Source: Heptranchias perlo
Lineage: Eukaryota
Assembly: GCF_035084215.1 (NCBI RefSeq)
Contig: NC_090340.1
Coordinates: 5,332,001 to 5,396,000, forward strand
Length of the DNA stretch: 64,000 nt
Direction of reading: 5' to 3'
In this document: positions 1 through 64,000 of the stretch, in pieces
Numbering within the stretch: the stretch's first letter is position 1
How the letters are laid out: each line of letters begins with the position of its first letter
Notes under the pieces: generated by a model
The model's input: the letters and a program-made list of their open reading frames with translations, nothing else
The model's database searches: none
What the model was told of the DNA's origin: nothing
Program-made: the position numbers and the translations under genes

Positions 1-3000
1 GTGGTGACCAGAATTGTACACAGTACTCAAGCTGTGGTCTAACCAATGTTTTATACAATTCCAGCATAACCTCCCAGCTCTTATATTCTATACCTCGGCT
101 AATAAAGGAAACTATTCTATATGCCTTCTTAACCACTTTATTTACCTGTCCTGCTATCTTCAGGGATCTGTGGACATGCAATCCAAGGCCCCTCACTTCC
201 TCTACACCTTTCAGTATCCTCCCATTTATGATGTACTCCCTTGCCTTGTTTGCCCTCTTCAAATGTATTACCTCACACTTCTCTGAGTTGAATTCCATTT
301 GCCAATTTTCTGCCCACCTGACCAGTCCATTGATATCTTGTTGCAACCTACAGCTTTCCTCCTCATTACCAAACACACGGCCAATTTTTGTGTCGTCTGG
401 AAACTTCTTAATCATGCCCCCTATTTTTAAGTTCAAAACATTAATAGATATCACAAATAGCTTGGGACCCAGTTCTGAGCCCTGTGGAACTCCACTGGAA
501 ACAGCCTTCCAGTCAGAAAAGCACCTGTCGACCGTTACCCTTAGATTCCTGCCACTGAGCGAATTTTAGATCCAACTTGCCACTTTCCGTTGGATGCCAT
601 GGGCATATACTTCTTCACCAGTCTGCCATGTGGGACCTTGTCAAAAGCCTTGCTAAAATCCATATAGACTTTCACAAACGTGCTACTCTCATCGACCCTC
701 CTTGTTACCTCCTCAAAAAATTCCATCAAGTTAATCAAACATGACCTTCCCTTCACAAATTCATGCTGACTGTCCTTGATTACTCGGTGCATTTCTAAGT
801 GACGGCTTATTCTATCCCTCAGAATTGATTCCAATAATCTGCCCACAACCGAGGTTAGGCTGACTGGTCTGTAACCACTCGGTCTATTCCTCGCTCCCCT
901 TTTAAACAATGATACTATATTAGCAGTCCTCCAATCCTCCAGCACCACGCCAGTATCCAGTGAAGATTGGAAAATGATGGTTAAAGCCTCCGTTATTTCC
1001 TCCCTTGCTTCTTTTAACAGCCTGGGATACATTTTATCCGGACCTGGCAATTCATTTACTTTCAACGATGCTAAACCACTTAATATTTCTTCTCTCACTA
1101 TGTTTATCCCATATAATATTTCACACCCCTCCTCCTTAACTACAAAGTCTGCATTGTCCCTCTCTTTTGTGAAGACACACCAACGTATTAATTAAGAACC
1201 ATACCAACATTTCCCGCCTCAACACATAGGCTACCTTTTTGGTCTCCAATAGGCCTTACTCTTTCCTTAGTTATCCTCTTGCTCTTGATGTATTTATAAA
1301 AAATCCTTGGGTTTTCCTTGAGTTTGCTTGCCAATATATTTTCGTGCCCTGTCTTTGTTTTCCTAATTTCCTTTTAAATTTCAACCCTGCACTTTTTATA
1401 CCCCTCCAGGCTATCTGTAGTATTGAGTTCTCGGGTCTGACATAAGCTATTCTTTTCTTCCTTATCTTACTCTGCATGCTCCTTGACATCCAGGAGGCTC
1501 TCGGTTTGGCAGCTCCACCCTTTATCTTTGTGGGAACATGTTTACTCTGCACCCCTTGACTCTTCCCCTTAAATGCCTCCCTGTACTCTGACATTGATTT
1601 ATCCACAAGTAGCTGCTTCCAGTCCACTTTTGCTAAATTACTTTCTGGCTTAGTAAAATTCGTCTTTCCCCAATTGATAACTTTAACTCCTGTTCTGTCC
1701 TTGACCTTTTTCTATAACTATGCTAAAACTAACTGAATTATGATCACTACCACCAAAATGCTCTCCTTCCACCTGCCCAGCCTCATTATCTAAAACTAAA
1801 TCCACAACTGCCATCCCTTGTTGGGCTTCCAACGTACTGACTAAAAAAAGTTCTCCTGAATGCAATTCAAGAATTTTGCACCCTTTATACCCTTCGCACT
1901 GCTAGTGTTCCAGTTACTATTAGGGTAGTTGAAATCCCCTACTATTACTGCCCTACTGTTTTTGCACTTCTCAGAAATTTGCCTACATATTTGCTCCTCT
2001 ATCTCACTTTGACTGTTTGGGGGTCTATAATACATTCCCAGTATTGTGACTGTCCGTTTCTTTATTCCGTAACTCAACCCATTTGGCCTCATTTGATGTT
2101 CCTTCTCACATATCATCCTTCCTCACAGTTGTAATTGCTTTTTTTAAAAACAAAATTGCCACTCCCCCTTCATTTTTATCGCCTTCTCTATCTCGTCTGA
2201 AAACCATGTAACCAGGAACGTTGAGCTGCCATTCCGGCCCCTCTTTAAGCCATAATACTGTAGTAGCTAAGATATCATATTGCCACGTATCTATCTGCGC
2301 CCTCAGCTCATCTACCTTATTCACTATACTCCTTGCATTCAGATATAAACCTTTAAGCACTGCCAAACTCCTTTGCTGTTTATTTTGTAACCTTTATTTG
2401 CTCTGCATTTATCAGTCAATAACTATTTTAATGCCTTCTATCTCCAGTTCTGATTCCGTCCTTTTGATTCTACACTGAGGTTCCTATCCTCCTGCCAAGC
2501 TACTTTAAACCCTCCCCAACAGCACTAGCAAACCTCCCAGCAAGGGTATTGGTCCAGACCTTCTTGAGGTGCAACCCATCGGGCTTGTACAAGTCCTATC
2601 TCCCCCAGAACCGGTCCCAATGCCCCAGGAATTTAAAATCCTCCCTCCTGCACTTCTCCAGCCACATATTCATCTGTTGTATCCTCCTATTGCTATTCTC
2701 ACTAGCGCTTGGCACCGGTAATAATTGGAGATGACTACCTTTGAGGTCCTGCTTCTTAGTCTCTTTCCTAACTCCTTAAAATATTTCTGCAGGACCTCAT
2801 CCCCCTTTCTACCTATGTTGTTGGTACAGATATGGACCACGACCTCTGGCTGTTCACCCTCCCCCTCCAGGACGTTCTTCAGCTGCTCAGTGACATCCTT
2901 GACCCTGGCAACAGTAAGGCAACATACCATTCTGGACTCATGTCTGCAGCCGCAGAAGCGCCTGTCTGTTCCTCTAACTATAGAATCCCCTATCACTATT

Positions 3001-3620
3001 GCCCTGCTGACCTTCCTCCTCCCTTCCTGTACAGCTGAGCCACTCATGATGCAATGGTCTTGGCTCTGGTTGCACTCTGCAAAGGAACCCTCTCCCTCAT
3101 CAGTATTCAGAATTGAATACTGGTTAGAGAGTGAGATGCACTCAGGGGACCCTTGCACTATCTGCCAGGTCCTCCTTGTCTGCCTGGCTCGAGCTCCTCC
3201 AGCTGACGGCACGTGCTGCAGCTGTGGCTGTCCAGGACAGGAGAAGCGTCCTCGTTTTCCCACATGGCACAGGATGTGCATTCCACGGTTCTGAGCTGCC
3301 CTGCCATGCCTCGATTTATTAGATTCTGAACTAAACTTAATCGAAATTAAGTAAAGACTTAAAAAAATTCACCAACTACCCACCAATCACAGAAGAGAAA
3401 GAACAGTAATACTCACCAACCAATCAACTACCTGGATTCCTTTGACGTCACTCTTTCAAATGTCTGCCTGTGGTGAGTGATCAAACCTCTCTCCTCCCGC
3501 TCGAAATCTCGATCTCGAGCCTTCTCTATTAAACCTCTCCTCCCGCTGGAACTCTCGATTTCATGCCTCCTCTTCATGCCACTTTCCTCCCGCTCTGAAG
3601 GGAAAAACAAGACAGCAATG
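1..3620 (-). mobile_element. Near full-length degenerate CR1 LINE (ORF1 SGNH esterase, APE endonuclease, RT; 3' end runs off the window)
   Basis: ORF1 AIVIGDSIVRG...VVVHICTNNI (2670-3281). Endonuclease YLNARSI, YYRPP, VGDFNYP (1841-2366). RT YRPVSLTS, YMDFSKAFDKVPH (541-1098). Many frameshifts. Confidence 0.95.
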
Positions 3621-5348
3621 AAAAGGGGCCGATGTGAGAATTTTGAAATTAGATGACTTGTTGTCAACTGGCGGTGTCGAATGATTGGTTAACTTTTGTT
3701 GTAAGTCATTTGAATAATATTATGTAAAGCGATATGTCTTTCCAATCAATTAAAATCTGTCCAAAAAAATCTGTTTCTCATTTTACAAAATTGACAATCA
3801 AGAACCACAGTTCAAAAATACAACCAATCAAATAGTGCCAACAAATAATTTCAGTCGCCAAGAGAGTGGCTCCATTCCCCAACCATCCCCCAAACCTCAA
3901 TTCAATCGTGCTCCCTGCCTGGACCTGTGACTCGAAGCCCCGATCCTTCGAGGTTCAGGCCTTTCTTTTCGGTCCACACCGTTTTATTCCCTGTCTGCTA
4001 TGTGACCGATTCCTCAGGTTTCCAAGCCAAGGCATCGGTCTCCAGTCGACTTCTGTGCCCAGACCCTAGTTTCAGTTTTCCTGCTACCTCTCAGCTCGAA
4101 TTCCAGTTTCCGCAAAGGATTTTCTATCTTCAACTTTTACTTCTGCTGCAGATAGGCATGTTCCGCCCCTCTCCCACGGAGAAACTGACATAAATGGCAG
4201 CTGATGGGGGGTGGGGCAGATCGGGGCCATACCCGATTAACTTTAAGACCCAGCTCTCTATCGGCCCGTTTACAAAATGGACTGAGCATTGACCAAGTGT
4301 TCAATCTTTTTTCACTATTCGCGGTGAACTGATCTAATCAGAAACACTGAAAAATGGGAAATAAATCTTCTTAGTGATCAAGAAATTGTGATTTACTACT
4401 TCACACACATTACGAATGCCTGGAAATCTTTGGTCAAGATAAGCCTGAATTGCCTTATCCCGTAAAACATGTTTTGGGTTTATTGTCGTCTTAATTGGCA
4501 GCCCATACCTATACTGAAAGCTTGCCTTCGAAAGCCTCAAGGTACATGGGAGATAAATTAGTTCAAATGGTTAGAATATCAGCAGATATTATTTATGGTG
4601 AAATACTTAAATACTAATGACAACAAAATGAAACCTGCGTTCATACATTGAAGGATACTGCTCTATTGAAACAATGCTCATAACTTTGGAAAATAAAATT
4701 AATTGTGGTTTCTTTCTACAGCCTTTGAGGGTGTTTTAGCTGCAGCTAAATTTTAGAATAACAACGTGCAAGAGTAAAAGCATTGGGCTGTGTTTAAAAT
4801 CTTATTAGATTGTATCAAGATGTGATATTGCCGCATTTAAACAATCAGGTTCGGAAAACAATGGACCGCGGTGAAAAAAAAATGCAAAGAAGTCTTCCCA
4901 TTTAGGAACAGGATGATGGACGTATTCTGGACTTTCATTTAACCCCAACACCTGGGGCACGTGCAGGTATTTCCGCTGATGACGATTTGCTCACATAATG
5001 CACTCCGCATTATTAACTAGAGAATTAAAGGTGGTGCGGACCTCAATAACATGCTTATCAAAGTGAACCATCCGCCATGTAACCCATATATCAATTGAAT
5101 ATTTTCGTGTGAAAGTTTAAAAAAAAATAACGGATAGTTTAAGTAGTGAATATGCCCTTCTCCTTTAACAGTGAGATTTTAGTAATGAATCAGGCACTTT
5201 GATCATTAAAAAGGAGGATAAATGGACCAATAGAATTTTCACTTATGCCTCAGATAACTCTCTCTCTCAGACGAGTGTTTATGAAGTGTTAACTGTAACC
5301 ATATTACTGTAATGTTAGTTGGCTATGGATTTCGCGTAGCCTCCTAAA

Positions 5349-6312
5349 TACCGCCCTCCATGTTGAGTACCAGTTGGAGGAAGCACTGAGGGTAGCCAGG
5401 GCACAGAATTTACTCTGGGTGGGGGACTTCAATATCCTTCACCAAGACTGACTGAGCTGGCCGAGTTCTGATGGGCATAGCTGCCAGACTGGGCCTGCGG
5501 CAGGTGGTCAGCGAACCAACTCGAGGGAAACATCTACATGAACTCGTCCTCACCAATCTACCTGTCGCAGATGCATCTGTCCATGACAGTATTGGTAGGA
5601 GTGACCACCGCACAGTCCTCGTGGAGACGAAGTCCCCTCTTCGCACTGTGGACACCATCCAACGTGTTGTGTGGCACTAACACCGTGCTAAATGGAATAG
5701 GTTCAGAACAGATGTAGCAGCTCAAAACTGGGCATCCGTGAGGCATTGTGGGCCATCAGCAGCAGCAGAATTGTATTCCAGCACAATCTGTAACGTCAAG
5801 GCCCGTCATATTCCTCACTCTACCATTACCAACAAACCAGGGGATCAACCCTGGTTCAATGAGGAGTTCAGAAGAGCATGCCAGAAGCAATTTCAGGCGT
5901 ACCAAAAAAATAGGTCCCAAACTGGTGCAGCTACAACTCAGGACTACATGCATGCTAAACAGAAGAAGCAACATGCTATAGACAGAGCTAAGCAATCCCA
6001 CAACCAACGGATCAGATCAAAGCTCTGCAGTCCTGTCACATCCAGTCGTGAAAGGTGGTAGACAATTAAACAACTAATGGGAGGAGGAGGCTCTGTAAAC
6101 ATTCCCATCCGCAATGATGGCGGAGTCCAGCACGTGAGTGCAAAAGACAAGGATGAATTGTTTGTAACCATCTTCAGCAAGAAGTGCCGAGTGGACGATC
6201 CATCTCAGCCCCCTCCCGATATCCCCACCATCACAGAAGCCATTATTCAGGCAATTCGATTCACTCCACATGATATCAAGGAACGACTGGATGCACTGGA
6301 TAGAGCAAAGGC
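5349..6312 (+). mobile_element. Fragment of the second ('family B') LINE, endonuclease to linker region
   Basis: LRQVVSEPTRG...GRSDHRTVLV and PGDQPWFNEE; colinear with 61170-62130 on -. Confidence 0.9.
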
Positions 6313-6934
6313 GGAGTGTGACGAATATGATTGGTGAGCTGCTGACACGAGGTTCCACGAGAGGTTATGATATTGTGCAAAAAGGAAAAATGGCTCATAC
6401 AAGGACATGGATAGGAAGTTAAAATTCATGGCTACAATATCCTTATTTAGAAGAAATAGGGAGCAAAGAAAATGAGGAGTGGCATTATTGATCAAAGATA
6501 CTAGTACAACCCTAAAAAGGACGACGTGCTGAAGAGTTCAAAGAGAGAATTGTGCATGGCCTACGCATGGCAATAGATCGTCTGCCCGTTATACATTCCA
6601 TTTTATTTTCCTTTCTATTAATTTAACCGAGACTACTAAATGAGGATAACATTCAACTTCGGAGGGTGTGCAAGATGGGCGGTGGTGGAGGATGCTTGAA
6701 ACATACGCATCACACCCACAATATATCGTCCACCACAGCAACTCTGCTGGACCTTCCATCATCCAATAAGGTACATACATCTCACTGATCATCACTGATA
6801 TACATTGATAAACATGCCACCTACATTGTGGGGTCAATAACTTCTGCTGCCACGGAAACACAATGCCAACGACATCATAATATCAAACGGCGTTACGTTT
6901 GACAATCATAACCTCCCAGGTTAATCTTGGAGAA

Positions 6935-7070
6935 CCGGGAGAACCTTCACCACACGGATGCAGCGGTTCAAGAAGGCGGATCACCACCACCTTCTCAAGG
7001 GCAATTATGGATGGGCAATAAATGCTCGCCTTGCCATCGACGCCCACATCACATGAATGAATAAAACAAA
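6935..7070 (+). mobile_element. Isolated 3' tail of family-B LINE
   Basis: GCAGCGGTTCAAGAAGGCGG...GGGCAATAAATGC...GCCCACATC matches the tails at 34140-34258 and 49660-49770. Confidence 0.9.
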
Positions 7071-8119
7071 GTGTTAACCCGTAGTGCTTTTCTTACTTGT
7101 TGTTACTTTCGTTATCCTACTATTACTACAAAGAGCTCTACTACTGGTATCAACATGGGAGGTGGAAATCTGCCGAGGCTCAGATGCGGGCTTCTCCGAT
7201 GCTTGTAGTCAGTGACGTCGAAGACCTTGGACCTTGCCTGTATGCAAACGGCAGCATCTCAGGTATTGATTGAAGGGGAGGCGTGACAGTCAGCATCTTA
7301 TCCTTGTGATAAAGGGCAAAGTATATCACTCACATTGAAAATCTTCCACTACCACGTGATTGCGGCTCATCACTCCCACTGACCTGCGTGAGAGCAGATT
7401 GGAGGAGATCCTTGATGCACTTGCAACCTTTATCAATATTTCCCCCCAGCCTTTCGAATGTTGAAAAGATGGTGGAGACCAGTGCCTGGGTGACGCAAGT
7501 TTAATCACCCATGAGAGATGCTTTTGCCTGTGTCACACACTCCCAGAAAGAAAAGCCAGTTGAAACGTCCAAAGAGATGCTCTATACACTCTATGATAGA
7601 CTGTGACCTTTTGCTGCTTTGAACCAGAACACCACATCAACTGGAAGCAGGGTCCCCTACGATTGACATGGAGTGGTGAGCTCTTAGCGAATGTCCAATA
7701 CGTCAAACAATTACTGGTGCACATGAAACTTCATTATTTTGAATACAGGGCTTCGAAAAACTGTATCTCAGTACTCTTCAGCAAAGCTAGGACCTCAATT
7801 TGCCCTCGGGTCAAGCCTCTCCTGGCCCGTTATCACCAGCTCACGCTCTCTAGTGCTGAGTGAATCATCCTGAACACACTCTTCTAATTTAGTATGTATA
7901 CCACCCAAGTTTTTGGTTTGTGTGATGGTGCTTATAACAGTTGGAGGGATTGACGGTGCATGTTTACGAGGGAGTCATCGAATGGATCTGGAAACAAGAC
8001 GGGCAGGGCAAGGGTCAGAATATAATGGGAATGGTATGCAGTCGGAGTTCAGTAGCAGCGCAACTCGGCTCCAGGTAACAATAATGCCTCGCTGTATGTT
8101 TACGATAAGAGAAAATGCA

Positions 8120-8815
8120 CGGGACATAGACAGGCATCTTACTACATTTGGCCTCCAATTCTGGGCACCAATACTCAGGAAGGATATATTGGGATTGGGG
8201 GCGCTGCAGCTCAGGGGTACCGGAATGACACAAGGACCTAATATGTTAATTTATGAGGATGGTTTGCATGAAGTCGGATTAGTCATTCTTCATTCAAACG
8301 TAGATGACCTAACACTCCCCCACATTGAACTCCATCTGCTACAATTTTGCCCACTCACGTCGTCTGTCCACGTGTCTTTATAACTTCCTGCTCCCATTTG
8401 CACAATTTACTGTTCCTCCGAACTTAGTGTAATCCGCAAACTTTGATATACAGCTCTACGTTCCTTGAACCAAGTCACTGATATATATATTGAAAAGATA
8501 AGGCCCCAATGCAGGTCGCTGGGAAACGCCACTTGTTGCATCCTACTATCAGAGTACATTCCCTTTATTTCTGCTTTGTCACTGTCCTCCAAATCAATTA
8601 CCTCCAATTCCCCGCCCTTTTATGTTTGCGAATCATTTATTGAGCAGAACCTTATTAAATGATTTCTGCAGTCCCATATAGATAACATCCATTGACACTC
8701 CCGTTTCCTCCATGCTAGTGCCCTCCTCAAAAGCACCACCTCCTTGACAAATCTTTTCTGAATCTGTTTAATCAGTTCATTGTTGTTCAAATGCTCCGTA
8801 ACTCTAACCATGATG
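8120..8815. mobile_element. Decayed CR1 RT fragments in both orientations
   Basis: QFWAPILRKDI-like sequence on + (about 8150); RT-like sequence on - (about 8290-8810). Confidence 0.7.
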
Positions 8816-11729
8816 ATAGGTATCTCACAGAAAAGTGGCTGGAAGCTTTAGCATACTCTGTTGGTGGACCATTATGAGCGAAACTGTTCTGCAGCACTGC
8901 CACACAAAATGCTCCTCTCGTTTGCTTAACATTCTCGCCCACCAACAACGACCCCCCTCCCCCCACACCTACTACCCCGCGAGCAGCCCGAATGAACCGC
9001 CTCTGCTGATGGGCTGTTCGCCTGCTCCCATCCTCGTCCTCGGCGAGCTGTCTATCGGCGCTCGCTTAGGAAGATGAAAGCATTGTAATTGCTAGGCTAA
9101 AAAAGACCAAGCTCAATATAGATCACCTTCTGCCACCCTGATAGTCGATTGGTGGGCGAATGTGGTTATTAAGCAACCGTGAGGAGCATTTTCTTGTGGC
9201 AGTGCAGTATAGCAGTTATGCTACGTGATAAAATGACAATGGAGTTATTGACTAATCATAGCAACCAGTTTCCATCAATTAGTCGACAACAGACCTGTTG
9301 GCCTCATTCGTTTAAAAGAGGCCCGACCTTGAAAATGGCTCGATTCTCTTGCGGGGGCTGGGGGGCGTTCGGCTGACTCCGCCAACAAAGTCGACCCCAT
9401 CACATCAAATCGCATCCTATTAGTTTCGGAGAGTTCCACGTTGGATTATGTTTGCACTACTTGTCTTCAATGCAGATCGACGCATTCCAGTTTATTACTC
9501 CTCATTGCTCCATTTGGCCAAGATAAAATAATCCAAATTCAATGATATATTTACTCGATCTCAATTTCATAAAGTTTGGGATCCACCCTTTCCTTTACTA
9601 TACTGCGGAATAGATCCTCTTTGTATATAAATGTGTTTCTTCTTTTGTGGAATGCGAATTTTCCCAGGTTTTTGCCCTCCCCTCCATTTAGGCTTCCATT
9701 TATTATGCGTTTCCATCTGTTGCATCGTCTGCCCCCTTTCGCTTTCTATAGAAGGCTATTGTTTCTTCTTGTTTATGTTTGCCGCTTGTTGCATCGCTGA
9801 TGAAAAGATTCTACTCTGTACATTTCGTACTGGGCCTACTCTTTTACTTTCTTAACGTCCTCCTTTTACCGCACTCCTGGGCTTCTTGGCCTTGCTGTAA
9901 ACTACAGTGTTTCTTATCTTGCCAATATGTTGCAGATTGATCCCAGAGATTTATTGATACTGAGTATCCAAATGCCTGTACCAGACCGCTTATTGTTAAC
10001 ATTGACGATTTCATTTTTATCCTATGTGAATTTCTAAATTGTTTGTAATGTTTGCTTGTTGCCATATATATTTATTGCCATGTTGTTACAGCAGAAAGTT
10101 TAAAATAACAGGTTTAAAATTGATCTACTGTCCTTCTACTTGTTGTCAAGGAGATTGGTCCCTAAATAATGTTTTTTTTTCTTGTGAAATTGTATGTATT
10201 GCAGATTCTGAGTGCCCAAAATATTGTATGCTCTCTATTTCTTGCATTCATGGTCGGAAATATTCATCTTTCTTTAGCCGTTTTTGTCAACGAAATGAGT
10301 CTGAGAAGGCCTCGGAATTTGAGTCAATTGGAGGAAGGATCTACATTTTTAAGGGAATGTTGATTACAATCCATGGGCCACAAGTTTTGAACCCTTTTTT
10401 TTATTTTCAATTACCCGTGAGGAGCCATCATAAAGGCAATATATTCAATAAGGAAATGGGTTTCCTAAGTCAGGCTATCATTTTACTTATTTCCCTTGAA
10501 GGATGACAAATAGAGGGATGCCAATTAGCCCAGGCAGCAACAGAGGCAGATTAAGCCAACCTACTGGTGCCCTCTAACCACAGTAAAAGTCAGATGCGCA
10601 CCTACTTGACAATTATTGTGCAGAACTAGTTAACTGGTTGACAATTACCCAATTGCTGAGGAATGGAACTGCGGCTAACGTGTCGTAGGGCTGACACTTG
10701 CAGAGGCAGCAATTGTCAATTACAGTCTCAGTTTTTTTGCTGTGCCTCCTTCTAGCTATTCTACATTGTGGAGGGTGTCCTCGAATGGAGAACATAATCC
10801 TCACTTGGACAGCCATCACAGGGGTTTGGGCGTGAAGTGTTGCGTCACTCTAACACGTGGCCACAGTTTCAGTTTGACGCCTCCACAATTGCCTCATTGT
10901 GGCAACCAGGAGTTTTCGTCACCTAAACAGCCTTTCCAAAGAGTGAAATATACATTATAATATTAGAAGGCTCTGTAATTGTGACTAAGAATTTCCACGT
11001 GACGCTCCTTAATTGCAAGTGACTTTATTTTCTATAATTACCCATCAATAATTGCAAAACTTATTGAACCAATATAGACCAGAAGCTTGCCCATATTATA
11101 AGGTATGGCCACAATTTCAGGCGATCCCAGCACTGAAAACGCCTAGCAGTGAAAATATACGGCTCCATTCATGTCTGATTCGAAGCTGGATCACATCTCC
11201 CTCACTGTCTTCAATAGCTGCAGCAACACATTTTCGCATAAATAAATTATTAACCTGGATATACCTCAGTTGATTCTGCTGCACTGGATTTACTTCATTT
11301 GATATGCAGCGGAAACCTTGGTCGGTCACATTTCCGATGAAGTGACGCCGGCGGTGCGGGGGCAGTTGCGAGGAATTTCTACTGCGTGCAATAGCTTGTG
11401 ACGGCTTGTGTGGTGTTAAATTGTCCACTATTTTAGCCATTAGCCAGTTTTACATTGAATCAACGTACCCGGTAAAATAATGCACAATGCCATGTCGAAA
11501 GCATTAAGCAAACTTAGCTCAATATCACATATTGTAACTTCTGCCCTGATTTGCTAATGCTTGCATCCAACGGAGAACTGATTCGATTTCGATTCCCATT
11601 ACTGAGTCACCAGCGGCACCTAACTCCCTGAACGGATTCCCCTGGAAACTGGGGCGAGGAGGTGCGAGACCATCTCCAGAACACACTGGCACGTGTTGGA
11701 AAGTGAGATCAAAAGCGGAAAATATATCT

Positions 11730-11960
11730 GAAGTGCTGAGAATCTGAAATAAAAACTAAAATGCTGAAAATCCACAGTCTGTCCGCTGGCATCTGAATTG
11801 AGAAAACAAAGTTAATTTTTTAAATGTTTGTTGGAGATCCCCCTCAAAAGTCCCTTCAGTTTTCATGAAGAATCTTTCCGCGAAACATTCAGCTCTATTT
11901 TCTCATTCCGTGTATTAACCAGACTGTTACGTGCTTCCAGCAATTTGGTTATTTTCATTA
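11730..11960. repeat. Decayed palindromic Penelope-like terminal repeat with a hammerhead-core remnant
   Basis: Arms AATCTGAAATAAAAAC...AATGCTG and CAGCAATTTGGTTATTTTCA are imperfect inverted copies; TTCATGA-N13-GAAAC at 11862-11886 resembles the CTGATGA...GAAAC core. Confidence 0.55.
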
Positions 11961-12074
11961 TTATAATTGGTTCCGAAAGTTGAGGTTATCGCTCAATTTG
12001 AAGTTCTCACTATTTCTGCAGTAATTCATGTTTCTTCCTTGTCGATACAGTGGATAATTGTGGGAAAATATTCA

Positions 12075-12245
12075 GTGCAGGAAGCCCACTGAATATTATG
12101 CAATAGAAGAAACACATTTCAGGAATCCACAGAGACAGGATGACAAACGTCACTGTCACGTGTTGCGCGTTACACCACACGCAAAACATTCTTACAAACC
12201 AGGAGAGATCCATCGCCGTCAGCAAGAGACCTCTATTATTTTGTT
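12075..12245 (+). promoter_or_regulatory. Putative proximal promoter of the IgSF gene
   Basis: CAGGAAG (ETS-like), ACGTCA (CRE half-site), CACGTG (E-box) and ACCACA (RUNX) within about 180 bp of the ATG; motif matches only. Confidence 0.3.
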
Positions 12246-12249
12246 CATA

Positions 12250-12304
12250 ATGCTGAGAAGTAAGGCGGCTCTGTGTCTCTCCGTCTTGTGGATCATTTGC
12301 GCAG
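12250..12304 (+). CDS. IgSF receptor exon 1: signal peptide MLRSKAALCLSVLWIICA
   Basis: ATG at 12250, hydrophobic leader, phase-1 donor G|GTAGCT. Confidence 0.85.
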
Positions 12305-12444
12305 GTAGCTGTTTATTTTTTTTTACCCAGTTTCAATGTAAACAATGATTTCCTTATTATTCACATACATTCAGTTAAAATTCTCTGTTCTTGAATTTTT
12401 TTTTGTCCGTGGAATGTCATCTAACCAATTATATTTTTATATAG

Positions 12445-12765
12445 TTCCCGCCGATACTTCGATCGAAGTGACTCAACTTCCTGAAAGCGTGAACGCAGTC
12501 AAAGGTACAAACGTGACCTTTCATTGTTCAATTCCCTTCTTTCAAGATAACTCACAGGTGAGCATCGACTGGTGGAAAGAGGGTAAATATGAATACCTGA
12601 GTACATCAGGCGATAACAGAAAAGTGTCCGGTTTCAGTAGCAAATTCAGCGGTTATCTTCAGATTGTCAACGTGAGTTTCTCGGACGCCGGAATATATTA
12701 TTGCGCTGTCAAACATAAGGGAGATACAACTGGAAGCCGAGTTGGATCAAATTTAACTGTATGGG
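12445..12765 (+). CDS. IgSF receptor exon 2: germline-joined V(J)-type domain
   Basis: Acceptor TTTTTATATAG|. VTQLP, NVTFHC, IDWWK, LQIVNVSFSDAGIYYC, J-like GSRVGSNLTVW. Phase-1 donor G|GTAAG. Confidence 0.95.
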
Positions 12766-13664
12766 GTAAGTATAAAAATTGCAAAGAATGAACGATGCTA
12801 TTCTGACTCATAAAGTTCGTAGCAAATTGAACAAACGTCGGAGCACGATTGCAATGATTGTATCATATTTTACGCGACGGAACATTGATGTTTTAAAATA
12901 ATAGCAATGGAAATTAATTAATTTTAGACGTACACATTTTAATAATGTAACAGGGTAAAAATCAATATATTCTACCAAGCATTGCAGCATTTCATTAAAA
13001 TTTGGTGATTATAATAAACTGCAAATCCGTTGTTAAATTTAAACCAGAATTTGATATTACAGGTAAAAATGCATTTGTCACATAATGATATCTGGACTGC
13101 AGTGTTATATCTGTCCAGCTCAGCTGGAATAAACATAGCTATTAATTTATTTGATACTTTGCTCCGCGTTTGGAAGCCTGAACCTTCAGCAAATTCAATT
13201 CCTCGCAGTTGTTTATTCCAAGTGGGATTGCTTCACCAATCGATAGCGATGTCTTCTCTCCAATCCAAATTTGTGCAAAGCGGGATAATAAATCAAAACA
13301 ATTTTGCAAATGAAGGTTACCCCGAGCTACAATACAATGATTGTTTTTTGAAGTTGAGACGTTCCAGCCAGTAAACAACTATCGGCGGATATGCGTGAAA
13401 TTGTCCATTACTTTCTTCTTGTCCACACCCCCCCCCCCCCCACCCCATATACTGCTTTCTTTTTTCTTTTGGTTCATTAGAATTCACAGCATGTTCATTA
13501 TTTCCATACGTGCACTGAAAAAGTGGTATGTGTTAGTAAGCAAATGATAACAATATTTTGTAAAGCACAGAAATAAAATTAAGCTCTAATACTGATTTAA
13601 GCTATGACAGTCTGTCTATTAATAGTGATATTATTCTGTTTATGTTTTATGTTCTGTTTTATAG

Positions 13665-13976
13665 TACCTCCAACTGCATTGAAAACACTCTCCAAAGTAC
13701 CCGGAGGGGGTTCTTCTGCGTCCCTGACCCTCGTGTGCGAAGCGTTTGCATTTTACCCTGGGGTTGTAACGTTCGGCTGGTATAAAGATGGTATCGAAGT
13801 GACAACCGGGATACATGTCATTAAAAACCGAAAATCAGAGGGATTGTATGACGCTTCCAGCTATTTGGAAGAGCCAGACCCTGCTCAGAGCGGGACTATT
13901 TATATCTGTCTGGTTTCTCACATCACCTTGGAGACACCGGCCATTGTTACACACATTGTTACATATTCTGACGCAG
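13665..13976 (+). CDS. IgSF receptor exon 3: C1-set domain
   Basis: LVCEAFAFYP, FGWYKDG, GLYDASSYL, YICLVSH (YxCxVxH); phase 1-1 exon with canonical AG/GT. Confidence 0.95.
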
Positions 13977-14330
13977 GTAAAGAGGCCGACATTATAACCT
14001 CATTGATCATCAAGGACACCCTTCACGTTAATTCATAACACAATATTCTAAACTTGTTGCACGGAAAATGCCTTCAATATATAAATCAAAAGTTCTAATC
14101 CAATGATTAGATTAACCATAGATTTATTTGAACGTTTTAATAATTACTATATCAATGTTCGCAGATTGCGATAGAGAAGTGAAAAACGAAGAATTAATCT
14201 TACGAATGTATTACATTTCCTTCTCTTTTTCAATGATAAACATTCAGTTTTGTTGGTTCCGCTTGTGATTTTATTTTACATGTTCCTCTTTTTTTCCAAG
14301 AGCGGAGCAGCATTTATTCCCAGATTACGG

Positions 14331-14463
14331 TGGAGGTAGTTGTAACTTTTATTGCTGGGCAAGAGTGACAGCGAATCCGCAGCTCGTTTTACAGCTCGCT
14401 CGATTTTATTTTCCATTGAATTCAATTGCCCCCCCCCCCCACATTAAAGTTAAAATTACTCCA
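14331..14463. mobile_element. Short palindromic MITE-like element in intron 3
   Basis: Inverted termini TGGAGGTAGTTGTAACTTT and AAAGTTAAAATTACTCCA; internal CCATTGAATTCAAT. Confidence 0.55.
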
Positions 14464-15034
14464 GTGTGTACACAGGTCGCTCCACATCGTGGCCTCTACT
14501 GAGTGCCACCCTGGTTAATATGACTATTGCAACATGTGAAACATCGCCGACAAGAATCGATGTCCAATCATCCCGCAGTATGATTGGTTTTACCGTGTTC
14601 ACCCCATTGGAGCTTTCATTTAAACTATGCTGTTAATAAATCCTCGCTACAGTGTTGGTGCAGAGCAGTTTTAGGAAATACCCTCCCGCCTACAAGGATG
14701 TAGGGGCTGATCTCCTGAGCTCCTGACAACAGCAGAGTGATTCCAATAAATGCACAGCACGAAGTCACAGCTATCGCGCCAAGTGGGTTCATGTAAAATG
14801 CAGCTTTATTCCCCTGGCTACAAAACTGACAATGATGTAACTGACCAACAAACGCATTCTTGTTTCAGAAATCATGGTTTGAAAATAGAACAAATGAGTT
14901 GCTAAGGTCGTTAAAACATGACTGCTCAACTATTACACTGTTGGGTTACTGAAAACACAATCTTTCATCTCGCAAATTGAGTGGACAATATTCTCCACAA
15001 TGTTTGATATCTTTCTTTAATATTAACTTTGTAG

Positions 15035-15144
15035 GCGGTCAAAACTTCATTTATCTGCTGATTTCTGGATGCATAGGGTATGGTCTGATATGTCTACTGT
15101 TCTGTGTCTTAATTTGGATGCGAAGCCAATTCAAGGAGAAGTAA
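15035..15144 (+). CDS. IgSF receptor exon 4: transmembrane segment and short tail, ending at TAA
   Basis: Acceptor CTTTGTAG|; GQNFIYLLISGCIGYGLICLLFCVLIWMRSQFKEK*. Exons 1-4 splice to 798 nt = 265 aa plus stop. Donor GTAAG lies 2 nt after the stop. Confidence 0.85.
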
Positions 15145-15267
15145 TGGTAAGCACCGCCAATTCTGAAAATTTCCATGTTAGATGTTCGATTTTAATACAG
15201 CCGTTCTTGAAACAATAACTTCCGAATGGGTCACGAGTTGCAACTTGTTTGTACCTTAAAAATGCAG

Positions 15268-15384
15268 GAAAGTGCGGCAGCATCAGGACAACAAAAAGGT
15301 TCGTATGACAATTGGCTCCACATCATAGAGTTCAATTAAAGCTCAGATATATTGATGACTATATCGATATTCCCTCTATCTCTT

Positions 15385-15424
<40 letters not shown>

Positions 15425-16275
15425 CAATATACATTCTAATGACTTTAATCACCATCATTAGCGTTCTATGTTTGGCAAGGTAACATTGTTTTATGAATTG
15501 TTGTCAAATCCAAGGAACCGTTCACCACAGCTTCTCGGTTGAGACCTTTTTGATTAATCGAATCGAGCACATTATGATATGACATCAGTCGCGCAGGTAC
15601 TTTACGCAACAGCTAACAGAAAACAATTCAGAATCACTGGCTGGATATTAAGTATCTAATTGTAAACTTTGAAATCTGTTCAGTTCTCGGGGCTCTAAGT
15701 ATAAGATCACAGTGCGATTTTATAGTCAAATTAGAAGATTTAACACTTGCTTTCAACAAAAATTTAATTCGATTCAATGCATCATGCAATCATAGTTTAC
15801 AAAATAGGGGATGCAGAATAGGAAGGTCTTAGAGGTGGGAACAGAGCAATCCAGAATAATGGCGTCCTCTCCGGAAGCGTGTGTCCATTTTGTAGCAAGC
15901 GTTCTTTCACATCTATCTAGTCTTCATATTAATAATATAGTATCACTTCTCATGTGTGGATTGGGAAACTATTGCTTTACTAATAAACATTGGTTAGTGA
16001 GCATCAAGTAAATAGGGTAAAACGTAATTTAAAGTAGGTGTATTTTTTTAGTTCCAAAGAGACACCTGATTGAAGATGTTAAACTTACGAGTTGTGCTTA
16101 ATTTCTATCTGAAGTCATTCCAACCACGATATTAAATTATCTTTCTTCAGGCTGCACAAGGAGCAGCGGAGAAGAAGATTGATTAAGCCGCTCTACATTT
16201 TACTTGCTCGGTGAAATCTGCAATGCATAACTGAAACGACAAGAATAGGCAAAGATACAGATGAAAAAAAAATAA
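15268..16275 (+). pseudogene. Relict cytoplasmic exons (15268-15298 and 16151 onward) with inactivated ITIM/ITSM-like motifs
   Basis: Spliced frame continues WKVRQHQDNKK-AAQGAAEKKID*AALHF; a shifted frame downstream gives E*AKIQMKKK*. Confidence 0.65.
15386..15424. repeat. (TA)n(TG)n microsatellite
   Basis: Read directly from the sequence. Confidence 0.95.
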
Positions 16276-16802
16276 AACCGCTTGAGGGCAGAGATGCACC
16301 GAAAGGAAGCAATTGTTAAATCGTGTTGCAATTGCTGATGCAACAGCTATTTCAACGATAAATATTGCTCGGATCGGCTTTTATCTGGGCCCGGTACGCA
16401 TAGCTGAACATCAGTATTATGCCACAATTTCGTATCATCAGTTTGAGAAGCAGCACATTTTAATATTGGAGAAAATAATCGTAGTTTTCAGCGCACTTAC
16501 GAAGTATGGAAGTTCCCGATCAACGATAAAATTACACAGATTTCATTGTTGAAAAATAGTAGGTCCAATTTAGTTCGCCACTGATACCGCTTTATTTTAA
16601 GTCTGCTGTAAATTTCACTTATTACCGAAAGCTTGCGCTTCAATTGATGAAATAGAAATTAATATTATAATTCATGGAGTTGCAAAGCTACCATTTCAAA
16701 ACAATCCTGGCTTTATCATCACAATAATGAATGCCATTGTTTCAAACCTTGCAGTCAATGATATCATGTTTGGATTCATTTTGTAAGTGTTCATTAACTC
16801 TT

Positions 16803-16808
16803 AATAAA
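16803..16808 (+). terminator. Candidate polyadenylation signal of the IgSF gene
   Basis: AATAAA followed by T/GT-rich sequence; a second AATAAA at 16271. Confidence 0.45.
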
Positions 16809-17677
16809 GTCAAGCTGTAGAAGAGAAATTAACTGCTATTATCTGATTTCATTTATCTTTATTTTCTGTTTCTGCTGTGTATAATTCTCATTCCTGTCAT
16901 TATGCAGAATGAAGTCACACAGTTAAGTGAAGGAAACTTCCAAAATGCCTAAAACCTGATCGTAATTAATGCTCTAACTCTCTTCATCAATTACCGCATT
17001 GCGTATTATTGACTAGAATTCCTAATGCTGTTGAATGATGGCGGGCACATAAACGATTTCACCCCTTATTGTGATTAGTGTATGTATTATGTATATATCA
17101 TCAGGACCTTTGAAATTCCACAACACGCATAAGCTCGCTAAGCGTATACAGATTCGATTATCCATTAAGGATCACTAATGTATGTTAACTGGGATTGTGT
17201 AATATCTCAACAAACACACGGGTATCCTTGCCGGATTAAAGAAAATCATTTGGATGAGATTAGGGACAATATAAAACAGCCACAGCTGCAGCCACGTCAC
17301 ACTAAAGGTCAGGGAAACTTTTCACATTTTCCCACTTATTCTTTATTTATTTTTGCTGTGAATTTATTTACTTTAAGACCATTTAATGTTGGTATAGGAT
17401 TACAAGTTATAACAGAAAATTGCAAATGTAATTATATAATAGCGTATATTTTGGGTTTGTAATACGAGGTTTTCAACATTTCAACACAGGTTGTGAGGGG
17501 TGATAAAAGCAATTGGGAGACATAAAAAAAAACGAGGATCGCAGTCTGATATTCGCACTGGTGATTATATTAGTAACCGGGTCAGGAGGACCTAAGGACA
17601 AAGTAAATGGAATAGTAACAATGTTTAGCAGATTTTCAATAAAACGTCTGTATAATCACACCCATATACATACCCAA

Positions 17678-18219
17678 TGGGGTAGATTTTAAACTGGCAC
17701 TGGGTAAAGTAGAATAGCAAACTGAATGGCTGTAGGAATTTTATTTGGGGAGGAGGATGCGACATTTAGAAGCAAAGGCCACGCTTAGTGTACTGATTTA
17801 CATTCTGATTACCGTACCATAAAACGTACACTTGTAATTGATAGTGTCCAAATGTTAAGGCTCCGAGAAACGATAAAGGAATATAAAAGTTCAAATTTTG
17901 CAATCGGTAATGAAATCAATGGACATGAAAATCGACCGGGTTCGACTAGGAACGGCCGATGGGCAACGCCACATCTACAGCGGGTCGGCAAGGTGAAGCT
18001 CTGCCCCAGGAAATCTCATTTAGAATTATTGTGGTAGATATTGACTTTGTACAATACTGTAAAATGGGTAATAGCGAGTTGTCCCAATTTTTATCTCCAT
18101 TGAAATCAATGGGGTAGATTGTGATTTTGTGTGTGGTGTAAAGCTGAAGATAGCGAATCAGTGTAAAATCGTCTGCCGACATGCTATCATCCTTGTCGCA
18201 CAAAGGCAAGATCTACCCC
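17678..18219. mobile_element. Cluster of MITE-like palindromes
   Basis: GGGGTAGATT...CTCTGCCCC (17678-18007) and GGGGTAGATTGTGATTTTGTG...CACAAAGGCAAGATCTACCCC (18111-18219). Confidence 0.6.
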
Positions 18220-19939
18220 TCACCGTGTTTACTATTGTCTTGACAGCATTGATCAATTTCACTTCTTTTCAGAACATAATGGGAAACAAGAACAAGTATC
18301 CTGATCACCCGTTACAGCATTCCATAGCACTTTGAAAATCCAGAATGTAGTTTGTTTCGACTGCCGCACCTGTTTTAATTATTTACCATTATTTGGGTAA
18401 ATAAGCGATATTTTCTTAACTTTTTAAAATGTACTTTTATTAATTTTCAATTATATCCTCTTGCACTTTTTCATCGATTATTTTGTATTCAATTCCTCAG
18501 TCTGCTTTAATTCTACGATTCCTTAGTCTGTGTGTTTACATGTGGTCCCTTCATTACAGATTGTAACAATGTAACTTTTCTAATCTTTTCTCATTGCTCA
18601 ACCCCTTAACATTTGGACTCTGCAGAACATGAATATATTTTTTCTAGTAGGGTGATCAGAATTGAAGTGAGCACTTCATGCATTGGTCTGACCAATGCAG
18701 TGTAAATCCAATTGCTTCTAAATGTCGCATTCCCCAAACATAAAATTCCTACAGGCATTGCGATTCCTCGAGTAATTTAGTAAATACCAGTCTAAAATCG
18801 GCATTTCCAATTACTACCATAATCATGTAAAAATGCCGATAAAATTCGACCGTGCCATCTCCAATTCGTGAATAAATTTGTGTCAAACTTTCTGCTCGAT
18901 TAGTCTGGGCGACGTTTAGCTTTGATGTTCTAAAATATTCATATTACTTTAAAGGTCAAACGAGTGAACTTGCAATTCAGAGAGTCCAAGCTCAACTTTT
19001 GTTTAAAATTTGCTAAAACTATTGCTATCTTTTATTTGTTAGCTATATTTTCTTTAAAAACTTGGGAAAGTATTTCCGGCTGAAACCTCTCTCATTGCCC
19101 CATCTATTTTTAAAGAGGTAGGTATGTTAGGTATGATGTGTTGCGGCCTGAGACATTTTCGGTACTTTTTCTCAGAACTTTCCCGTGCTTTCCACCGCCT
19201 CTGGGCCTTACGACCAAAGGAAATGCCACCATTATCTTTTAATAACATATCCTTAAATAATATGTCATACCAAATTCAATGTTTGAAGTTCACTATCCCA
19301 ATCTTTTCACGACTTCGCCAAACAACGGTTTAATCCTATACTACACCCCATTCTTTCTCCCATATCAATATCGGTTTGAGATTAATATGCCTGCAGCTAA
19401 GCTTTTCAACATAATTTTCGCTAAAGTATAACTGATCCGCTCGAAATACATTGTTAACTCCAGAATACTCACAGACTCAAGACGAAATAAATCGTTAACT
19501 AATTCCAATGGAATTCGTAGTTGGATCCATTAATCATTGGCATAGATCCAAATACTTTAATTTTGCCGTTAATCGTTAATTCTGCAAAATGCGAACACAA
19601 CAAACCTTCAAATGAATTTAACAGGTGAGCAGAATATCCATGAAATGTGAGTTTAGGGACATCATGAACGCATTGCTGAAGATTTATTGTGTTCAGAATT
19701 TTTCGGAAAATCGTAAATTCGCAAGATTCCTTTAGGGCGTGTTTATGATTTTTCTAGAAATACCAAACATCGAAACGCTTCAAAAACACATTCACCCTGT
19801 CACCACGCAAAGCGATCTGAGGAATTCTTAGTCACGAATGTTTTAATAGCACAAGTTGTTAGTACTATGGCCGAAAATGTTCAATCGCTGTCTCCCACCT
19901 AATGGTTTAGCTTCAGATTCAGTTCACAAATACCAAAAG

Positions 19940-21560
19940 GATAAGGACGCAAGATGAAGGCCATTCCGGCCATCTAGCCCACCCTTCAATAAAAATCATC
20001 AATACCCCCAACATACCATCCAATTACCTTTTGAATATCATTAGAATATTATCCTCAACTAACCTACCAGGTATTAATTTATTTGTATGAAAAACTATTT
20101 CCCAGCATATGTCCTGAATTTGTCTTTAGACAGTTCATCCTGAATTTATTAAGTACCATTCTGCAATGCGGGTTAAGTGTTCAGGTACAACATTTTGCAA
20201 TTTATTTTCGTATGTGCTTCTACGACGTCTCTGCTCATATGCCTCTATTAAGGGAGGCTAGTCTGCAGTAGCCAGTTAGTTATGGTGCTTGGCTAGTAAT
20301 CCAGAGTTTGTGAGTTTAATTCCTATCATGGCAAGTCGGAAAATTCATTTCGTATAATTTGGTGGTTTATGGGCTGGCACGAGATGAAATAACATAAGCG
20401 CTGTTGGATTGTCATAAAAACCCAACTGGTTCATGAATGTGATTCGGGGAAGGGAACTTGCTACCTTACCAGTCCGACCCTACATGTTACTCCAGTCTCT
20501 AAAAGCAAGTAAGCATGGGCGACGAATGCGACCATTCCAGCTTTAAGCACGTCCTGAGAAAAATATTTAAAATCGATACCATTTTTTTAACATTTACTTG
20601 TAACTCAGTTCCACGTGAGACAATTAGTTAAAATTTCTCGTGCCAGTCCCCGTACACGTACAGTGGCTTGTGCTTCCCATGCCCCTGCATGACCAGGACT
20701 GAATACAAGGAGCTCCCTGACGAGAGCAGTATAAAGTTTCCGCATGATAACCTCAGACTTTAACACCAATTATTCGGCAGTGTAGCTCAGCATTGTGTTT
20801 CCTTCGTCAGTTGCTGGTTTGCAATGATTCGACATGGTCAATGTAGAGGCTACCCGCTCCCATATAATTTCCCACCTATTGACAATCTAATTCTGCACTA
20901 TTCATTAATTATGTTACATGTAACGTCTTGCATGTAACGTCTTGCACTTCTCCTAATCCATATTTTCTGCCAAAGTTCTATCCAGCTGCAAATATTATGT
21001 TATTCTTTATTTAATATCTGAATTACTTCCACAAGATGCAATCCCTTTCCCACCTTGAATGTGATTAATATTTTTACCAATATACTTTGAGTTCCTTAAT
21101 CCATTTCACCATTTTAGATAACATAGGCCAGGAGCTGGAGACAATCTTTAGCTCAACACCAACCTCCAGCTAATTTTCACTAGATTCTCTCTCAGCTTCT
21201 TTCAAATTGTACCCAGGAGGCCGACTCTATTAAGCCACTGTAGCATTATTAGTAGAAAGCGTTGTTAACATGGATTTATATGATATTATAGAATTGTTCA
21301 ACCTTTACCTAAAAACAAACAAACTGTTTAATTAAACAGGATCTGCTCTCAAAAGTCCTATTAGTCTTAAGCTAATTAAATAATTTTCAACAGTTTTGCA
21401 ATAGCTTGTTTCAAACGGCGGATTTGATGACTTTAGTTGTTGCCATTGCAAGATGTAATCGGTCTGTGATTACTCATATTACTTTTAGTGCCTGTTTTGA
21501 AAATCTAGTGAGCTCTTCCCTATATTACCGAATCTCTCGTGATGAGTCGAAGTACTTCAC
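19940..21560 (-). mobile_element. Old, highly decayed CR1 LINE pieces flanking a SINE
   Basis: AAGGCCATTCCGGCCCATC 3'-UTR motif at about 19960; RT-like antisense sequence at 20700-21560. Confidence 0.55.
20270..20570 (+). mobile_element. tRNA-headed SINE, an internally deleted derivative of family-B LINE
   Basis: Head CTTGG-CTAGTAA-TCCAG and GAGTTTAATTCC. Body GGATTGTCATAAAAACCCAACTGGTTCA...GGGAAGGGAAC matches the LINE 5' UTR (62660-62750, -). Tail GCATGGGCGACGAATGCG...CACGTCC matches the LINE 3' tail. Confidence 0.8.
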
Positions 21561-22879
21561 ATATATCTTCCCTGTTTCGATTCTTGGTCACATGTCATCT
21601 AGCCGAAGATTCATTCGATGTGAGTTTGCTTACGTAATAAGCAAGTTTTATCTCAATAAATTGTGTATATGTTGTTTAAATATTTTCACAGTTTAATACC
21701 TATTCAGTTTTAACGTATCAGCGAAGGATGTAACTGTTTTTTTTCTATCTGAAGTAAGATGTATCATGCACCATATGGAAAAGTGTTGCTAAGTACACAT
21801 ATCTGTCACAAGGGATAGTTCTGTCAGTGCAATAGCAATAGGGCCATTTATTTATGCCCAGGCTCCAGCAATTCAAATAATGCATTTAGGTCATTTGATT
21901 GAAAACTATAGAAACACACGGTGTGGTTAACGGCTTCACTGGTGCACATTGTACACATCATATTTCACAATACACATCCTACGCAACTTCAGACCTCAGA
22001 ATTAATACTTTCCGCCCCTTTTGCGCAACCCACCACTTCTCAAATTACCATTCGCAGAGCCTTAACCAGTTAGTATCTGTTTTTCATAGCTCTCAAACGC
22101 TCTTAGTTTTATTTTCTGGCATGGTTTTGATGGCGCAGCTGAACATTCAGGACCTTTAATTTCTAAATATTTTACTCACATTTGGAGAATGACTGTTGCG
22201 CATATTTCCAGTACTACCTTATACGGATACCTTGTTTTTTTAAAAAAACGGTCCCCTTTAGTGTTGTGTACTTAGAAAAAAAGCATGAAAAATATAGTAT
22301 ATTTTGGTTCGTTAATACAAAGACGGAATGAACATCTAATAAGCCAAGAAAAATGGTTTTGCCTGTAGGAATAACATCTTATTCATTTTGACCGTTACCA
22401 CTGAAAGATTAACGTGTATGTGGATCTATATAGGAAGTTTGCGAGTTAACATGTATACCACATCCTCCATATCGAAGCAAATTCACAGCCTGCAGTCACA
22501 TAACCAAAATTGCGTTATTTAAGGATTACGAAACTGTGGTATTTTGTTCTCACTTTTACAAAGAAATTAAACGTCCCTTACTTTAACAGTATCAGCGCAG
22601 GCCCTCAGCTTCTGTTTACACAGAATGAGGAACGGCTGAGGCTGATGGAACGGCTGGCGTCTAAAAGAGAAAAGAAAATCTACTGATATTACATCGCCGA
22701 AAACGGCTCCACACATCTTCCATCACCTTTCTACTCTGCCGTGCGTCCCTACTCTTCAAAAACTATTACGCCCTTCTGAAGGAACCGTTATGCATTCATA
22801 GAACTCTTTGGGTAATGAATTTTGTGCCCAAGTATATGAAGACAGATATTTTAGAATAATTCCCTTCACAATACTGAAT

Positions 22880-23150
22880 GATTCATAGAATTGCATAGAA
22901 TGTGCAGCAAAGAAACGAGCCATTCGGCCCAACAAGTTTATGCACCACGCTAGCCTCCTCCATCCCCACTTCATTTAACTCTTCCAGCATATCATTCTAT
23001 TCCTTTCTCACGCATGAAGCTGTATAGCTTCCCTTAAATGCATCCATGCTCAACTACACCTTGTGGTAGCGAGTTCCACATTCTAACCGCTCTCTGGGTA
23101 TACAAGTTCCTCCCCAATTTCCTGTTGGATTTACCAGTGACTATTTTAAA
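22880..23150 (-). mobile_element. CR1 3' end fragment
   Basis: TCATAGAA tail repeats, GCCATTCGGCCC, GAGTTCCACATTCTAACC. Confidence 0.8.
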
Positions 23151-24587
23151 TGCACTCGTGGATCAATTCGTAGTCCATTAAATGATTGTCCACTTCGAAT
23201 TTTTAAGTAGTTTCTCTACTTATTGTCGCAGCGAGCGATAAACTACAGGATTGGAAACACGAAAGGGGCCCGAGATGTTAAGAACAGTCATTAATAGCCA
23301 CAATTTACCAAGCGTTGAGGCCCTCAGGGGATAAAACAAGATTTAATGAAAAATAGTCTAAAACCGTAATTAGTTTTTTTTACAAGAGTGATAGATAACC
23401 ACAATAATACACAGTGAGAATATCGAGATTGACAAATTGAATAGTGCAATATGATAAAACAACTTACACTCGAAAACTGCACACTCTATAGGTTGAATAG
23501 TGATGGTAAAATAACATACATTGAATTTAAATTTTAAATCACAGTTGAGCATTTAACAAAATGAAATAAGATAAAATGAATAAAATTTAAAATCACAGTT
23601 GAGCATTTTGCGAAATAAAATCTTAGGTTAAAATCAGTAAATACACGTACAACAATCAATCGAGTAAATGTTCGAAAGATATGAGCCAACATGGTATAAC
23701 AATCAAATATAAAATATGGAGACTTTTAAGTCAATTGTCCAGTACCTAAGAGGGTAAAACTTAGGTTGAAATTCCAGAGATTTTAAAGGTGGCTGTTTTC
23801 ATAAACATCTCCAGGTTGACTTCCTCGCAGGGTCCCGGGATAACGAAATATTCTCGCTCACGTCTTGCCTGGTGCAGTCCTTCTGGGCACATAAGTTCTT
23901 GTCTCGTGGTCACCATCTATGATCTTAAAAGAGGCGGTGATGCAGGAACTGCCGGTGTCGTCCGGCCTTTCAGCTCGACATGTTTCGCCTGGGTCGCTGA
24001 TATGCAAAGACTGGGATTTTCTTTTGCTCGGTATGTCCCATCCGGAATTGAGGAAGCTCACTATCTTTTCTTTTTGTTTCTCTCCTGTGGGGCTTAATCT
24101 CCACAGATCACCTGCATCTAAGTCCTCTGAACACCCCAGTTATCCTATGTTTGTATGTTGTTGCCTGGCGGGACCACGAGGAAGCACGGCTCGCTGTAAC
24201 TGAGAAATTTCAAGAGGTTCACAGCTACAAAACTATAACGCTCTTGAGGAACCTGAAGCAAGAGAGTCAGAGTTATTCCCGCCAAGAGTCATAGTTACTT
24301 CCGCCATTTGCGGGGTAGAAAAGAAATAATTCAAATGTATGTCTTCAGTATACTTTGGCATAAAGTCCATTACCCAGTGTTTATGGTCCCTCGTTCTGGT
24401 CTCCCCCGCAAGTGGAAACATCTTCTCCACGACTACACTGTCAAACGCATTCATAATCTTAAAGACGTCTATCGGGTCACCCCTTCGAGAGAAAAGAGCC
24501 CAGCCTGCTCAACCTTTCTTAATAGGTATGACCTCCCAGTTCTCCTTTCATCCTAGTAAACCTTCTTGCACCTTCTCCACTGCCTTC

Positions 24588-27500
24588 ATTAAGATAGAAA
24601 GTGAAGTCGTTACATCCGAAACTAGGGTCTTAAATCTAAAGAAAGGAAACTACGAAGATATGAGGAGTGAGTTGGCTATGATAGATTTGGAAGCTTCGTT
24701 AAAAGGCATGACGGCAATGGTTAACATTTAAGGATCGAATGCATGAATCGCAACAATACTACATTCCTTTCTGGGGCAAAAACACAAAAGCAAAAGGGGC
24801 TCAACCATGGCCAACAAAAGAAGTTAAGGATAGTATTAGATCCAAAGAAGAGTCACATAAAGTTGCCAGAAAAAGTAGCAAGCCTGAGGATTGGGAGCAG
24901 CTTAGAATTCAGCAAAAAAGGACCAAGAAATTAAGTGGCCAAAAATACAGTATGAGAGTAAACTTGCAAGGAACATAAACGTGGACTATAAAAACTTCTA
25001 CAAGTATGTAAAAATAAATAGATTAGTGAAGACAAATGTAGGTCCCTTACAGTTAGAAACTGGAGAATTTATAATGCGGAACAAGGAAGTGGCAGAGCAA
25101 TTAAATAAATACTTTGGTTCTGTCTTCACGGAAGAGAACGCAAAACGCTTCCCAAAAATGCTGGAAACCAAGGGACTAGTGAGAAGGAGGAATTTAAGGA
25201 AATTAGTATTCGTAAAAAAATAGTGCTGGAGAAATTAATGGGACTGAAAGCCGATAAATCCACAGGGCCTGATAATCTGCATCCCAGAGGACGAAAATTT
25301 CCAAATGGCCTTGAAGCCACTTTACATCCTCCTTACAATTCACGATCCCACCTAGTTTTGTGTCGTCGGCAAATTTGAAAAATATTATATTTGGTTCCCT
25401 CATCCAAATCATTGATATATTTTGTGAATAGCTGGGGTCCAAGCATTGATCCCTGCGGCACCCCACTTGTCACTGCCTGCCACCTTGAAAAAGACCGCAT
25501 TATTTTACTCCCTGTTTCCTGTCTGTTAACCAATTTTCAACCAATGCCAGTATGTTATCACCAATCCCATGTGCTTTAAGTTTGCACACTAACCTCTTAT
25601 GTGGGACTTTATCAAAGACCTTCTTAAAATCCAAATAAACCATATCCACCTGTTCTCATAGAGTCATAGAGTCATACAGCACGGATAGAGGCCCTTCGGC
25701 CCATCGTGTCCGCGCCGGCCATCAATCCCTCTCCACTCTAATCCCATATTCCAGCATTTGGTCCGTAGCCTTGTATGCTATGGCATTTCAAGTGCTCATC
25801 CAAATGCTTCTTGAATGTTGTGAGGGTTCCTGCCTCCACAACCCTTTCAGGCAGTGAGTTCCAGACTCCAACCACCCTCTGGGTGAAAAAGTTCTTTCTC
25901 AAATCCCCTCTAAACCTCCCGCCTTTTACCTTGAATCTATGTCCCCTTGTTATAGAACCCTCAACGAAGGGAAAAAGCTTCTTAGTATCTATCCTATCTG
26001 TGCCCCTCATAATTTTGTACACTTCAATCATGTCCCCCCTCAGCCTCCTCTGCTCCAAGGAAAACAAACCCAATCTTCCCAGTCTCTCTTCATAGCTGAA
26101 GCGCTCCAGCCCTGGTAACATCCTGGTGAATCTCCTCTGCACCCTCTCCAAAGCGATCACATCCTTCCTGTAGTGTGGCGACCAGAACTGCACACAGTAC
26201 TCCAGCTGTGGCCTAACCAGTGTTTTATACAGCTCCATCATAACCTCCTTGCCCTTATATTCTATGCCTCGGCTAATAAAGGCAAGTATCCCATATGCCT
26301 TCTTTACCACCTTATCTACCTGTTCCGCCGCCTTCAGGGATCTGTGAACTTGCACACCAAGATCCCTCTGACCCTCTGTCTTGCCTAGGGTCCTCCCATT
26401 CATTGTGTATTCCCTTGCCTTGTTAGTCCCTCCAAAGTGCATCACCTCGCACTTTTCCGGGTTAAATTCCATTTGCCACTGTTCTGCCCATCTGACCAAC
26501 CCATCTATATCGTCCTGCAGACTGAGGCTATCCTCCTCGCTATTTACCACCCTACCAATTTTTGTATCATCAGCGAACTTACTGATCATACCTTTTACAT
26601 TCATATCCAAGTCATTAATGTAGACCACAAACAGCAAGGGACCCAGCACCGATCCCTGTGGTACCCCACTGGCCACAGGCTGCCAGTCACAAAAACAACC
26701 TTCGACCATCACCCTCTGCCTTCTGCCACTAAGCCAGTTTTGTATCCAAAGTGCCAAGGCACCCTGGATTCCATGGGCTCGTACCTTCTTGACCAGTCTC
26801 CTGTGGGGGACTTTATCGAAGGCCTTACTGAAATCCATGTCTACCACATCCACTGCGTTACCCTCATCCAAACGCCTAGTCACCCCCTCAAAAAATTCAA
26901 TCAAATTAGTCAGACATGATCTTCTCTTGACAACGCCATGTTTACTATCCCTGATTAATCCTTGCTTCTCCAAGTGGAGACTAATTTTGTCCTTCAGAAT
27001 TTTTTCCAATAATTTTCCTACCACTGATGTTAGGCTCACTGGCCTGTAGTTCCCCGGTTTTTCCCTACTCCCCTTCTTGAATAATGGTACTACATTAGCG
27101 GTTCTCCAGTCCTCTGGCACATCCCCTGTGGCCAGAGAGGTTCTGAATATATGTGTTAGAGCCCCCGCAATCTCCTCCTTTCTCTCTTATCTTTTCAACC
27201 GGTTACATCCTCAAAAACTCCTGTAGGTTTGACAAACATGATTTCCCTTTCATAAATCCATGTTGACTTTGTCTAAACTCATTGATATTTTCTAAGCGCC
27301 CTGTTGTCTCATGCTTTATAATAAACTCTAGCATTTTCCCTACTACTGATATAGTAGGCAAACCGTTCTGTAGTTCCCCATTTTCTCTCTCCCTCCTCGT
27401 TTAAATAGTGTGGTTACATTTGCCACCCTCCAATCTGCAGGAACTGTTCCATAATCAATAGAATTTTGGAAGATGATAAACAATGCATCCATTATTTCCA

Positions 27501-28338
27501 TGGCTACACAAGTTCAGTGAGTGGGCAAATACATGGCAGATGCAGTATAATGTGGATGTATGTAAAGTTATCCACTGTGGAAGGAAAACCGAAAGGCAGA
27601 GTACTATTAAAATAGTAAAAGATTGGGAAATTTTGATGGACTAAGCGACCTGGGTGTCCTTGTACACCAGTCACTGAAAGCAAACATGCAGGTTCAGCAA
27701 TCAGTTAGAAAGGCAATGGTATGATGGCCTTCATTGCAAGACGATTTGACTACAGGAGCAAGGATTTCTAACTGCAGCCTTGTTGATAGCACACCTGGAG
27801 TATTACGTGCTGTTTTGGTCTCCTTACCTAAGAAAGGATATACATGCCATGGACGGAGTGCAGCGAAGGTTCACCAGACTGATTCCTGGGATGAGGAGAG
27901 ATTGGGTCCACTCGCCCTTTATTCACTCGAGTTTGGAAGAATGAGAGGGGATCTCATTGCAGCATATTAAATTCTGACAGGGCTAGGCAGACTGGATGCA
28001 GGGAGTATGTTTCCCCTGGCTGGTTGGTCCCGAATGAGGGGTCACAATCTCAGGATGTGGGGTAGGACATTTATGACTGAGATGAGTAGAAATTCTTTCA
28101 CTCAGAGGGTGGTGAACCTGTGGAATTCTCCACCACAGAAGACTGTGGAGGCCAAGTCAATGAATATATTTAAGAAGGAGCTAGATAGATTTATAGACAC
28201 AAAAGGCATCAAGGGGTATAGGGAGAGAGCGGGAATATAGTATTGAAAAAGATCAGCCATGACCATATTGAATGGTGGAGCAGGCTTGAAGTGCCGAATG
28301 GCCTATGTTGCTCCTATTTTCTATGTTTCTATGTTTCC
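24588..28338 (+). mobile_element. CR1 LINE with an internally inverted RT segment (about 25290-27505)
   Basis: + strand up to GPDNLHPR; - strand segment VAMEIMDAL...KFADDTKL...LQGHL; + strand resumes KFSEWANTWQ; (TTTCTATG)n tail at 28318-28338. Confidence 0.85.
25657..27185 (-). mobile_element. Young 5'-truncated CR1 LINE with intact RT
   Basis: Uninterrupted 460-aa ORF (25738-27120) with [18 protein letters not shown] and KFADD; (CTCTATGA)n tail; TTCTC at both junctions. Confidence 0.97.
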
Positions 28339-30411
28339 AAGCCTCTATATTCTTTTTTAATAATATGAAGACCAGAAATGTTCACAGTACTCCAAGTGTG
28401 CTCCAATCAAGGTTCTATAGAAGTTCAATCTAATTTCTCTGCTTTTCAATTCTATTCCTCTAGAAATGAGCCCCACTGATTGATTTGCGTTTTATATGAC
28501 CTTATTTACATGCGTCACTACTTTGAGTGATTTGTTTTGTTGTATTCCCTGATTCCACTGCTTCCCTATCCCATTTAGACTCTTATTATCCAAGTAGTAT
28601 GTGCCCCCTTATTCATTCAAACAAAATGTAATATTTCATAATTATCTATATTGAAATTAATTTTCCAATCACACGTCCATTCTCCAAGTTTATTAATGTC
28701 TTGCTGCATTTTGTAGCAGCCCTCCTAGGATATTAGCTATACACCCAATTTGAAATCGTGCGCAAATTTTGAAATTGTACGTCCGATTCCCGAGTCCAAA
28801 TCGTGTATGTGAATGGTGAACAACAGTGGTCCAAGCACCAATCCTTATGGAAAATCACTTCCCACCTTTTGGCAATCTGAGTCACCTTTAACCACCACTG
28901 TTTTCTGTTTTGTAGCCAGCTTGCAATCCGTTCTGCCACTAGTATCCTGACACTGCATGCTTTGACGCTAGCCTGAGTCTACGATGTGATATCTTATCGA
29001 AGGGCCTTTGAAAATCCAAATACATCGCATCTACGACATTACCCTTGCCTACCCTTTCTGTTACCTCTTCAAATAATTCAATAAGGTGAATCAAGCATGC
29101 CCTTCACTTTTGAAATCAGTGCTGACTATCCTTTTTTATATTTTCGTTTTCCAGATGTTTTTCTATCACATCTTTGAGCGAGGATTCCATGCTCGTTCCT
29201 ATCACTGACGTTAAGCTAAATGGTCTATATTTCCCTGGACTGGTTCTATCTCTCTTTTTAAATATAAGAATTACGTTAGCTGCTCGTTAGTCCTCTGGCA
29301 CTATTCACTTTTTTAAATTATCTTTTATATCCTTGTAATATTGCCTCTGCTAACTCTTCCCTAATTTATGTTAATATACGCGGATGCAATCCATCCGGAC
29401 CAGGGGTTTTTCCTCTCTAAGTTTGATTATTTTATCAATTATCTCTCCCCTTTCCTTCTTAAATTTCCTTCTTTCTTTTTTATCTCTTCTTCTAATGTCA
29501 GTCCCACCATGTTAGTCTCCCTGATAAATACTGAAGCAAAGTAATTGTTTCATATTTTTGCCATTTCGCTGTCATTACCTGTGAGTTTATTGTGCGTGAC
29601 CCTTAGAGTCCCTATCTCTTTCCTGATTGTAATTTTGTTATTACCCTGCCTATAGAATACTTTAGTATTTCTTTTTATATTCCATTATCATTTCATTTCG
29701 TAGTTTCTCTTGTCCTGACTAATTGTTTTTGAACTTCTTATTTAACCTTTTCGTTGTCCCTTTTGTCATCCATTGTTGTATATGTACTTAGTGTACACCT
29801 TTTTCTTTCGTTAAAATTTTGCCCTTATTTCTGTATTCATCCATGGTGCATCATTACTGGCTGGTTTGTGCTTGCTTTTTAGTGGGATATATTTCTCCCC
29901 GACTCCATTGATCACCGTTTTAAATGCTTCACCCTGATGTTCTATTTTTTTATCAGTAAATTTCAGCATTTTTCCAATGTATTACTTTATAATAGTTAAA
30001 AACCTTTCCACAAAAAACAACTTTCGATCACATGCCCCATTATCAGGAATTTGTAACCAATGCCGAGCTCCTCAGCTTCATTTAGTTCGCAGTCCTGCGC
30101 CTCTGTAATATGGACGTACTTGGTCACTACACGAAAATTATTGCATATCCAATTTCACAGAGTCTTTGCTCTAAACAGACTAGCACAGGTTATCAGTAAA
30201 ATATTCACGTCAACTATTCAGTCCACTGGTTGTATACGGCCAATCGTAATATTTCATCCATGATATAATACGAGGGCGGGTATTGTTATAATTCATACCT
30301 TTTTGATTGTACCATATTAGCATAAGTGTTAGCCAAAAACATAACCAATCGCAAAGGCATCGCTTTCTTAAGTTCCGAATTATCAACGTGTGCTAGAAAT
30401 TTTAGTTCGAT

Positions 30412-30555
30412 TGGTGCAGATTTTGAACTTGCCGCCCAGGCGTAAAACTTGCCATGGGGATGGGCCGCCCGTTATAGATACCGCCCGATTTCCATTTCCA
30501 TTGAAATTAGCAAACCCTGTTTTACGACCGGGCGGAAAATGAAAAATCCACCCCA
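30412..30555. mobile_element. Palindromic MITE-like element
   Basis: GGTGCAGATTTTGAACTTGCCGCCCAGGCGTAAAAC is inverted relative to GTTTTACGACCGGGCGGAAAATGAAAAATCCACCC. Confidence 0.7.
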
Positions 30556-31244
30556 TTGTATCCAAATTCAACCCTACTTCTGAGTTCACAATAAACAGAA
30601 AGTACCCTAATGTCTTATTCAAATGTTTCATTTTCTCTCCATTCGCAACAATGACTGTATTGTGTAACGGTTTTACTGAGCTAACAGGGACTATATTATA
30701 TCCAGCTCATATCAAGTTACTTATTTCCTCATTTTAAGATGGGATCCGCGGTTTTACACAAAGGATGGGCTACCGTATGACATCTGATTGCGACATCGGA
30801 AGTGTCTACTCAGGTTACTATTGCAGTAAATGCTTAGATTGTCTTGTTCTGGATTCAAAACAATCACAAGTAGAGTGCTGATTTGGCACGTATATGAGGG
30901 GGTAAGACAGGGAGAAAGTCGAGAGGAGTCTGCAGAGCAAGAACCCTGCGAGTGCTGCATATTTTCCATTTTTAATAGGCAGCGCTAAAGTGGATCAGCA
31001 CACGATGTCGACATAGAGCGACGCCTTGATAGATTGGAAAACACACATTTATGATTGCTTTTTCCTTTTGCAGAAACATCTCAGAATAAATTATGGCTTT
31101 TTGAACGTACATAAATTGTGAGTGAAAAGTTAATTTGGCCGAGCTGAGATTCTGCAGCAACTAGTGATATTACAGCAGAAGAAATGAATATGCACTTACA
31201 CACTCTTCTTTAACATTCAGCTGATCTATAGCATCTGAGTGTTC

Positions 31245-31530
31245 TTTTTATTGGTTCTTGTAATGTGGGTAACTAGGACTAGGCCGTATTCTCTTCCAGT
31301 ACCGGAGGGCATTAAAATCACCCTCATAGTCTAGTCACATGTAGGGCAGGACGGGCAGGGGGTGCAGCCCTTTCCACCCCCATGGATATTAGTAAACTAT
31401 TTGGGATTTTATTGCAATCATGCAGCTTTAAAGGGGTTAATATTTTCTAATTCCGCTCAAGAAATTGAATTCTCTTTCATAACGTGATGTTGCGAGGGCA
31501 CCGATGCTCACATCTGCAGTTTACACCTTA
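31245..31530 (-). mobile_element. Decayed copy of the family-B-derived SINE
   Basis: AGTCACATGTAGG...GGATATTAGTAAAC...GGGATTTTATTGCAATC aligns with 62660-62750. Confidence 0.6.
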
Positions 31531-31759
31531 AGTGTCTTCATGGATTAGTTGGGAGGACTCTACGGTTATGACCGTTTCCCTGGGCATGTACATTCGCTCC
31601 GGAGGAGCGCCTGGGATTTCGGCGAGATTCTTCCGATCTCCTGCGGTAGCTTTGGCGGTAGATTGGCGCAAATGCAGGTTTCTCAAAGATTTCCAAAGAT
31701 CACCCACCGAAGATAGGGATGAAATTCAGGAGAACCCCACATAAATTCTCCACCATATT

Positions 31760-32095
31760 CTCGACAGTATTGAAGGGGTGCTGCACTATTGGCGGTGCCC
31801 TCTTTCCGAAGAGATGTTAAAAAGGTGTCCCAGCTTACCACCTAAGTTCACGTAAAAATCCTGTGACAATATTGGAGGAAGAAAATGGGAGTTCTCCCGT
31901 ATCCTGGTCAAATAACATAATTAAAGTAGCTTATCTGGTCATTTCTCCTATTACTGCTTGTGAGACCTTACTGTGTGAAAATTGGCTGCAGCCTTTTTCT
32001 ATATTACATCAGTGAGTGCGCCTCAAAGACACGTCATTGAATGTGAAGCGCGTTGGGATCGCCCGAGCGAGTGAAAAGGGCGCTTAAATACATGT
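31760..32095 (+). mobile_element. DeuSINE-superfamily element (SacSINE1/AmnSINE1-like)
   Basis: GGCGGTGCCCTCTTTCCGAAGAGATGTTAAA, TTATCTGGTCATT, AAATTGGCTGC and AAGCGCGTTGGGA match the Deu domain and tail as recalled. Confidence 0.8.
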
Positions 32096-32691
32096 TGTGT
32101 TTTTAGGTTGGTATTTTAGTGCAGAGATTGTTGCATTGTTTGATGTATCAGCCTTGAAATTACGGGTGGGGATTTTGCAGGTCCCCTGCGATAACGTCTT
32201 CGGGACACAAGCGAACCGCTCGGGAAACGGACAGCTTCTGCCCTTTACAGTCTTATGCTCTCCACCGAAGTTAGGGTGGGAGACCGTGAGTGCGGCTCCA
32301 CGCATGGAATTTCAGGCCGTCATCTTTGAAATATGAGGTTAAACGTACGAGTGCATTTCATTGCTCCTTTCTAGGTAAAGATATCGGACAGCGGAAAAGC
32401 CAGACATATCACTTTTGTTGGGAGTTTCCAGGAGAAAGCCACGTTGCCGTTCCATTTAGTGGAGTTGATTCAATAAAATATCTATGGAGCTAAACTACCC
32501 CTCATCCTTCTCAACCATCAAGGTTGAAAAATCCAAATAGGGAACTACCATAAACTAATCATGACGTGTCTGTGGTGAACATCACAGCAGACAGACATTT
32601 AATTAAGCATTCAGGCCTCTTGCAATTCCATTTTTCAACATTAGTAATAATACTTTCTCCATTGCTCATATTGTCCCACATCTCTCTTCAA

Positions 32692-34258
32692 AGGCACTGG
32701 ATACAGCAAAGGCTATGGGTCCCGACAACATCGCGGCTGTAGTGCTGAAGAATTGTGCTCCAGAATTAACCACGCCTCTAGCAAAACTGTTCCAGTGCAG
32801 CTACAACACTGGCATCTAACCGACAATGTGGAAAATTGCCCAGGTATGTCCTGTCTACAAAAAGGACAAATCCAATCCGGCCAATTGCAGCCTAATCAAT
32901 CTACTCTCAATCATCAGCAAAGTTATGGAAGGTGTCGTCGACAGTGCTATCAAGCGGCACTTATTTACTAATAACATGGTTACCGATGCTCAGTTTGGGT
33001 TCTTCCAGGACCATTCGGCTACAGACCTCATCACAGCCTTGGTCCAAACATGGACAAAAGAGCTGAATTCCAGAGGTGAGGTGAGAGTGACTGCCCTTGG
33101 CATCAAGGCAGCATTTGTCCCAGTGTGGCACCAAGGGGCCCGAGTAAAATTGAAGTCAATGGGAATTAAGGGGAAAACTCTGCAGTAGTTGGATTCATTA
33201 TTAGCACAAAGGAAGATGGTAGTAGTTGCTGGAGGGCAATCATCTCAGCCCCAGGAGATTGCTGCAGGAGTTCCTCAGGGCAGTGTCCGAGGCCCAACCA
33301 TCTTCAGCTGCTTCATCAATGATCTTCCCTCTATCATAAGTTCAGTAATGGGGATGTTTGCTGAAGATTGCACAGTGTTCAGTTCCATTCACAACCCCTC
33401 AGATTGTTGTAGTTGTCCGTGCCCGCTTGCAGCAAGACCTGGACAACATCCAGGCCTGGCCTGATAAATGACAAGTAACATTCGAGCTAGACAAGTGCCA
33501 GGCAACACCATCTCCAACCAGAGAGAGTCTAACCACCTCCCCTTGACATTCAACGGCATTAACATCGCCGAATCCCCCACCATCAACATCCTGGGGGTCA
33601 GTATTTACCAAAACCTTAACTGGATCAGGCACATAAATATTGTGGCTACAAGAGCAGGTCAGAGGCTGGGTATTCTGCGGCGAGTGTCTCACCTCCTGAC
33701 TCCCCAAAGCCTTTCCACCATCTACAAGGCACAAGTCAGGAGTGTGATGAAATACTTTGCACTTGCCTGGATGAGTGCCGCTCCAACAACACTGAAGAAG
33801 CTCGACACGATCCAGGACAAAGCAGCCCGCTTGATTGGCAACCCATCCACCACCCTAAACATTCACTTCCTTCACCACGGGCGCACCGTGGCTGCAGTGT
33901 GCCATCCACAGGATGCACTGCATCAACTCGTCAAGGCTTCTTCGACAGCACCTCCCAAACCCACGACCTCTACCACCGAGAAGGACAAGGGCAGCACGTG
34001 GGAATGACACCACCTGCACGTTCCCCTCCAAGTCTCAAAGCATCCCGACTTGGAAATATATCGCCGTTCCTTTATCGTCGCTGGATCAAAATCCTGGAAA
34101 TCCCTACCTAACAGTACCCTGCGAGAACCTTCACCACACGGACTGCAGCGGTTCAAGAAGGCGGGTCACTACCACCTTCTCAAGGGCAATTCGGGATGTG
34201 CAATAAATGCTGGCCTCGCCAGCGACGCCCACATCCCATGAACGAATATAAAAAAAAA
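32692..34258 (+). mobile_element. 5'-truncated family-B LINE (RT to poly-A)
   Basis: WKIAQVCPVYKK, GVPQGSVRGP, GMFAED; conserved tail and terminal A run. Confidence 0.95.
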
Positions 34259-34369
34259 GGCGAAGGTTCCTAATAAGACGCCTTTGCAACTTCCAGAACG
34301 TTACAGAGGTGCTGTATGCATATTCACATCTATACTGCAGGAGTACAATTTAGTTAACGACCTATAACT

Positions 34370-35760
34370 GTACAGAATCATCGAATCATAGAGCACATAA
34401 GGAAGCCATTCGGCCCATCGTGTCTGTGCTGGCTCTTTGAATGAGCTATCCAATTCGTCCTACTCCTCTGCCCTTTCCCCGTAGCCCTGCAAATTTCTCC
34501 TTTTCAAGCATATATCCAATGTCCTTTGGCAATTTACCATTGAATCTGCTTCCACGATTTTTTCAGGTAATGCATTCCAGATTATAACAACTCGCTACAT
34601 AAAAAAAAATGTCATCTGATTAACCAATGGATTTTTTGCCAATTATCTTAGATCTGTGTCCTTTGCTTCCCGACCGTTCTGCCAATGGAAACATTTTCTC
34701 CCTATCTACTCTATCAAGGCGCCTCACATATAATAAGCTCTACTAAATCTCCCCTTAAACTTCTCTGCTCTAAAGAGAACAATCCCAGCTTATCTAGCCT
34801 TTCCAATTAACTGAAGCCCCCCATCCCTGATATCATTCTGGTAAATCTCCTCTACAACCTCTTTAAAGCCTTGACATCCTTCCTAAATTATGCTGCCCAG
34901 AATTGGACGCAATACTTTAGCTGAGGCTTAACCAGTGACTTCTAAATGTTTGCAATGAATTCCTTGCTTTTGTAATCTATGCCTCTATTTACAAAGCTAA
35001 GGATCCCGTTTGCGTTTAACAGTCTTATCAACGTGTCTTGCCACTTTCAAAAGTTTTTGTATGTGAACCTCAGGGGTCTCTGTTGCTGCACCCACTTTAA
35101 AATTGCAAGATTTAATTTATATCGCTTCTCCTCACTTTTCCATCCAAATGCTATGAGTTCATACTTCTCCGCATTAAATTCCATCTGCCACGTGCCTGCG
35201 AATTTAACACAGTCTGTGTACTCCGGAATTCTGCTGCTATTTTTATTGTATACCATAGTTACAACCTTTGGGACAGCTGCAAATTTTGGAATGATGACCC
35301 CTATACTCACATACAGTTCATTGATTTATATCAAAAAAGAACAATGGTCCGAATACCAACTCCTGGGGGATATCAATGTATACTTCCCTCCAGTCTGATA
35401 ATCAACCGTTCACCATTACGCTCTGCTTTCTGTTTCTTTGCCAATATAGTAGTCATGCTGCAATTGCCCCAATAATCCCATGGGCTTATAACTTGTCCTT
35501 TTCCATAACTACCCTAAACCTTGTAATGCTGTGAACACTGTTTCCCAAATGCTATCCCAAAGAAGCATGTTCCACTTTCCATCTAATTTCCAAGAGCTAG
35601 TACAGCCCTGCGTCCTTCCTCGTTGCACTAGAAACATATTGATCAACAAAGTTCTCCTGCGCATATTACAGAAATTCGTCCATCTCCTTACCCGTTACAC
35701 TGCTTCTTCCCAGTTATGTTAGATCAATTGAAGTCCCCCATTATAACTGCTCTTAGATGT
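34370..35760 (-). mobile_element. Decayed CR1 LINE, 3' portion
   Basis: WQMEFNAEKYE in ORF 35047-35310; AGAATCAT tail repeats at 34373-34391. Confidence 0.9.
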
Positions 35761-37019
35761 TTTTTGTGGCGCTATAAATTCCTTATTTTTATATAAAATG
35801 TGTTATTATTTTAAATCATTAGGATTAAAGTCTATTTTCTGAGCTACTCTGTCTTTTGTAAATATTGAGTATACGTGATGTCCTCTTGCCTGGGAATATT
35901 CGGTGGGCAAGTCAAGAGATTTCACTACAAATTAATGTCATCGGTATTTTCTCCAGTACCTCGCTGCAGTGTACAAGGATATAGGATTAGAATTTCCTGA
36001 GGGTTTGCCCACTTTTCCACCGAAGTTACAGCAAACATTCGGCAGGACATCCGTGAGAGTTATTGGCATTAATGATGTCAGTAGGCGTGCCAATGTCAAT
36101 CCCTCCTTCATTTCTCTCATATATTCCACACAGCCCGAGAGGACTTTCTCTTCACCTCATCACTATTCACCTTTCCCACACCGCAATTGCCATAACTGCC
36201 CATAAATCAGTAGAGACGATATTGCTGAAATTCCTTTTTGTTAGCATTCACACCATCAAAAGCTGCTGCCCCCTCTTTCTTGTCCGAATCATTTAATTCT
36301 TCCTGTGGTCGTGCACACTATAGTCAACTAAGTTATACATGGTAAGGGTTGAACGCTCTTCCCGAGGCCACATATAACTCAATTCAACTCTTATTTCAGT
36401 GGAAGCTGGCATACAATTCAGGGAGACAAACGGCACAAGCAGAGTTCCTGAAACACTGCAAACACTCAACACTGTGGAATAGCCCACTGGTGAAATGAAA
36501 TGAAAAGACTGTTTGAAGGATGATTGTATTCTGTTCCATACATTTTTATAGAAGCAACCTTCAAAGAAAAATCTAGTTAACACTGACGAAGCCTTTTATT
36601 CAATTACAGGAACATTGAGATAGAGTAACACAGACGAATTATCGATCAGTTGCGAATATCTGAATTAAGCCACGTCCCATTGTTGAAACCATGTTAATTT
36701 TCACCTATATGTCTAATCTAATGGTGCTTACCTCACAACTATAAACCTTGGCCCTCTCCCCTTCTTCCAGGTCAATCGGGAGTCTCAATGACCAGTGCCA
36801 GGCAGACTAATGATGAAAACCCTAATGACAATTTAATGTCCTCATTCTTAACCTGCCAAGCACCAGCATAGGTATTATCACCCTAACTGACTCAGCTAGT
36901 GATTCAGAGGGGACAACAAAGGGGGATCCACCGAGCACAAGTGAACAGGTCAATATGCATATGACCAGAATGGCCAAAGGAAGGGCTATGCCGAAGGCCA
37001 GCTCGGCCTAGTTCTGCAG

Positions 37020-37360
37020 TTGCTCCTTATTCACTCTATCAAAACCCCTTGTAATTTTGAACACCTCTATTAGGTTTCCCTTTAACCTTCTCTGCTCCAA
37101 TGAGAACAATCTCAGCTTCTCCAATCTCACCACAAAACTAAACTCCCTCACTCCTGGTATCATTCTGCTAAACTTCAACTGCACCCTTTCCAAGGCCTTG
37201 TGGTTTGGGTTGGAGTTACGGTTGGTATGGTTCCTAGAATTGTACGCAATACTGAGGCCGAACCTGTGATTTGTAATTGTTCAGTATGAATTTCTTGTAC
37301 TTGTATTCAATATTCATATTTACAAAGCCATGCACTTTCTTAATCAGCTTATGAACTTGC
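37020..37360 (-). mobile_element. CR1 RT C-terminal fragment
   Basis: LFSLEQRRLKGNLIEVFKI. Confidence 0.9.
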
Positions 37361-37364
37361 CAGT

Positions 37365-40300
37365 AGCAGAACGTTGGGAGAGCGGGGAACACCGCTGGAG
37401 CGGCCATAACTACTTAAACCGATCGCGGCAGTAAAGGGGAATCAAACTTTGAGAAAACTCACAAAAGTAACGTCACAGTCGACGCAGCGGAAGAGCCCAC
37501 GAAAGGTAAGTCAATTCACTGTATACTCTATAATATTAATTGCAGTTGGTTATCATTGAGAAATAACTATCTTAAAAATGGGTAAGTAAATCAAGAAGTA
37601 ATTAATAATAATTATTAAAATTAATTAATTACTAACACATTTGAAATCAAGCTAAATGCATTTGCCAATTATAATTCAGACCTCGAGCAACCATATCACT
37701 TCTAGAAATAAAATATTGCTCATGAATGAAAAAAAAATAGTATTTAGGATAAAGATTACGGGAAAGTAGCTAAGCAGGTAAAATAAGTTGGGGATGCCAA
37801 GAGTAAAAGGATCAAACATTCTATTAAATAAGAATCTGGTATACACGAATATTAAATAAGGAAATAGAAAATAGGAGCTAACGGGGTACTAAGATAAAAT
37901 ATATAAATCACGTAAGAGGCATATATATATATATATATATGATGCAAGTAGATCCTAAATATAATGGAGGTACAGATGAAACTCGTTATCTGCAATTCCT
38001 GTGCCATGTGAGTTGCACAGAACACTTCAGGTGTCTTGGATGAGCATATGTGCAGGAAGTGCCTCGAGTTGCTCGAGCGCAGAGTTTCTGAGCTTGAAGT
38101 GCAGCTGCAATCACTGCAGAGCATACGGGGTGCTGAGAATTTCCTGGATCGTATGTTCCAGGAGGTGGTCACTCCACATCCACAGAGAGCTCAGTGGGTG
38201 ACCATCTGGCAGGATAGGAAGAGGCAGGCAGTGCAGGAATCCTCCAGGAGTGTGTCACTCACTAATTGGTTTTCAGTATTCAATACTGGTGAGGGTTGCA
38301 ATGCCTCGAATCAATGCATTGTGGACCATGGCACTGTAGGGCAAAGGACTGCACAGGGAGGCACACAAAACTATAGAACTGCAATGTTTATAGCTGACTC
38401 AATAGTCAGCGGGACAGACACGCATTTCTGCAACCGACGATGTGAGTCCTGCATATGGTGTTGCCTCCCTGGTATCAAGGCAAATGACATCACTAAGAGT
38501 GTGCAGACCTTTTTGAGGAGGGAAGCAGAACAGCCAGAAGTCGTGGTCCATGTGGGAATCAATAACATAGGAGGGAAAATGAATTAGATCCTGCAGTTAG
38601 AGTTTCAGGAGCTAGGGAAGAAGTTAAAAAGCAGGACCTCAAAATTAGTAAGCTCTGGATTACTCCCAATGCTACGTACTAGTGAGTAAAGGAATTGTAA
38701 AATAAGAAAAGTTAATGCATGACTGGAAAAATGGTGCATGAGGGAGAGTTGTAGATTCCTGGGGTATTGGCACCAGTTCTGAGGCAGGAGGAATCTGTTC
38801 AATATGGATGGATTGCACCTCAACACAGCTAGGACCAATGTCCTCGCACGGAGGTTAACTAGTGGTGTGGGGAGGGTACTAGGATGAAATATTGGAGAGG
38901 AGAACCAAGGTGCACCGTGTTCTGGGAGAGACAAATAGTACGAGACTAAATAAAAGTTCAGAAATATGAGCGATCGAACAGGGGGCAAATGCCGGGCAGT
39001 CTAATTGTACATTCGTGCACATTGCAAGGTAAATACGGTTGGTGAGATGCAGACGCAATTCGCCACATGGAACTATGATATAATGGCAATAACAGAGGCC
39101 TGGCTCAAAGAAGGGGAGGATTGTGAACTTAATATTCGTGGCTACAATGTATTCAGGAATGATAGGGAAGGAAGGATAGGAGGCTGGTGGCAGTATTGTT
39201 CACATAAACTATTATAACACTAGAAAGAGACGATGTAGTTGAGGGGTCAAGGACAGTATCTGCTTTTTTCGAATAAAGGAAAAATAGAGGAGCTGTTATG
39301 CGACTGGGTTTATACTATGGCCCACCGCAGAGTGGGAAAGAGACAGAGGAGCAAATTTGCAGGCAATTCACAGAACGATGCAAGAACTATAGAGTACAGG
39401 TAATGGGTGAATTCAATTATCCCAATATAGAATGGGATAGTAACGTTGTAAAGAGCAACGATGTGGAGGAATTCCTGAAATGTGTAGAAGTGAACTTTCC
39501 TGTTCAGTATGTTTCCAGCCCAAAGACGAAGGAAGCAGTGTTCGATCTAGTTCTGGAAAATGAAGAGGGGCCAGTGGAGCATATTTCAGTGGGGGATCAT
39601 TTGGGGAACAGTGATGAAAATAACACCAAGTTTAGTGCAGTTATGAAAAAGGACAAGGAACAATGAAGTGTAAAAATACTTAGCTGGAGGAGGGCCAATT
39701 TCAGTGAGTTAAAAAGGATCATGCCAGGGTCGATTGGAATCAAAAACTGTTGGACAAAACAGTGATTGGAAAATAGGTGACCTTCAAGGAGGAGATGGTT
39801 CAGGTACAGATTAGACACATTCCCAGGAGGGGGAAAGTGAAGTCATGCAAATCTAGAGCTCCCTGGATGATTAAAGATATAGAGATTAAAATGAAAAAGA
39901 GAAGGAGGTTTCTGACAAATGCAAGGTTCATAATGGAGTAGCGAACCAAGTTGAATACAGAAAGTACAGAGACGACCTAAAAATGGGAATAAGAGTGGCA
40001 AAGAGAGAGTGGCTAACATAAAAGGGAACCTAAACGCATTTTATAAACACATAAATAATAAAAGGTAGCAAAAGGAAGTGTGGGGCCGAATAGGCACAAA
40101 AAAAGGAAAACTTGTGGAGGCAGAGGGTATGGCTGTGGTACGAACTGTATAATTTGCATTGGTCTTCAGTAGAGAAGAGGGTGTTGCTTATGTATCAGGA
40201 AAGGAGGGATAGTAGCGATATTGCATCGGATAACAATAGATAAAGAGAAGCTACTGAAAAGATTGGCAGTGCTCAAAGTAGCTAAGTCACCTGTTGTGGA

Positions 40301-41810
40301 AGCAATACACCCTCGGTTACTGAGGGAAGTAAGGGTGAAAATTGTGGAGGATCTCGTCACAATCATCCTAACCTAATTAGATATGGGGCCCGTGCAAGAG
40401 GGCTGGTGGATTGCAAATGATACATCTCTGTTCAAAAAATGGGGAGATGGATAAACCCAGTAATTACAGACCAGTCGGCCTAAAGTCTATGGTGGCAAAC
40501 CTTTAGAGACAATAATTGGAGACAAAATTATTTGTCACTTGGAATAGTATGGGCTAATCAATTAAAGTCAGATCGCATTTGTTAAAGGAAATCGTGTTTG
40601 ACTAACGTGATTGAATTATTTGATGAAGTAAAGGAGAGGGTTGATGAAGATAGTACGGTTGATGCGTATATGGACGGTCAAAAGATATTTGATTAAGCAC
40701 CACGTAATAGAATTGTTTGCAGATTTAAATGCCATACGATTAAAGCGACAATGGGAGCGTGGATACAAAATTGGCTAACGGACAGAAAGCATAGGATTCG
40801 TAGTTAACTGTTGTTTTTCAGACTGGAGGGAATTATAAAGTAGCATTTCCCGGCGGTCGGTATTGGGACCACTGCACTTTCTGATGTATATTAATGACTT
40901 GGACTTGGGTATACAGGGTATAAGTTCAAAGGTTGCAGATAATACGAAACTCGGATATGTGGTAAATTATGTGGAGGATAGTAACAAACTTTAGGAGGAC
41001 ATAGACAAACTAGTGAAATGAACCGATACATGAAATTTGACGCAGAGAGGTGTGAAGTGATCCATTTTCGTAGGAAGAATGTGAAGAGGCAAAATAAACT
41101 GAATGGTACAATTTTAACGGGAGTGCAAGAGCAAAGAGACCTAAGGTATTTTTGAAGGTGGCAGGACAAGTTAAGAAGGCTGTTAAAAAAATCATATGGC
41201 ATACTCGGCTTTGTTAATATAGGCATAGAGTTTAAAGCAAGAAAGTTATGCTAAACCATTATAACACACTGCTTAGGTCTCAGCTGGAGTATTGTGTTCA
41301 ATTCTGGCCACCACACTTCAGGAAGGATGTCATGGACTTAGAGAGAGTGAAGAAGAGATTTACGAGAATGGTACCAGGGATGAGGGACCTCAGTTATGTG
41401 GAGAGACTGAAGAATCTGGGGTTGTTCTCCTTACAGCAGAGAAAGTTCAGAGGAGATATGATAGAATTGTTCAAAATCATGAACAGTGTTGATAGAGTCC
41501 ATAAGGAGAAACAGTTTCCAATGGCAGAAGGCTCGATAACCAGAGGACACAGATTTAAGGTTATTGACAGAATAACCAGTGGTGACATGCAGCCAGTTTT
41601 TATGACCTTGAATGCACTGCCTGAAATTGTGGTGGAAGCAGATTCAACAGTAACTTTCAAAAAGGATTTGCATAAACACTTGAACTGAAAAAAAAATCAG
41701 GGCTATGGGGAATGGGTGGGGGAGTGGGTCTAATCGGACAGCATACCAAAGAACCGGCACAGGCACAATGGGCCGAATGGCGTCCTTGTGTGCCGTGTCA
41801 TGTTATGATA
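37365..41810 (+). mobile_element. Near full-length degenerate CR1 LINE
   Basis: ORF1 with CNSC...CRKC zinc finger and SGNH esterase (37963-38880); endonuclease 39005-39666; RT to 41688; 3' UTR GGGCCGAATGG. Confidence 0.95.
37920..37941. repeat. (TA)n microsatellite
   Basis: Read directly from the sequence. Confidence 0.9.
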
Positions 41811-41829
41811 TTAATTGTGTTCTTACAGA

Positions 41830-42145
41830 CGATTGAAGGACTGAAAGCGTAGCTCGAGACAAGCTATTTCCTCTGTTTGTGGAATCGAGAAAAAGGGGGC
41901 ATAGCCTTAAAATGAGAGCTTGGCCGTTGAAAGGTGATGTCAGGAAGCATTTCTTCAGACAACGGTCTGAGGGTAGGTCAATTGTAAATTTCAAATCGCA
42001 GATTGATAGTTATTTTTTAGGCAAGGTTATTAACGGGTTTGGTACCAAAATAGTTAAATCGAGTTAAGATACCGATCAGCCATGATCTAATTGAATGGTG
42101 GGACAGCCTCGCGGGACTGAATGGCCCACTCCTGTCCTTATATGA
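41830..42145 (+). mobile_element. CR1 3' fragment
   Basis: RGHSLKMRAWPLKGDVRKHFF; GATCAGCCATGATCT...GAATGGCC 3' UTR. Confidence 0.85.
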
Positions 42146-43119
42146 CACAGACGCGACAAGATTAAGGAAACAGTTCAGCAGATCTCATTGGCAATATTTG
42201 AATTTGTAATTAAAATGAATTTTATCGGCCAACAATAAACCCTCTTATTTTCTGAATATTGAACGAACAACCCCCGCAAAAGTTAGCTCATTCGCACAGT
42301 GTGATTCAAACCACATTCAGCAGTGTTAAATTTAATGTGTGGGCGTTCGATTTGTCACCCTTACTGCTGCAATATACCCACAGGAAGTAGATAAGCTTTC
42401 AGGTGTACTGTTTGTTTCGCTAGACTTGAACGTCTTACCAAGTATTGATTCTATTACAATGGCATTGTAATAAACAAAGGAAATGGTTTATTGCCTCATC
42501 GCACGCACTAACAGTCGAACTATTAAATTGCAGCCGTTAGTTGCAACATAATGGAACATACCGTATTGCTGTTGTACATCATGTGCCTCCACAAAATTTC
42601 CGCAGTTAACAGCGACCTACTTTCATTGTTTTTGTTTTTCCATGACCCTAAGGCCAAAAAAGTACGCGCTGTGCACCAATTTCAGTTCCGAACTTTCCTG
42701 CTTCCACCGATCCTCAAATCCCCCACACTATTTTGTTAACGCTCGAAATCGTACCACACGACACCATCGTTCTGGTTTTCATCCCTTTCGTACCGTCTCC
42801 TCAGTCCGCCGCTTTATGGAGCCATTAACCTTTATACTTTGAACTGGTTAACTGATTTTGTTTGCAAGGCAACAACAAGGCTGCTACAGAATACATTTCC
42901 TTCAATAACAGAATCTCTTGCAATCAAAATTATTGCTACAGGGTTTTACATTGAGCGACAGAGAAATTGTCATATCGATTCCCTTAATGTATTCTAAACA
43001 ACGATCCAAAATATCCGAACAATAGAATTAAAGTGCAGCTTGTTACTTTGAACTACTTTATAATCGTACACGTTTCAAAGGGAATGGCAAAGGTTTGTGT
43101 TCTAGCCGCTGTTGGAATG

Positions 43120-44185
43120 AAAGAATCATAGACTGGTTACAGTACAGAAGGAGCCGTGCCGGCTCTCTGCAAGATCAATCCAGTTAGTCCCACTCCCTCA
43201 CCCTTGCCCCGTGGCTCTGCAAATTTTGTTCCTTCAAGTACTTATCCAATTCCCTTTTGAAAGCCATGATTGAATCTGCCTCCACTCTCCTTTTAGGCAA
43301 TGCATTCCAGATCGTAACCACTCCCTGCGTAAAGAAGTTTTTCCTCGTGTCGCCTTTGTTTCTTTTGCCAGTTACCTTAAATCCGCGTCGTCTGGTTCTC
43401 GAACCTTCTGCCAATGTTTTCAGCTGCTCTCTATCTACTCTGTCTGGACTCCTCATGATTTTGAACACCTCTATCTAATCTCCTCTCAACCTTCTTGCTC
43501 TAAGGTGAAAAAACCCAGCTTCTCCAAACTATCCAGCTAATTGAAGTCCCTCAAGCCTCGAAACATTCTGTGAAATCTTTTCTGCACCCTCTCTAAGGCC
43601 TTCACATCCTTCCTAAAGTGCTATGCCCAGAGTTGGACACAATACTCCAGTTGTGGCAGAACCAGTGTTTGAGAAAGGAAGATCATAACTTCCCTGTTTT
43701 TGTAATCTATGCCTCCATTTATAAAGCCCAAGATCCCGTATGCTTTTTTTAACTGGTTTCTCAACTTGCCAACTTCAGCGATTTGTGCACATATACACCC
43801 AGGACTCTCTGTTAGTGCAACAAGTTTAGAATTGTATCCTTCAGTTTATATTGCCTCTCCTCGTTCTTCCTATCAAAATGTATCAAGTCCCATTTCTCTG
43901 AGTTAAACTTCATATGCCACGTGTCCGTCTATTGCCCCAGCCTGCCTACGTCCTCTTAAAGTCTGTAACTCTCCTCCTCTGTTCACTGCACTTCTAAGTT
44001 TTGTGTCATCTGCAAATTTTGCCTTGCATTTCCAAGTCCAAGTCGTTAATATATAAGGAGAAAAGCAGTAATCCTAGTACCGACCGCAGGGGAACAACAC
44101 TCTATATCTTATTCCTGTCCAAAAAGAACCGTTCACCACTCTTTCCTGTTACTTAGCCAATTTCGTAACCATGCTGCCACTTATG
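43120..44185 (-). mobile_element. CR1 LINE, 3' portion
   Basis: KNFFTQGVVTIWNALP; reverse complement of KFADDTKL at about 44000. Confidence 0.9.
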
Positions 44186-44314
44186 AGATTTTACTCTCAG
44201 TGGCCAGTAATTGACCTGACTACAATTTGGTAAAAAGGTGCTTTATTGAAATTCACAAAAGGATCAACACACACAATGTTGGGGCAATAGTTAACAACAC
44301 AGAGCAAGATATTT

Positions 44315-44500
44315 TTATTATTATTATTTGTTCATGGGATGTGGACGTCGCTGGCGAGGCCAGCATTTATTCCCCATCCCAAATTGCCCTTCAGAAGGTG
44401 GTGTTGAGTCGTCTTCTTGAAACTCTGCAGTCTGTGTGGTGAGGGTTCTCCCACATGCTGTTTGGAAGGGTGTTCCAAGAATTTGACACAGCGACGAATA
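44315..44500 (-). mobile_element. 3' tail of family-B LINE
   Basis: Reverse complement of the conserved tail. Confidence 0.9.
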
Positions 44501-45500
44501 TCACCGATTCCGCACTGGGTAGAGTCGTGTCTCTGTAGGAATCTTGAAGAAAGTACGCTTTCCTCCCTTCCTGGGGTATCTTCTTTGATTCACACTGCTT
44601 CTGCCCCGCCAGTGGTGACCCCTTAGACTCCTTGTCCTCAGTCCTGCTCCGCTTGGAGTCACTTCTTTTTCTGGATCGTTCGTCGAAATTACTGTTTGGT
44701 TGGTCTCCAATGCTACCAGTCGTTACTCCTGCCAAGTCTCTACAACCTGATATCAGTGCAAGGTGCTGTTTTTTATGCCTCTTTTGGGGGAGTACCCAGT
44801 GTTAGCTATTGACATGGGCCCTTACCCTATTGTGGTATCCCAAAAAGGCGAGGTGTCCAATGGTCCCTCGTGTTGTTGTTTCTTTAAGGATAAAGGGTCA
44901 GCCTTCCCCACTATCTTCCACCTTTCAGCGGTCTGCATGAACAACAAGTGTCCCACCTCTGGTCTCAACCAACCATCACCTTACAGAGTGGCTTAAGACT
45001 GTATTTGCCTCACCTTATCTACTTTTTTGCCTCCGTTAAGGTTGGGAATCCATCTTTCCCCATGCCTTCTTTGACTTCTTCAGCTTCCAGGCCAGGTGTC
45101 ATGGACCAGCCTGTAAGGCTTCACTGTTTTACGACTACCCAGCATCTGATAAGAGTCCCAGCCCTAACCAAGTCACGGGTGTTTGTTTGTGGCATCTTTT
45201 AGCTAGTTCATTTAAACCTACCAGAAGACAAAATGCTAAGGCTGCCTTTCCTGCCAGTTAATGATTTTGCGAGCTTCCTGCCCTGATATTAGTCCTGCTT
45301 GATTTACACATCCAACACCAGATTATTTAACGACACAAGTTCAGATATATTTAATTTGCGACTTGTTGGTTTTTCCGAATTGTGACGTATTCACTACCAA
45401 ATAAAAGTTTTGTTCATAACTTTTAAAAACTACAAGGGGCATAGAGACCAGTCGGAAACTATCTGAATTCAGAGGTTTTTTTTTAAACTGCGTGAGGTTG

Positions 45501-45548
<48 letters not shown>
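45501..45548. repeat. (TA)n(GA)n microsatellite inside the putative LTR
   Basis: Read directly from the sequence. Confidence 0.95.
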
Positions 45549-45654
45549 TTACATACAGACACCATTACAGCTATTTCACTTGCCCACGGTACTAATGAAC
45601 AAGGGCACAAACGTACAGTCCTTGCCTTGAGGGGGAGGAGTCCTCTCTCACCCC

Positions 45655-48101
45655 TCACTTTAGTTCCCTCAGTAACTGCGTTGTTAGCAGGTGTTCAGTA
45701 CGGCGTCTTAATTTGGCAATTATACGTTTAACAATGCGAGTAACATACATTAAGTAAATGCTCAACAGGAGCTGCAATACTACAAGGAGGTGAGAGGCAA
45801 TAGGCACCTGGGAAGGACTGATATGCTTGACGCTCTCTCCCACCAGTGTGACTCCTCCTCAAGATTGTCAATATCCTCGTCTATCAGGGCATTATTCTGC
45901 CTGAGTAGGTAGAAATGTTTCAGGGAGTTGTTTAGCCGTGTTACCAAGTCCTTGGGAGTCTTCCGTGAGTTGGGGAATGTCATATCCGAAGCTGGCCACA
46001 TAAGTGTGTTAATCAGTCTTAGAGGCGTCACATATAGTCGCATTGATTTGTGTATGACCCTCGATGTTTAACAGCACCTGCTGTTCAATCTTAGAGGAAA
46101 AATGTGCCTTAAAGCATAAGCTGGAGCTAGTGATTGGGCAAGGGATATTGTCCCGATGGAGAATACTGCTAACTGCCGTGTTCATGCAATGCTGGCCCTT
46201 GCCTTGGTGGCTGTAACGCAATGAGTGTTTCCACCCTGCCCGGGCAGACACGGAACAGGTGGTACTGCCTGTGCCCCAACTGAACCGACAGTCAGGTACA
46301 TAGTGGGTGGTGAAATATTAGGGGCACAACCAGGCACCCTGAGCCCGAGCACATCCTGATAGATTGGCGGCTATCCAGATGTAATTGACAATGACTGTCA
46401 CAAAAGAGTGGGGAGGGGGGTGTTCGTGTTTTGCTAGTACTGGTCCCTGCATTACTCGTATATTCTCCACCCTGAACACTGGACTAGCCGGCTTATCACG
46501 CCTAATAAGAGGGATCCTCAGGACAAGTCCCATAAAAGATTGTCCCTCGGATGTACCCTATTAAGCCTCCTCTTCAGTCATATTTGAGGAATCCATGCGT
46601 CATGTCTGGTGTTCCATTTTTTGAAGTCTATAATGGACACCCAGTGGGTTAGGAGCCCTGATCCGATCGGGCAGAGGTTTTCCCTGGCCTGTTCGTTCAT
46701 CCACACTCCGTTCGCTGTCCAGGTGATTCTCATAGATGTCTCAGCTGAGGCGTTCTAGGTTTCTCTTATAAGGGCATTGATAGTGTGAGCGACCTGGCTC
46801 GAATGATTTAGTACATCTAAGATATTAACCTGAGTGTTGGCCCCCTCGAAGAGGGTGCCTTCCTGGATATCATCTTCTTTTCTCATGATCTCCTGCTTTT
46901 TGTAACTCAGGGTCTGTATACTGTCGGCCATATTATTTATACGCAGTGTGTTTATCCCTGCTAGGCCTTCCACTCCCGCTAGTATTTCGTCGTATTTAAG
47001 ATCCCTCCTTGTCCTTTGGTGTGCCACACCATTGTTTAGGGTGAGCTTGGCCTGGGTGTTTTGCAAGCGTGGGGCCTCTGTGCGAGTGCAGTATTTTATA
47101 TGGTGCGAGATCTCTGGGTCCTCATTTCCAACCATCCTACTATTCGTCTCCCAGAATGTCCCTATCAGTTGGTGCATCATTTCTCTGCACAGTTGTCTGT
47201 GTTCATGCTTATACCACCAGGGCAGCCCAATATTGGTCAGGTTCAGAAGGACTGGAATGGTTTCATAATTCAGGTCATTTTGGAGAACTGTATCCGTGGA
47301 GATGACAATAAATCCATTGGCTGGCCCTGGTTGTAACTTGGGGCAACCTGTATTTGTCAGTTGGTTATGGCTAGGCTTGGGCCGCGGGGGTTGGCGTAAA
47401 GATCTAAACCTCACTACATGTGCTCCTCCATTGGGGTCGCAGCGTCTGGGAAATCGTCAGTGCACACATTGTCCCTTTGGCGGGTTGATGGTACAGGGCT
47501 GGTACCTATTGGTTGAATCACTGCTCTATGCATAGCAGAGGGACGGGTTTTCACAGTCCTTTCGTGGCTTATTGTCGCTTCCCTGGTGACAGGTAGCGTT
47601 GTGGTTCCCATGGATTCTTATCGCTCGGAAGCATGGGTAAAACCCCTCATTATATGTCCAAAGGCGGGCCAGCACAAGTCTCTGCCCCTTTCCATTAATG
47701 ACTTAGCTCTTTCCTGCTCGGGGCCGTATGACTGCCGTATCCTCACCCTGTCTTCCGATAAGCTTTGGAAATTTCCCCAAAAACTACCATCCGCTGATAA
47801 ACCCTCCCATAATCCTTACACTCGCATCATATGCACACCTTGGTGCCTTCTTTGATTGTGTATGTTGTGGTGGTTGTGTGATATTACATTCTCAAAGGAG
47901 CAGTCCCTCCTGTGTGTGAAGGTTGGAAATGGAATATGGCTCTGTCCCATTTTCCAGGCTTACGTCGCCTCCCTCTACCCTCAGCATGCAGTGCGGCTGG
48001 GGAAGCTCCCCGGGGACCCACTATGTCCATGTTCCAATCAGGATTAACCACCATGGCCACCTCAGTGTGGGTCCGAATTGACCTCTCCCTGTGTCACACA
48101 T
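45655..48101 (-). pseudogene. env: env pseudogene, about 815 codons: signal peptide, Ig-like/Cys-rich domain, furin site, F-like fusion ectodomain, TM
   Basis: Acceptor TTTTATGCCTTGTAG|ATG at 48101; WPWWLILIGTW leader; RTRR at 47004-47015; heptad repeats; TM LLVVLQLLLSIYLMYV; several stops and frameshifts. Confidence 0.8.
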
Positions 48102-48855
48102 CTACAAGGCATAAAATATAATATACCAGACTACATTTGCATGAAGAGCGGTACATAGTAACATATAAACATAGCAATGCGCATAATTGTTTGGTTATCA
48201 GTTAGTGGCTATTCGTTCATGGGAGGTGGCACATTTTTCCTTTGCCTTTCCCTTATTGTCAAGTTATCCTATCCCCATGCTGACCTCGAGGCTCGCACCA
48301 TTGTCTCCAGCAGCACCGACCTTTTTCTAAATACCCAGATGCTTACTCGTAGGGTGGAATAATTTTACTTGAGTTAAAACCACCGGATCAGTGCCAAGGC
48401 ATCTCATTAATTTATTCAGCCTTTCCTGTCTTTAACTGATTGATGTGGTATCATTGACTGCTTCCCTTCTTTCCCTTTTCTGGAAACTGTACCAGTTATA
48501 CCGCTGGACTAAGTCGGGAATGGCCCTTTCCACTTAGCTTCAAAGGTGTGACCTTTTTTTTCCCCCATAATTCAGGACCATTACCACATCTCCAACCTGG
48601 TATTCAAACGGACTGATTTTTTGTCAAAGTAGCGCTTCATCTGTTCCCTGCTCTTCCAGATTTTTGCTTCCACAAACTCATTAGTCTTGTTGACATGATC
48701 TACCATTTTCTACAGCCACCGGTATTCCAATGTTCCCAAATGCAGATTTGTTGCCATGGGCCATAACAGGGGCCCAGGTGTGCGCATAAGCCTCCATATC
48801 ATAGCCTGATATGGTGTTATGCCGGTAATGCTATGAGGAGTTGATCTAATGGCCA

Positions 48856-49770
48856 TCAGGCACATAGGCAGCATTCACTGATGATTGCACAGTTCCATTC
48901 GCAACCACTCATATAAGGAAGCAGTCCGCGCCCGCATGCAGCAAGATCTGGACAACATCCAGCTTGGGATGATAAGTGGCAAGTAACATTCGCGTCAGAC
49001 ATGAGCCAGGCGATGACCATCTCCAAAAAGCGAGAGTCGAAACCACCTCCCTTTGACATTCAACGGCATTACCATCGCCGAATCCCCCACCATCAAAATC
49101 CTGGGGGTCACCATTGACCAGAAACTTAACTGGACCAGCCACATAAATAATGTGGGTACAAGAGCAGGTCAGAGGCTGGGTAAATCTGCAGCGATTGACT
49201 CACCTCCTGACTTCACAAAGGCTTTCCACCTTCTACAAGGCACAAGTCAGGAATGTGTTGGAATACTCTCCACTTGCCTGGATGAGTGCAGCTCCAACTA
49301 TACTCAAGAAACTGGACACCATGCAGGACAATGCAGCCCGCTTGATTGGCGCCCCATCCACCGCCCTAAACATTCACTCCCTTCAACACCAGCGCACCAT
49401 GGCTGCAGGGTGTAACATCCACAGGAGGCACTGCAGCAACTCGCCAAGGCTTCTTCGACAGCACCTCCAAATCCCACGACATTTACCACATAGAAGGACA
49501 AGGGCAGCAGGCACATGAGAACAACACCCCCAACACGTTCTCCTCCAAGTCACACACCATCCTGACTTGGAAATATATCGCCGTTCCTTCATAGTCACTG
49601 TGTCAAAATCCTGGAACTCCCTACCTAACAGCAATGTGGGAGTACCTTCACCACACCGACTGCTGCGGTTCAAGAAGGCGGCTCACCACCACCTTCTCAA
49701 GGGCAATAAGGGATGGGAATAAATGCTGGCCTTGCCAGCGACGCCCACATCCCATGAACGGAAAAAAAAT
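48856..49770 (+). mobile_element. 5'-truncated family-B LINE inserted in retroviral pol
   Basis: Colinear with 33345-34258; ends in an A run. Confidence 0.95.
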
Positions 49771-50409
49771 AACAGTCAAAATAACTTCCCGTGTACTGGA
49801 GGCTTTCCATCAATCCTACAAATGTTACTCTTAGATTACAGAGGCAGGGACAACATGGTGTTAATAGCATAGACAATGTGAGACCAGATAATAATGGCCT
49901 GGTTGGGGTTCTCAATTACGGCGGTCAAGAGGGCCACCACCTCGGCATATTGGTACGTGTGGGGCATTCACTTCTGCTGGATCATTCCACCGGGAATTAA
50001 TACCGCAAAGTCCGTGTATGCTGTACCCTTTTGGTGAAATAACGAACTGAAAATGTCGACGTCTGGCGCGTTTGCTGCCGGTTGTTTAAGAACTTGGTGG
50101 TCCACACAATCTAGAAGGGGTAAGGGACATTAATGCGGATCGCATAGCAGCTGAGGAAGGAGGGTCTTTTGCTTCAGGGTGACGTCAAGAGCCTGCTGCG
50201 TCAACAGCAGTGTTCAGTGGCTCACCGAGCGGATTCAACTAAGGTATCCCCAGGCTTAAGTAGCAGTTTAAGCGGCGTATGGGGAGAGTGCAGTACCGTC
50301 GATTGTAATCCCGTAATGTATGTGAGTGTTTAACCGCCTAAAACATCGCCAACAGATGAATCTCACATGAATCAGTGCCAGGGCCATTAGCATTTGCAGA
50401 CTCTATACA

Positions 50410-50850
50410 TTATTTGAAATGAAGTATCCGAATAAAGCTGTAGAAATTTGCAGATGACACCAAATTGAGTTTGAATTGAAAGGATAGAATATTAAAAAAA
50501 GAAATGTAGCTGGGTAGCTTGGGAAGATGAGCAGGTGCGTAGAACATGTTTTTTTTCTGTGGTATAATGCAAGATAATGGATCCAAAATACACTCGTTTA
50601 TAACAAACATGAGAGGGATCTGGTGCTATCACTGTAAGCTGCATGCGAACCAATAGCGCATGTGGGGTAATAGCGAAAATTAACGATACATTGATATTGT
50701 AAGCGTGAGAGATCAAAAATGTCAGGAGATGATAATAAGGCTTTACACACACTGGTACGGTCACACCTGGATATCTGTGTATAGTTGTGGTGCCCATATT
50801 AAGGCAAAGGTATCCAGGCTCGGTATCTATACAGAACTTGACAACAATCA
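50410..50850 (+). mobile_element. Decayed CR1 RT fragment within the ERV
   Basis: AAATTTGCAGATGACACCAAATTG (KFADDTKL) at about 50444. Confidence 0.7.
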
Positions 50851-52080
50851 TGGCCTAGCCCAACTGACCTTGTATGGCCCCAGTCTGAGCACCGCTGAGT
50901 AATTCAGTTACGAGATGTCACAGACTCCTACAGCGTAGGACTCAACGCCAGTGGCCATCGTGGTGATCACGCACTCCATGATAAAATGCACAGGGTCGAT
51001 GCTATGCTTGCAAACCCCTCACAATTTGATAGTGATAACCACATAATGTAATTTAGAAAAAACAACGTTTCCAAATATAATGGACGTGCAGCTGAGACCC
51101 ATCATCTGCAATTACTGCGCCATGTGGGAACTCCAGGATGCTCAATGTGTCCTGGAGAGCCACATGTGAAGAAAATGCCTCCAGTTGCTAGAACTCAAGC
51201 TGAGGTTTTCTGAGTTTAAGGGTCAGCTGGAGTGACTGCAGAGCATAAGGGAGTTTGAAGGTTTCCTGGATCGTATGTTCCAAGAGGTGGCCACGCCACA
51301 GCCATAAAAAGTTAAGGATAACAAGTAGGTGGCCATTCGAAAAGGTAGGTAGAGTCAGGCAGTGCAGGAATGTTCTGGGTGTGTGCCACTCTCAAACCGG
51401 TATTCAGCATTGAATACCAGTGAGGGTGACGACACCTCGAAGGAGTGCAGTCCTGAGCATAGCACCATGGGGCAGAGGATTGCACAGGGGCGCACAGTGC
51501 ATTATGGAAATGGAGTAATCATTTGGGATTCGATAGTCAGCGGACAGATAGGCGTTTCTGTGACCGTCGACGTGAGTCCCGCGTTATATGTTGCCTCCAT
51601 GGTGCTAGGGTAAAGGACATTATGAAGAAGGTGCAGAACATTCTGTGAGGTGAAAGGGAACAGCCAGATGTTGTGGTACATGTGGGTACGAATGACATAG
51701 AAAATAAAAGGGATGAGGTCCTGCAGTCAGAGTGTCAGGAGCTAGGAAGGAATTTAAAAAGCATGATCTAAACTCAGTAATCTCTACATTACTCCTAGTG
51801 CCACGGCTAGTGAATAAGAAGTATAAAGATACGGCAGGTGAACGCATGGCTAGAGACCTGGTGCAAGAGGGAGGGCTTGGGATTCTTGGGTCATGGGGAA
51901 CAGTTCTGGGGCAGGAGGGTCTTGTTCAAGACGGGCAGGTTACACCTCAACAGAGTTGGGACCAATGTTCTCGTGGGGAGGTTCATTAGTGCTGTGGGGA
52001 GAAGTTAAGCGAATTTAGCAGGGGGATGCGCACCAAGATGTAGCATTAGAAAGGAGAACCAAGGTGCACAAAGCATTGGG

Positions 52081-55000
52081 AACATAGGAACAGGAGTAGG
52101 TCATTCAGCCCCTCGAGCCTGCTCCGCCATTTGATAAGATCATGGCTGATCTGTGATCTAACTACATGTACCTGCCTTTGGCCCAATCCCTGAATTACTT
52201 TGGTTGGCAAAAAGCTATCTATCTCAGATTTAAAATGAACAATTGAGCTAGCATCAATTGCAGTTTGCGGAAGAGAGTTCCAAACTTCTACCACCCTTTG
52301 TGTGTACAAATGTTTTCTAATATCACTGCTGAAAGGTCTGGCTCTAATTTTTAGACTGTGCCCCCAACTCCGAGAATCCCCAATCAGCGGAAATAGTTTC
52401 TCTCTATCCAAGATGACTTTCCAAAGGTGCGGTGCCCAGAACTGCTCACAGTACTCCAGGTGCGGTCTCAACCGGTTTTTGTATAGCTGCAGCATAACTT
52501 CAGCCCCCTTGTACTCTAGCCCTCTAGGTATAAAGACCAGCATTTCATTAAGCTTATTGAATATTTTCTTCAATGATCTATGTACCTGAACCCTTAAGTC
52601 CCTTGGGACATCCATTGTTTTTAACCTTTTACCATTTAGATAGTACCCTGTTCTATCCTTTATTGGTCCGAAGTGGATGAACTCACATTTCCCTACATTG
52701 AATTCCATTTGCCACAATTTTGCCCGTTCACCTAATCTATCAATATCCCTTTGTAATTTTATGTTTTCATCTACACAGCTTACAATGCCACCAATCTTTG
52801 TGTCATCGGCAAACTTAGATATGAGACTTTCTATGCCTTCATCTAAGTCGTTAATAAATATTGTGAATAATTGAGGTCCCAAGACAGATCCCTGCGGGGC
52901 TCCATTAGTCACATCCTGCCAATATGAGTAACTACACATTATCCCTACTCTCTGTTGCCTTTCGCTCAGCCAACTTCCTAACCAAGTCCATACTTTCCCC
53001 TCGATTCCATGGGCTTCAATCCGAGGTAACAACCTCTTAAGTAGGACTTTATCAAATGCCTTCTGGAAGTCCATACAAATAATATCCATTGACATTTTCC
53101 TGTCCGCTAATTTAGTCACCTCTTCAAAAAATTCAAACAGGTTTGACAGGCACGACCTCCCTTTCACAAATCCATGCTAGCTTTCTCTGATTAACTATCC
53201 TTAATTATAACTATCCTTAATCACCCTATCCTTAATTATAGACTCCAGCATTTTCCCCACAACAGATGTTAGGCTAACTGGTCTACAATTCCCTGGTTTC
53301 CCTCTCTCTCCTTTCTTAAAAAGTGGAGTGACATGTGCAATTTTCCAATCTAGAGGGAGAAGGATAGGTCTGGCCCAAAAGTTAAAATTCTAAATTGGGG
53401 AAAGGCCAATTTTGATGGTATTAGACAGGAACTTTCAGAAGTTGATTGGGAGAGTCTGTTGGCAGGCAAAGGGACGTCTGGTAAGTGGGAGTCCTTCAAA
53501 AATGTGTTAACCGGGGTTCAGGGTAAGCACATTCCTTATAAAGTAAAGGGCAAGGCTGGTAGAAGTAGGGAACCTTGGATGACTCGGGAGATTGAGGCCC
53601 TAGTCAGAAAGAAGAAGGAGGCATATGACATGCATAGTCAGCTTGGATCAAGTGGATCCCTTGAAGAGTATAGAGATTGCCGGAGTAGAGTTAAGAGAGA
53701 AATCAGGAGGGCAAAAAGGGGACATGAGATTGCTTTGGCAGATAAGGCAAAGGTGAATCCAAAGAGCTTCTACAAATACATCAAGGGCAAAAGAGTAACT
53801 AGGGAGAAATTAGGGCCTCTGAAGGATCAACAAGGTCATCTATGTGCGGAACCACAAGAGATGGGTGAGATCCTAAATGAATATTTCGCATCGGTATTTA
53901 CGGTTGAGAAAGGCATGGATGTTAGGGAACTTGGGGAAATAAATAGTGATGTCTTGAGGAGTGTATATATTACAGAGAGGGAGGTGCTGGAAGTCTTAAA
54001 GCGCATCAACGTAGATAAATCTCCGGGACCTGATGAAATGTATCCCAGGACGTTATGGGAGGTTAGGGAGGATTTCCGGCAAGCTATCCTCTTTTTCTCT
54101 AAATACTGACGCAAAGTAATTATTCAATATGTCCGCCATTTCCCCATTGTCAATGACAATATCCTCACTTCCAGTTTTTAAGGGGCCAACACTGCTCCAA
54201 ACCACCCTCATTTTCCTAATATAACTATAAATGTTCTTGGCATTGCGTTTGCTATACCTTGCGATTTTATTTTCATACTCTCTTTTTGGAGATCTTACTA
54301 TCTGTTTTGTGACCCTTTGTTGATCTTTGTATCTTTCCCATTCGCCAGGATCTGTGGCATTTTTTCCCTTTTTGTGTGCCCTTTCCTTTTGTCTTATACT
54401 GCCCCTTACCTCTTTAGTTGCCCTGGCTGTTTTTCTTTGCAAGTTGAGTTCTTTCCCCTCAGGGGTATAAACCGGTTCGGTATCACGTTGAATGTTTAAT
54501 TAATCATTTCCCACTGACCATCGGTCGTTTTACCCATTAACAGATTTGCTCAGTTTACTGTGAACAGTCTCTGTCTCTGTCTCATCCCAGTGAAGTCGAT
54601 CTTACCCAAGTCTAGAATCTTAGCAAATGTTTCATATTTTTCCCATTCAAACACTACCATGAACTCGATCATTTTATGACACGCTATTGGCTCGATGTTC
54701 ACGCGCAGTTAAGCTGTGAACTGAATTGGGTTGATTAATGATTACTAAATCTCGGATGGCTTGCCCCCTTGTTCCCCTAGGAAATAATGCTGTCAAAAAC
54801 TATCCCGGAGACACTCAATAAATTCACTACCTTTCTGACAGTTGCTACTTTGCTTTTCCCAATCTATGTGAAGGTTAAAGTCTCCCATTAAGACCACTAT
54901 GCCTTTCTTACATGCTTGTCTAATCTCTGCACTGAAACAATCTAGCACATCAGAGCTGCTGCCAGTGGGTCCTATACGCAACACCCACTATAGTCTTAGG

Positions 55001-56436
55001 TCCTTTCTTATTTCTCAATTCAACCCATAAGGTCTCTGTTGTATACTTACCTCTCGTTATATCCTCCTTTATCATTGAAGTGATTTCATCTCTAATCACT
55101 AAGGCTACTCCTCCCCCTCTTCCATTTTCCCTATCTCCCCTGTAGACCTGATAGCCTGGTATATTTAGTTCCCTATCCTGACCATCCTGCAGCCATTTTT
55201 CAGTAATAGCTATCATGTCATACCCTCCACTTTGAATTTGTGCCTGTATTTCATTTAATTTATTCCTTCTACTCCGTACATTTGTATATAGAACTCTTAG
55301 TTGGGCCACGCACCCTAGCCTGTCCTTCAGTTTTGATGCTGGGTGAATCGCTTTACACCTTCTAGTTTTCACTTTATCTGTAGTGCCTAAAATACACTCT
55401 CTTTCTGCTGTTCTACGCTTTTCCCTTTCATTGTTCTTGAACAATAATTAGTACTATTTGTATTACAAATTTCGCCTCGGTCCTCCCCTCTCTTGCTGCT
55501 TTCAGCTTTACTCTCTTCTGAGTCCCCGCCCAGGTTCCCTTCCCCGTGTCACTCTAGTTTAAACCCTCCCCAAAAGCAGTAGCAACCCCCACTGCGAGGA
55601 TAATAGTCCCGTATCTGTTGAGGTGCAACCTGTCCGGCTTGTACAGATCCCGCCTTCCCCAGAATCGGTCCCAATTCCTCAGTAATCTAAATTCCTCCCT
55701 CCTGCACCAACCCTCCAGACACGCATTCATCTGGTCTATTCTGCTATCCTTATACTCACTAGCACGTGACATTGGGAGTAATCCTGAGATTATTACCCTT
55801 GAGGTCCTGCTTTTTAACTTATTTCCTAACTCTTAATATTATGCTTGCAGGACCTCATCCACCTTTTTACCTATGTCGCTGCTACGATATGTACCACGAC
55901 CTCCAGCTGTTCTCCCTCCCCCTTCAGAATGTCCTGCTGCAGCTTATTCACATCTTTTACCCTGGCACCAAGGAGGCAATATACCATCCCGGAATCACGT
56001 TTGCGGCCGCAGAAACGCCTGTATCCTCCCCTAACTATTGAATCCCCTATCACAATTGCTCTCTCGACCTTTCTCCTCCCTCCCGTACAGCTGAGCCATT
56101 CATGGTGCTCTTGTCTTGGCTCTGGCTGCACTCGCCCGAGGACCCTCTCCCCGTCCAGTACTCAGAACTGAATACTGATTGGACAGTGAGATGTTCTCAA
56201 GGGACTCGTGCACTACCTGCCTGGTCCCCCTTGTCTGTCTGGCGATAACTCAATCCCTCTCTTGCTGCACTCTCTTAAGCGGCAAGGTGACCACCTGCTG
56301 AAACGTGCTATCCACGAAACTCTCAGCCTCAAGTATGCACTGCAGTGACACCAGCTGCCTCTGAAGTTCCGAAACCCCGAGCTCTAGCTCCGCCAGCTGA
56401 CGACACTTCCTGCACATATGGTTGTCCAGGACACAG
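52081..56436 (-). mobile_element. Near full-length CR1 LINE nested in another CR1
   Basis: ORF1 AIVIGDSIVRG and DRLHLN (55554-56131); endonuclease 54793-55444; RT 52046-53167. Confidence 0.9.
53358..54075 (+). mobile_element. Well-preserved CR1 ORF2 linker fragment of a different subfamily
   Basis: Open 216-aa frame with REPWMTREI, NPKSFYKYI and DKSPGPDEMYPR. Confidence 0.85.
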
Positions 56437-59400
56437 GAGAGACAGGTAGAACTAGAATAAGAAATAGTAATGTATTAGGTGGGATCAGACTAACAGATAA
56501 TTCGAGAAGGTCTAAGATAGGTTTAGGGAACATGTGTGTAAACGCACGAAGCGTGGTATAAAAGGTTGGTGAGCTGCAGTCACATGGGAACATTTTGTAG
56601 TGGCGATAGCAGAGACCAGTCTCAAAAAAGGGCACGATTTGGTGCTAAATGTTCCTTGACACAAGGTGTTCAGGAAATATAGGGAAGATAGGACGGTTGG
56701 TGATGTGTGGCAGTATTGATTAAGGAGAATATTGCAATGCTGAAGAGAGAGGATGTCCTTGCGGAATCAAGGACAGAATCTCTTTGGTTAAGGTTAAGAA
56801 ACAACAGAGGTGCCATTGCAATATTAGATGTATTCTATAGGCCACCAACTCGTGGGAAGGATGTAGACGAGTAAATTCGCAGTGAAATTTCAGGGAGGTA
56901 CACTAACTATATAATAGTGATAATGGGGGCTTCAAGTATCCTAATATCGACTGGGATAGTAACACTTTAAAGGGCAAAGAGAGGGAGGAATTTCTGAAGT
57001 GTGTTCAGGGGAACTTTCTTGATCCGTATGTTTCTGGCTCAAAAAGTAAGGAGGCGAGGCGTTGATCGATTTGGTTCTTGGGAATGAGGTGGGTCAAGTG
57101 AAGCAAGTATCAGTGGGGAGCATTTAGTAAACAGTGATCATCGTACCTTAAGGTTTAGATTAGTTATGGAAATGGAACAAGGAGCAATCAAGAGGAGAGA
57201 CAATATCAGTGGGTTGAGAACGGATCTGGCTCGGGTAAATTGGGATGAATGATTGGCAGGCAAAACTGAAATCGAACAGTGGGCGGTCTTTAAAGAGGAG
57301 ATGGTTCGGGTGCCGTCTAGGTACATTCCCACAAGGGGAAATGTGGGGTAACCAAAGCCAGAGCTCTCTGAATGAAAAAAAGAGATAGAGAGTAAAATGT
57401 AGCAGGGAAAGGAGGCGTATGACAGATGTCAGGTTGAAAATACAAGTGAGAACCAGGCTGAATATACAAAATACAGAGGAGAAGTGAAAAGGGAAATAAG
57501 AAGGGCACAGAGAGAGTATGAGAATTAATTGGGGGCTAATAGACGGGAAACACAATTCTTCTATCGGCACATAAATAGTTAACGGGTAATAAGAGGAGGG
57601 TTGGGGCCACTTCTGGACCAAAAAGGAGATTTACATATGGCGACAGAGGGCACAGCTGAGGTACTAAATGAATACTTTGAATCTGTCCTTACCAAGGAAG
57701 ACGATGCTGCCAAAGTCGCAGTAAAAAAGGAGCGAGTTGAGATACTAGGTGGGCTAAAAATTGTTAACGAGAAGGGAATAGAAAGGCTTGCTGTACTTAA
57801 AGTAGATAAGTCACCCCGTCCGGATGGGGCGCATCTTAGGTTGCTGAGAGAAGTAAGGGTGGAAATTGTCTAGGTGCTGGCCATTATCTTCCAATCCTCT
57901 TCAGATACGAGGGTGGTGTCAGAGGACTGGTGAATTGCAAATGTTACACCCTTGTTCAAAAAAGGGTGTAACGTTAAACTCAGCAACTATAGGCCAGTCA
58001 GTTTAACCTTGATGGTGGGGGAGCTTTTAGAAACGATAATCCATGACAAAATAAATAGCCACTTGGACAAGTGTGGATTAATAAATCAACGTAAGCACGG
58101 AATTGTGAAACACAAATTGTGTTTCACGAATTTGATTGAGTTTTTTGATGAGGTCACAGAGAGGATTGACGAGGGCAACGCGGTTGATGTGTATATAGAC
58201 TTTGATCAAGCGCCACATAATCGGCTTGTCAGCAAAATTGAAGCCCATGAAATAAAAGGGCCAGTGGAAGCATGGATACGAAATCAGTTAAGTGACAGGA
58301 AACAGGGAATATTGGTGACCGGTTGTTTGTCGGACTGGAGGAAGGTATACAATGGTGTTCTCCAGGGGTCGGGACTAGGACCTTTGCTTTTTGATATACA
58401 TTAATGACATGGGCTTGGGTCTACGGGGCACAATTTCAAAATTTGCTGATGAAACAAAACTGGTAAGTGTAGCAAACCGTGAGAAGGATAGTAATAGACT
58501 TCAAGAAGGCATAGTCAGCGATATGGAAAGGTGGACACATGAGAGATTAAATTTAACGCAGAGAAGTGCGAAATAATACATTTCGGCAGGAAGAACGAGG
58601 AGAGGCAATATAAACTAAATGGTACAAATCTTAGGAAGGTGCAGGAACAGATAGACCTGTGGGTATATGTGCTCAAATTTGAAGGTGACTGTATAGATTG
58701 AGAAAGCGTTTAAAATGTATACGGGATCCTGGGTTTTATTAATAGAGGCATAGAGTAAAAATGCAAGGATGTAGTGATAACCTTATGTAAAACAATGGTT
58801 CAGCCACAACTGGAGTATTGTTCCCAATTCTGGGCACCACACTTTAGGAAGGATGAGAAGGCCTTAAGGAAGGTGCAGAAAAGATTTACTAGAATGGTCC
58901 CAGGGATGAAGGACTTCCGTTTTGTGGATGGACTGGAGCAGTTGAGTGTGTTCTCCTTAGAGCAGAAAAGGTTGAGAGGAGGTTTGATAGAGGTGTTCAA
59001 AATCATGTAGGGTTTAGATAAAGTAAATAAAGAGAAACTGTTCCCATTGGTGGAAGGGTAGAGAAGCAGAGGAAACAGATTTAAAGTGATTGGCAAAAGA
59101 ATCAAAGGCGATGTGAGGAATTGCCGTTTTGATCTGGAATTCGCTGCCTGAGAGGGTGGTGAAAGCAAATTCAAACGTGGCTTTCAAAAATGAATTGGAT
59201 AGATACTTGAAGGGAAAAAAATGCAGGGCTAGGTGAATGAGTGTGAGAATCGGACTAACTGGATTACTCTTAAAAACAGCCGGCGCATGCTCGATGGGCC
59301 AAATGGCCTCCCACTGCGCTGTAGCGATTCTATGACACTGAACTGTTGCCATCAATCCAATGTATAAAAATACACATAATAGGTAGAATAGAGAACGCCA

Positions 59401-59639
59401 TATCGTGGTTGACAGCCATAGTGTTATATGTGGTTAATGGACAGATAATAGTCTCTGCAATACAAACGGTATTTTCAGGTTGACACTGAAGTGTGTGAAG
59501 ATACAGTAAAGGACATTTTATTACGACCTGGCGCCAGAATGTCTGTATTTAGATTGGGTGTATGTGAGAATAATACAATTCTGTTTAATATATATTACAA
59601 TAGATCTAGAAGTGAAGGCCATGAGGATGAAATGCAGTC

Positions 59640-62600
59640 AGCCATGGAATGTGGGCTTGGCTGACAATGCCAGCATTGGTTGACCATCCCTAATTGCTCT
59701 TGAGAAGGTGGTGGTGAGCCGTCTTCTTGAACCGCTGCAGTCAGTGCGGTGAAGGCACTCCCACAGTGCTGTTCAGTAGGGAGTTCCAGGATTTTGACAC
59801 TGTGACGATGAAGGAACGGCAATATCTTTCCAACTCGGGATGGTGTGTGACGTGGAGGGAAACGTGCGGGTGGTGTTGTTCCCATGTGCCTGCTGCCCTT
59901 GTCCTGCTAGGTGGTAGATTTCGCGGGTTTGGGAGGTGCTGTCGAAGAAGTTTTGGCGAGTTGCTGCAGTGCATCCTGTGGATGGTACACACTGCAGCCT
60001 CTGTGCGCCGACGCTGAAGAGAGTGAATATTTAGGGTGCTGGATAGGGTGCCAATCAAGCGGGCTGCTTTGTCTTGAATGCTGTCGAGCTTCTTGAGTGT
60101 TGTTGGAGCTGCAGTCATCCAGGCAAGTGGAGGGTCTTACATCACATTCCTAACTTGTGCCTTGTAGAAACTGGGAAGGCTTTGGTCAGTCAGGAGTTGA
60201 GTCAATCCCCGCTGAATACCGAGCCTCTGACCTGCTCTTGCAGCCACAGTATTTATGTGGTTGGTTGAGTTAAGTTACTAGTCAATGATGACGCCTAGGA
60301 TGTTGCGGCATTCGGCGATGGTAATGCCGTTGAATGACAAGGGGAGATGGTTAGATTCTCTCTTGTTAGAGATGGTCATTGCCTGGCACTTGTCTGGCGC
60401 GAATTTTACTTGCCACTTATCAGCCCAAGCCTGGATTTTGCCCAAGTCTTGCTGCATGCGGGCATGGACTGCTTCGATATCTGAGGGGTTGCGAATGGAA
60501 CTGAACACTGTGCAATTATCAGCGAACATTTCTATTTCTGACCTTATGATGGATGGAAGGTCATTGATGAAGCAGCTGAGGATGGTTGGGCCATTGACTC
60601 TGCCCTGAGGATCTCCTGCAGCAATGTCCTGGCGGTGAAATGATCGGCCTCCAACAACCACCATCTTTGTGCTAGGTACAACTCCAGCCACTGGAGAGCT
60701 TTCCCTCTGATTCCAATTGACTTCAATTTTACTAGGGCTCCTTGTTGCCGCACTCGGTGAAATGCTGCTTGATGTCAAGGGCAGTCACTCAAACCTCACC
60801 TCTGGAATTCGGCTCTATTTCCATGTTTGGACCAAAGCTTTAATGAGGTCTGGAGTCGAGTGGCCCTGGCGGAACCCAAACTGATCATCGGTGAGTAGGC
60901 TATTGGTGAGTAAGTGCCGCTTGATAGCACTGTCGACGAAAACTTCCATCACTTTACAGATGACTGAAATTAGACTGATTTTATTGCAATTAGCCGGATT
61001 GGATTTGTCCTGCTTTTTGTGGACAGGACATTCCTCGGCAATTTTCCACATTGTCGGGTAGATGCCAGTGTTGTAGCTGTACTGGAACGGTTTGGCTAGA
61101 GGTGCGGCTAATTCTGGAGCACAAGTCTTCAGCACTCCAGCCGAGATGTTGTCGGGGCCCATAGCCTGTTGTAGCCTGTGCACTCAGTCGTTTCTTGATA
61201 TCACGTAGAGTGAATCGAATTGGCTGAAGACTGGCTTCTGTGATGTTGGGAATATCGGGAGGAGACCGAGATAGATCATCTACTCGGCACTTCTGGCTGA
61301 AGATGGTTGCAAACGCTTCAGCCTTGTCTTTTGCACTCACGTGCTGTACTCTGCCATCATTGAGGATGGGTCTCTTCATAAAGCCTCCTCCTCCCGTTAG
61401 TTGTTTAATTGTCCAGCACCATTTATGACTGGATGTGGCAGGACTGCAGAGTTTTGATCTCATCCGTTGGTTGTGGAATCGCTTAGCTCTCTCTATGGCA
61501 TGTTGCTTCCGCTTTTAGCATGCATTTACTCCTATGTTGTAGCTTCATCAGGTTGGCACCTCATTTTTACGTACGCCTGGTGCTGCTCCTGGCATGCTCT
61601 TCTACACTCCTCATTGAACCAAGGTTGATCCCCAGGCTTGTTGGTAATGGTAGAGTGAGGATTATGCCGGGCCATGAGTTTACAGATTGTGCTGGAATAA
61701 AAATCTGCTGCTGATGGTCCAAAGAACCTCATGGATACCCAGTTTTGAGCTGCTAGATCTGTTCTTAATCCATCCCATTTAGCACGGTGGCAGTGCCACA
61801 CAATACATTGGATTGTGTCTTCAGTGTGAAGACGGGCCTTCTTCTCCACAAGGACTGTGTGGTGAGCACTCTTGCCAATACTGTCATGGACAGATGCATC
61901 TGCGAGAGGTAAATTGGTGAGGACGAGGTCAAGTAGGGTTTCCCTCGTGTTGGTTCGCTCACCACCTGCCGCAGGCCCAGTCTGGCAATTATTTCCTTCA
62001 GGGCTCGGCCAGCTCAGTCAGTAATGGCGCTAACGAGCCACTCTTGGTGATGGACATTAAAGTCCCCCAGCCAGAGGACATTCTGTGTCCTTGCTACCCT
62101 CAGTGCTTCCTCCAAGTGGTGCTCATCATAGAGGAGGACTGATTCATCATCTGAGGGAGGGCGGTAGGCCGTTATCAGCAGAATGTTCCTTCGCCCATTT
62201 TTGACCTGATGCCTTGAGATTTCATGGGGTCTGGAGTCAATTTTGTGAAAACCCAGGGCCACTCCCTCCTTACTGTATATCAGTGTACCACCACCTCTGG
62301 TGGTCTGTCCTGCCGGTGGGTCAGCACATACCCAGGGATGGTGATGGAAGAATCTGGGACGTTGGTTGAAATGTATGATTTTGTGAGTATGGCTATGTCA
62401 GGCTGTTGCTTGACTAGTCTGTGGGACAGATCTCCCAATTTTGGTACAGGTCCACAGATGTTTACGAGGAGGACTTTGCAGGGTCGACTGGGCTTGGTTT
62501 GTCTTTGTCGTGTCCGGTGCCTAGCGGTCCCATGCCAGGTGGACCGTCCGGTTTTATTCTTATTATGACTTTTCGTAGAGGGACTGTACAACTGATTGGC

Positions 62601-62920
62601 TTGCTAGGCCATGTCAGAGGGCGACTCAGATTATGAATCAACCACATTGCTGTGGGTCCAGAGTCACATAAATGCCATACCGGTTAAAAACTGCGGGTTT
62701 CCTTCCCTAAAGGACATTAGTGAACCAGATGGGTTTTTATGACAATCCGCTGGTTTCATGGCCACCATTTCTGATAATGATTATTTTGTATTAATTGAAT
62801 ATTATTAATTGAATTTAAATTCCCCAGCTGCCGTGGCGGGATTTGAACTCATGACTCGGGATTATTTAGTCCAGGCCTGCTGGATTACTATTCCAGTAAA
62901 ATAACCACTATGCTACCGTA
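59640..62920 (-). mobile_element. Full-length family-B LINE: tRNA-like head, short UTR, single EN-RT ORF, no ORF1
   Basis: Endonuclease KVLLVNICG, YRPPS, LGDFNVHH; RT WKIAEECPVHKK, FINDLP, MFADN; conserved tail at 59640-59740. Confidence 0.92.
62828..62920 (-). promoter_or_regulatory. tRNA-Thr(AGT)-like Pol III internal promoter at the LINE 5' end
   Basis: A box TAGCATAGTGG (62905-62915); stem-loop CTGGA-ATAGTAA-TCCAG; B box GAGTTCAAATCC (62839-62850). Confidence 0.8.
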
Positions 62921-63439
62921 TGCTTGGGAGGACACATATATAGAGGCTTCAGTCAGATCACTGAACTTCTAGAGTCTGCAATCCGGTAGATCAGTAGGTG
63001 CGCTGAGCCACAGCTCTGTATTAGGATTAGTCCTACGATGGGCATGGAACATTACCTCATGGTACCCTCGCAACTCCCTGAACACTTGTGTAGAAATCAA
63101 ATTAGATTAGGCTTTCTTCATCTGTCTATCTCAGGTCCAAGTTCCAGAAGTCGCTAATCAGGAGCATCTCATGAAGCCTTTAATGGGCCAATACAGCCTA
63201 CGTACAAGACCAGTCCATATAGACGGTAGTGCTAACACCGGGGCGAGAAAATGTGATATTTGTATCAGGCAGTATCACTTTCTGTAAGCTACCGGGCACA
63301 ATAAAACTACAATGCTGTTTGAAATATTCGCTTACAAGGTGTGTTCCTGAAGTAGCTGGTGATCTTGCAATGTTAGTTGAAAAGAACTTTGGCATTTGGG
63401 AAGATGCTGTTGATTATAGGTTGAAAGAACTCGGGTATG

Positions 63440-64000
63440 ATGCCGTTGTGGTTATGTTACTGCTTTAGCAATCTAGAGGCTTGGACTAGAAGTCCACAGA
63501 CCTGCATAAATATGAGGGAATAACCTACTTGCCCTCATCCTCACCAATCTAGATGTCAATTATGCATTTGTCCATGGCAGCGTCGGTAGGAGTGACCACG
63601 GCACAGTCTTTATCGAGACCAATTCCTGTCTTCACACTGAGGACACCCTCCTCGTGCTATGTAGCACTACCACCATGCTAAATGGGATATATTAATAACA
63701 GATCTATCCTCTCGAAGCTGGGCATTCGTGAGGCGCTGTGCCTATAATTGTACTCCACCACAATCAGCAAGCTCATAGTCCAACGTATCCCTCATCCCTG
63801 CATCACCACCAAGGCTGACGACCAACACTGGTTCAATGACAATAGTAAATGAGCATGCCAGGCGGAGCACCTGGCATACCTGAAAATGAGGTGCCCGTCT
63901 GGTAAAGCTACAACACAGAACTGCATGCATGCTAAACGTGGAAGCAGCATGCTTTGGATAGAGCGAAGCGATCCCATAACCAACGGATCAGACCAGTGCC
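63440..64000 (+). mobile_element. Older family-B LINE copy: partial tRNA-like head joined to the endonuclease C-terminus
   Basis: GTGGTTATGTTACTG...AGCAATCTAGAGGCTTGGACTA head, then GRSDHGTVFIET. Confidence 0.8.

What the first reader, a model, noticed from the sequence alone, without database searches (positions are those of the whole stretch)
15142..16275. Inhibitory tail disarmed: stop codons sit on both signalling tyrosines
Seen: splicing 15146 to 15268 and 15298 to 16151 keeps the frame, giving ...FKEK*WKVRQHQDNKKAAQGAAEKKID*AALHF. The TAA at 16184-16186 occupies the Y of an ITIM, I-D-Y-A-A-L. Further on, in a shifted frame, GAA TAG GCA AAG ATA CAG ATG AAA AAA AAA TAA reads E*AKIQMKKK*. 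Its TAG (16246-16248) occupies the Y of an ITSM-like (T)EYAKI, as in SIRP-alpha and PD-1 tails. Each is one base from TAY. The ectodomain and TM remain intact. Inference: an ITIM+ITSM inhibitory receptor converted into a tailless decoy or adhesion form, analogous to SIRP-gamma. If only the 31-nt exon intervenes, the last junction is 33 nt past the first stop and the mRNA would be expected to escape NMD.
Basis: partly seen in the sequence, partly recalled or inferred. Interest (0 to 1): 0.7.

Follow-up and report, generated by a model that had tools for sequence, protein, structure and literature searches.

The report
Ancient tailless shark immune receptor
A shark antibody-like surface receptor gene stops right after its membrane segment, as do its database counterparts in three other shark genera, and the stop codons on its signalling tyrosines lie in a decayed last exon beyond that stop, so it is likely a long-kept non-signalling (decoy or adhesion) member of a large inhibitory receptor family rather than a receptor switched off at its tyrosines.

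Summary
The stops are real. TAA 16184 and TAG 16246 align to the two tyrosines that open-tailed paralogues carry, and they are in DNA and spliced contigs. They are not what removes the tail. Translation ends at TAA 15142, inside the transmembrane exon, which is one base longer than in 19 of 20 other paralogues. Orthologous database proteins from three other shark genera end at the same column and form one clade (100/99). Spliced contigs join the TM exon straight to the last exon. The last exon is decayed 3'UTR: a third in-frame stop, a 7-nt deletion, and 10 of 36 conserved sites changed. Two Tyr-to-stop changes would arise by neutral decay in about 0.1-4% of such exons, which is mildly odd but not proof of targeting. 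Verdict: an expressed, ancient, tailless V-C1-TM member of a large SIRP-like shark receptor family. The SIRP-gamma analogy holds for architecture only.

The parts
12250..12304 (+). Leader (signal peptide) exon, 55 nt
   Evidence: identical to the N-terminus of P0001; a 9-nt loose end before 12443 in X5/X6 matches this exon's end
12445..12765 (+). V-set Ig exon (single exon; J-like last strand, degenerate in this clade)
   Evidence: Pfam V-set E 2.7e-11; joint to 13665 in X5, X6; records 10/18 show 1 difference where L024 would give 22
13665..13976 (+). C1-set Ig exon
   Evidence: Pfam C1-set E 7.1e-10; joint to 15035 in X5, X6 (the contigs listed there carry paralogue letters)
15035..15146 (+). 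Transmembrane exon, 112 nt (3n+1); uncharged TM followed by an 8-residue tail
   Evidence: 19 of 20 other paralogue TM exons are 111/114/117 nt
15142..15144 (+). Actual stop codon TAA, likely created by a one-base insertion at the exon end; ends the 265-aa protein
   Evidence: same end column in P0015, P0002, P0016, P0017
15264..15302 (+).
   Evidence: Best profile match in the intron at 15264-15287; 1 of 150 shuffles reach it (0 of 150 for L024); nhmmer alone gave no hit here in the window and only E 0.15 in L024; joint 15146->16151
16151..16384 (+). Last exon: decayed ITIM/ITSM-like exon, now 3'UTR
   Evidence: nhmmer against the family's final-exon profile, E 7.7e-12; spliced to the TM exon, record 23 with 0 differences where L024 would give 11
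16184..16186 (+). TAA on the ITIM tyrosine column; shared with L024/L025
16232..16234 (+).
16246..16248 (+). TAG on the second (ITSM-like) tyrosine column, beside a 7-nt deletion and out of frame with the ITIM

Best explanation
The gene is transcribed and spliced, and it encodes a 265-residue V-C1-transmembrane protein that ends eight residues after the membrane; it likely lost its inhibitory tail before the squalomorph-galeomorph shark split and has likely served since as a non-signalling ligand-binding (decoy, adhesion or accessory) member of its family. Shown: the stop lies inside the TM exon; that exon is one base longer than in open paralogues; spliced contigs join it to the last exon 2 nt after the stop; the last exon is homologous to the family's ITIM/ITSM-like exon and carries three stops and a 7-nt deletion; database orthologues end at the same column. 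Inferred: a one-base insertion made the stop; the message escapes NMD (50-55 nt rule, recalled); the exon was kept as terminal exon/3'UTR while its coding sequence decayed; the Tyr stops are part of that decay, helped by TAY being one step from a stop and by TAC-GCN forming a CpG. Untested: protein expression, ligand and cellular role.
For: Stop position and frames. TM exon 112 nt versus 3n in 19 of 20 paralogues. Spliced joints occur only in the RNA-type runs, with contigs matching this copy rather than L024. Clade of window + L024/L025 + Heterodontus + Mustelus + two Scyliorhinus proteins has support 100/99, sister to 10 rows that include the ITIM-bearing P0018/P0025; same end column. Decay signs: 10 of 36 conserved sites changed versus 0-23% in 17 other copies; TGA on a non-Tyr codon and a 7-nt deletion; third Tyr aligns loosely to CAC; 209-nt deletion in L024/L025 and a 13-nt deletion form in X7; relic of the 44-nt exon without its acceptor. 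An independent tail-loss clade (L042, L043, g14610, g15331) has relic exons whose aligned stops fall on Lys, Gln and Asn codons.
Against: Two Tyr-to-stop changes have only a 0.1-4% chance under simple decay (0.4-8% for any two of three Tyr). In the control clade 0 of 14 aligned Tyr codons became stops, and 1 of 2 unaligned ones probably did, so this gene's pattern is not typical. The last exon differs from L024 at only 2 of 72 nt versus 6-9% in introns. dN/dS against L024 is 0.76 (V about 1.0; 12 synonymous and 31 non-synonymous changes), which does not show purifying selection. The two S. torazame models run past the stop column. All runs come from one sample and RNA status is the tool's guess. 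Orthologues were seen only as predicted proteins.
Confidence: 0.74

Rival explanations
1. Stepwise, selected disarming: nonsense changes on the tyrosines came first (second Tyr, then the ITIM Tyr), each giving a shorter, less inhibitory receptor, and the TM-exon frameshift only finished the job. The Tyr stops would be fossils of adaptive intermediates, as in short-tailed KIR.
For: Low chance of two Tyr stops under decay. The ITIM Tyr column is also hit in other copies: TAG in L066/L067, GAC in L065, AAC in L037. Precedent: a stop within the membrane-proximal ITIM in ancestral short-tailed KIR (PMC2213150, passages).
Against: Any upstream nonsense change would do the same job, so Tyr codons are not special targets (inference). 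The second stop sits beside a 7-nt deletion that blurs its homology. L067's locus lacks C1 and TM exons and L066's tail module lies 24 kb from the nearest TM exon, so both look like orphans. A non-Tyr TGA lies between the two stops.
Confidence: 0.13
2. The gene is a transcribed, slowly decaying pseudogene: the tail loss was the first hit and the ectodomain is drifting.
For: dN/dS 0.76 versus L024; many family copies are broken.
Against: The frame is open over 265 codons here and over 260-261 in three other genera at 55-69% identity, while the tail exons collected stops and indels over the same time.
Confidence: 0.07
3. The protein is an activating or adaptor-coupled receptor, or one chain of a heterodimer, that signals through a partner in the membrane; clade-specific TM Tyr/Cys residues and the altered last V strand would serve the pairing.
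For: The clade replaces the family's Gly-rich TM stretch with C-I-G-(Y/C)-x-L-I/L-C-L-L and changes the family's N-G-T-G-S strand.
Against: No K, R, D, E or H in the TM core of any of 6 clade proteins; paired activating receptors use a charged TM residue (PMC2213150, PMC3716694 passages). The family has a separate clade with a TM Arg.
Confidence: 0.05
4. The stops are assembly errors.
For: An A-run at 16264-16272 is error-prone (sequence).
Against: The same letters are in DNA and RNA-type contigs, the paralogues share two of the stops, and other sharks end at the same column.
Confidence: 0.01

Closest known systems
SIRP-gamma (SIRP paired-receptor family)
   Same: Clustered Ig-superfamily family with ITIM-bearing members. 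This member has a very short tail and no charged TM residue; SIRP-gamma is described as non-signalling and adhesion-promoting (PMC3716694, passages). Database names of relatives are SIRP-like.
   Different: V + one C1 rather than three Ig domains; no evidence of CD47 binding or SIRP orthology; the fossil ITIM exon is still the gene's last exon.
Short-tailed KIR / activating Ly49 derived from inhibitory homologues (Abi-Rached and Parham 2005, PMC2213150)
   Same: A signalling-domain switch from an ITIM-bearing ancestor by a premature stop or frameshift, recurring within a multigene family (passages).
   Different: No charged TM residue gained; the terminating stop is in the TM exon, not in the ITIM; the clade spans several shark orders rather than being recent.
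Non-rearranging VJ-C1 genes (UrIg, UrIg2, NKp30, PRARP; PMC10751288, PMC12227049)
   Same: Unsplit V exon followed by C1; UrIg2 is the second-best PDB sequence hit (E 3.3e-18).
   Different: One C1 and a tyrosine-motif tail in relatives; about 100 V-exon matches in tandem clusters; linkage to MHC or antigen-receptor loci not tested.
B7-H6 (NCR3LG1) and other V+C1 surface proteins (B7 family, butyrophilins)
   Same: V-C1-TM layout; B7-H6 is among tied structural matches (Z 14.7, rmsd 5.6, 193 aligned; top Z 15.3); some relatives are named NCR3LG1-like.
   Different: Identity about 22%; open relatives carry ITIM/ITSM-like tails; orthology not tested.

Membership tests
SIRP family | Three extracellular Ig-like domains | tested here: not met
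   One V and one C1 exon before the TM; definition from PMC3716694 passages
SIRP family | Clustered genes with similar ectodomains and both inhibitory and activating members | tested here: inconclusive
   100 V matches, 99 on one contig; ITIM-bearing copies; a TM-Arg clade with decayed tail exons is a candidate activating group only
SIRP family | CD47 binding (alpha, gamma) | not testable with these tools
   No binding data
SIRP family | Orthology or synteny with tetrapod SIRP | not tested
   No SIRP among the 60 best PDB sequence hits shown or the 50 structural rows shown; this absence is inconclusive
SIRP-gamma-like architecture (works-like claim) | Very short tail without tyrosine motifs | tested here: met
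   8-residue tail without Tyr in 5 of 6 clade proteins; the S. torazame model P0003 is longer
SIRP-gamma-like architecture (works-like claim) | No charged TM residue | tested here: met
   0 of 6 clade proteins have one
Short-tailed activating paired receptor (KIR-S type) | Positively charged TM residue for adaptor binding | tested here: not met
   definition from PMC2213150 passages
Short-tailed activating paired receptor (KIR-S type) | Translation ends at a stop within the ITIM | tested here: not met
   Translation ends at 15142 in the TM exon; the ITIM stop is downstream and out of frame in the splice form seen
ITIM/ITSM inhibitory receptor (open paralogues) | ITIM and ITSM-like motifs in a translated tail (consensus patterns recalled) | tested here: met
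   For paralogues only: L-T-Y-A-A/T-L, and T-E/D-Y-A-x-L/V/I 23 codons later. Not met for the window gene
Non-rearranging VJ-C1 genes | Single V exon with a J-like G strand, followed by C1 | tested here: inconclusive
   Single V exon and C1 are present; the family has G-N-G-T-G-S but this clade has changed it
Non-rearranging VJ-C1 genes | Linkage to MHC or antigen-receptor paralogous regions | not tested
   Flanking genes of the clusters were not examined
B7-H6 / B7 family | Orthology and structural closeness to B7-H6 | tested here: inconclusive
   Tied with antibody chains, PD-L1/PD-L2 and butyrophilins within 1-2 Z

The most novel reading that the evidence does not exclude
Cartilaginous fish have a large, apparently undescribed SIRP-like paired-receptor family with all three signalling classes (ITIM-bearing, TM-arginine activating, tailless). 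This gene is its conserved SIRP-gamma analogue, and its last exon preserves a fossil record of stepwise, selected silencing in which each tyrosine codon was turned into a stop before the whole tail was cut off.
Probability: 0.12. Interest if true: 0.62.

Novelty: new member of a known kind. Interest (0 to 1): 0.33.

Why it matters
Turning an inhibitory receptor into a non-inhibitory one by truncation is a known theme (KIR, Ly49, SIRP), so the event is ordinary in kind. What is useful: (1) A tailless member has been kept across distant shark lineages inside a fast birth-and-death family, which marks it as the member most likely to have a fixed job and ligand. (2) Its mRNA still ends on the fossil ITIM exon, so the order of lesions can be read from other shark genomes. 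(3) The family (100 V-exon matches; inhibitory, candidate activating and tailless clades) did not turn up as a described family in the listings of my six searches aimed at it. The library lacks most subscription papers, so this is not proof that it is undescribed.

Tried and rejected
Assembly error: rejected. The 31-nt exon as a used exon: the spliced contigs join across it; contigs drop rare forms, so minor inclusion is not excluded. Stop read-through restoring the ITIM: in the splice form seen the last exon is in another frame. My first idea that TAG 16246 is only a by-product of the 7-nt deletion: not upheld overall, since the best gap placement keeps it on the Tyr column, but it is a near tie for two copies. 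Allelic variation in V and C1 from 'other letters' in RNA contigs: the 8 positions checked match paralogue L024. A relic of the penultimate Tyr-bearing exon in the intron: none found, only a cross-match to the last exon. nhmmer for the 44-nt exon gave no hit in the window and only E 0.15 in L024; the relic rests on the profile-and-shuffle test, whose shuffles were simple dinucleotide-block shuffles. Dating the decay with the epaulette-shark mutation rate: dropped, because the rate is per generation (PMC10587355, passages). Structure prediction (pLDDT 76.5) and fold searches gave generic V+C matches and could not assign a family; NCBIfam gave 0 families for 3 proteins. No RNA holder is on record as RNA; X5-X7 are guesses, supported only by their GT..AG joints. 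No RNA-type cover beyond about 16488 is not used as evidence. No ray or chimaera member of the tailless clade was seen, but the word-based searches and 50% clustering could hide one. Three look-ups of earlier findings returned nothing. No supplements were read; those of PMC12227049 and PMC10751288 might list this family.

Full report
What is there. The window holds one Ig-superfamily gene on the + strand: leader 12250-12304, V exon 12445-12765 (Pfam V-set, E 2.7e-11), C1 exon 13665-13976 (C1-set, E 7.1e-10), TM exon 15035-15146 and a last exon from 16151. No second family gene was found in the window. The spliced frame ends at TAA 15142-15144, inside the TM exon, giving 265 residues. This is identical to database protein P0001, which its source labels as from a sevengill shark (Heptranchias). 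The V exon has 100 matches in the own genome (150 of 154 candidates scored), 99 of them on one contig in two clusters.

All three stops are at the stated places and the proposed splice gives the quoted peptide. I examined 37 of the 41 matches to an open last exon plus the window and L024. The first tyrosine column could be placed in 33 of these 39 rows. Of the 31 rows outside the window's clade, 22 have TAC, 5 TAT, 2 TAG, 1 GAC and 1 AAC. In open copies a second tyrosine follows 23 codons (69 nt) later. In the window the two stops are 62 nt apart, so 7 nt are missing. Sliding that gap against 17 non-redundant copies, the best placement leaves TAG 16246 on the second tyrosine (186 mismatches in total, versus 207 for the best placement that does not). 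For g5191 and g3622 the difference is at most one mismatch. A profile of the family's last exon finds 16118-16384 at E 7.7e-12 and makes the same placement. So the homology claim holds, firmly for the first tyrosine and moderately for the second. The stops are not assembly errors: a DNA-run contig matches 16175-16462 exactly, RNA-type contigs carry them (one sample, possibly the assembly's own), and the near-identical pair L024/L025 shares the first two stops.

First, the splice. The runs guessed to be RNA (X5-X7) show GT..AG joints V-C1 and C1-TM (X5, X6) and TM-last exon (all three), which the DNA run lacks. The last of these goes straight from 15146 to 16151. Record 23 has 0 differences across it, where L024 would differ at 11 positions, so it comes from this gene. 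The '31-nt exon' is skipped, and the last junction lies 2 nt after the stop, well inside the 50-55 nt NMD limit (rule recalled). In that splice form the last exon is in another frame. Second, the kept frame is a coincidence. Of 20 other paralogue TM exons, 19 are 111, 114 or 117 nt and end in phase 1; the twentieth has its own break. The window and L024 have 112 nt, and the extra base sits where the family's Asn-Lys codons now read as TAA. The family's next exon is 44 nt in all 14 copies cut out (one has a dead donor). Third, full family tails have four or five tyrosines on two exons (P0019, P0036), and no relic of the penultimate exon was found here. Fourth, the last exon has other lesions: an in-frame TGA at 16232-16234 on a non-tyrosine column, the 7-nt deletion, and a third tyrosine aligning loosely to CAC. 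It differs at 10 of 36 well-conserved sites, against 0-23% for the other 17 copies. L024/L025 have lost 209 nt including the second motif, and X7 holds a form lacking 13 nt from 16222.

Age. Database proteins from Heterodontus (P0002), Mustelus (P0016) and Scyliorhinus canicula (P0017) end at the same alignment column as P0001 and P0015. The two S. torazame models run on by 2 and 29 residues; one ends His-Trp-stop, which is what the window's shifted frame would give through the donor (inference). In a maximum-likelihood tree of 42 V+C1 rows, these proteins form one clade with the window and L024/L025 (support 100/99). The three own-genome rows are sister to (Heterodontus, (Mustelus, Scyliorhinus)), and the clade is sister (98/98) to 10 rows that include the ITIM-bearing P0018 and P0025 (midpoint root, no clade test run). 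The loss therefore likely predates the squalomorph-galeomorph split (over 200 million years; recalled, no call). The orthologues were seen only as predicted proteins.

Are two tyrosine stops more than chance? A simple decay model (17% or 28% change per site, transversion share 0.33-0.8, with or without a two-fold CpG effect) gives 0.13-4.0% for both, and 0.4-7.8% for any two of three. TAY is one step from a stop, 29 of 31 first tyrosines are followed by G (a CpG after TAC), and 8 of the 10 observed changes are transversions, which favours the upper range. Gap freedom and selection after the fact raise the chance further. Against decay: a second, independent tail-loss clade (L042, L043, g14610, g15331; related copies, 17-32% diverged from open exons) kept Tyr at 9 of 16 codons, changed 5 to Phe, His or Leu, and had 2 unaligned, one of them probably a stop. 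Its aligned stops fell on Lys, Gln and Asn codons. This shows that relic tails collect stops off tyrosines, but also that the window's two are unusual. The other ITIM stops (L066, L067) are in loci that look like orphans or pseudogenes. The first 72 nt of the last exon differ from L024 at only 2 sites versus 6-9% in introns, a weak hint of constraint as 3'UTR. I leave about 13% for stepwise selected truncation.

How it most likely works. Shown: a spliced transcript encoding a V-C1-TM frame with an 8-residue Tyr-free tail and no charged TM residue in any of 6 clade proteins. Inferred: a surface protein that can bind a ligand but cannot recruit phosphatases or a conventional ITAM adaptor, acting as a competitor, adhesion or accessory molecule beside its inhibitory sisters. 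Its retention in four genera argues for function. dN/dS against L024 (0.76; 12 synonymous and 31 non-synonymous changes) does not prove it. Clade-specific changes in the TM and in the last V strand leave a partner-chain role open.

Comparison with what is known. SIRP-gamma is described as non-signalling and adhesion-promoting within a three-Ig-domain paired family (PMC3716694, passages). The analogy fits the architecture, but membership fails on domain number and CD47 binding is untested. Short-tailed KIR arose by a stop within the membrane-proximal ITIM plus a charged TM residue (PMC2213150, passages); here neither defines the protein. Non-rearranging VJ-C1 genes such as UrIg and UrIg2 are known in sharks (PMC10751288 and PMC12227049, passages); my term look-ups found no 'ITIM' or 'SIRP' in their main texts. 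PMC13262535 (passages) did not bear on this family. Sequence and fold searches gave antibody chains, UrIg2, B7-family and butyrophilin matches without a clear winner. Six literature searches aimed at the family (listings only) showed no description of it; subscription papers and supplements were not seen.

Verdict. The tail was cut at the TM exon long ago, and the tyrosine stops lie in a decayed untranslated exon. [quoted passage not shown] Interest 0.33.

Noticed in passing
L042, L043 and the loci g14610 (L098), g15331 (L099): A clade with an arginine in or just before the TM segment, shortened 44-nt-type exons and decayed tyrosine exons: candidate activating members from a second, independent tail loss.
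   Followed up: partly
L066, L067, L065, L037 (last exons): The ITIM tyrosine is lost in other copies too (TAG, TAG, GAC, AAC); L065's gene looks otherwise intact.
   Followed up: partly
L024 and L025 (G000:C18 about 3.77 and 4.57 Mb): Two copies 800 kb apart differ at 3 of 4394 aligned bases, and many V matches repeat at the same offset: a very recent segmental duplication or an assembly duplication.
   Followed up: no
window 16222-16234: A 13-nt deletion form in one RNA-type contig of X7, not in the DNA contig laid; it removes the in-frame TGA. Probably a second allele.
   Followed up: no
   Followed up: no
L081 (G000:C1:162303220-162303740) and L082 (G000:C15:44302320-44302810): Copies of the family's last exon with flanks on other contigs, outside the clusters.
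   Followed up: no
g2958 (L034, TM exon): Another paralogue with a frameshifted TM exon end (116 nt) and a stop before the donor.
   Followed up: no
window 12730-12765 (end of V exon): The family's G-N-G-T-G-S J-like strand is altered in all 6 proteins of the tailless clade aligned, which may change V-V pairing.
   Followed up: no
window 25738-27186, 52046-53176 and much of 18000-64000: Long ORFs that look like LINE reverse transcriptases (recognised from memory, not searched); one is open for 482 codons.
   Followed up: no

Follow-up and report, generated by a model that had tools for sequence, protein, structure and literature searches.

A short tRNA-headed element in Heptranchias perlo that shares both ends of a Zenon LINE

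The stretch of DNA analysed here (the window: 64,000 nucleotides of Heptranchias perlo contig NC_090340.1, positions 5,332,001 to 5,396,000) is packed with decayed retrotransposons. The features that concern us, in window coordinates, are the following.

20264..20334 (+): tRNA-Thr(AGT)-like head of the short element, of canonical size (71 nt), with a single anticodon arm and decayed promoter boxes
20335..20399 (+): linker of the short element, diverged and A/T-rich, without significant LINE similarity
20400..20494 (+): body of the short element, homologous to LINE 5'-UTR 62748 to ~62655
20496..20570 (+): tail of the short element, homologous to the LINE from position 59705 onwards (final codons, stop codon, 3'-UTR), with an A-rich end
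31240..31436 (-): second short copy, more decayed, with body 31436-31305 (reaching LINE 62617) and tail 31297-31240
59643..62920 (-): full-length decayed Zenon (CR1-group) LINE, with one endonuclease and reverse transcriptase frame and without ORF1
62590..62750 (-): conserved LINE 5'-UTR body, with most 5'-side deletion joins near its downstream end
62830..62920 (-): tRNA-like head of the LINE, with a perfect A box (62915-62905), a perfect B box (62848-62840) and, following the anticodon arm, a second hairpin ~22 nt in size
63440..63995 (+): third derivative, in which a two-hairpin head (63440-63505) runs straight into an ORF fragment that begins at LINE ~61950, with ~900 nt skipped
32693..34255 (+): 5'-truncated Zenon copy with an intact tail
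5353..6305 (+): further Zenon piece
6936..7070 (+): further Zenon piece
48870..49775 (+): further Zenon piece
44306..44501 (-): further Zenon piece

The frame of the full-length LINE is interrupted by stops and shifts, and its pieces match Pfam PF03372, PF14529 and PF00078, with only ~450 nt lying upstream of the endonuclease domain. Among named proteins, those most similar to the reverse transcriptase piece all belong to sharks and rays (Heptranchias, Mobula, Pristiophorus, Heterodontus and Cetorhinus); for the endonuclease piece, neither a protein homolog nor a PDB match was found. A-rich ends are present in four of the five LINE tail copies and are decayed in the full-length one. At 62603-62470 (-) the endonuclease frame stays open and begins with basic residues rich in arginine, and this copy has no Met in that frame between the stop near 62603 and the endonuclease domain; the published Zenon consensuses have a conserved ATG near the start of the endonuclease frame, apparently out of frame when read by eye.

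A scan of the window for paired A and B boxes returned two pairs, of which the LINE head is the only clear one, the other lying inside a reverse transcriptase frame. The Rfam tRNA model found no match in 62830-62920, and neither head nor body folded into a significant structure (two LINE tails had z = -1.3 and -1.7). The second hairpin of this copy (62900-62856, -) looks like a tandem copy of the anticodon arm, and in other sharks the same place is occupied by other letters. Most shark consensuses carry a hairpin there with different letters, and we therefore dropped the idea of a derived duplication; the second hairpin may be ancestral, hence it was not used to judge direction.

To place this LINE, the first 400 nt of ten Zenon consensuses (Supplementary Table 2 of PMC13343379, Genome Biol Evol 2026) were compared by eye. 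The segment 62920-62520 agrees with the first 400 nt of elasmobranch Zenon, most closely with SquAca_Zenon-1, and a 14-nt motif from the window occurs in six consensus rows, all of them elasmobranch Zenon. Judged by this comparison together with its frame and tail structure, the element at 59643-62920 is a member of the elasmobranch Zenon family. Head, body and the same UTR follow one another continuously in all seven elasmobranch consensuses, from five species, whereas head and body are absent from the other three (two hagfish and one coelacanth). The presence of the head in all seven indicates that it is old and family-wide rather than a chance neighbour of the LINE. The refuting outcome named by the sequence-only reading, a lack of homology between the head and body of the short element and the LINE 5' end in consensus alignments, did not arise. 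The second hairpin is complete in the LINE copy here, in the 63440 copy and in five of the seven consensuses; it is shortened in the ray, part of the first arm is missing from one Squalus consensus, and the head at 20270 has no second hairpin.

According to the accessible part of PMC13343379, Zenon is defined by missing ORF1 and poly-A tail, and elasmobranch Zenon is absent from repeat repositories. Its main text contains the word "tRNA" nowhere and "SINE" once, and that part of the paper describes neither the head nor ORF-less derivatives. Our literature search found no paper on a tRNA-headed shark Zenon or its short forms, and an earlier description in Repbase, Dfam or a subscription journal is possible. 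A 20-nt body motif returned no papers in a full-text search and no matches in the supplement of PMC5786205, and a body-motif scan gave none in viral contigs and none in metagenome contigs. Its 76 matches in prokaryote genomes were rejected as chance 18-mers, none extending beyond 40 letters. In five distant Zenon-like loci from metagenomes (34-44% identical in amino acids), head, body and tail had no counterpart and a tRNA gene was likewise missing; these loci may stop short of the 5' end of the element and have no bearing on the head.

The short copies were aligned locally to the LINE at 59643-62920 (-), and the scores were compared with those of 500 dinucleotide shuffles. For the element at 20264-20570 (+), the head aligned to the LINE head with a score of 37 and the body to the LINE 5'-UTR with a score of 73, none of the 500 shuffles equalling either, and the tail aligned to five LINE tails with scores of 29-36 (equalled by 0-6 of 500 shuffles) at 62-70% identity. 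The claim that this element shares head, body and tail with the LINE is therefore upheld. The body motif singled out by the sequence-only reading is present and identical to LINE 62748-62697 at 44 of 52 positions; over the whole body the figure is 68 of 98 (~69%) against the full-length copy. By this alignment the body leaves the LINE at ~62655 and the tail is entered at 59705; a local-split alignment ends the body sooner, where the LINE copy has a stretch peculiar to itself. The linker (20340-20405) has no significant similarity to the LINE, with 221 of 500 shuffles equally good. Its 3' end resembles, by eye, an alternative linker of other copies, unlike that of the LINE copy here; in one sequencing run (X15), 15 and 19 contigs with loose ends at 62748/62749 carry a similar one.

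The tRNA character of the head at 20264-20334 is visible at low thresholds. The best match of the Rfam tRNA model within 20230-20600 spans the full model (1-71 of 71) but scores 15.6 bits where the gathering score is 29, and an Rfam scan of the whole window gave no tRNA match. ARAGORN reports no tRNA in the short element at default settings and tRNA-Thr(agt) at 20264-20334 at a relaxed threshold. The B box at 20314 has one mismatch, the promoter boxes being decayed here and perfect in the LINE head. By the definition of SINEBase, as given in the accessible part of PMC3531059, 20264-20570 has the features of a SINE in being ~307 bp long (<700 bp), non-coding, equipped with a small-RNA-derived head (with the tRNA score below gathering) and sharing its tail with a partner LINE. 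It equally has the hallmark of a SIDE or bipartite non-autonomous LINE, both ends being homologous to one LINE with the interior absent. A search for a target-site duplication found none.

The sequence-only reading had also named a decayed antisense copy with the same three parts at 31245-31530. Body and tail of this copy, here delimited as 31240-31436 (-), were confirmed: no shuffle in 500 equalled its alignment to the 5' part of the LINE or to any of four LINE tails. Its head was not recovered, 88 of 500 shuffles being equally good and the best A box having three mismatches. The copy leaves the LINE 5'-UTR at 62617 and enters the tail ~20 nt beyond 59705 (~59685). Its body is identical to that of 20264-20570 at 65 of 94 positions (69%), and the two share linker and body letters that are absent, by eye, from all seven elasmobranch consensuses. 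Because body identity is only 69% and the body-to-tail joins differ, the view of these two copies as one SINE family is unsupported. A further decayed SINE-like stretch, possibly like the Deu-domain SINEs such as SacSINE1, adjoins this copy at 31760-31990 (+).

The third derivative, at 63440-63995 (+), lies 500 bp from the full-length LINE in opposite orientation. Its head is the best non-self head match in a window-wide scan (equalled by none of 1000 shuffles), and the three derivatives of the window show three different joins (~62655>59705, 62617>~59685 and ~62850>61950). Upstream of the ORF fragment at 5353, the stretch 5295-5352 (+) could be a very decayed head remnant, with 14 of 17 letters of a consensus motif; at this level 22 of 100 shuffles did equally well window-wide. 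The sequence-only reading had proposed dating the forms by divergence. Relative to the full-length copy, four other LINE pieces are 81-86% identical and 63440-63995 is 75% identical, and the ~69% of the 20270 body makes that element older than most LINE copies; within its lineage, either the long or the short form may have come first. The low identity, together with the single-arm head and the different linker, indicates that the 20270 element came from an older lineage.

Deletion joins were sought in contigs of four sequencing runs from three organisms (X1 and X15 being one sample), aligned to the LINE at 80% likeness, a filter that copies as old as 20270 would mostly fail. Five of the 15 joints listed (of 4145 in total) link 62587-62696 to 59716-59911, and the 12 filler rows listed (of 601) hold two further joins from 5' part to tail, so that at least seven different 5'-UTR-to-tail joins occur across the contigs of the four runs. 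Another joint, 62322>60572, takes out nothing but ORF sequence (1.75 kb). All joints rest on a single contig in each run, whose short side spans 18-28 letters matched at 80% likeness, a configuration flagged as unreliable among repeats. The sequence-only reading had suggested mapping breakpoints and microhomologies across copies: several joins do fall, by eye, at short shared words (CTCA and TCAA, and ATGG for the 31245 copy). No second copy with the join of 20270 occurs in the window or among the 15 of 4145 contig joints listed.

The element at 20264-20570 is composed of the head, 5'-UTR body and 3' tail of elasmobranch Zenon, and we think it probably arose when an older relative of this headed LINE lost its ORF by internal deletion. 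The many joins, some of which keep pieces of the ORF, favour the LINE-minus-ORF direction for the short forms, and the spread of breakpoints fits recurrent deletion from a headed LINE, a single capture of an ORF into a SINE predicting one fixed join. During such a deletion, reverse transcriptase, or repair in the course of insertion, would jump from the tail to the 5'-UTR end, in many cases at a short word common to both. What results would keep the internal promoter boxes and a tail that the LINE protein is expected to recognise. Recognition of the tail by the LINE protein is established for CR1-group tails. Such a product would be SINE-shaped at once and could be recopied in trans by the Zenon protein, and repeated deletions would yield several short lineages rather than one SINE family. 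The LINE itself is likely to have acquired its head once, before the split of sharks and rays, from a tRNA or from an earlier SINE. The proposal that the whole SINE is the LINE minus its ORF is in this way supported in structure, the parts coming from both LINE ends, and its direction is favoured by the varied joins; the greater age of 20270 and its single-arm head keep the reverse in play.

That reverse course, which we consider unlikely, would have a tRNA-Thr SINE with a Zenon-derived tail come first, with 20270 and 31245 as its relics; a template switch would then have put head and body onto a Zenon ORF, and the headed LINE would later have made the younger deletion forms. It draws on the headless state of Zenon in hagfish, coelacanth and Lepidoptera, from which it follows that the LINE gained its head at some point, possibly from a SINE, and on the head of 20270, which is the more canonical tRNA and more diverged than most LINE copies. 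Zenon-tailed SINEs are moreover described in butterflies and bivalves, in the accessible parts of PMC6685494 and PMC11481361. Against a SINE-first origin, the two old copies have differing joins, the equally old 63440-63995 (75%) already combines head and ORF, the body is unlike the Meta, V and UCON3 domain sequences by eye, and the young joins are heterogeneous. Both routes considered by the sequence-only reading, deletion of the ORF and its capture, may have operated in sequence.

It is quite unlikely, in our estimation, that the short forms are no SINE at all, that is, one-off deleted LINE copies, produced when insertion went wrong or when the genome later lost sequence, with no further amplification. 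All joins in the window differ, as this account expects, and the joints listed have depths of 236-1850, compared with ~1-2 million over the LINE 5' end in run X1. Weak hints to the contrary come from the contigs, in which depth is not copy number and depth comparisons serve only as hints: the join 62588>59716 recurs in two organisms (X1 and X5), two joints of X1 have depths of 444 and 560 against 34-87 for the eight longest single pieces listed from that run, the joins cluster at the end of the body and the start of the tail, and all four runs show more depth in the body bin than two bins further downstream in the UTR (2.33 M against 1.50 M in X1). That 62590-62920 is merely a SINE lying before a truncated LINE, and the tail match at 20496-20570 noise, is barely credible: the tail match is modest (up to 6 of 500 shuffles) and no contig listed bridges the body/UTR border with 31 letters on each side (record 23 has ~20), but the continuity of head, body and UTR in seven of seven consensuses largely refutes nesting, and the tail match recurs in all five tails tested and in the second copy.

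Returning to the preferred reading, in which the short forms derive from a headed LINE by internal deletion, we also asked how far the LINE transcript is compatible with RNA polymerase III, which terminates at runs of at least four T. In five partial Zenon copies (4051 nt; overlapping and thus non-independent), the sense strand contains no TTTT; base shuffles lead one to expect 5.9 (a count this low in 1 of 300), and a codon-preserving null 3.8 (2 of 300). The full-length copy at 59643-62920 has five TTTT runs, all seemingly private: two are missing from overlapping copies, two, one of which belongs to the first pair as well, are interrupted in the majority letters of contigs, and two in the 5' 400 nt are missing from all seven consensuses. 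By eye, TTTT occurs in the first 400 nt of none of the seven headed consensuses and of all three headless ones.

Stricter nulls weaken this pattern. A non-redundant tiling has one TTTT against 3.7 expected (35 of 400 as low), with A, C and G runs at expectation, and the raw full-length copy has three in the null test against 4.8 (106 of 400), C runs being low there too (4 against 8.3). The runs shared across copies number 0 for T, 2 for C, 3 for G and 8 for A, against naive expectations of 4.5, 9.2, 6.5 and 9.7. As controls, the other LINE family of the window with a reverse transcriptase has 29 TTTT against 31 expected, and five distant, T-rich Zenon relatives have 55 against 57. With private runs discounted, ~3.3 kb would hold no TTTT against ~4-5 expected, an estimated p of ~0.01. 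The results are suggestive of a Zenon sense strand seemingly free of inherited TTTT runs (p ~0.01-0.09, weaker under the stricter nulls), and a T-poor sense strand could have other causes.

LINEs are regarded as polymerase II transcripts, as stated in the accessible part of PMC10886601. We put forward, tentatively and as a rather doubtful extension drawn from sequence features, that elasmobranch Zenon might be an autonomous, protein-coding LINE of 3.3 kb transcribed end to end by polymerase III from its tRNA-derived head; SINE and LINE would then be two lengths of one element, and any internal deletion would give a working SINE. If true, this would account for A and B boxes that stay perfect in sharks and rays alike, for a sense strand apparently free of TTTT and for the missing in-frame AUG before the endonuclease domain. 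The RNA would then be uncapped and its translation would start non-canonically, the conserved body being a candidate for recruiting ribosomes, and Zenon would stand as a rare example of polymerase III making a long protein-coding RNA.

In the usual view, a SINE is put together from three sources: its head from a small RNA, its tail from a LINE and its body from an obscure origin. The short form described here would be SINE-shaped because its parent LINE itself carries a tRNA head, and a very abundant vertebrate LINE with a SINE head would offer a one-step route to the birth of a SINE, with the LINE 5'-UTR as a concrete origin for a SINE body. With thousands of copies, the system is one in which the direction of SINE/LINE change is datable. 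Shark repeat annotation will divide this one family between "SINE" and "LINE". Shark gene models under ordinary gene names (P0015, P0017, P0020, P0023, P0024, P0027 and P0033) contain pieces of the Zenon ORF, and these are likely annotation artefacts from intronic copies. The window also contains a second abundant LINE family, at 25738-27186 (-), 39028-41785 (+), 56555-59311 (+) and elsewhere, with 66-77% identity between copies and a 481-aa open reverse transcriptase frame at 25738-27186, and an inverted match between 15371-15405 and 45501-45537 that occurs at two offsets (91% over 35 nt) and is probably a simple repeat.

Among known systems, the LINE resembles the elasmobranch Zenon elements CarCar_, HypSab_, RhiTyp_, ScyCan_ and SquAca_Zenon, as presented in the accessible part of PMC13343379, in its single endonuclease and reverse transcriptase frame, lack of ORF1, A-rich end and length of ~3.3 kb. 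The chondrichthyan elements SacSINE1 (Deu, L2 tail) and the CmiSINEs (CORE, L2 tail) resemble the short element in having a tRNA head, a body and a LINE tail in the same host group, but, as described in the available portion of PMC5499810, only the L2 tail is common with the LINE and their bodies are conserved SINE domains, a description that sets them apart. Another known chondrichthyan SINE, HE1, is a V-SINE according to the part of PMC4824008 available. We rejected assignment to the V-SINEs or the UCON3-domain SINEs, since the body is unlike the domain sequences printed in the accessible parts of PMC7245038 and PMC4824008 by eye, and assignment to the MetaSINEs (66-bp Meta domain after a tRNA head), since by eye alone it is unlike the bivalve Meta-SINE sequences in the portion of the PMC4824008 supplement available.

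ZenoSINE of the Heliconiini (PMC6685494) and the bivalve SINEs of PMC11481361 are likewise short and Zenon-tailed (CR1-Zenon in bivalves), but the accessible parts of both papers report no origin of head or body in the 5' end of Zenon. The bipartite non-autonomous LINEs, and the SINEs with LINE 5'-UTR bodies, known for RTE and Vingi share the combination of a 5'-UTR-derived body with a LINE tail (Kojima 2018, PMC5786205). There, only RTE and Vingi were found to contribute 5'-UTR bodies to SINEs and the head was added later by template switch, whereas the CR1-group LINE here already has its head. Closest is Persaeus, a SIDE of lepidopteran Zenon that, by the accessible account in PMC6740152, arose at least four times, at 5-bp direct repeats. 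Like the short forms here, it consists of the Zenon 5' and 3' ends with the ORF lost, with several independent origins and short repeats at the breakpoints; unlike them, it is stated in the same part of that paper to be without tRNA, 5S or 7SL homology and without a polymerase III promoter, whereas here the head comes with the LINE 5' end. The element at 20264-20570 is a real feature and probably adds a tRNA-headed form to the ORF-less Zenon derivatives already known.

Follow-up and report, generated by a model that had tools for sequence, protein, structure and literature searches.

The minus strand of the window (the whole 64,000-nucleotide stretch that was analyzed) carries the decayed remnant of an endogenous retrovirus extending from approximately 50370 to 44184, of which only the 3' half is left. 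With moderate confidence, we interpret it as the 3' half of a dead, multi-copy element, likely from a shark or ray, whose Env family is predicted to be F-type and likely has an N-terminal IgV-like module; under this reading, the element has a remote kinship with lokiretroviruses and likely forms a separate lineage. Along the minus strand, the order was RNase H, the C-terminal part of the integrase, an env of approximately 815 codons, a polypurine tract, and a probable 3' LTR. Stops, frame changes, and a LINE-filled gap render the window copy non-coding. A contig depth search found copies elsewhere that were approximately 85% identical, with 57-67 differences per piece of approximately 400-430 nt, indicating a multi-copy element. 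The original prediction of a retrovirus at 45655..51025 was real on this strand, but its span stopped short of the probable 3' LTR (45650-44184) and took in 51025-50400, where no feature was recognized and where depth was single-copy over 50660-51070; it had also overlooked a LINE piece, the LTR, and an extra N-terminal domain of Env. No gag, reverse transcriptase (RT), or integrase core of the element was found in the window, and the only RT there was that of a LINE (self-BLAST, Pfam, and loki-type profile). Pfam searches gave no relevant family for 10 window pieces and LINE RT only for 8 further pieces, and no fusion protein was hit in PDB sequence searches with P0001, P0008, P0003, P0004, A1, P0007, P0002, and A2, nor was any RNase H or integrase.

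The 5' part of env (47450..48101, minus strand, as are all features below unless stated) likely encodes a signal peptide and an extra N-terminal region, judged from Ig-type strand motifs and from an IgV-like profile match in relatives; the strand motifs of the window env lie in different frames (47850-47833 and 47651-47631). An F2-like segment starting at a PGP..G motif was defined at 47016..47450 by tblastn and profile matches of P0007, P0008, and P0009. It is followed by the furin-type cleavage site RTRR (47004..47015), which aligned with RKRR or RHRR of the relatives. The post-furin ectodomain (45810..47003), comprising by homology and layout a first heptad region, a cysteine-rich F1-like core, and a second heptad region, contained frame changes and in-frame stops near 46570 and in 46010-45895. 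The transmembrane helix (from approximately 45807; hydropathy 2.04; tblastn with P0007) and a short tail of approximately 30 residues lie in a further frame at 45655..45809, ending with the stop codon at 45657-45655. P0001 had a single R-x-[KR]-R site, the PGP motif was approximately 105 residues from the furin site, and the residues just after RTRR were not strongly hydrophobic.

The Env blocks pointed out earlier were all located on the minus strand (PGPANG, 47330-47313; RTRR, 47015-47004; LRIPLI, 46521-46504; ANLSGC, 46368-46351; and GAWLCP, 46338-46321). The distance from the furin site to the transmembrane helix, first estimated at approximately 410 codons, was counted as 399 codons from the cut to the helix start (413 in the open relative P0008). 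As had also been proposed, a motif search found no CX6CC and inspection by eye found no immunosuppressive motif in Env, and two stretches looked heptad-like in an uncalibrated reading. A word-seeded search with P0001 found nothing.

In a search of the whole window, a profile built without window sequence gave a significant match between Env and three database proteins (88.9 bits, domE 1.4e-29). Four matches were obtained among 1.84 billion proteins, the three named ones being those of a sawshark, a skate, and a bamboo shark; a catshark open reading frame (ORF) was added, and the named relatives were chondrichthyan in 4/4 cases. P0005 is a chimeric gene model, of which only the first 250 residues were used. 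The repetitive P0006 was set aside as a likely chance match, and no relative turned up when viral and metagenome contigs were scanned for Env. V-set and C1-set exons in the window indicate a jawed-vertebrate host, which on indirect evidence is likely a cartilaginous fish.

The structural class of Env was examined through the natural relative P0008. Residues 180-670 of this protein matched Baculo_F/errantivirus Env (0.93), paramyxovirus F (0.92), and coronavirus S2 (0.87) in the ESM Atlas, where scores of at least 0.9 occur for 4-10 of 100 shuffled proteins, a calibration that does not cover protein parts. The top rows were arthropod Baculo_F/Gypsy Env clusters, with no foamy Env family among the rows, and the whole protein gave one unnamed chordate cluster at 0.82, which we take as a lead. 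Paramyxovirus/pneumovirus F (PF00523), baculovirus F/errantivirus Env (PF12259), and coronavirus S2 are accordingly the nearest named Atlas clusters of P0008; unlike in these proteins, a putative IgV module is placed at the N-terminus here, and neither Pfam nor PDB gave a sequence match to them. Indeed, Pfam detected no F (PF00523), foamy, or Ig family in the window pieces or in P0005-P0009, and the AlphaFold2 model of P0008 was of low confidence (pLDDT 29.9). The Env block at 46533-46315 marginally matched lokiretroviral Env, in hhalign (E value 0.0019; 0/60 shuffles) and in hmmsearch (2/500 shuffles). The F-type Env of the original prediction is supported by the Atlas result of a relative and by this marginal match of one block; PF00523 itself gave no match. 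We predict that Envs of this family are F-type (class Ib) fusion proteins. The long post-furin ectodomain had been taken as a sign of lokiretroviruses; the length holds, but foamy viruses share a long F-like ectodomain (PMC11468914).

The PGP motif lay at residue 258 in the window Env and at 188-236 in the relatives, compared with 30-40 in the loki-type Env ORFs of L002 and L008. A profile of the N-terminal region of three relatives matched the CD8a IgV domain over its full length (E 0.0017), and 34 of the 35 rows were Ig V domains; the UniRef label of P0008 is likewise Ig-like. Of the IgV hallmarks, the B-strand Cys, the C-strand Trp, and the D.G.Y.C F-strand were searched for and were profile-supported in the relatives. 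The Ig motifs of the window copy were not above controls, 26/500 and 50/400 of which scored as high. A model of the N-terminal region (pLDDT 47) gave no Foldseek match at E 0.001, the best Z of 5.9 being to generic beta-sandwiches, with no Ig folds. The approximately 220 N-terminal residues that the env family has in excess of lokiretroviral Env are likely an IgV-like module, as judged at the sequence level.

Upstream of env, remnants of pol were recognized. The C-terminal half of a probable tether (a degenerate first RNase H; 50145..50370) was assigned from by-eye motifs (50367-50145) in three frames and had multi-copy depth, and a loki tether profile run over the window did not recover it. 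An RNase H remnant with in-frame stops (49781..50060), whose C-terminal end is gone, was assigned with a loki-type RNase H profile, for which 49967-49781 was the top site in the whole window, although a weak one (domE 0.035; 0/500 shuffles). By eye, it contains QYAE and KP..H.KLF motifs; a word-seeded search with it gave no match. This QYAE-type RNase H lies before the integrase, and we read it as a second, cellular-type RNase H. Of the earlier proposal of a tether plus a second RNase H, the latter gave a weak match, and the tether was seen as by-eye motifs that the loki profile missed. Of the integrase, the post-core helix remains along with a C-terminal domain that bears a GPY/F-type motif; this remnant (48430..48873), interrupted by stops and frame changes, matched the loki-type profile over 48871-48430 (41.3 bits, domE 9e-15), the upstream part being absent; 19 bits remained after removal of the search motif (0/500 shuffles). 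Between these remnants, a very-high-copy LINE 3' piece of 914 nt (48874..49787, plus strand, antisense to the provirus; self-BLAST, depth approximately 2 million) occupies the place of approximately 370 lost codons for the RNase H end, the integrase zinc finger, and the catalytic core, as measured against L008. No clear target-site duplication was present at its junctions.

At the 3' end, a polypurine tract (45651..45670; 17/20 purines) lies over the env stop and ends in GGGG before TG. This purine level was reached at only 6 of the 105 GGGTG sites in the window; a strict polypurine pattern missed the probable LTR start and matched one other site. The probable 3' LTR (44184..45650, 1467 nt) has TGAGA...TCTCA ends and an AATAAA at 44247; it includes the 3' piece of a LINE (44306-44497) as well as a microsatellite (approximately 45490-45562), and contig depth was raised at 44500-45820. 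By itself, the looser start and end pattern fits 8 of 101 such sites in the window, so position and depth were also used to call the LTR. No second LTR was found in the window.

Lokiretroviruses (PMC7947760) and their sister Odin elements (PMC9040795) resemble this element in the QYAE RNase H before the integrase, the spacing of the integrase post-core and C-terminal parts, and an F-type Env that combines PGP..G, a single furin site, an N.C...LCP block, and a long ectodomain after the furin site. The layout reported for loki Env (signal peptide, RXXR site, coiled coil, transmembrane helix, and similarity to paramyxovirus F; PMC7947760) was recognized in the window env, the F similarity being seen through the Atlas result of P0008 and the one block that matched loki Env. 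The approximately 220 extra N-terminal residues with an IgV signature set the window Env family apart, and the polypurine-LTR border differs in the single loki-type locus checked; in the accessible text of these sources, neither group is reported from Chondrichthyes. Loki-type loci (including L002, L008, and L011) were picked from metagenomes by a shared degenerate integrase motif, and the computed comparison covered these loci: 8 of 16 loci with the motif had loki-type integrases, the other 8 had no integrase match, and viral contigs lacked the motif. Identities to these loci were 28-29% for integrase (60% among loki-type loci) and 26-29% for RNase H (L008 and L011, over 66 aa; 56% among loki-type loci). 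Since decay lowers identities, this distance is overstated to some extent. What these comparisons support of the original view of a divergent loki-like lineage is a remote kinship in integrase, RNase H, and one Env block; the RT that defines lokiretroviruses is absent from the window, identities are about half those among loki-type loci, and the tether profile found no match. Taken together, these findings suggest an element remotely related to lokiretroviruses yet likely a separate lineage.

The window copy is dead and cannot decide its own lineage, and other origins were weighed; foamy, SnRV, epsilon, and Gypsy references were compared by eye from published sequences. A true divergent lokiretrovirus reaching cartilaginous fish, with an RT that nests within the loki clade or is its sister and an Ig module gained later, is a minority reading that we doubt. 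It would fit the integrase post-core stretch, identical by eye at 18/33 positions to Loki-Bsp against approximately 11 for WDSV, 9 for SnRV, and 10 for Gmr1, the retrieval of loki-type integrases alone among real metagenome matches, and the shared RNase H motifs, PGP motif, and Env block. Against it, in addition to the halved identities and the missed tether, P0001, P0007, and P0008 did not exceed shuffles in comparison with loki Env (34, 100, and 39 of 500), the PGP..G strand does not come just after the signal peptide as in the compact Env of L002 and L008, and the purine tract of L002, the one locus examined, ends GGGGAGA-TG and not GGG-TG. Moreover, the accessible text of PMC7947760 describes a screen of five chondrichthyan genomes, including both of those with P0008 and P0009, with Orectolobiformes at 0/3.

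Slightly better placed, though still not probable, is an origin within the snakehead-retrovirus-related clade (Huo) of canonical retroviruses, in which case the F-type Env and the loki-type integrase would be products of domain shuffling. By eye, the second RNase H strand is T.FAV as in SnRV and Xen-1, not AG[VI]G as in lokiretroviruses, and the putative tether ends SPH...LLP.LL in the manner of orthoretroviral tethers, that of MLV for example. The integrase stretch is unlike SnRV by eye, and the SnRV Env tail of 136 residues and LTR of 518 bp (PMC12193657) contrast with approximately 30 residues and an LTR of more than 1 kb here. SnRV-related elements exist in Callorhinchus (PMC4422223), clade Huo occurs in all vertebrates (PMC6001957), and RNase H and integrase swaps among retroviruses are recurrent (PMC7947760). 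We regard as unlikely a foamy-like (clade Tu) element of cartilaginous fish, even though foamy Env has an F-type fold with a long post-furin ectodomain, has domains I-III in common with paramyxovirus F (PMC11468914), and carries a built-in module. Elements of this type are known in sharks (PMC5512871), QYAEV.ALL.AV resembles CoEFV by eye, the LTR is long, and the GGGTG border known from foamy viruses and fish foamy-like elements (PMC5210030) was found here, but GGGTG occurs at 105 sites in the window. The tripartite foamy Env, with a second furin site in its leader and a receptor-binding domain between F2 strand and furin site, differs from the window env, whose extra, putatively Ig-like module precedes the F2 strand and which has one furin site; many fish foamy-like elements also lack a tripartite Env (PMC5210030). 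The integrase stretch was unlike AliFLERV and AciFLERV by eye, and the Atlas rows held no foamy Env family. An env-bearing, errantivirus-like Ty3/Gypsy element is very improbable: the arthropod clusters at the top of the Atlas rows, the GPY/F-type integrase tail, and the tether unconfirmed by profile would suit it, but the second, cellular-type RNase H precedes the integrase, and the accessible text of a broad screen (10.1101/2023.10.26.564294) reports no vertebrate homologues of invertebrate errantiviruses.

Under the preferred reading of a shark or ray lineage separate from lokiretroviruses, the signal peptide would have directed the ancestral Env into the secretory path, with subsequent trimerization and furin cleavage at RTRR. 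The IgV-like module might then have served cell attachment, and the two heptad regions would have refolded into a six-helix bundle. Attachment and fusion would lie on one chain, because the module and the refolding F-type core share one Env, as in foamy Env (inserted receptor-binding domain) and coronavirus spike (N-terminal S1), whereas paramyxoviruses use two proteins. Gamma-type Env with an IgV-like RBD-C (MLV and Env-Pb1; 10.1101/2024.03.17.585361) also has an N-terminal IgV-like domain, with receptor binding used or proposed there, but has an immunosuppressive domain (ISD), CX6CC, and a short transmembrane-subunit ectodomain; the window Env lacks both motifs, and its core is predicted to be F-type. 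A chondrichthyan F-type Env with its own front module would add to foamy Env and coronavirus spike a third solution for combining attachment with such a core. Four scenarios still stand for how retroviral Env arose and how it is linked to paramyxovirus F (PMC7947760), and so deep-branching a host group would be useful for dating F-type retroviral Env.

The open ORFs P0008 and P0009 come from two shark orders and are 86% identical, and they may represent a co-opted env. A bolder version, in which a shark and ray lineage lies outside lokiretroviruses and the named genera, its F-type Env took over an IgV domain from the host for attachment, and one env was co-opted as a conserved gene in at least two shark orders, is possible but speculative; if true, the co-option would be a non-gamma-type counterpart of syncytins. 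The two ORFs provide a natural intact protein for solving the fold, and are a candidate co-opted gene beyond the design of ISD-based shark genome screens (10.64898/2026.05.06.723177).

On the minus strand of the window lies the decayed 3' half of an endogenous retrovirus. Tether motifs, recognized by eye and spread over three frames, occupy 50367-50145 and are followed by an RNase H remnant (about 50060-49781) that was located with a lokiretrovirus-type profile. A LINE piece of 914 nt, antisense to the element (48874-49787), stands between this remnant and the integrase, of which the post-core helix through the C-terminal end is present (48873-48430). Measured against the lokiretrovirus-type locus L008, about 370 codons are absent where the LINE stands, and inspection of its junctions revealed no clear target-site duplication. 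The element is completed on the same strand by an env gene of about 815 codons (48101-45655), a polypurine tract (PPT) overlapping the env stop, and a probable 3' LTR (45650-44184). The six-frame translation of the window yielded no retroviral RT, protease, or gag. The layout in the original prediction, with a tether and a second RNase H ahead of the integrase and an Env with a long post-furin part, held for Env, the C-terminal part of the integrase, and, weakly, RNase H; the tether was seen by eye only, and the lokiretrovirus-type tether and RT profiles had no match in the six-frame window. The stretch 50400-51070, which the prediction had included, matched no pol profile, and 50660-51070 was at single-copy depth.

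The element is a member of a multi-copy family and has long been inactive at this locus. Its two Env translations, P0001 and P0002, contain seven and two stops, respectively, besides several frame changes. In contigs from four runs of one sample, the locus copy was found at a depth of 5-13, and paralogous pieces showed 57-67 differences per about 400-430 nt. The window itself is LINE-rich, with self-repeats covering 38%. The stretch of about 330 nt from the integrase end to the env start (48101-48430, minus strand) is multi-copy and may represent a leader or what remains of a small accessory ORF. In addition, a 1195-nt contig (record 28 of X5, a run guessed to be RNA) matched the integrase remnant at 48564-48874 by ~81% and ran 566 nt further on the side where the window copy has the LINE; this contig is likely a paralogue keeping more of the integrase.

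The probable LTR starts with TGAGA and finishes with TCTCA, with AATAAA 63 nt ahead of the finish. Such an end pattern is found by itself at 8 of the 101 GGGTG sites of the window; the LTR call therefore also draws on its position 5 nt past the env stop, the preceding purine run (17 of 20 nt, reached by 6 of 105 GGGTG sites), and the contig depth, which was raised across 44500-45820. At 45618-45656 (minus strand), the PPT together with the beginning of the LTR makes a short inverted repeat, GAGGGG...CCCCTC, and 136 stop-free codons, basic and serine-rich, lie inside the probable LTR (44391-44801, minus strand).

Reference loci were obtained by a degenerate integrase-motif scan of metagenome contigs, which gave 16 loci, eight with and eight without an integrase match. 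By eye, their sequence around the motif matches published lokiretrovirus Pol; of the eight contigs with lokiretrovirus-type pol (L002, L004-L006, L008, L009, L011, and L016), two also include RT and env. With profiles built from these references, the integrase scored 41.3 bits (19.1 bits with the motif removed, as good in 0/500 shuffles), and the RNase H remnant was the best place in the window, weakly (domE 0.035; 0/500 shuffles as good). Identity to the lokiretrovirus-type loci was 28-29% for integrase and 26-29% for RNase H, compared with 60% and 56% between L008 and L011. In published alignments, an integrase stretch was nearest to lokiretroviruses by eye (18/33 identical versus about 9-11 for WDSV, SnRV, and Gmr1). 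The RNase H affinities were mixed by eye: QYAE is shared with lokiretroviruses and foamy viruses, the C-terminal motif with lokiretroviruses, and the second strand with SnRV and Xen-1. When Env was compared with lokiretrovirus Env, only P0002 and P0009 came near significance (2 and 4 of 500 shuffles as good, versus 34 for P0001, 39 for P0008, and 100 for P0007; the last two and P0009 are database relatives). With hhalign, P0002 gave E 0.0019 over 59 columns (0/60 shuffles as good), and P0008 gave 23/60; the profile-profile comparison gave E 0.15.

The element resembles a lokiretrovirus-type virus in layout. According to PMC11468914, foamy Env is likewise F-like with a long post-furin part, and PMC5210030 describes a foamy PPT border marked by GGGTG. 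This border is common to the element and foamy viruses, unlike the end of the purine tract in L002, the one locus compared. The proposed lokiretrovirus-like lineage was upheld in its predicted F-type Env and weakened by the integrase and RNase H, at about half the identity seen between lokiretrovirus-type loci, and by the unmatched tether profile. PMC7947760 screened five chondrichthyan genomes, including both that hold P0008 and P0009, and lists three Orectolobiformes with none positive for lokiretroviruses. The window copy is too decayed to settle the lineage; on balance, we somewhat favor reading it as a dead member of a chondrichthyan ERV lineage that is a remote relative of lokiretroviruses and whose Env has a predicted F-type fold and, likely, an IgV module at its front.

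The claim of a paramyxovirus-F-type Env was upheld, as a predicted fold, by the ESM Atlas match of the natural relative P0008 and by an agreeing layout. Among the named clusters, those closest to residues 180-670 of P0008 were baculovirus-F/errantivirus Env (0.93), paramyxovirus F (0.92), and coronavirus S2 (0.87); haemagglutinin rows at 0.88-0.89 indicate that part of this signal is generic class I. The fold is termed predicted because AlphaFold2 failed on the shallow P0008 alignment. The window Env has a single furin site, 399 codons from the TM (413 in P0008), and two heptad-like stretches; CX6CC was looked for and not found.

Pfam and PDB sequence searches with the Env pieces gave no match. 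A full-library search with the window Env returned four proteins at E <=0.001 among 1.84 billion, three of them named Env matches from Pristiophorus japonicus, Rhinoraja longicauda, and Chiloscyllium punctatum; the fourth was dropped as repetitive sequence. A P0008 query, with the best 8000 candidates scored, added a Scyliorhinus torazame ORF (P0009). All of the named relatives are chondrichthyan, and a chondrichthyan host is likely for the window copy too. Conversely, a profile of the relatives, built without the window sequence, scored 88.9 bits on the window env, with a second match near the TM. P0008 (GCC29952.1, C. punctatum) and P0009 are open full-length ORFs, 86% identical, from two shark orders; identities are 58/60 in the second heptad region, 36/40 in the TM, and 16/29 in the tail. 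Judged from sequence, they are a candidate co-opted env, and the Env family with these two open members is worth following. In P0005 (P. japonicus, 'Niban 1-like'), the first 250 residues are Env-family and unrelated sequence follows; the gene model is likely an annotation chimera, or possibly an exonisation.

The PGP..G strand lies at residue 258 in the window Env and 188-236 in relatives, compared with residue 30-40 in lokiretrovirus-type Env ORFs and near the start in published lokiretrovirus Envs. The extra N-terminal sequence ahead of this strand was made into a profile from three relatives, which matched mouse CD8a IgV across the whole domain (E 0.0017), and 34 of the 35 rows of the search were Ig V domains. 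The window copy has suitably spaced B-strand-like and F-strand-like motifs, each in its own frame, which did not exceed controls (26/500 shuffles and 50/400 random stretches were as good). The N-terminal domain model (pLDDT 47) matched only generic sandwiches in a structure search. These alignments suggest that the module is likely an IgV front module of the Env family. It may serve in attachment, by analogy with gamma-type Env, which has an IgV-like RBD according to 10.1101/2024.03.17.585361. No Ig-bearing or co-opted F-type Env of cartilaginous fish was found in the literature searched, which left aside subscription journals and Repbase; the Env screen of 10.64898/2026.05.06.723177 was restricted to ISD/CX6-7C Envs. 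The window also contains host immunoglobulin-superfamily exons, V-set then C1-set (12342-12788 and 13601-14035, plus strand). C1-set domains are restricted to jawed vertebrates, so that these exons point to such a host; they make up a gene of V-C1 receptor type, some 30 kb away from the provirus.

Follow-up and report, generated by a model that had tools for sequence, protein, structure and literature searches.

What the 5' end of a decayed retroviral env gene once encoded is the question raised by this locus. The window (the whole 64,000-nucleotide stretch of Heptranchias perlo DNA analysed here) holds the 3' fragment of a dead endogenous retrovirus (ERV): an RNase H remnant, an inserted repeat, the end of integrase, env, and an interrupted 3' LTR. 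A first-pass annotation of the window had read in it an immunoglobulin (Ig) domain fused to the front of an F-like envelope protein. The answer we consider somewhat probable lies at the level of the family: its Env likely carries a diverged Ig-fold domain before a predicted paramyxovirus-F-like fusogen, and that domain would act as a built-in attachment module. The fragment itself carries three compensating deletions; its parts stand in a definite order, its paralogues have a single frame, and the domain is under constraint.

Read along the minus strand, the fragment begins with a pol remnant, the second RNase H region (49771..50367), recognized by the text of its frame and by 72-84% DNA identity to the pol of 8 paralogues. 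No provirus sequence was recognisable upstream of 50367 in the part compared (to 60000). An unrelated dispersed repeat (48874..49774), 84-90% identical to copies elsewhere, has been inserted into pol and breaks the collinearity with the paralogues. It is followed by a degraded integrase C-terminus with a GPY/F-like end (48400..48874), found by tblastn with a sister integrase (41% identity, E 1e-5). Beyond env (48101-45655) comes the 3' LTR (44235..45617), broken up by a microsatellite and insertions and recognized by blastn with paralogue LTRs (77-91% identity); the window contains no second LTR copy. Degraded endonuclease and reverse transcriptase (RT) text, which from its motifs we take to be LINE-type, lies upstream of the fragment, also on the minus strand (52046-55450).

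Within env, all on the minus strand, a likely splice acceptor (48099..48115) adjoins the ATG at 48101, from which a likely signal peptide (48015..48101, hydrophobic core 48059-48033) extends; it is kept in the paralogues. Paralogue alignment and profiles place the Ig-like segment of the family at 47580..47895, disrupted here by the three deletions. Its marks, in the family frame, are a Cys near 47888, a CxxC (47835-47824), a CW (47674), and NxGxYxC (47651-47631). A Cys-rich module and a Pro-rich linker (47370..47580) are assigned to no family. The F-like core (45960..47327), recognized by homology to an intact sister env (E 2e-37) whose model matches F proteins, has an F2-like strand from 47327, a furin-type RTRR (47015-47004), a likely fusion peptide from about 46988, and an F1-like part; in the window copy, it is interrupted by additional stops and by a change of frame (between about 46630 and 46540). 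A likely transmembrane anchor (45792-45742), then a short tail and stop, complete the gene (45655..45792). RTRR, hydrophobic stretch, and anchor are thus found in order in the window copy, and helices in the sister model.

The frame quoted in the first-pass annotation, from the ATG at 48101 through six stops before 47414, was reproduced, as was the placement of that ATG after a likely acceptor: a pyrimidine tract and AG precede it, and of ten copies with letters at this point, six have AG|ATG and eight have AG. That the frame runs without frameshift, however, did not survive comparison with the paralogues. Searched at the DNA level, the genome to which the window belongs yielded 12 matches, the window itself among them; of the 11 others, ten paralogues were aligned and L012, an 80-base match, was left out. 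Relative to all ten, the window copy alone lacks 4 bases at about 47877, 1 at about 47774, and 1 at about 47668; these losses sum to six, which restores the frame. The wobble pattern along the env 5' end matches the prediction of three shifts. Across nine paralogues, variation peaks at the annotated codon position 3 outside the shifted stretch (weakly so in the part ahead of the first deletion, p 0.11), at position 2 from 47877 to 47775 (p 0.006), and at position 1 from 47774 to 47669 (p 0.003). The stretch from the first to the third deletion (47668..47877), about 70 codons, had therefore been read off-frame.

That off-frame text includes Cys47836, Trp47788, 'LVLARL', and two of the six stops. 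The Cys-Trp-Cys spacing of 16 and 68 residues, offered as that of a V-set domain, is correct as arithmetic and in the frame as annotated, but its first Cys and its Trp are off-frame; of the proposed Ig E/F-strand motif, 'YNEGFYPC' is in frame while 'LVLARL' is not. Nor is the Asn of that motif a decayed Asp, since Asn is the family residue, present in all ten copies with letters. The annotated frame gave no Pfam match, no PDB match, and P 0.9% against the sister-domain profile. The window copy, a dead fragment that adds little by itself, thus shows that compensating frameshifts can fake a motif. What endures of the first reading is its outline: most of the residues cited for it were frameshift artefacts, yet at the family level an Ig-like domain probably does stand between signal peptide and F-like fusogen, in one reading frame.

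The paralogues of the window element are LTR elements of 9-10 kb that share 69-84% identity with the window across the 5' end of env and carry the Ig-like segment in one frame with the fusogen. Their frames contain, as natural copies, the Cys, a V(x)EG turn, CxxC, CW, and NEGYxxC. In one of them the LTRs are 85% identical, so the window subfamily is old. In two that were scanned, RT is accompanied by a CCHC knuckle and by both the tether and the second RNase H; one of them has a protease too. The solved structure closest to the family RT in a PDB search is foamy RT, and the named homologues are shark, ray, and frog proteins. One shark gene model, P0007 (named Niban 1-like), starts with env-derived sequence and may be either mis-joined or an exonised piece of an ERV. 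Word-index searches with the broken copies gave no match, an alignment search returned only frog-type envs, and no RT relative was found in viral_contigs; P0014 was dropped, being a repetitive chance match.

With a ray homologue as query, the own genome yielded 150 scored matches among 401 candidates, many inside open frames of 746-831 residues. These define a sister family that is young and high in copy number (at least 150 matches), with long open envs (e.g., L022-L036, L037-L051) and with LTRs 97.5-98.9% identical in the three elements checked. The head of the sister family and that of the window family are collinear, with 24-29% identity and an hhalign P of 95.6%, and further subfamilies bridge the two. 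Between sister subfamilies, the head has dN of 0.16-0.32 against dS of 0.7-2.3 or saturated: judging from these sequences, the sister family keeps the segment in long open envs under purifying selection. Intact envs were thus found in the sister family, but no host IgSF donor was seen: the 20 matches examined, out of 151, carry the same domain, 16 of them with the env core beside it.

Several features of individual sister elements may be mentioned. In one copy, gag and pol are separated by an in-frame TGA. The primer-binding site at L037:4230-4255 matches the genome's own tRNA-Arg(ACG) and overlaps with the initial ATG of the gag frame; similar sites in other subfamilies are presumably for tRNA-Arg as well. 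In an internally deleted element (L041:6207-8330), a gag fragment continues into integrase without a change of frame, and a long open env follows. No splice joint was present in contigs, possibly of DNA, from four runs covering a sister element.

The fusogen was modelled on the sister family and extended to the window copy by homology. Although the model is of modest confidence (mean pLDDT 45, the core partly 60-85), all PDB entries listed by Foldseek are paramyxovirus or pneumovirus F or foamy Env, the best at E 1e-9 (hPIV3/RSV F), with TM-scores of 0.15-0.26; VIA ranks 1-15 are likewise all F or foamy Env. The family Env is accordingly predicted to have an F-type core fold. A profile of the full Env found no F among PDB sequences. 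The same F-like model is matched by Envs of walleye epsilonretroviruses (BFVD rows 3 and 21: WEHV-1, E 3.5e-10; WDSV, E 6.7e-7; TM-scores below 0.2), which may also be F-type; no report of this was found in the literature searched.

Is the head truly Ig-like? Of 50 matches to a profile search with the head, 44 are IgSF proteins, though weak (CD8a, E 0.0012). In 15 of 16 copies, 61-73 residues separate the B-strand Cys from the F-strand Cys (in the window subfamily, 65), where about 60-75 is expected of IgSF V- or I-set domains. All 16 copies have something like GxYxC at the F-strand motif DxGxYxC, its first position being N in 12, E in 3, and D in 1. Curated Pfam Ig profiles all scored below cut-off (Ig_3, the best, 17.7 bits against 30), and no copy of the window family matched Pfam. 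In the structural modelling proposed with the first reading, the sister core, as noted, matches F proteins, but the AlphaFold model of the window-family domain (pLDDT 42) gave no Ig structural match and no usable match of any kind, and in the sister Env model pLDDT is below 50 over residues 1-236, with low TM scores. Still, IgSF is where three lines of comparison lead: sequence profiles, language-model features, and the sister model. From weak but consistent profile and structure matches, an Ig fold is predicted.

Perhaps, instead, the head is a virus-specific, disulfide-rich beta domain, Ig-like in a few motifs, with no host gene captured. The want of a confident model and of any Ig structural match for the window family would fit, as would the extra Cys where hydrophobic residues are usual in the E strand and the absence from the window subfamily of the C-strand Trp (present in the sister family). 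ArfGAP1, moreover, ranks above Ig in two profiles, as top match of the sister-only profile (E 0.012) and of the widest one (E 1.9e-5), where 28 of 34 matches are IgSF. The ArfGAP similarity was set aside on grounds of sequence, not structure, because, in what is a secreted protein, it amounts to a single CxxC plus a CW. Against a purely viral domain, the three lines of comparison just named agree on IgSF, and frog members of the same Env group match Ig at the same position. We regard it as improbable, though worth keeping in mind.

Given an Ig-like head, the family Env might have worked as follows. A spliced mRNA would give a single-pass Env, furin would cut it at RxRR, and the Ig-like head would sit on the Cys- and Pro-rich stalk of the N-terminal subunit. 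There it would bind a cell-surface receptor, replacing the separate attachment protein of paramyxoviruses. The head may have been taken long ago from a host IgSF gene. Alternatively, an Ig-like head might, on virions and on infected cells, act as a decoy for the immune system or modulate it, with attachment elsewhere in Env. The best whole-domain matches of the head, CD8a and CRTAM, are lymphocyte surface proteins, and the 22 published lokiretrovirus Envs with a visible N-terminus are headless in the entries available, which suggests that a head is dispensable for a retroviral Env of F type. But those matches are both generic and weak, the head's place ahead of the fusogen agrees with that of known retroviral receptor-binding domains, and the head is retained across many subfamilies; a decoy seems decidedly unlikely. 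That the whole is an artefact of decayed pseudogene text, with no domain at all, is very improbable: most residues originally cited were indeed off-frame, in a frame that matches nothing, but the family frame is conserved, and the constraint on the head and its hhalign homology to the domain of intact sister envs largely refute this reading.

Built-in attachment, the preferred reading, gains a wider setting from other Envs with the same core. Frog envs have weak V-set, I-set, or VEGFR-Ig matches at the same position (E 0.04-0.2); three of them (P0015, P0021, and P0018) are intact members of the group, and their Ig-like N-termini show no sequence relationship with the shark head. In a Mustelus env, the head is Cys-rich and assigned to no family, and an Atlas search with it gave no usable match. 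The shark head found no profile match in either the frog heads or the Mustelus head. All this suggests that heads have been exchanged on the same core. A tree of the F core (11 rows, with two lacking the anchor motif left out) does not resolve at depth and so cannot order the gains of heads. One may tentatively imagine, with rather less assurance than for the head itself, a new lineage of retroviruses in sharks, rays, and frogs, separate from the published lokiretroviruses and recently active in sharks, whose F-type Env is a chassis for exchangeable N-terminal heads. A six-Cys Ig head in sharks, two unrelated Ig-like heads in frogs, and a non-Ig Cys-rich head on one core would mean repeated capture from host IgSF genes and a layout like that of coronavirus spike.

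How does this family compare with known systems? As to RT, it has an LPQGF-type motif and, compared by eye, is without the motifs common to the lokiretrovirus RTs available for comparison, and so is not filed as a lokiretrovirus. The paralogues share with lokiretroviruses a dual RNase H (here RT_RNaseH, then RNase_H), a trait common to all retroviruses. Foamy virus Gag is not known to have a Cys-His box, whereas the gag of this family has a CCHC knuckle (zf-CCHC), and with its extra domain at the N-terminus the family would seem to stand outside the foamy viruses. In foamy Env, as far as the text available goes, a receptor-binding domain (RBD) of novel fold is inserted just before the furin site (PMC11468914), while the present head is N-terminal and Ig-like. 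Besides the dual RNase H, lokiretroviruses have, in the accessible account, an Env that is F-like and bears a signal peptide, an RxxR site, and a transmembrane segment, and none is reported there from sharks (Wang and Han, PMC7947760). Their Env body opens with a similar GPxxG strand, and one published env also begins at AG|ATG. Yet in 22 of the 23 published Env entries among those listed, the signal peptide leads directly into that strand (the remaining entry is partial), whereas here 235-265 residues precede it.

Heads of Ig type are known too, on gamma- and alpha-type Env: IgV-like RBD-C heads and SIRP-like IgV heads, one a captured host SIRP domain (Hotzel, 10.1101/2024.03.17.585361). They resemble the present head in having an IgV-type domain at the SU N-terminus, one host-captured case, and an extra disulfide. 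They differ, so far as the available text tells, in their gamma-type Env and in the mammalian setting and clear donor of the SIRP case, against an F-type core, cartilaginous fish, and no traceable donor here; that text mentions neither fish, shark, nor paramyxovirus. The first framing overlooked that retroviral Envs with heads of Ig type, and retroviral Envs that are F-like, had each been described already. Their combination was not found in the literature searched, including the accessible text of PMC9040795, PMC12440569, PMC13709493, PMC12690878, PMC12583693, PMC11521997, and 10.1101/2023.10.26.564294; subscription papers, an anamniote Env survey, and bioRxiv supplements lay outside the search and could contain one.

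Paramyxovirus and pneumovirus F are predicted to share the fusion core but need a separate attachment protein, and the Ig-fold domain II of F is another part of the chain than the head described here. Coronavirus spike (class Ib), also predicted to share the core, likewise has N-terminal binding modules, and class Ib scaffolds are known, from the part of PMC11468914 available, to accept such modules. If true, the proposal would explain how a retrovirus can use an F-type fusogen with no attachment protein to partner it, and would extend the capture of host IgSF domains by Env from one mammalian case to another class of fusogen, in cartilaginous fish and frogs. Thanks to the long open envs of the young sister copies, both the structure and the ligand of the head in isolation are open to test. 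The family Env would then represent a third layout, beside foamy Env with its inserted RBD and the headless Env of lokiretroviruses.

Follow-up and report, generated by a model that had tools for sequence, protein, structure and literature searches.

The repeat unit and its boundaries

The window analysed here is a stretch of 64,000 nucleotides from Heptranchias perlo (contig NC_090340.1). On its minus strand, positions 59640-62930 hold a full-length but decayed copy of a LINE that is abundant in elasmobranchs, composed of a tRNA-like head, a leader, a single APE-RT reading frame and a tail. The features of this copy, with their evidence, are as follows.

59640..62930, minus strand: whole repeat unit, 3.29 kb (self-blast and contig word depth)
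62826..62925, minus strand: tRNA-derived SINE-type head (A box, anticodon-like arm, B-box-like motif)
62613..62825, minus strand: leader of ~220 nt, with an AT-rich linker (about 62770-62825) followed by a core common to the SINE
62556..62930, minus strand: 5′ part of the LINE that is also found in SINE forms, element positions about 1-300 to 1-375 (contig joints, SINE alignment)
62610..62612, minus strand: candidate start codon with G at -3 and +4 (start of whale-shark model P0002; sequence)
61780..62470, minus strand: APE region, interrupted by stops and frameshifts (Pfam, tblastn)
59693..61057, minus strand: reverse transcriptase and C-terminal region, broken (Pfam, tblastn)
59640..59752, minus strand: 3′ tail common to the LINE copies and the SINE (tails of five copies and the SINE compared; blast)

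The coding region is recognized by Pfam matches to Exo_endo_phos_2 (2.5e-6, on the piece 62014-62262) and to RVT_1 (2.5e-11 and 1.1e-4, on two pieces), and by tblastn, which places distant APE-bearing proteins on element positions 355-630 and the other RT ORF of the window on element positions 1874-3265. Judged from the frame of the copy at 32694, the family stop codon is probably located at 59690-59692 (minus strand). Blast finds the tail again at 6937-7055 and 44333-44497. In other copies it consists of AATAAA and an A-rich run at the end, and four of the five tails finish in AATAAA or in A-rich runs of 4-9 A, some of them interrupted; the tail of the full copy is degenerate. No TCTTT-type terminator was seen in the compared tails (five LINE copies and the SINE). 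A comparison of both flanks by eye for a TSD gave just a non-adjacent TCCTC, and the copy is very old.

The preliminary description of this DNA stated that the element has no room for an ORF1, and this holds because the APE homology starts so near the element 5′ end: distant APE matches begin at element positions 355-466, the conserved APE N-terminus lies near 62470, and ~220 nt separate the head from the ATG at 62612. The lack of an ORF1 is in itself not unusual, being ordinary for L2 and Zenon LINEs. According to the accessible text of PMC3880073, L2 elements can encode ORF2p alone yet retrotranspose, and that of PMC13343379 describes ORF1 as universally lacking in Zenon and Rex1 elements.

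The summed contig word depth, which was used for the repeat boundary only, is 12-38 in the flanks (62937-63300 and 59400-59530) and 3x10^5 to 3x10^6 inside (59662-62936). It places the repeat boundary at the 5′ end of the head, with single-copy DNA upstream, and the first position of the unit is the tRNA-like +1. Within this boundary the head runs straight into the leader and the leader into the ORF, and the head is a physical part of the LINE repeat unit, as had been proposed. It is not a neighbouring SINE, since neither a SINE tail nor a duplicated leader is located between head and ORF. The great abundance of both repeat types would make it easy for an unrelated SINE to lie beside, or nested with, a 5′-truncated LINE, but such a chance arrangement is highly improbable in our judgment. 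In addition to the missing SINE tail and second leader, the SINE body is itself the LINE leader, and the leader-to-APE join is found again elsewhere, both in other copies and in other species, namely in five of the 12 whale-shark models compared (P0002, P0003, P0005, P0008, and P0014) and in four contigs from three organisms. Moreover, the two LINE copies reaching furthest 5′ are both headed, although the 64-kb window holds only two heads and one SINE.

The tRNA-like head

The promoter-like motifs reported for the head were recovered on the minus strand. The A box TAGCATAGTGG matches at 62905-62915 and the B-box-like motif GAGTTCAAATCC at 62839-62850, corresponding to element positions 16-26 and 81-92 with a tRNA-like spacing of ~54 nt. 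The anticodon-like arm between them (62880-62896, CUGGA / AUAGUAA / UCCAG) folds to a 5-bp stem and a 7-nt loop, the latter aligned to CUAGUAA in the SINE copy. A 20-mer around the B box occurs once in the window, with 0 occurrences expected.

By software, the tRNA likeness of the head is weak. ARAGORN reports 0 tRNA genes for the head of the full copy. Rfam gives 0 matches at the gathering threshold and, for this head, nothing at E<=10; the head of the SINE reaches 15.6 bits (E=2) with the Rfam tRNA model, less than its gathering score of 29. The folding of the head of the full copy is no better than that of shuffles (z=+1.16), and no cloverleaf is formed.

These properties also bear on the idea that the head could be an RNA-processing signal, with RNase P cutting its 5′ side so that a defined 5′ end of the element is released from host read-through RNA. 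The analogue would be the HDV-like ribozymes with which R2, RTE, and L1Tc begin. Several LINE clades are known to have 5′ ends set by ribozymes, as the accessible text of PMC5786205 puts it, and ~38-39% of the whale-shark CR1-like and Zenon-like LINEs are intronic according to the portion available of bioRxiv 10.1101/443036. However, the head of the full copy has neither a cloverleaf fold nor a detectable resemblance to tRNA models, and RNase P processing does not predict an avoidance of TTTT runs (T4+; see below). We consider this explanation quite improbable.

Partner SINE and other copies in the window

Five further elements of the window are related to the full copy.

20263..20560, plus strand: partner SINE with a tRNA-like head, the LINE leader (element positions about 54-284) and the LINE tail (alignment)
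63428..64000, plus strand: older copy, ~75% identical, which runs past the window end (blast, alignment)
5355..6302, plus strand: 5′-truncated copy, element positions 797-1759, 0 T4+ (blast, T4 count)
32694..34258, plus strand: 5′-truncated copy, element positions 1750-3288, 0 T4+, mostly one frame (blast, T4 count)
48874..49770, plus strand: 5′-truncated copy, element positions 2405-3288, 0 T4+ (blast, T4 count)

The partner SINE is the LINE with its ORF removed, leaving head, leader, and tail. It is short (100-700 bp) and non-coding, as is SINE2, and the 3.29-kb LINE unit is neither. SINE-like forms without the ORF are also represented by the contig joints 59730->62629 and 59752->62587 in X21 and X6, where the letters between the two sides of the joints, read by eye, are diverged leader. 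The copy at 5355..6302 may also include the tail piece at 6937-7055.

The older copy at 63428 likewise begins with the head, but it is not a second instance of the head-ORF junction, for which it had been taken (near 63440). Its head fragment (element positions about 5-77) is instead fused, without the leader, to position ~979 in the late APE at a GAG microhomology. A joint of this kind favours the view that headed copies are recurrent by-products of a headless master LINE that starts within the leader. RT or DNA recombination would switch from LINE to SINE in the common leader and give look-alike, dead-on-arrival copies, the switch being possible because the abundant SINE RNA has the same leader. 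In the accessible text of PMC5786205 and PMC7245038, the RTE and Vingi SINEs composed of a head with LINE 5′ and 3′ parts are explained in this manner, and template switching is the accepted source of SINE chimeras. The head bin of the contig set X5 (organism B), which is 10-20 times shallower than the neighbouring bins, points in the same direction. On the other side, none of the best 24 of 12,544 loose ends is an alternative upstream 5′ end within 62470-62930, and the loose ends read in this interval represent the same head or leader in diverged form. A headless master would also leave the T4+ deficit of the ORF unexplained, and we judge it to be improbable.

Leader and start codon

The best-conserved stretch of the leader, 62697-62748, matches 20406-20457 of the SINE in blast with 85% identity over 52 nt. 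For the leader of the full copy, the folding does not exceed that of shuffles (z=0.05), so that an IRES-like structure finds no support in this copy. A search of literature text with a 20-nt leader motif gave no match. Several upstream AUGs are present in the leader. The whale-shark model P0002 starts at the candidate AUG and continues in frame into the APE (element positions 319-630, 60% identity, E=2e-38); the full copy has a TAG at 62604-62606, two codons past this candidate start. The element had been thought to need cap-independent translation. With a candidate AUG in good context at 62610-62612 that is used by a whale-shark model, an AUG-less or IRES-dependent ORF is not required. The N-terminus of P0005 was examined by eye as a possible translated head and was rejected as not significant (2000 shuffles, P=0.11).

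Exact-pattern scans of metagenome and viral contigs for a second full-length copy gave 0 matches, and of the 233 pattern matches from a protein-pattern scan of metagenome contigs, none was confirmed. Protein searches with the N-terminal piece, run with a length window that shut out full-length relatives, returned 1 and 29 matches, the 29 being fragments or distant relatives.

Deficit of T4+ runs on the sense strand

As described before, four plus-strand copies contain 0 TTTT each on the sense strand. The five T4+ runs of the full copy were also found (62898-62901, 62686-62690, 62248-62251, 61699-61703, and 60939-60942), although the last of these had been given as 60909, ~30 nt off. All five are private to the full copy, as other copies lack them at the corresponding sites; for 62898-62901 the comparison was made by eye, with the SINE and the head fragment at 63448, and for the others it used copies, contig majority letters, and loose ends. 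The other LINE at 25657-27185 has five sense-strand T4+ runs, in agreement with the earlier count.

The proposed depletion of T4+ stands against a codon-aware null but mostly not against mono- or dinucleotide shuffles and a second-order Markov null. In a codon-aware permutation of 2151 non-redundant in-frame nt from two copies, 0 T4+ runs were observed versus 3.34 expected (P=0.013), while in the same 2151 nt exact T3 runs (10 vs 13.4 expected) and A4+ runs (11 vs 9.4 expected) are unremarkable. The permuted rows are residues 35-315 of the copy c5355 and residues 0-234, 266-400, and 436-505 of the copy c32694, in reading frames fixed by distant homologues; the full copy was set aside for its numerous frameshifts and c48874 and c63514 for redundancy or shortness, as were two stretches of c32694 with a shifted frame. 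As a control, three further LINE ORFs of the window have no deficit (12 T4+ observed vs 13.8 expected). For single copies, the P values of the deficit range over 0.05-0.84 against mono- or dinucleotide shuffles and over 0.06-0.34 against the second-order Markov (trinucleotide) null. The Phe TTT/TTC bias does not depart from that of the remaining NNY codon pairs (Fisher P=0.66). In the codon-aware test, a genuine and family-specific deficit of sense-strand T4+ holds at about the 1% level, and the outcome depends on the null.

Composition and chance would account for the scarcity of T4+ if the head truly belongs to the LINE and is inherited with it, yet the coding and template RNA is produced by Pol II starting at or just upstream of the head. 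Either the head or the leader would then contain the promoter elements. The need of the SINE for the A and B boxes would explain why they are kept, with LINE and SINE swapping 5′ ends, or bound TFIIIC would keep the chromatin open. Regarding B2, Ferrigno et al. 2001 reportedly found that tRNA-derived SINEs can carry Pol II promoters. The good-context AUG and the AATAAA in the tail, the usual Pol II poly(A) signal, agree with transcription by Pol II, as does the lack of significance under the trinucleotide null, and every LINE studied so far is taken as a Pol II transcript in the accessible text of PMC10886601 and PMC5786205. It is less easily reconciled with a deficit that is specific to strand and family in the codon-aware test with normal controls, with the upstream AUGs in the leader, which are awkward for cap-dependent scanning, and with a unit that begins at the tRNA-like +1 position. 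We regard Pol II transcription of this element as possible, though on balance rather unlikely.

Possible transcription by Pol III

The tRNA-type head hints that Pol III may transcribe a protein-coding retrotransposon. The whole explanation that we rank first, tentatively and with somewhat less than an even chance of being right, is a headed LINE in which the head would act as a portable internal promoter, with a Pol III start and a terminator-free 3.3-kb body. Pol III would start at the tRNA-like +1 position, and the head would be inherited because it would lie inside the RNA that is transcribed and reverse-transcribed. Pol III could traverse the 3.3-kb body because the master lineage is proposed to have no T4+ terminator. 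The AUG at 62612 would serve for the translation of part of the Pol III RNA. Transcription would end beyond the element, and the AATAAA/A-rich tail would be the 3′ end used by RT. Borodulina and Kramerov 2008 are said to have described AAUAAA-dependent polyadenylation of Pol III transcripts in T+ SINEs. These SINEs are similar to the present LINE in having AATAAA just ahead of an A-rich end, but they are mammalian and non-coding, and the tails here have no TCTTT-type terminator.

Points in favour of the Pol III reading include the A and B boxes at ~54 nt, the private nature of the T4+ runs, and the codon-aware deficit. Against it, this deficit reaches just P ~0.01 on 2.15 kb and fades under the trinucleotide null, the head is undetected by ARAGORN and Rfam and folds no better than shuffles, the leader contains several upstream AUGs, and the X5 head bin is shallow. 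Uncapped Pol III RNA is also reportedly translated poorly (Gunnery and Mathews 1995). A further point against it is that Pol III is held to be poorly processive, which keeps SINEs and TRIMp3 short, according to the accessible text of PMC10886601.

Family assignment and known systems

By its features, the LINE is probably a member of "Zenon", a lineage of the CR1 group that occurs unannotated in elasmobranchs. An assignment to HE1/HER1 (V-SINE) was weighed and rejected on account of its tail, which presumably differs from the tail of this LINE. Zenon (GBE 2026, PMC13343379; "CR1-Zenon like LINE" in bioRxiv 10.1101/443036) shares with it the one APE-RT ORF and the lack of an ORF1, as far as the accessible text of both sources goes; its tail is of the poly-A type, to which the AATAAA/A-rich tails of this LINE may correspond. 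In that of PMC13343379, Zenon elements occur in elasmobranchs including whale shark, the poly-A-type tail is called unique to them among CR1-group elements, and they are stated to be absent from repeat databases. The words "tRNA" and "promoter" occur 0 times each in the main text of PMC13343379, and thus no head is described for Zenon there. Searches of bioRxiv and of PMC papers under a CC licence turned up no autonomous LINE described as tRNA-headed or as driven by Pol III.

ZfL2-2 and UnaL2 are ORF1-less L2 LINEs of vertebrates (PMC3880073; reportedly also Sugano 2006). They are similar to the present LINE in length (~3.3-3.6 kb), in encoding ORF2p only, and in having partner SINEs with a common 3′ tail, and they are retrotransposition-competent; in contrast, the accessible text of PMC3880073 gives them microsatellite-type tails and no tRNA head, and they were assayed from Pol II promoters. 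The bipartite organization of the 20263 SINE, with a head followed by LINE 5′ and 3′ parts, is shared by Bov-tA, CoeSINE4/5, WALLSI, and SINE1-1_EBu (Kojima 2018, PMC5786205; Kojima 2020, PMC7245038). In the accessible text of these two papers, such SINEs are reported only with RTE and Vingi LINEs and the autonomous LINE is headless, whereas here the LINE is probably of the CR1 group by its features and is headed. Among non-SINE retrotransposons, TRIMp3 (Cassandra, Helenus, and Ajax) has a Pol III promoter derived from a small RNA, as would the present candidate, but TRIMp3 elements are LTR-type, non-coding, and 0.3-1.3 kb long, with autonomous partners argued to need Pol II (accessible text of PMC10886601). 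SacSINE1, one of the shark DeuSINEs (PMC5499810, PMC2746220, PMC4824008), matches the SINE form in size and layout, being tRNA-headed and 463 bp long with a conserved body of ~330 nt, and is also found in whale shark; its tail, unlike the one here, is reported as L2-2_CM-like.

Significance

As a working rule, LINEs are taken to be transcribed by Pol II and SINEs by Pol III, with SINE length limited by Pol III processivity (accessible text of PMC10886601 and PMC5786205). The general claim suggested by the present sequence, which we hold with considerable doubt, is that an abundant elasmobranch LINE lineage would be a Pol III gene, with a tRNA-derived type-2 promoter and one terminator-free 3.3-kb RNA as both the APE-RT messenger and the retrotransposition template, and with the SINE as the same unit minus the ORF. 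An autonomous coding LINE with an inherited SINE-type Pol III head would blur the polymerase rule between LINEs and SINEs and would provide a one-step SINE origin, by internal deletion alone. It would also extend the pattern in which the SINE body is the 5′ part of a LINE from RTE and Vingi to the CR1 group, whose elements account for 22-34% of the genomes of sharks and rays (accessible text of PMC13343379). The existence of a translatable 3-kb Pol III RNA in vivo would become a directly testable question in a natural system. If the ~300-nt common leader is the Deu domain, the bodies of a SINE superfamily, exapted as amniote enhancers, would trace to such a LINE leader.

Architecture of the full copy

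The decayed full LINE copy forms one repeat unit, and element position 1 corresponds to window position 62930.

Features of the full LINE copy
62930-59640, minus strand: full LINE copy, one repeat unit of 3.29 kb (window sequence, self-comparison)
62905-62915, minus strand: A box, exact match TAGCATAGTGG (sequence)
62880-62896, minus strand: anticodon-like arm CUGGA / AUAGUAA / UCCAG, 5-bp stem and 7-nt loop (folding)
62839-62850, minus strand: B-box-like GAGTTCAAATCC (sequence)
62610-62612, minus strand: ATG with G at -3 and +4 (sequence)

From 5' to 3' the element consists of a tRNA-like head, an AT-rich linker, a leader and the ATG. The 20-mer surrounding the B box has a single occurrence in the window versus 0 expected. 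The linker following the B box (62770-62825, minus strand) spans about 55 nt with about 80% A+T, yet its T runs do not exceed three. ARAGORN gave 0 tRNA genes on the window, and Rfam gave 0 matches at the gathering threshold and, by E-value, no tRNA match at E<=10 for the head of the full copy; the homologous head of a SINE (20264-20334) scored 15.6 bits (E=2) on the Rfam tRNA model, short of the gathering score of 29. Since the head is not called as a tRNA by software, we regard it as tRNA-derived in the manner of SINE heads and not as a tRNA gene.

Downstream of the ATG lies a single reading frame with an apurinic-type endonuclease (APE) and a reverse transcriptase (RT), recognized by Pfam on separate pieces of the frame (Exo_endo_phos_2, 2.5e-6; RVT_1, 2.5e-11 and 1.1e-4). 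The frame of the full copy is split by stops and frameshifts into many pieces, none of the real ones exceeding 166 aa, and 26 ORFs of at least 60 aa were counted in this region. Judged from the frame of another copy, it probably ends at the TAG at 59690-59692, about 50 nt short of the 3' end. This triplet reads TCG, AAG, TAT and TTG in four other tails (34195-34197 and the homologous sites of copies 48874, 6937 and 44497); TAG is the per-position majority and was lost in 4 of 5 copies through different changes. The 3' ends of other copies carry AATAAA followed by an A-rich run, and an A-rich tail is found in 4 of the 5 copies compared.

The head as part of the LINE

Several results agree in indicating, at the sequence level, that the head belongs to the LINE. 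Between head and ORF there is neither a SINE tail nor a second copy of the leader, which disfavors an adjoining or nested SINE, as this would leave a SINE tail or duplicate the leader. Contigs of four sequencing runs (7,630 to 266,239 per run) were compared with the element at 80% likeness, and the summed word depth was 12-38 on either side of it (62937-63300 and 59400-59530) versus 3x10^5 to 3x10^6 over 59662-62936; as such depth does not measure copy number, it was used for the repeat boundary only. By contig depth, repeated DNA starts at the head, with no repeated sequence upstream of it, and the contigs of the locus itself (records 1 and 8) end within the element on both sides. The leader-to-APE join near 62470 is spanned by four contigs of other copies from three organisms, with 40-42 differences each (run X21, records 15 and 16; run X5, record 24; run X6, record 32). 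In-frame passage from leader to APE is also seen in 5 of the 12 protein fragments compared (P0002, P0003, P0005, P0008 and P0014), these five being whale-shark (Rhincodon typus) gene models. P0002 begins at the ATG 62610-62612, matches element positions 319-630 with 60% identity (E=2e-38), and has Gln at the third codon, which is a stop in the window copy. Among the best-supported loose ends (24 of 12,544), those read within 62470-62930 all carry the same head or leader in diverged form, and none of them leads into a different upstream sequence. Scans of metagenome and viral contigs yielded no second full-length copy. Chance adjacency of head and LINE is disfavored by this anatomy, and we rank it last among the rival explanations, as highly improbable.

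In organism B (run X5), the summed contig depth of the head bin (62806-62936) is 10-20 times below that of the adjacent leader bins, while in organisms A and C it is similar to the leader bins; either divergence of the head exceeds 20% in organism B, or many copies there are headless. Three other gene models, P0007, P0009 and P0026 (the last from the whale shark), carry a short N-terminal APE fragment of the LINE in frame behind unrelated, host-like sequence, and reflect either exonisation of LINE pieces or artefacts of gene prediction. An apparent match of the P0005 N-terminus to a translated head was not significant (P=0.11) and was rejected.

Other copies in the window

The preliminary description held that a second copy near 63430 (plus strand) repeats the junction between head and coding region. 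That copy does start with the head, but the head-leader-ORF junction is not replicated: head positions ~5-77 join LINE position ~979 directly, late in APE, at a GAG common to both sides. Both parts are ~75% identical to the full copy. The origin of this copy is one of two: an old headed LINE that underwent internal deletion, or a SINE that contains a truncated LINE. Because it starts with a head and heads are rare in these 64 kb (two heads and one SINE, no more), it still argues for a head-LINE association above chance.

On the plus strand, 5355-6302 and 6937-7055 match element positions 797-1759 and 3169-3288, at a distance of 635 nt versus 1410 nt between those parts in the element; both probably derive from a single insertion that underwent internal deletion or rearrangement. 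The window also contains three RT ORFs of other LINE families, only 23-32% identical to the RT of the element's family (tblastn), the longest being uninterrupted.

RT ORFs of other LINE families (Pfam RVT_1)
25738-27120, minus strand: 460 aa
52046-53167, minus strand: 373 aa
541-1098, minus strand: 185 aa

The partner SINE

20263-20560, plus strand: SINE with tRNA-like head, LINE leader (element ~54-284) and LINE tail (alignments)

Over 52 nt of the leader core, this SINE and the LINE are 85% identical. Contigs of runs X21 and X6 contain the joints 59730->62629 and 59752->62587, in which the head and the leader to ~300-345 are joined to the last 90-110 nt; by eye, the intervening 18-32 letters look like further diverged leader. 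The make-up of the SINE and these contig joints identify it as the LINE minus its ORF. Repeated switches from the LINE RNA to that of the SINE, inside the leader common to both, would also bring head and LINE together; we consider this unlikely and rank it second among the rivals. A seven-T run lies ~25 nt 3' of the A-rich end of the SINE (window 20576-20590), where a Pol III transcript of the SINE would terminate in flanking DNA.

The available parts of PMC5786205 and PMC7245038 describe 'bipartite' SINEs only for RTE and Vingi LINEs, with headless autonomous partners. SacSINE1, according to the portions available of PMC2746220, PMC4824008 and PMC5499810, is 463 bp long, has a tRNA head as well as a ~330-nt Deu domain, and occurs in the whale shark. 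The SINE form here resembles it in size and layout, as compared by description only, whereas the SacSINE1 tail is reported there as L2-like. One idea is that the leader could be the Deu domain.

Family and known relatives

The missing ORF1, put forward as a peculiarity in the preliminary description, is ordinary in L2, Rex1 and Zenon elements, as far as the excerpts of PMC3880073 and PMC13343379 go: L2 elements such as ZfL2-2 may encode ORF2p alone yet retrotranspose (PMC3880073), and ORF1 is universally absent from Rex1 and Zenon (PMC13343379). The same excerpts of PMC13343379 (2026) describe a poly-A tail as unique to Zenon among CR1-group elements, limit vertebrate Zenon to elasmobranchs, coelacanth and hagfish, state that elasmobranch Zenon elements are deposited in no repeat repository, and recognise Zenon elements in the whale-shark assembly; a whale-shark preprint, in the part available, names a 'CR1-Zenon like LINE' (10.1101/443036). 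With a single APE-RT ORF but no ORF1, with A-rich tails in 4 of the 5 copies compared, and with whale-shark relatives, the element probably belongs, judged by features, to Zenon, a known LINE family. The words 'tRNA' and 'promoter' have 0 occurrences each in the main text of PMC13343379.

TTTT runs

Runs of at least four T on the sense strand (T4+) had been counted by eye as five in the full copy and 0 in four partial copies, and the recount agrees. The five match the shuffle expectation (5.4 mononucleotide, 4.65 dinucleotide). Three of them had also been thought absent from homologous sites of other copies, and all five proved private to the full copy: two have no counterpart at the homologous sites of the partial copies c5355, c63514 and c32694, one is missing from the SINE and from the majority loose-end sequence at 62698, one is removed by majority letters at 62246-62250, and at the site of the fifth both the head fragment and the SINE differ (by eye).

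How surprising zero T4+ is depends on the null chosen. Single copies compared with shuffles give P of 0.05-0.84, and a second-order Markov null trained on the same copies gives 1.1-2.8 expected (P 0.06-0.34); the latter is conservative, as its TT-to-T transition is learned from sequences already lacking TTTT. In a codon-aware null, synonymous codons were permuted with protein and codon usage kept and frames set by distant homologues. In c5355 and c32694, over 2151 non-redundant in-frame nt, this null gives 0 T4+ observed versus 3.34 expected (P=0.013), alongside 10 exact T3 runs versus 13.4 (P=0.135) and 11 A4+ runs versus 9.4; a codon-order shuffle gives P=0.009 for T4+. The three other LINE RT ORFs, serving as controls (3063 nt pooled), have 12 T4+ versus 13.8 expected (P=0.31). 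The deficit is thus specific to T, to runs of at least four, and to the element's family at about the 1% level, a level that rests on effectively one ancestral sequence.

Transcription

As the head lies inside the copied unit, we infer that transcription starts at or upstream of its first base. For a type-2 promoter, the Pol III start is the first base of the head. Our first-ranked reading, held tentatively, is that Pol III would start there and make full-length RNA, and that selection against its terminators would leave the T4+ deficit. The AATAAA before the A-rich end would recall the AAUAAA-dependent polyadenylation reportedly found in some Pol III SINE transcripts; no TCTTT terminator was found in the tails compared. 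The claim about the polymerase itself has a single statistic behind it, at about the 1% level. Against the Pol III reading, uncapped RNA is said to be translated poorly, and the leader contains several upstream AUGs. Pol III processivity is moreover considered weak in the available part of PMC10886601. Transcription by Pol II, with the head no more than an included part of the RNA, is the first of the rivals and appears somewhat unlikely; that the head is an RNase P-type processing signal ranks third and seems quite improbable.

Significance

SINEs composed of LINE ends have been described before. Within CC-licensed PMC full texts and bioRxiv, we found no description of a tRNA-headed autonomous LINE or a Pol III-driven coding retrotransposon, nor of an autonomous LINE that combines such a head with a T4+-poor body. 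The opposite rule, with LINEs transcribed by Pol II, is stated in the available parts of recent papers by a Repbase curator (PMC10886601, PMC5786205). The anatomy of the headed LINE would come as a surprise to the specialist, and with it the question of the polymerase becomes directly testable.
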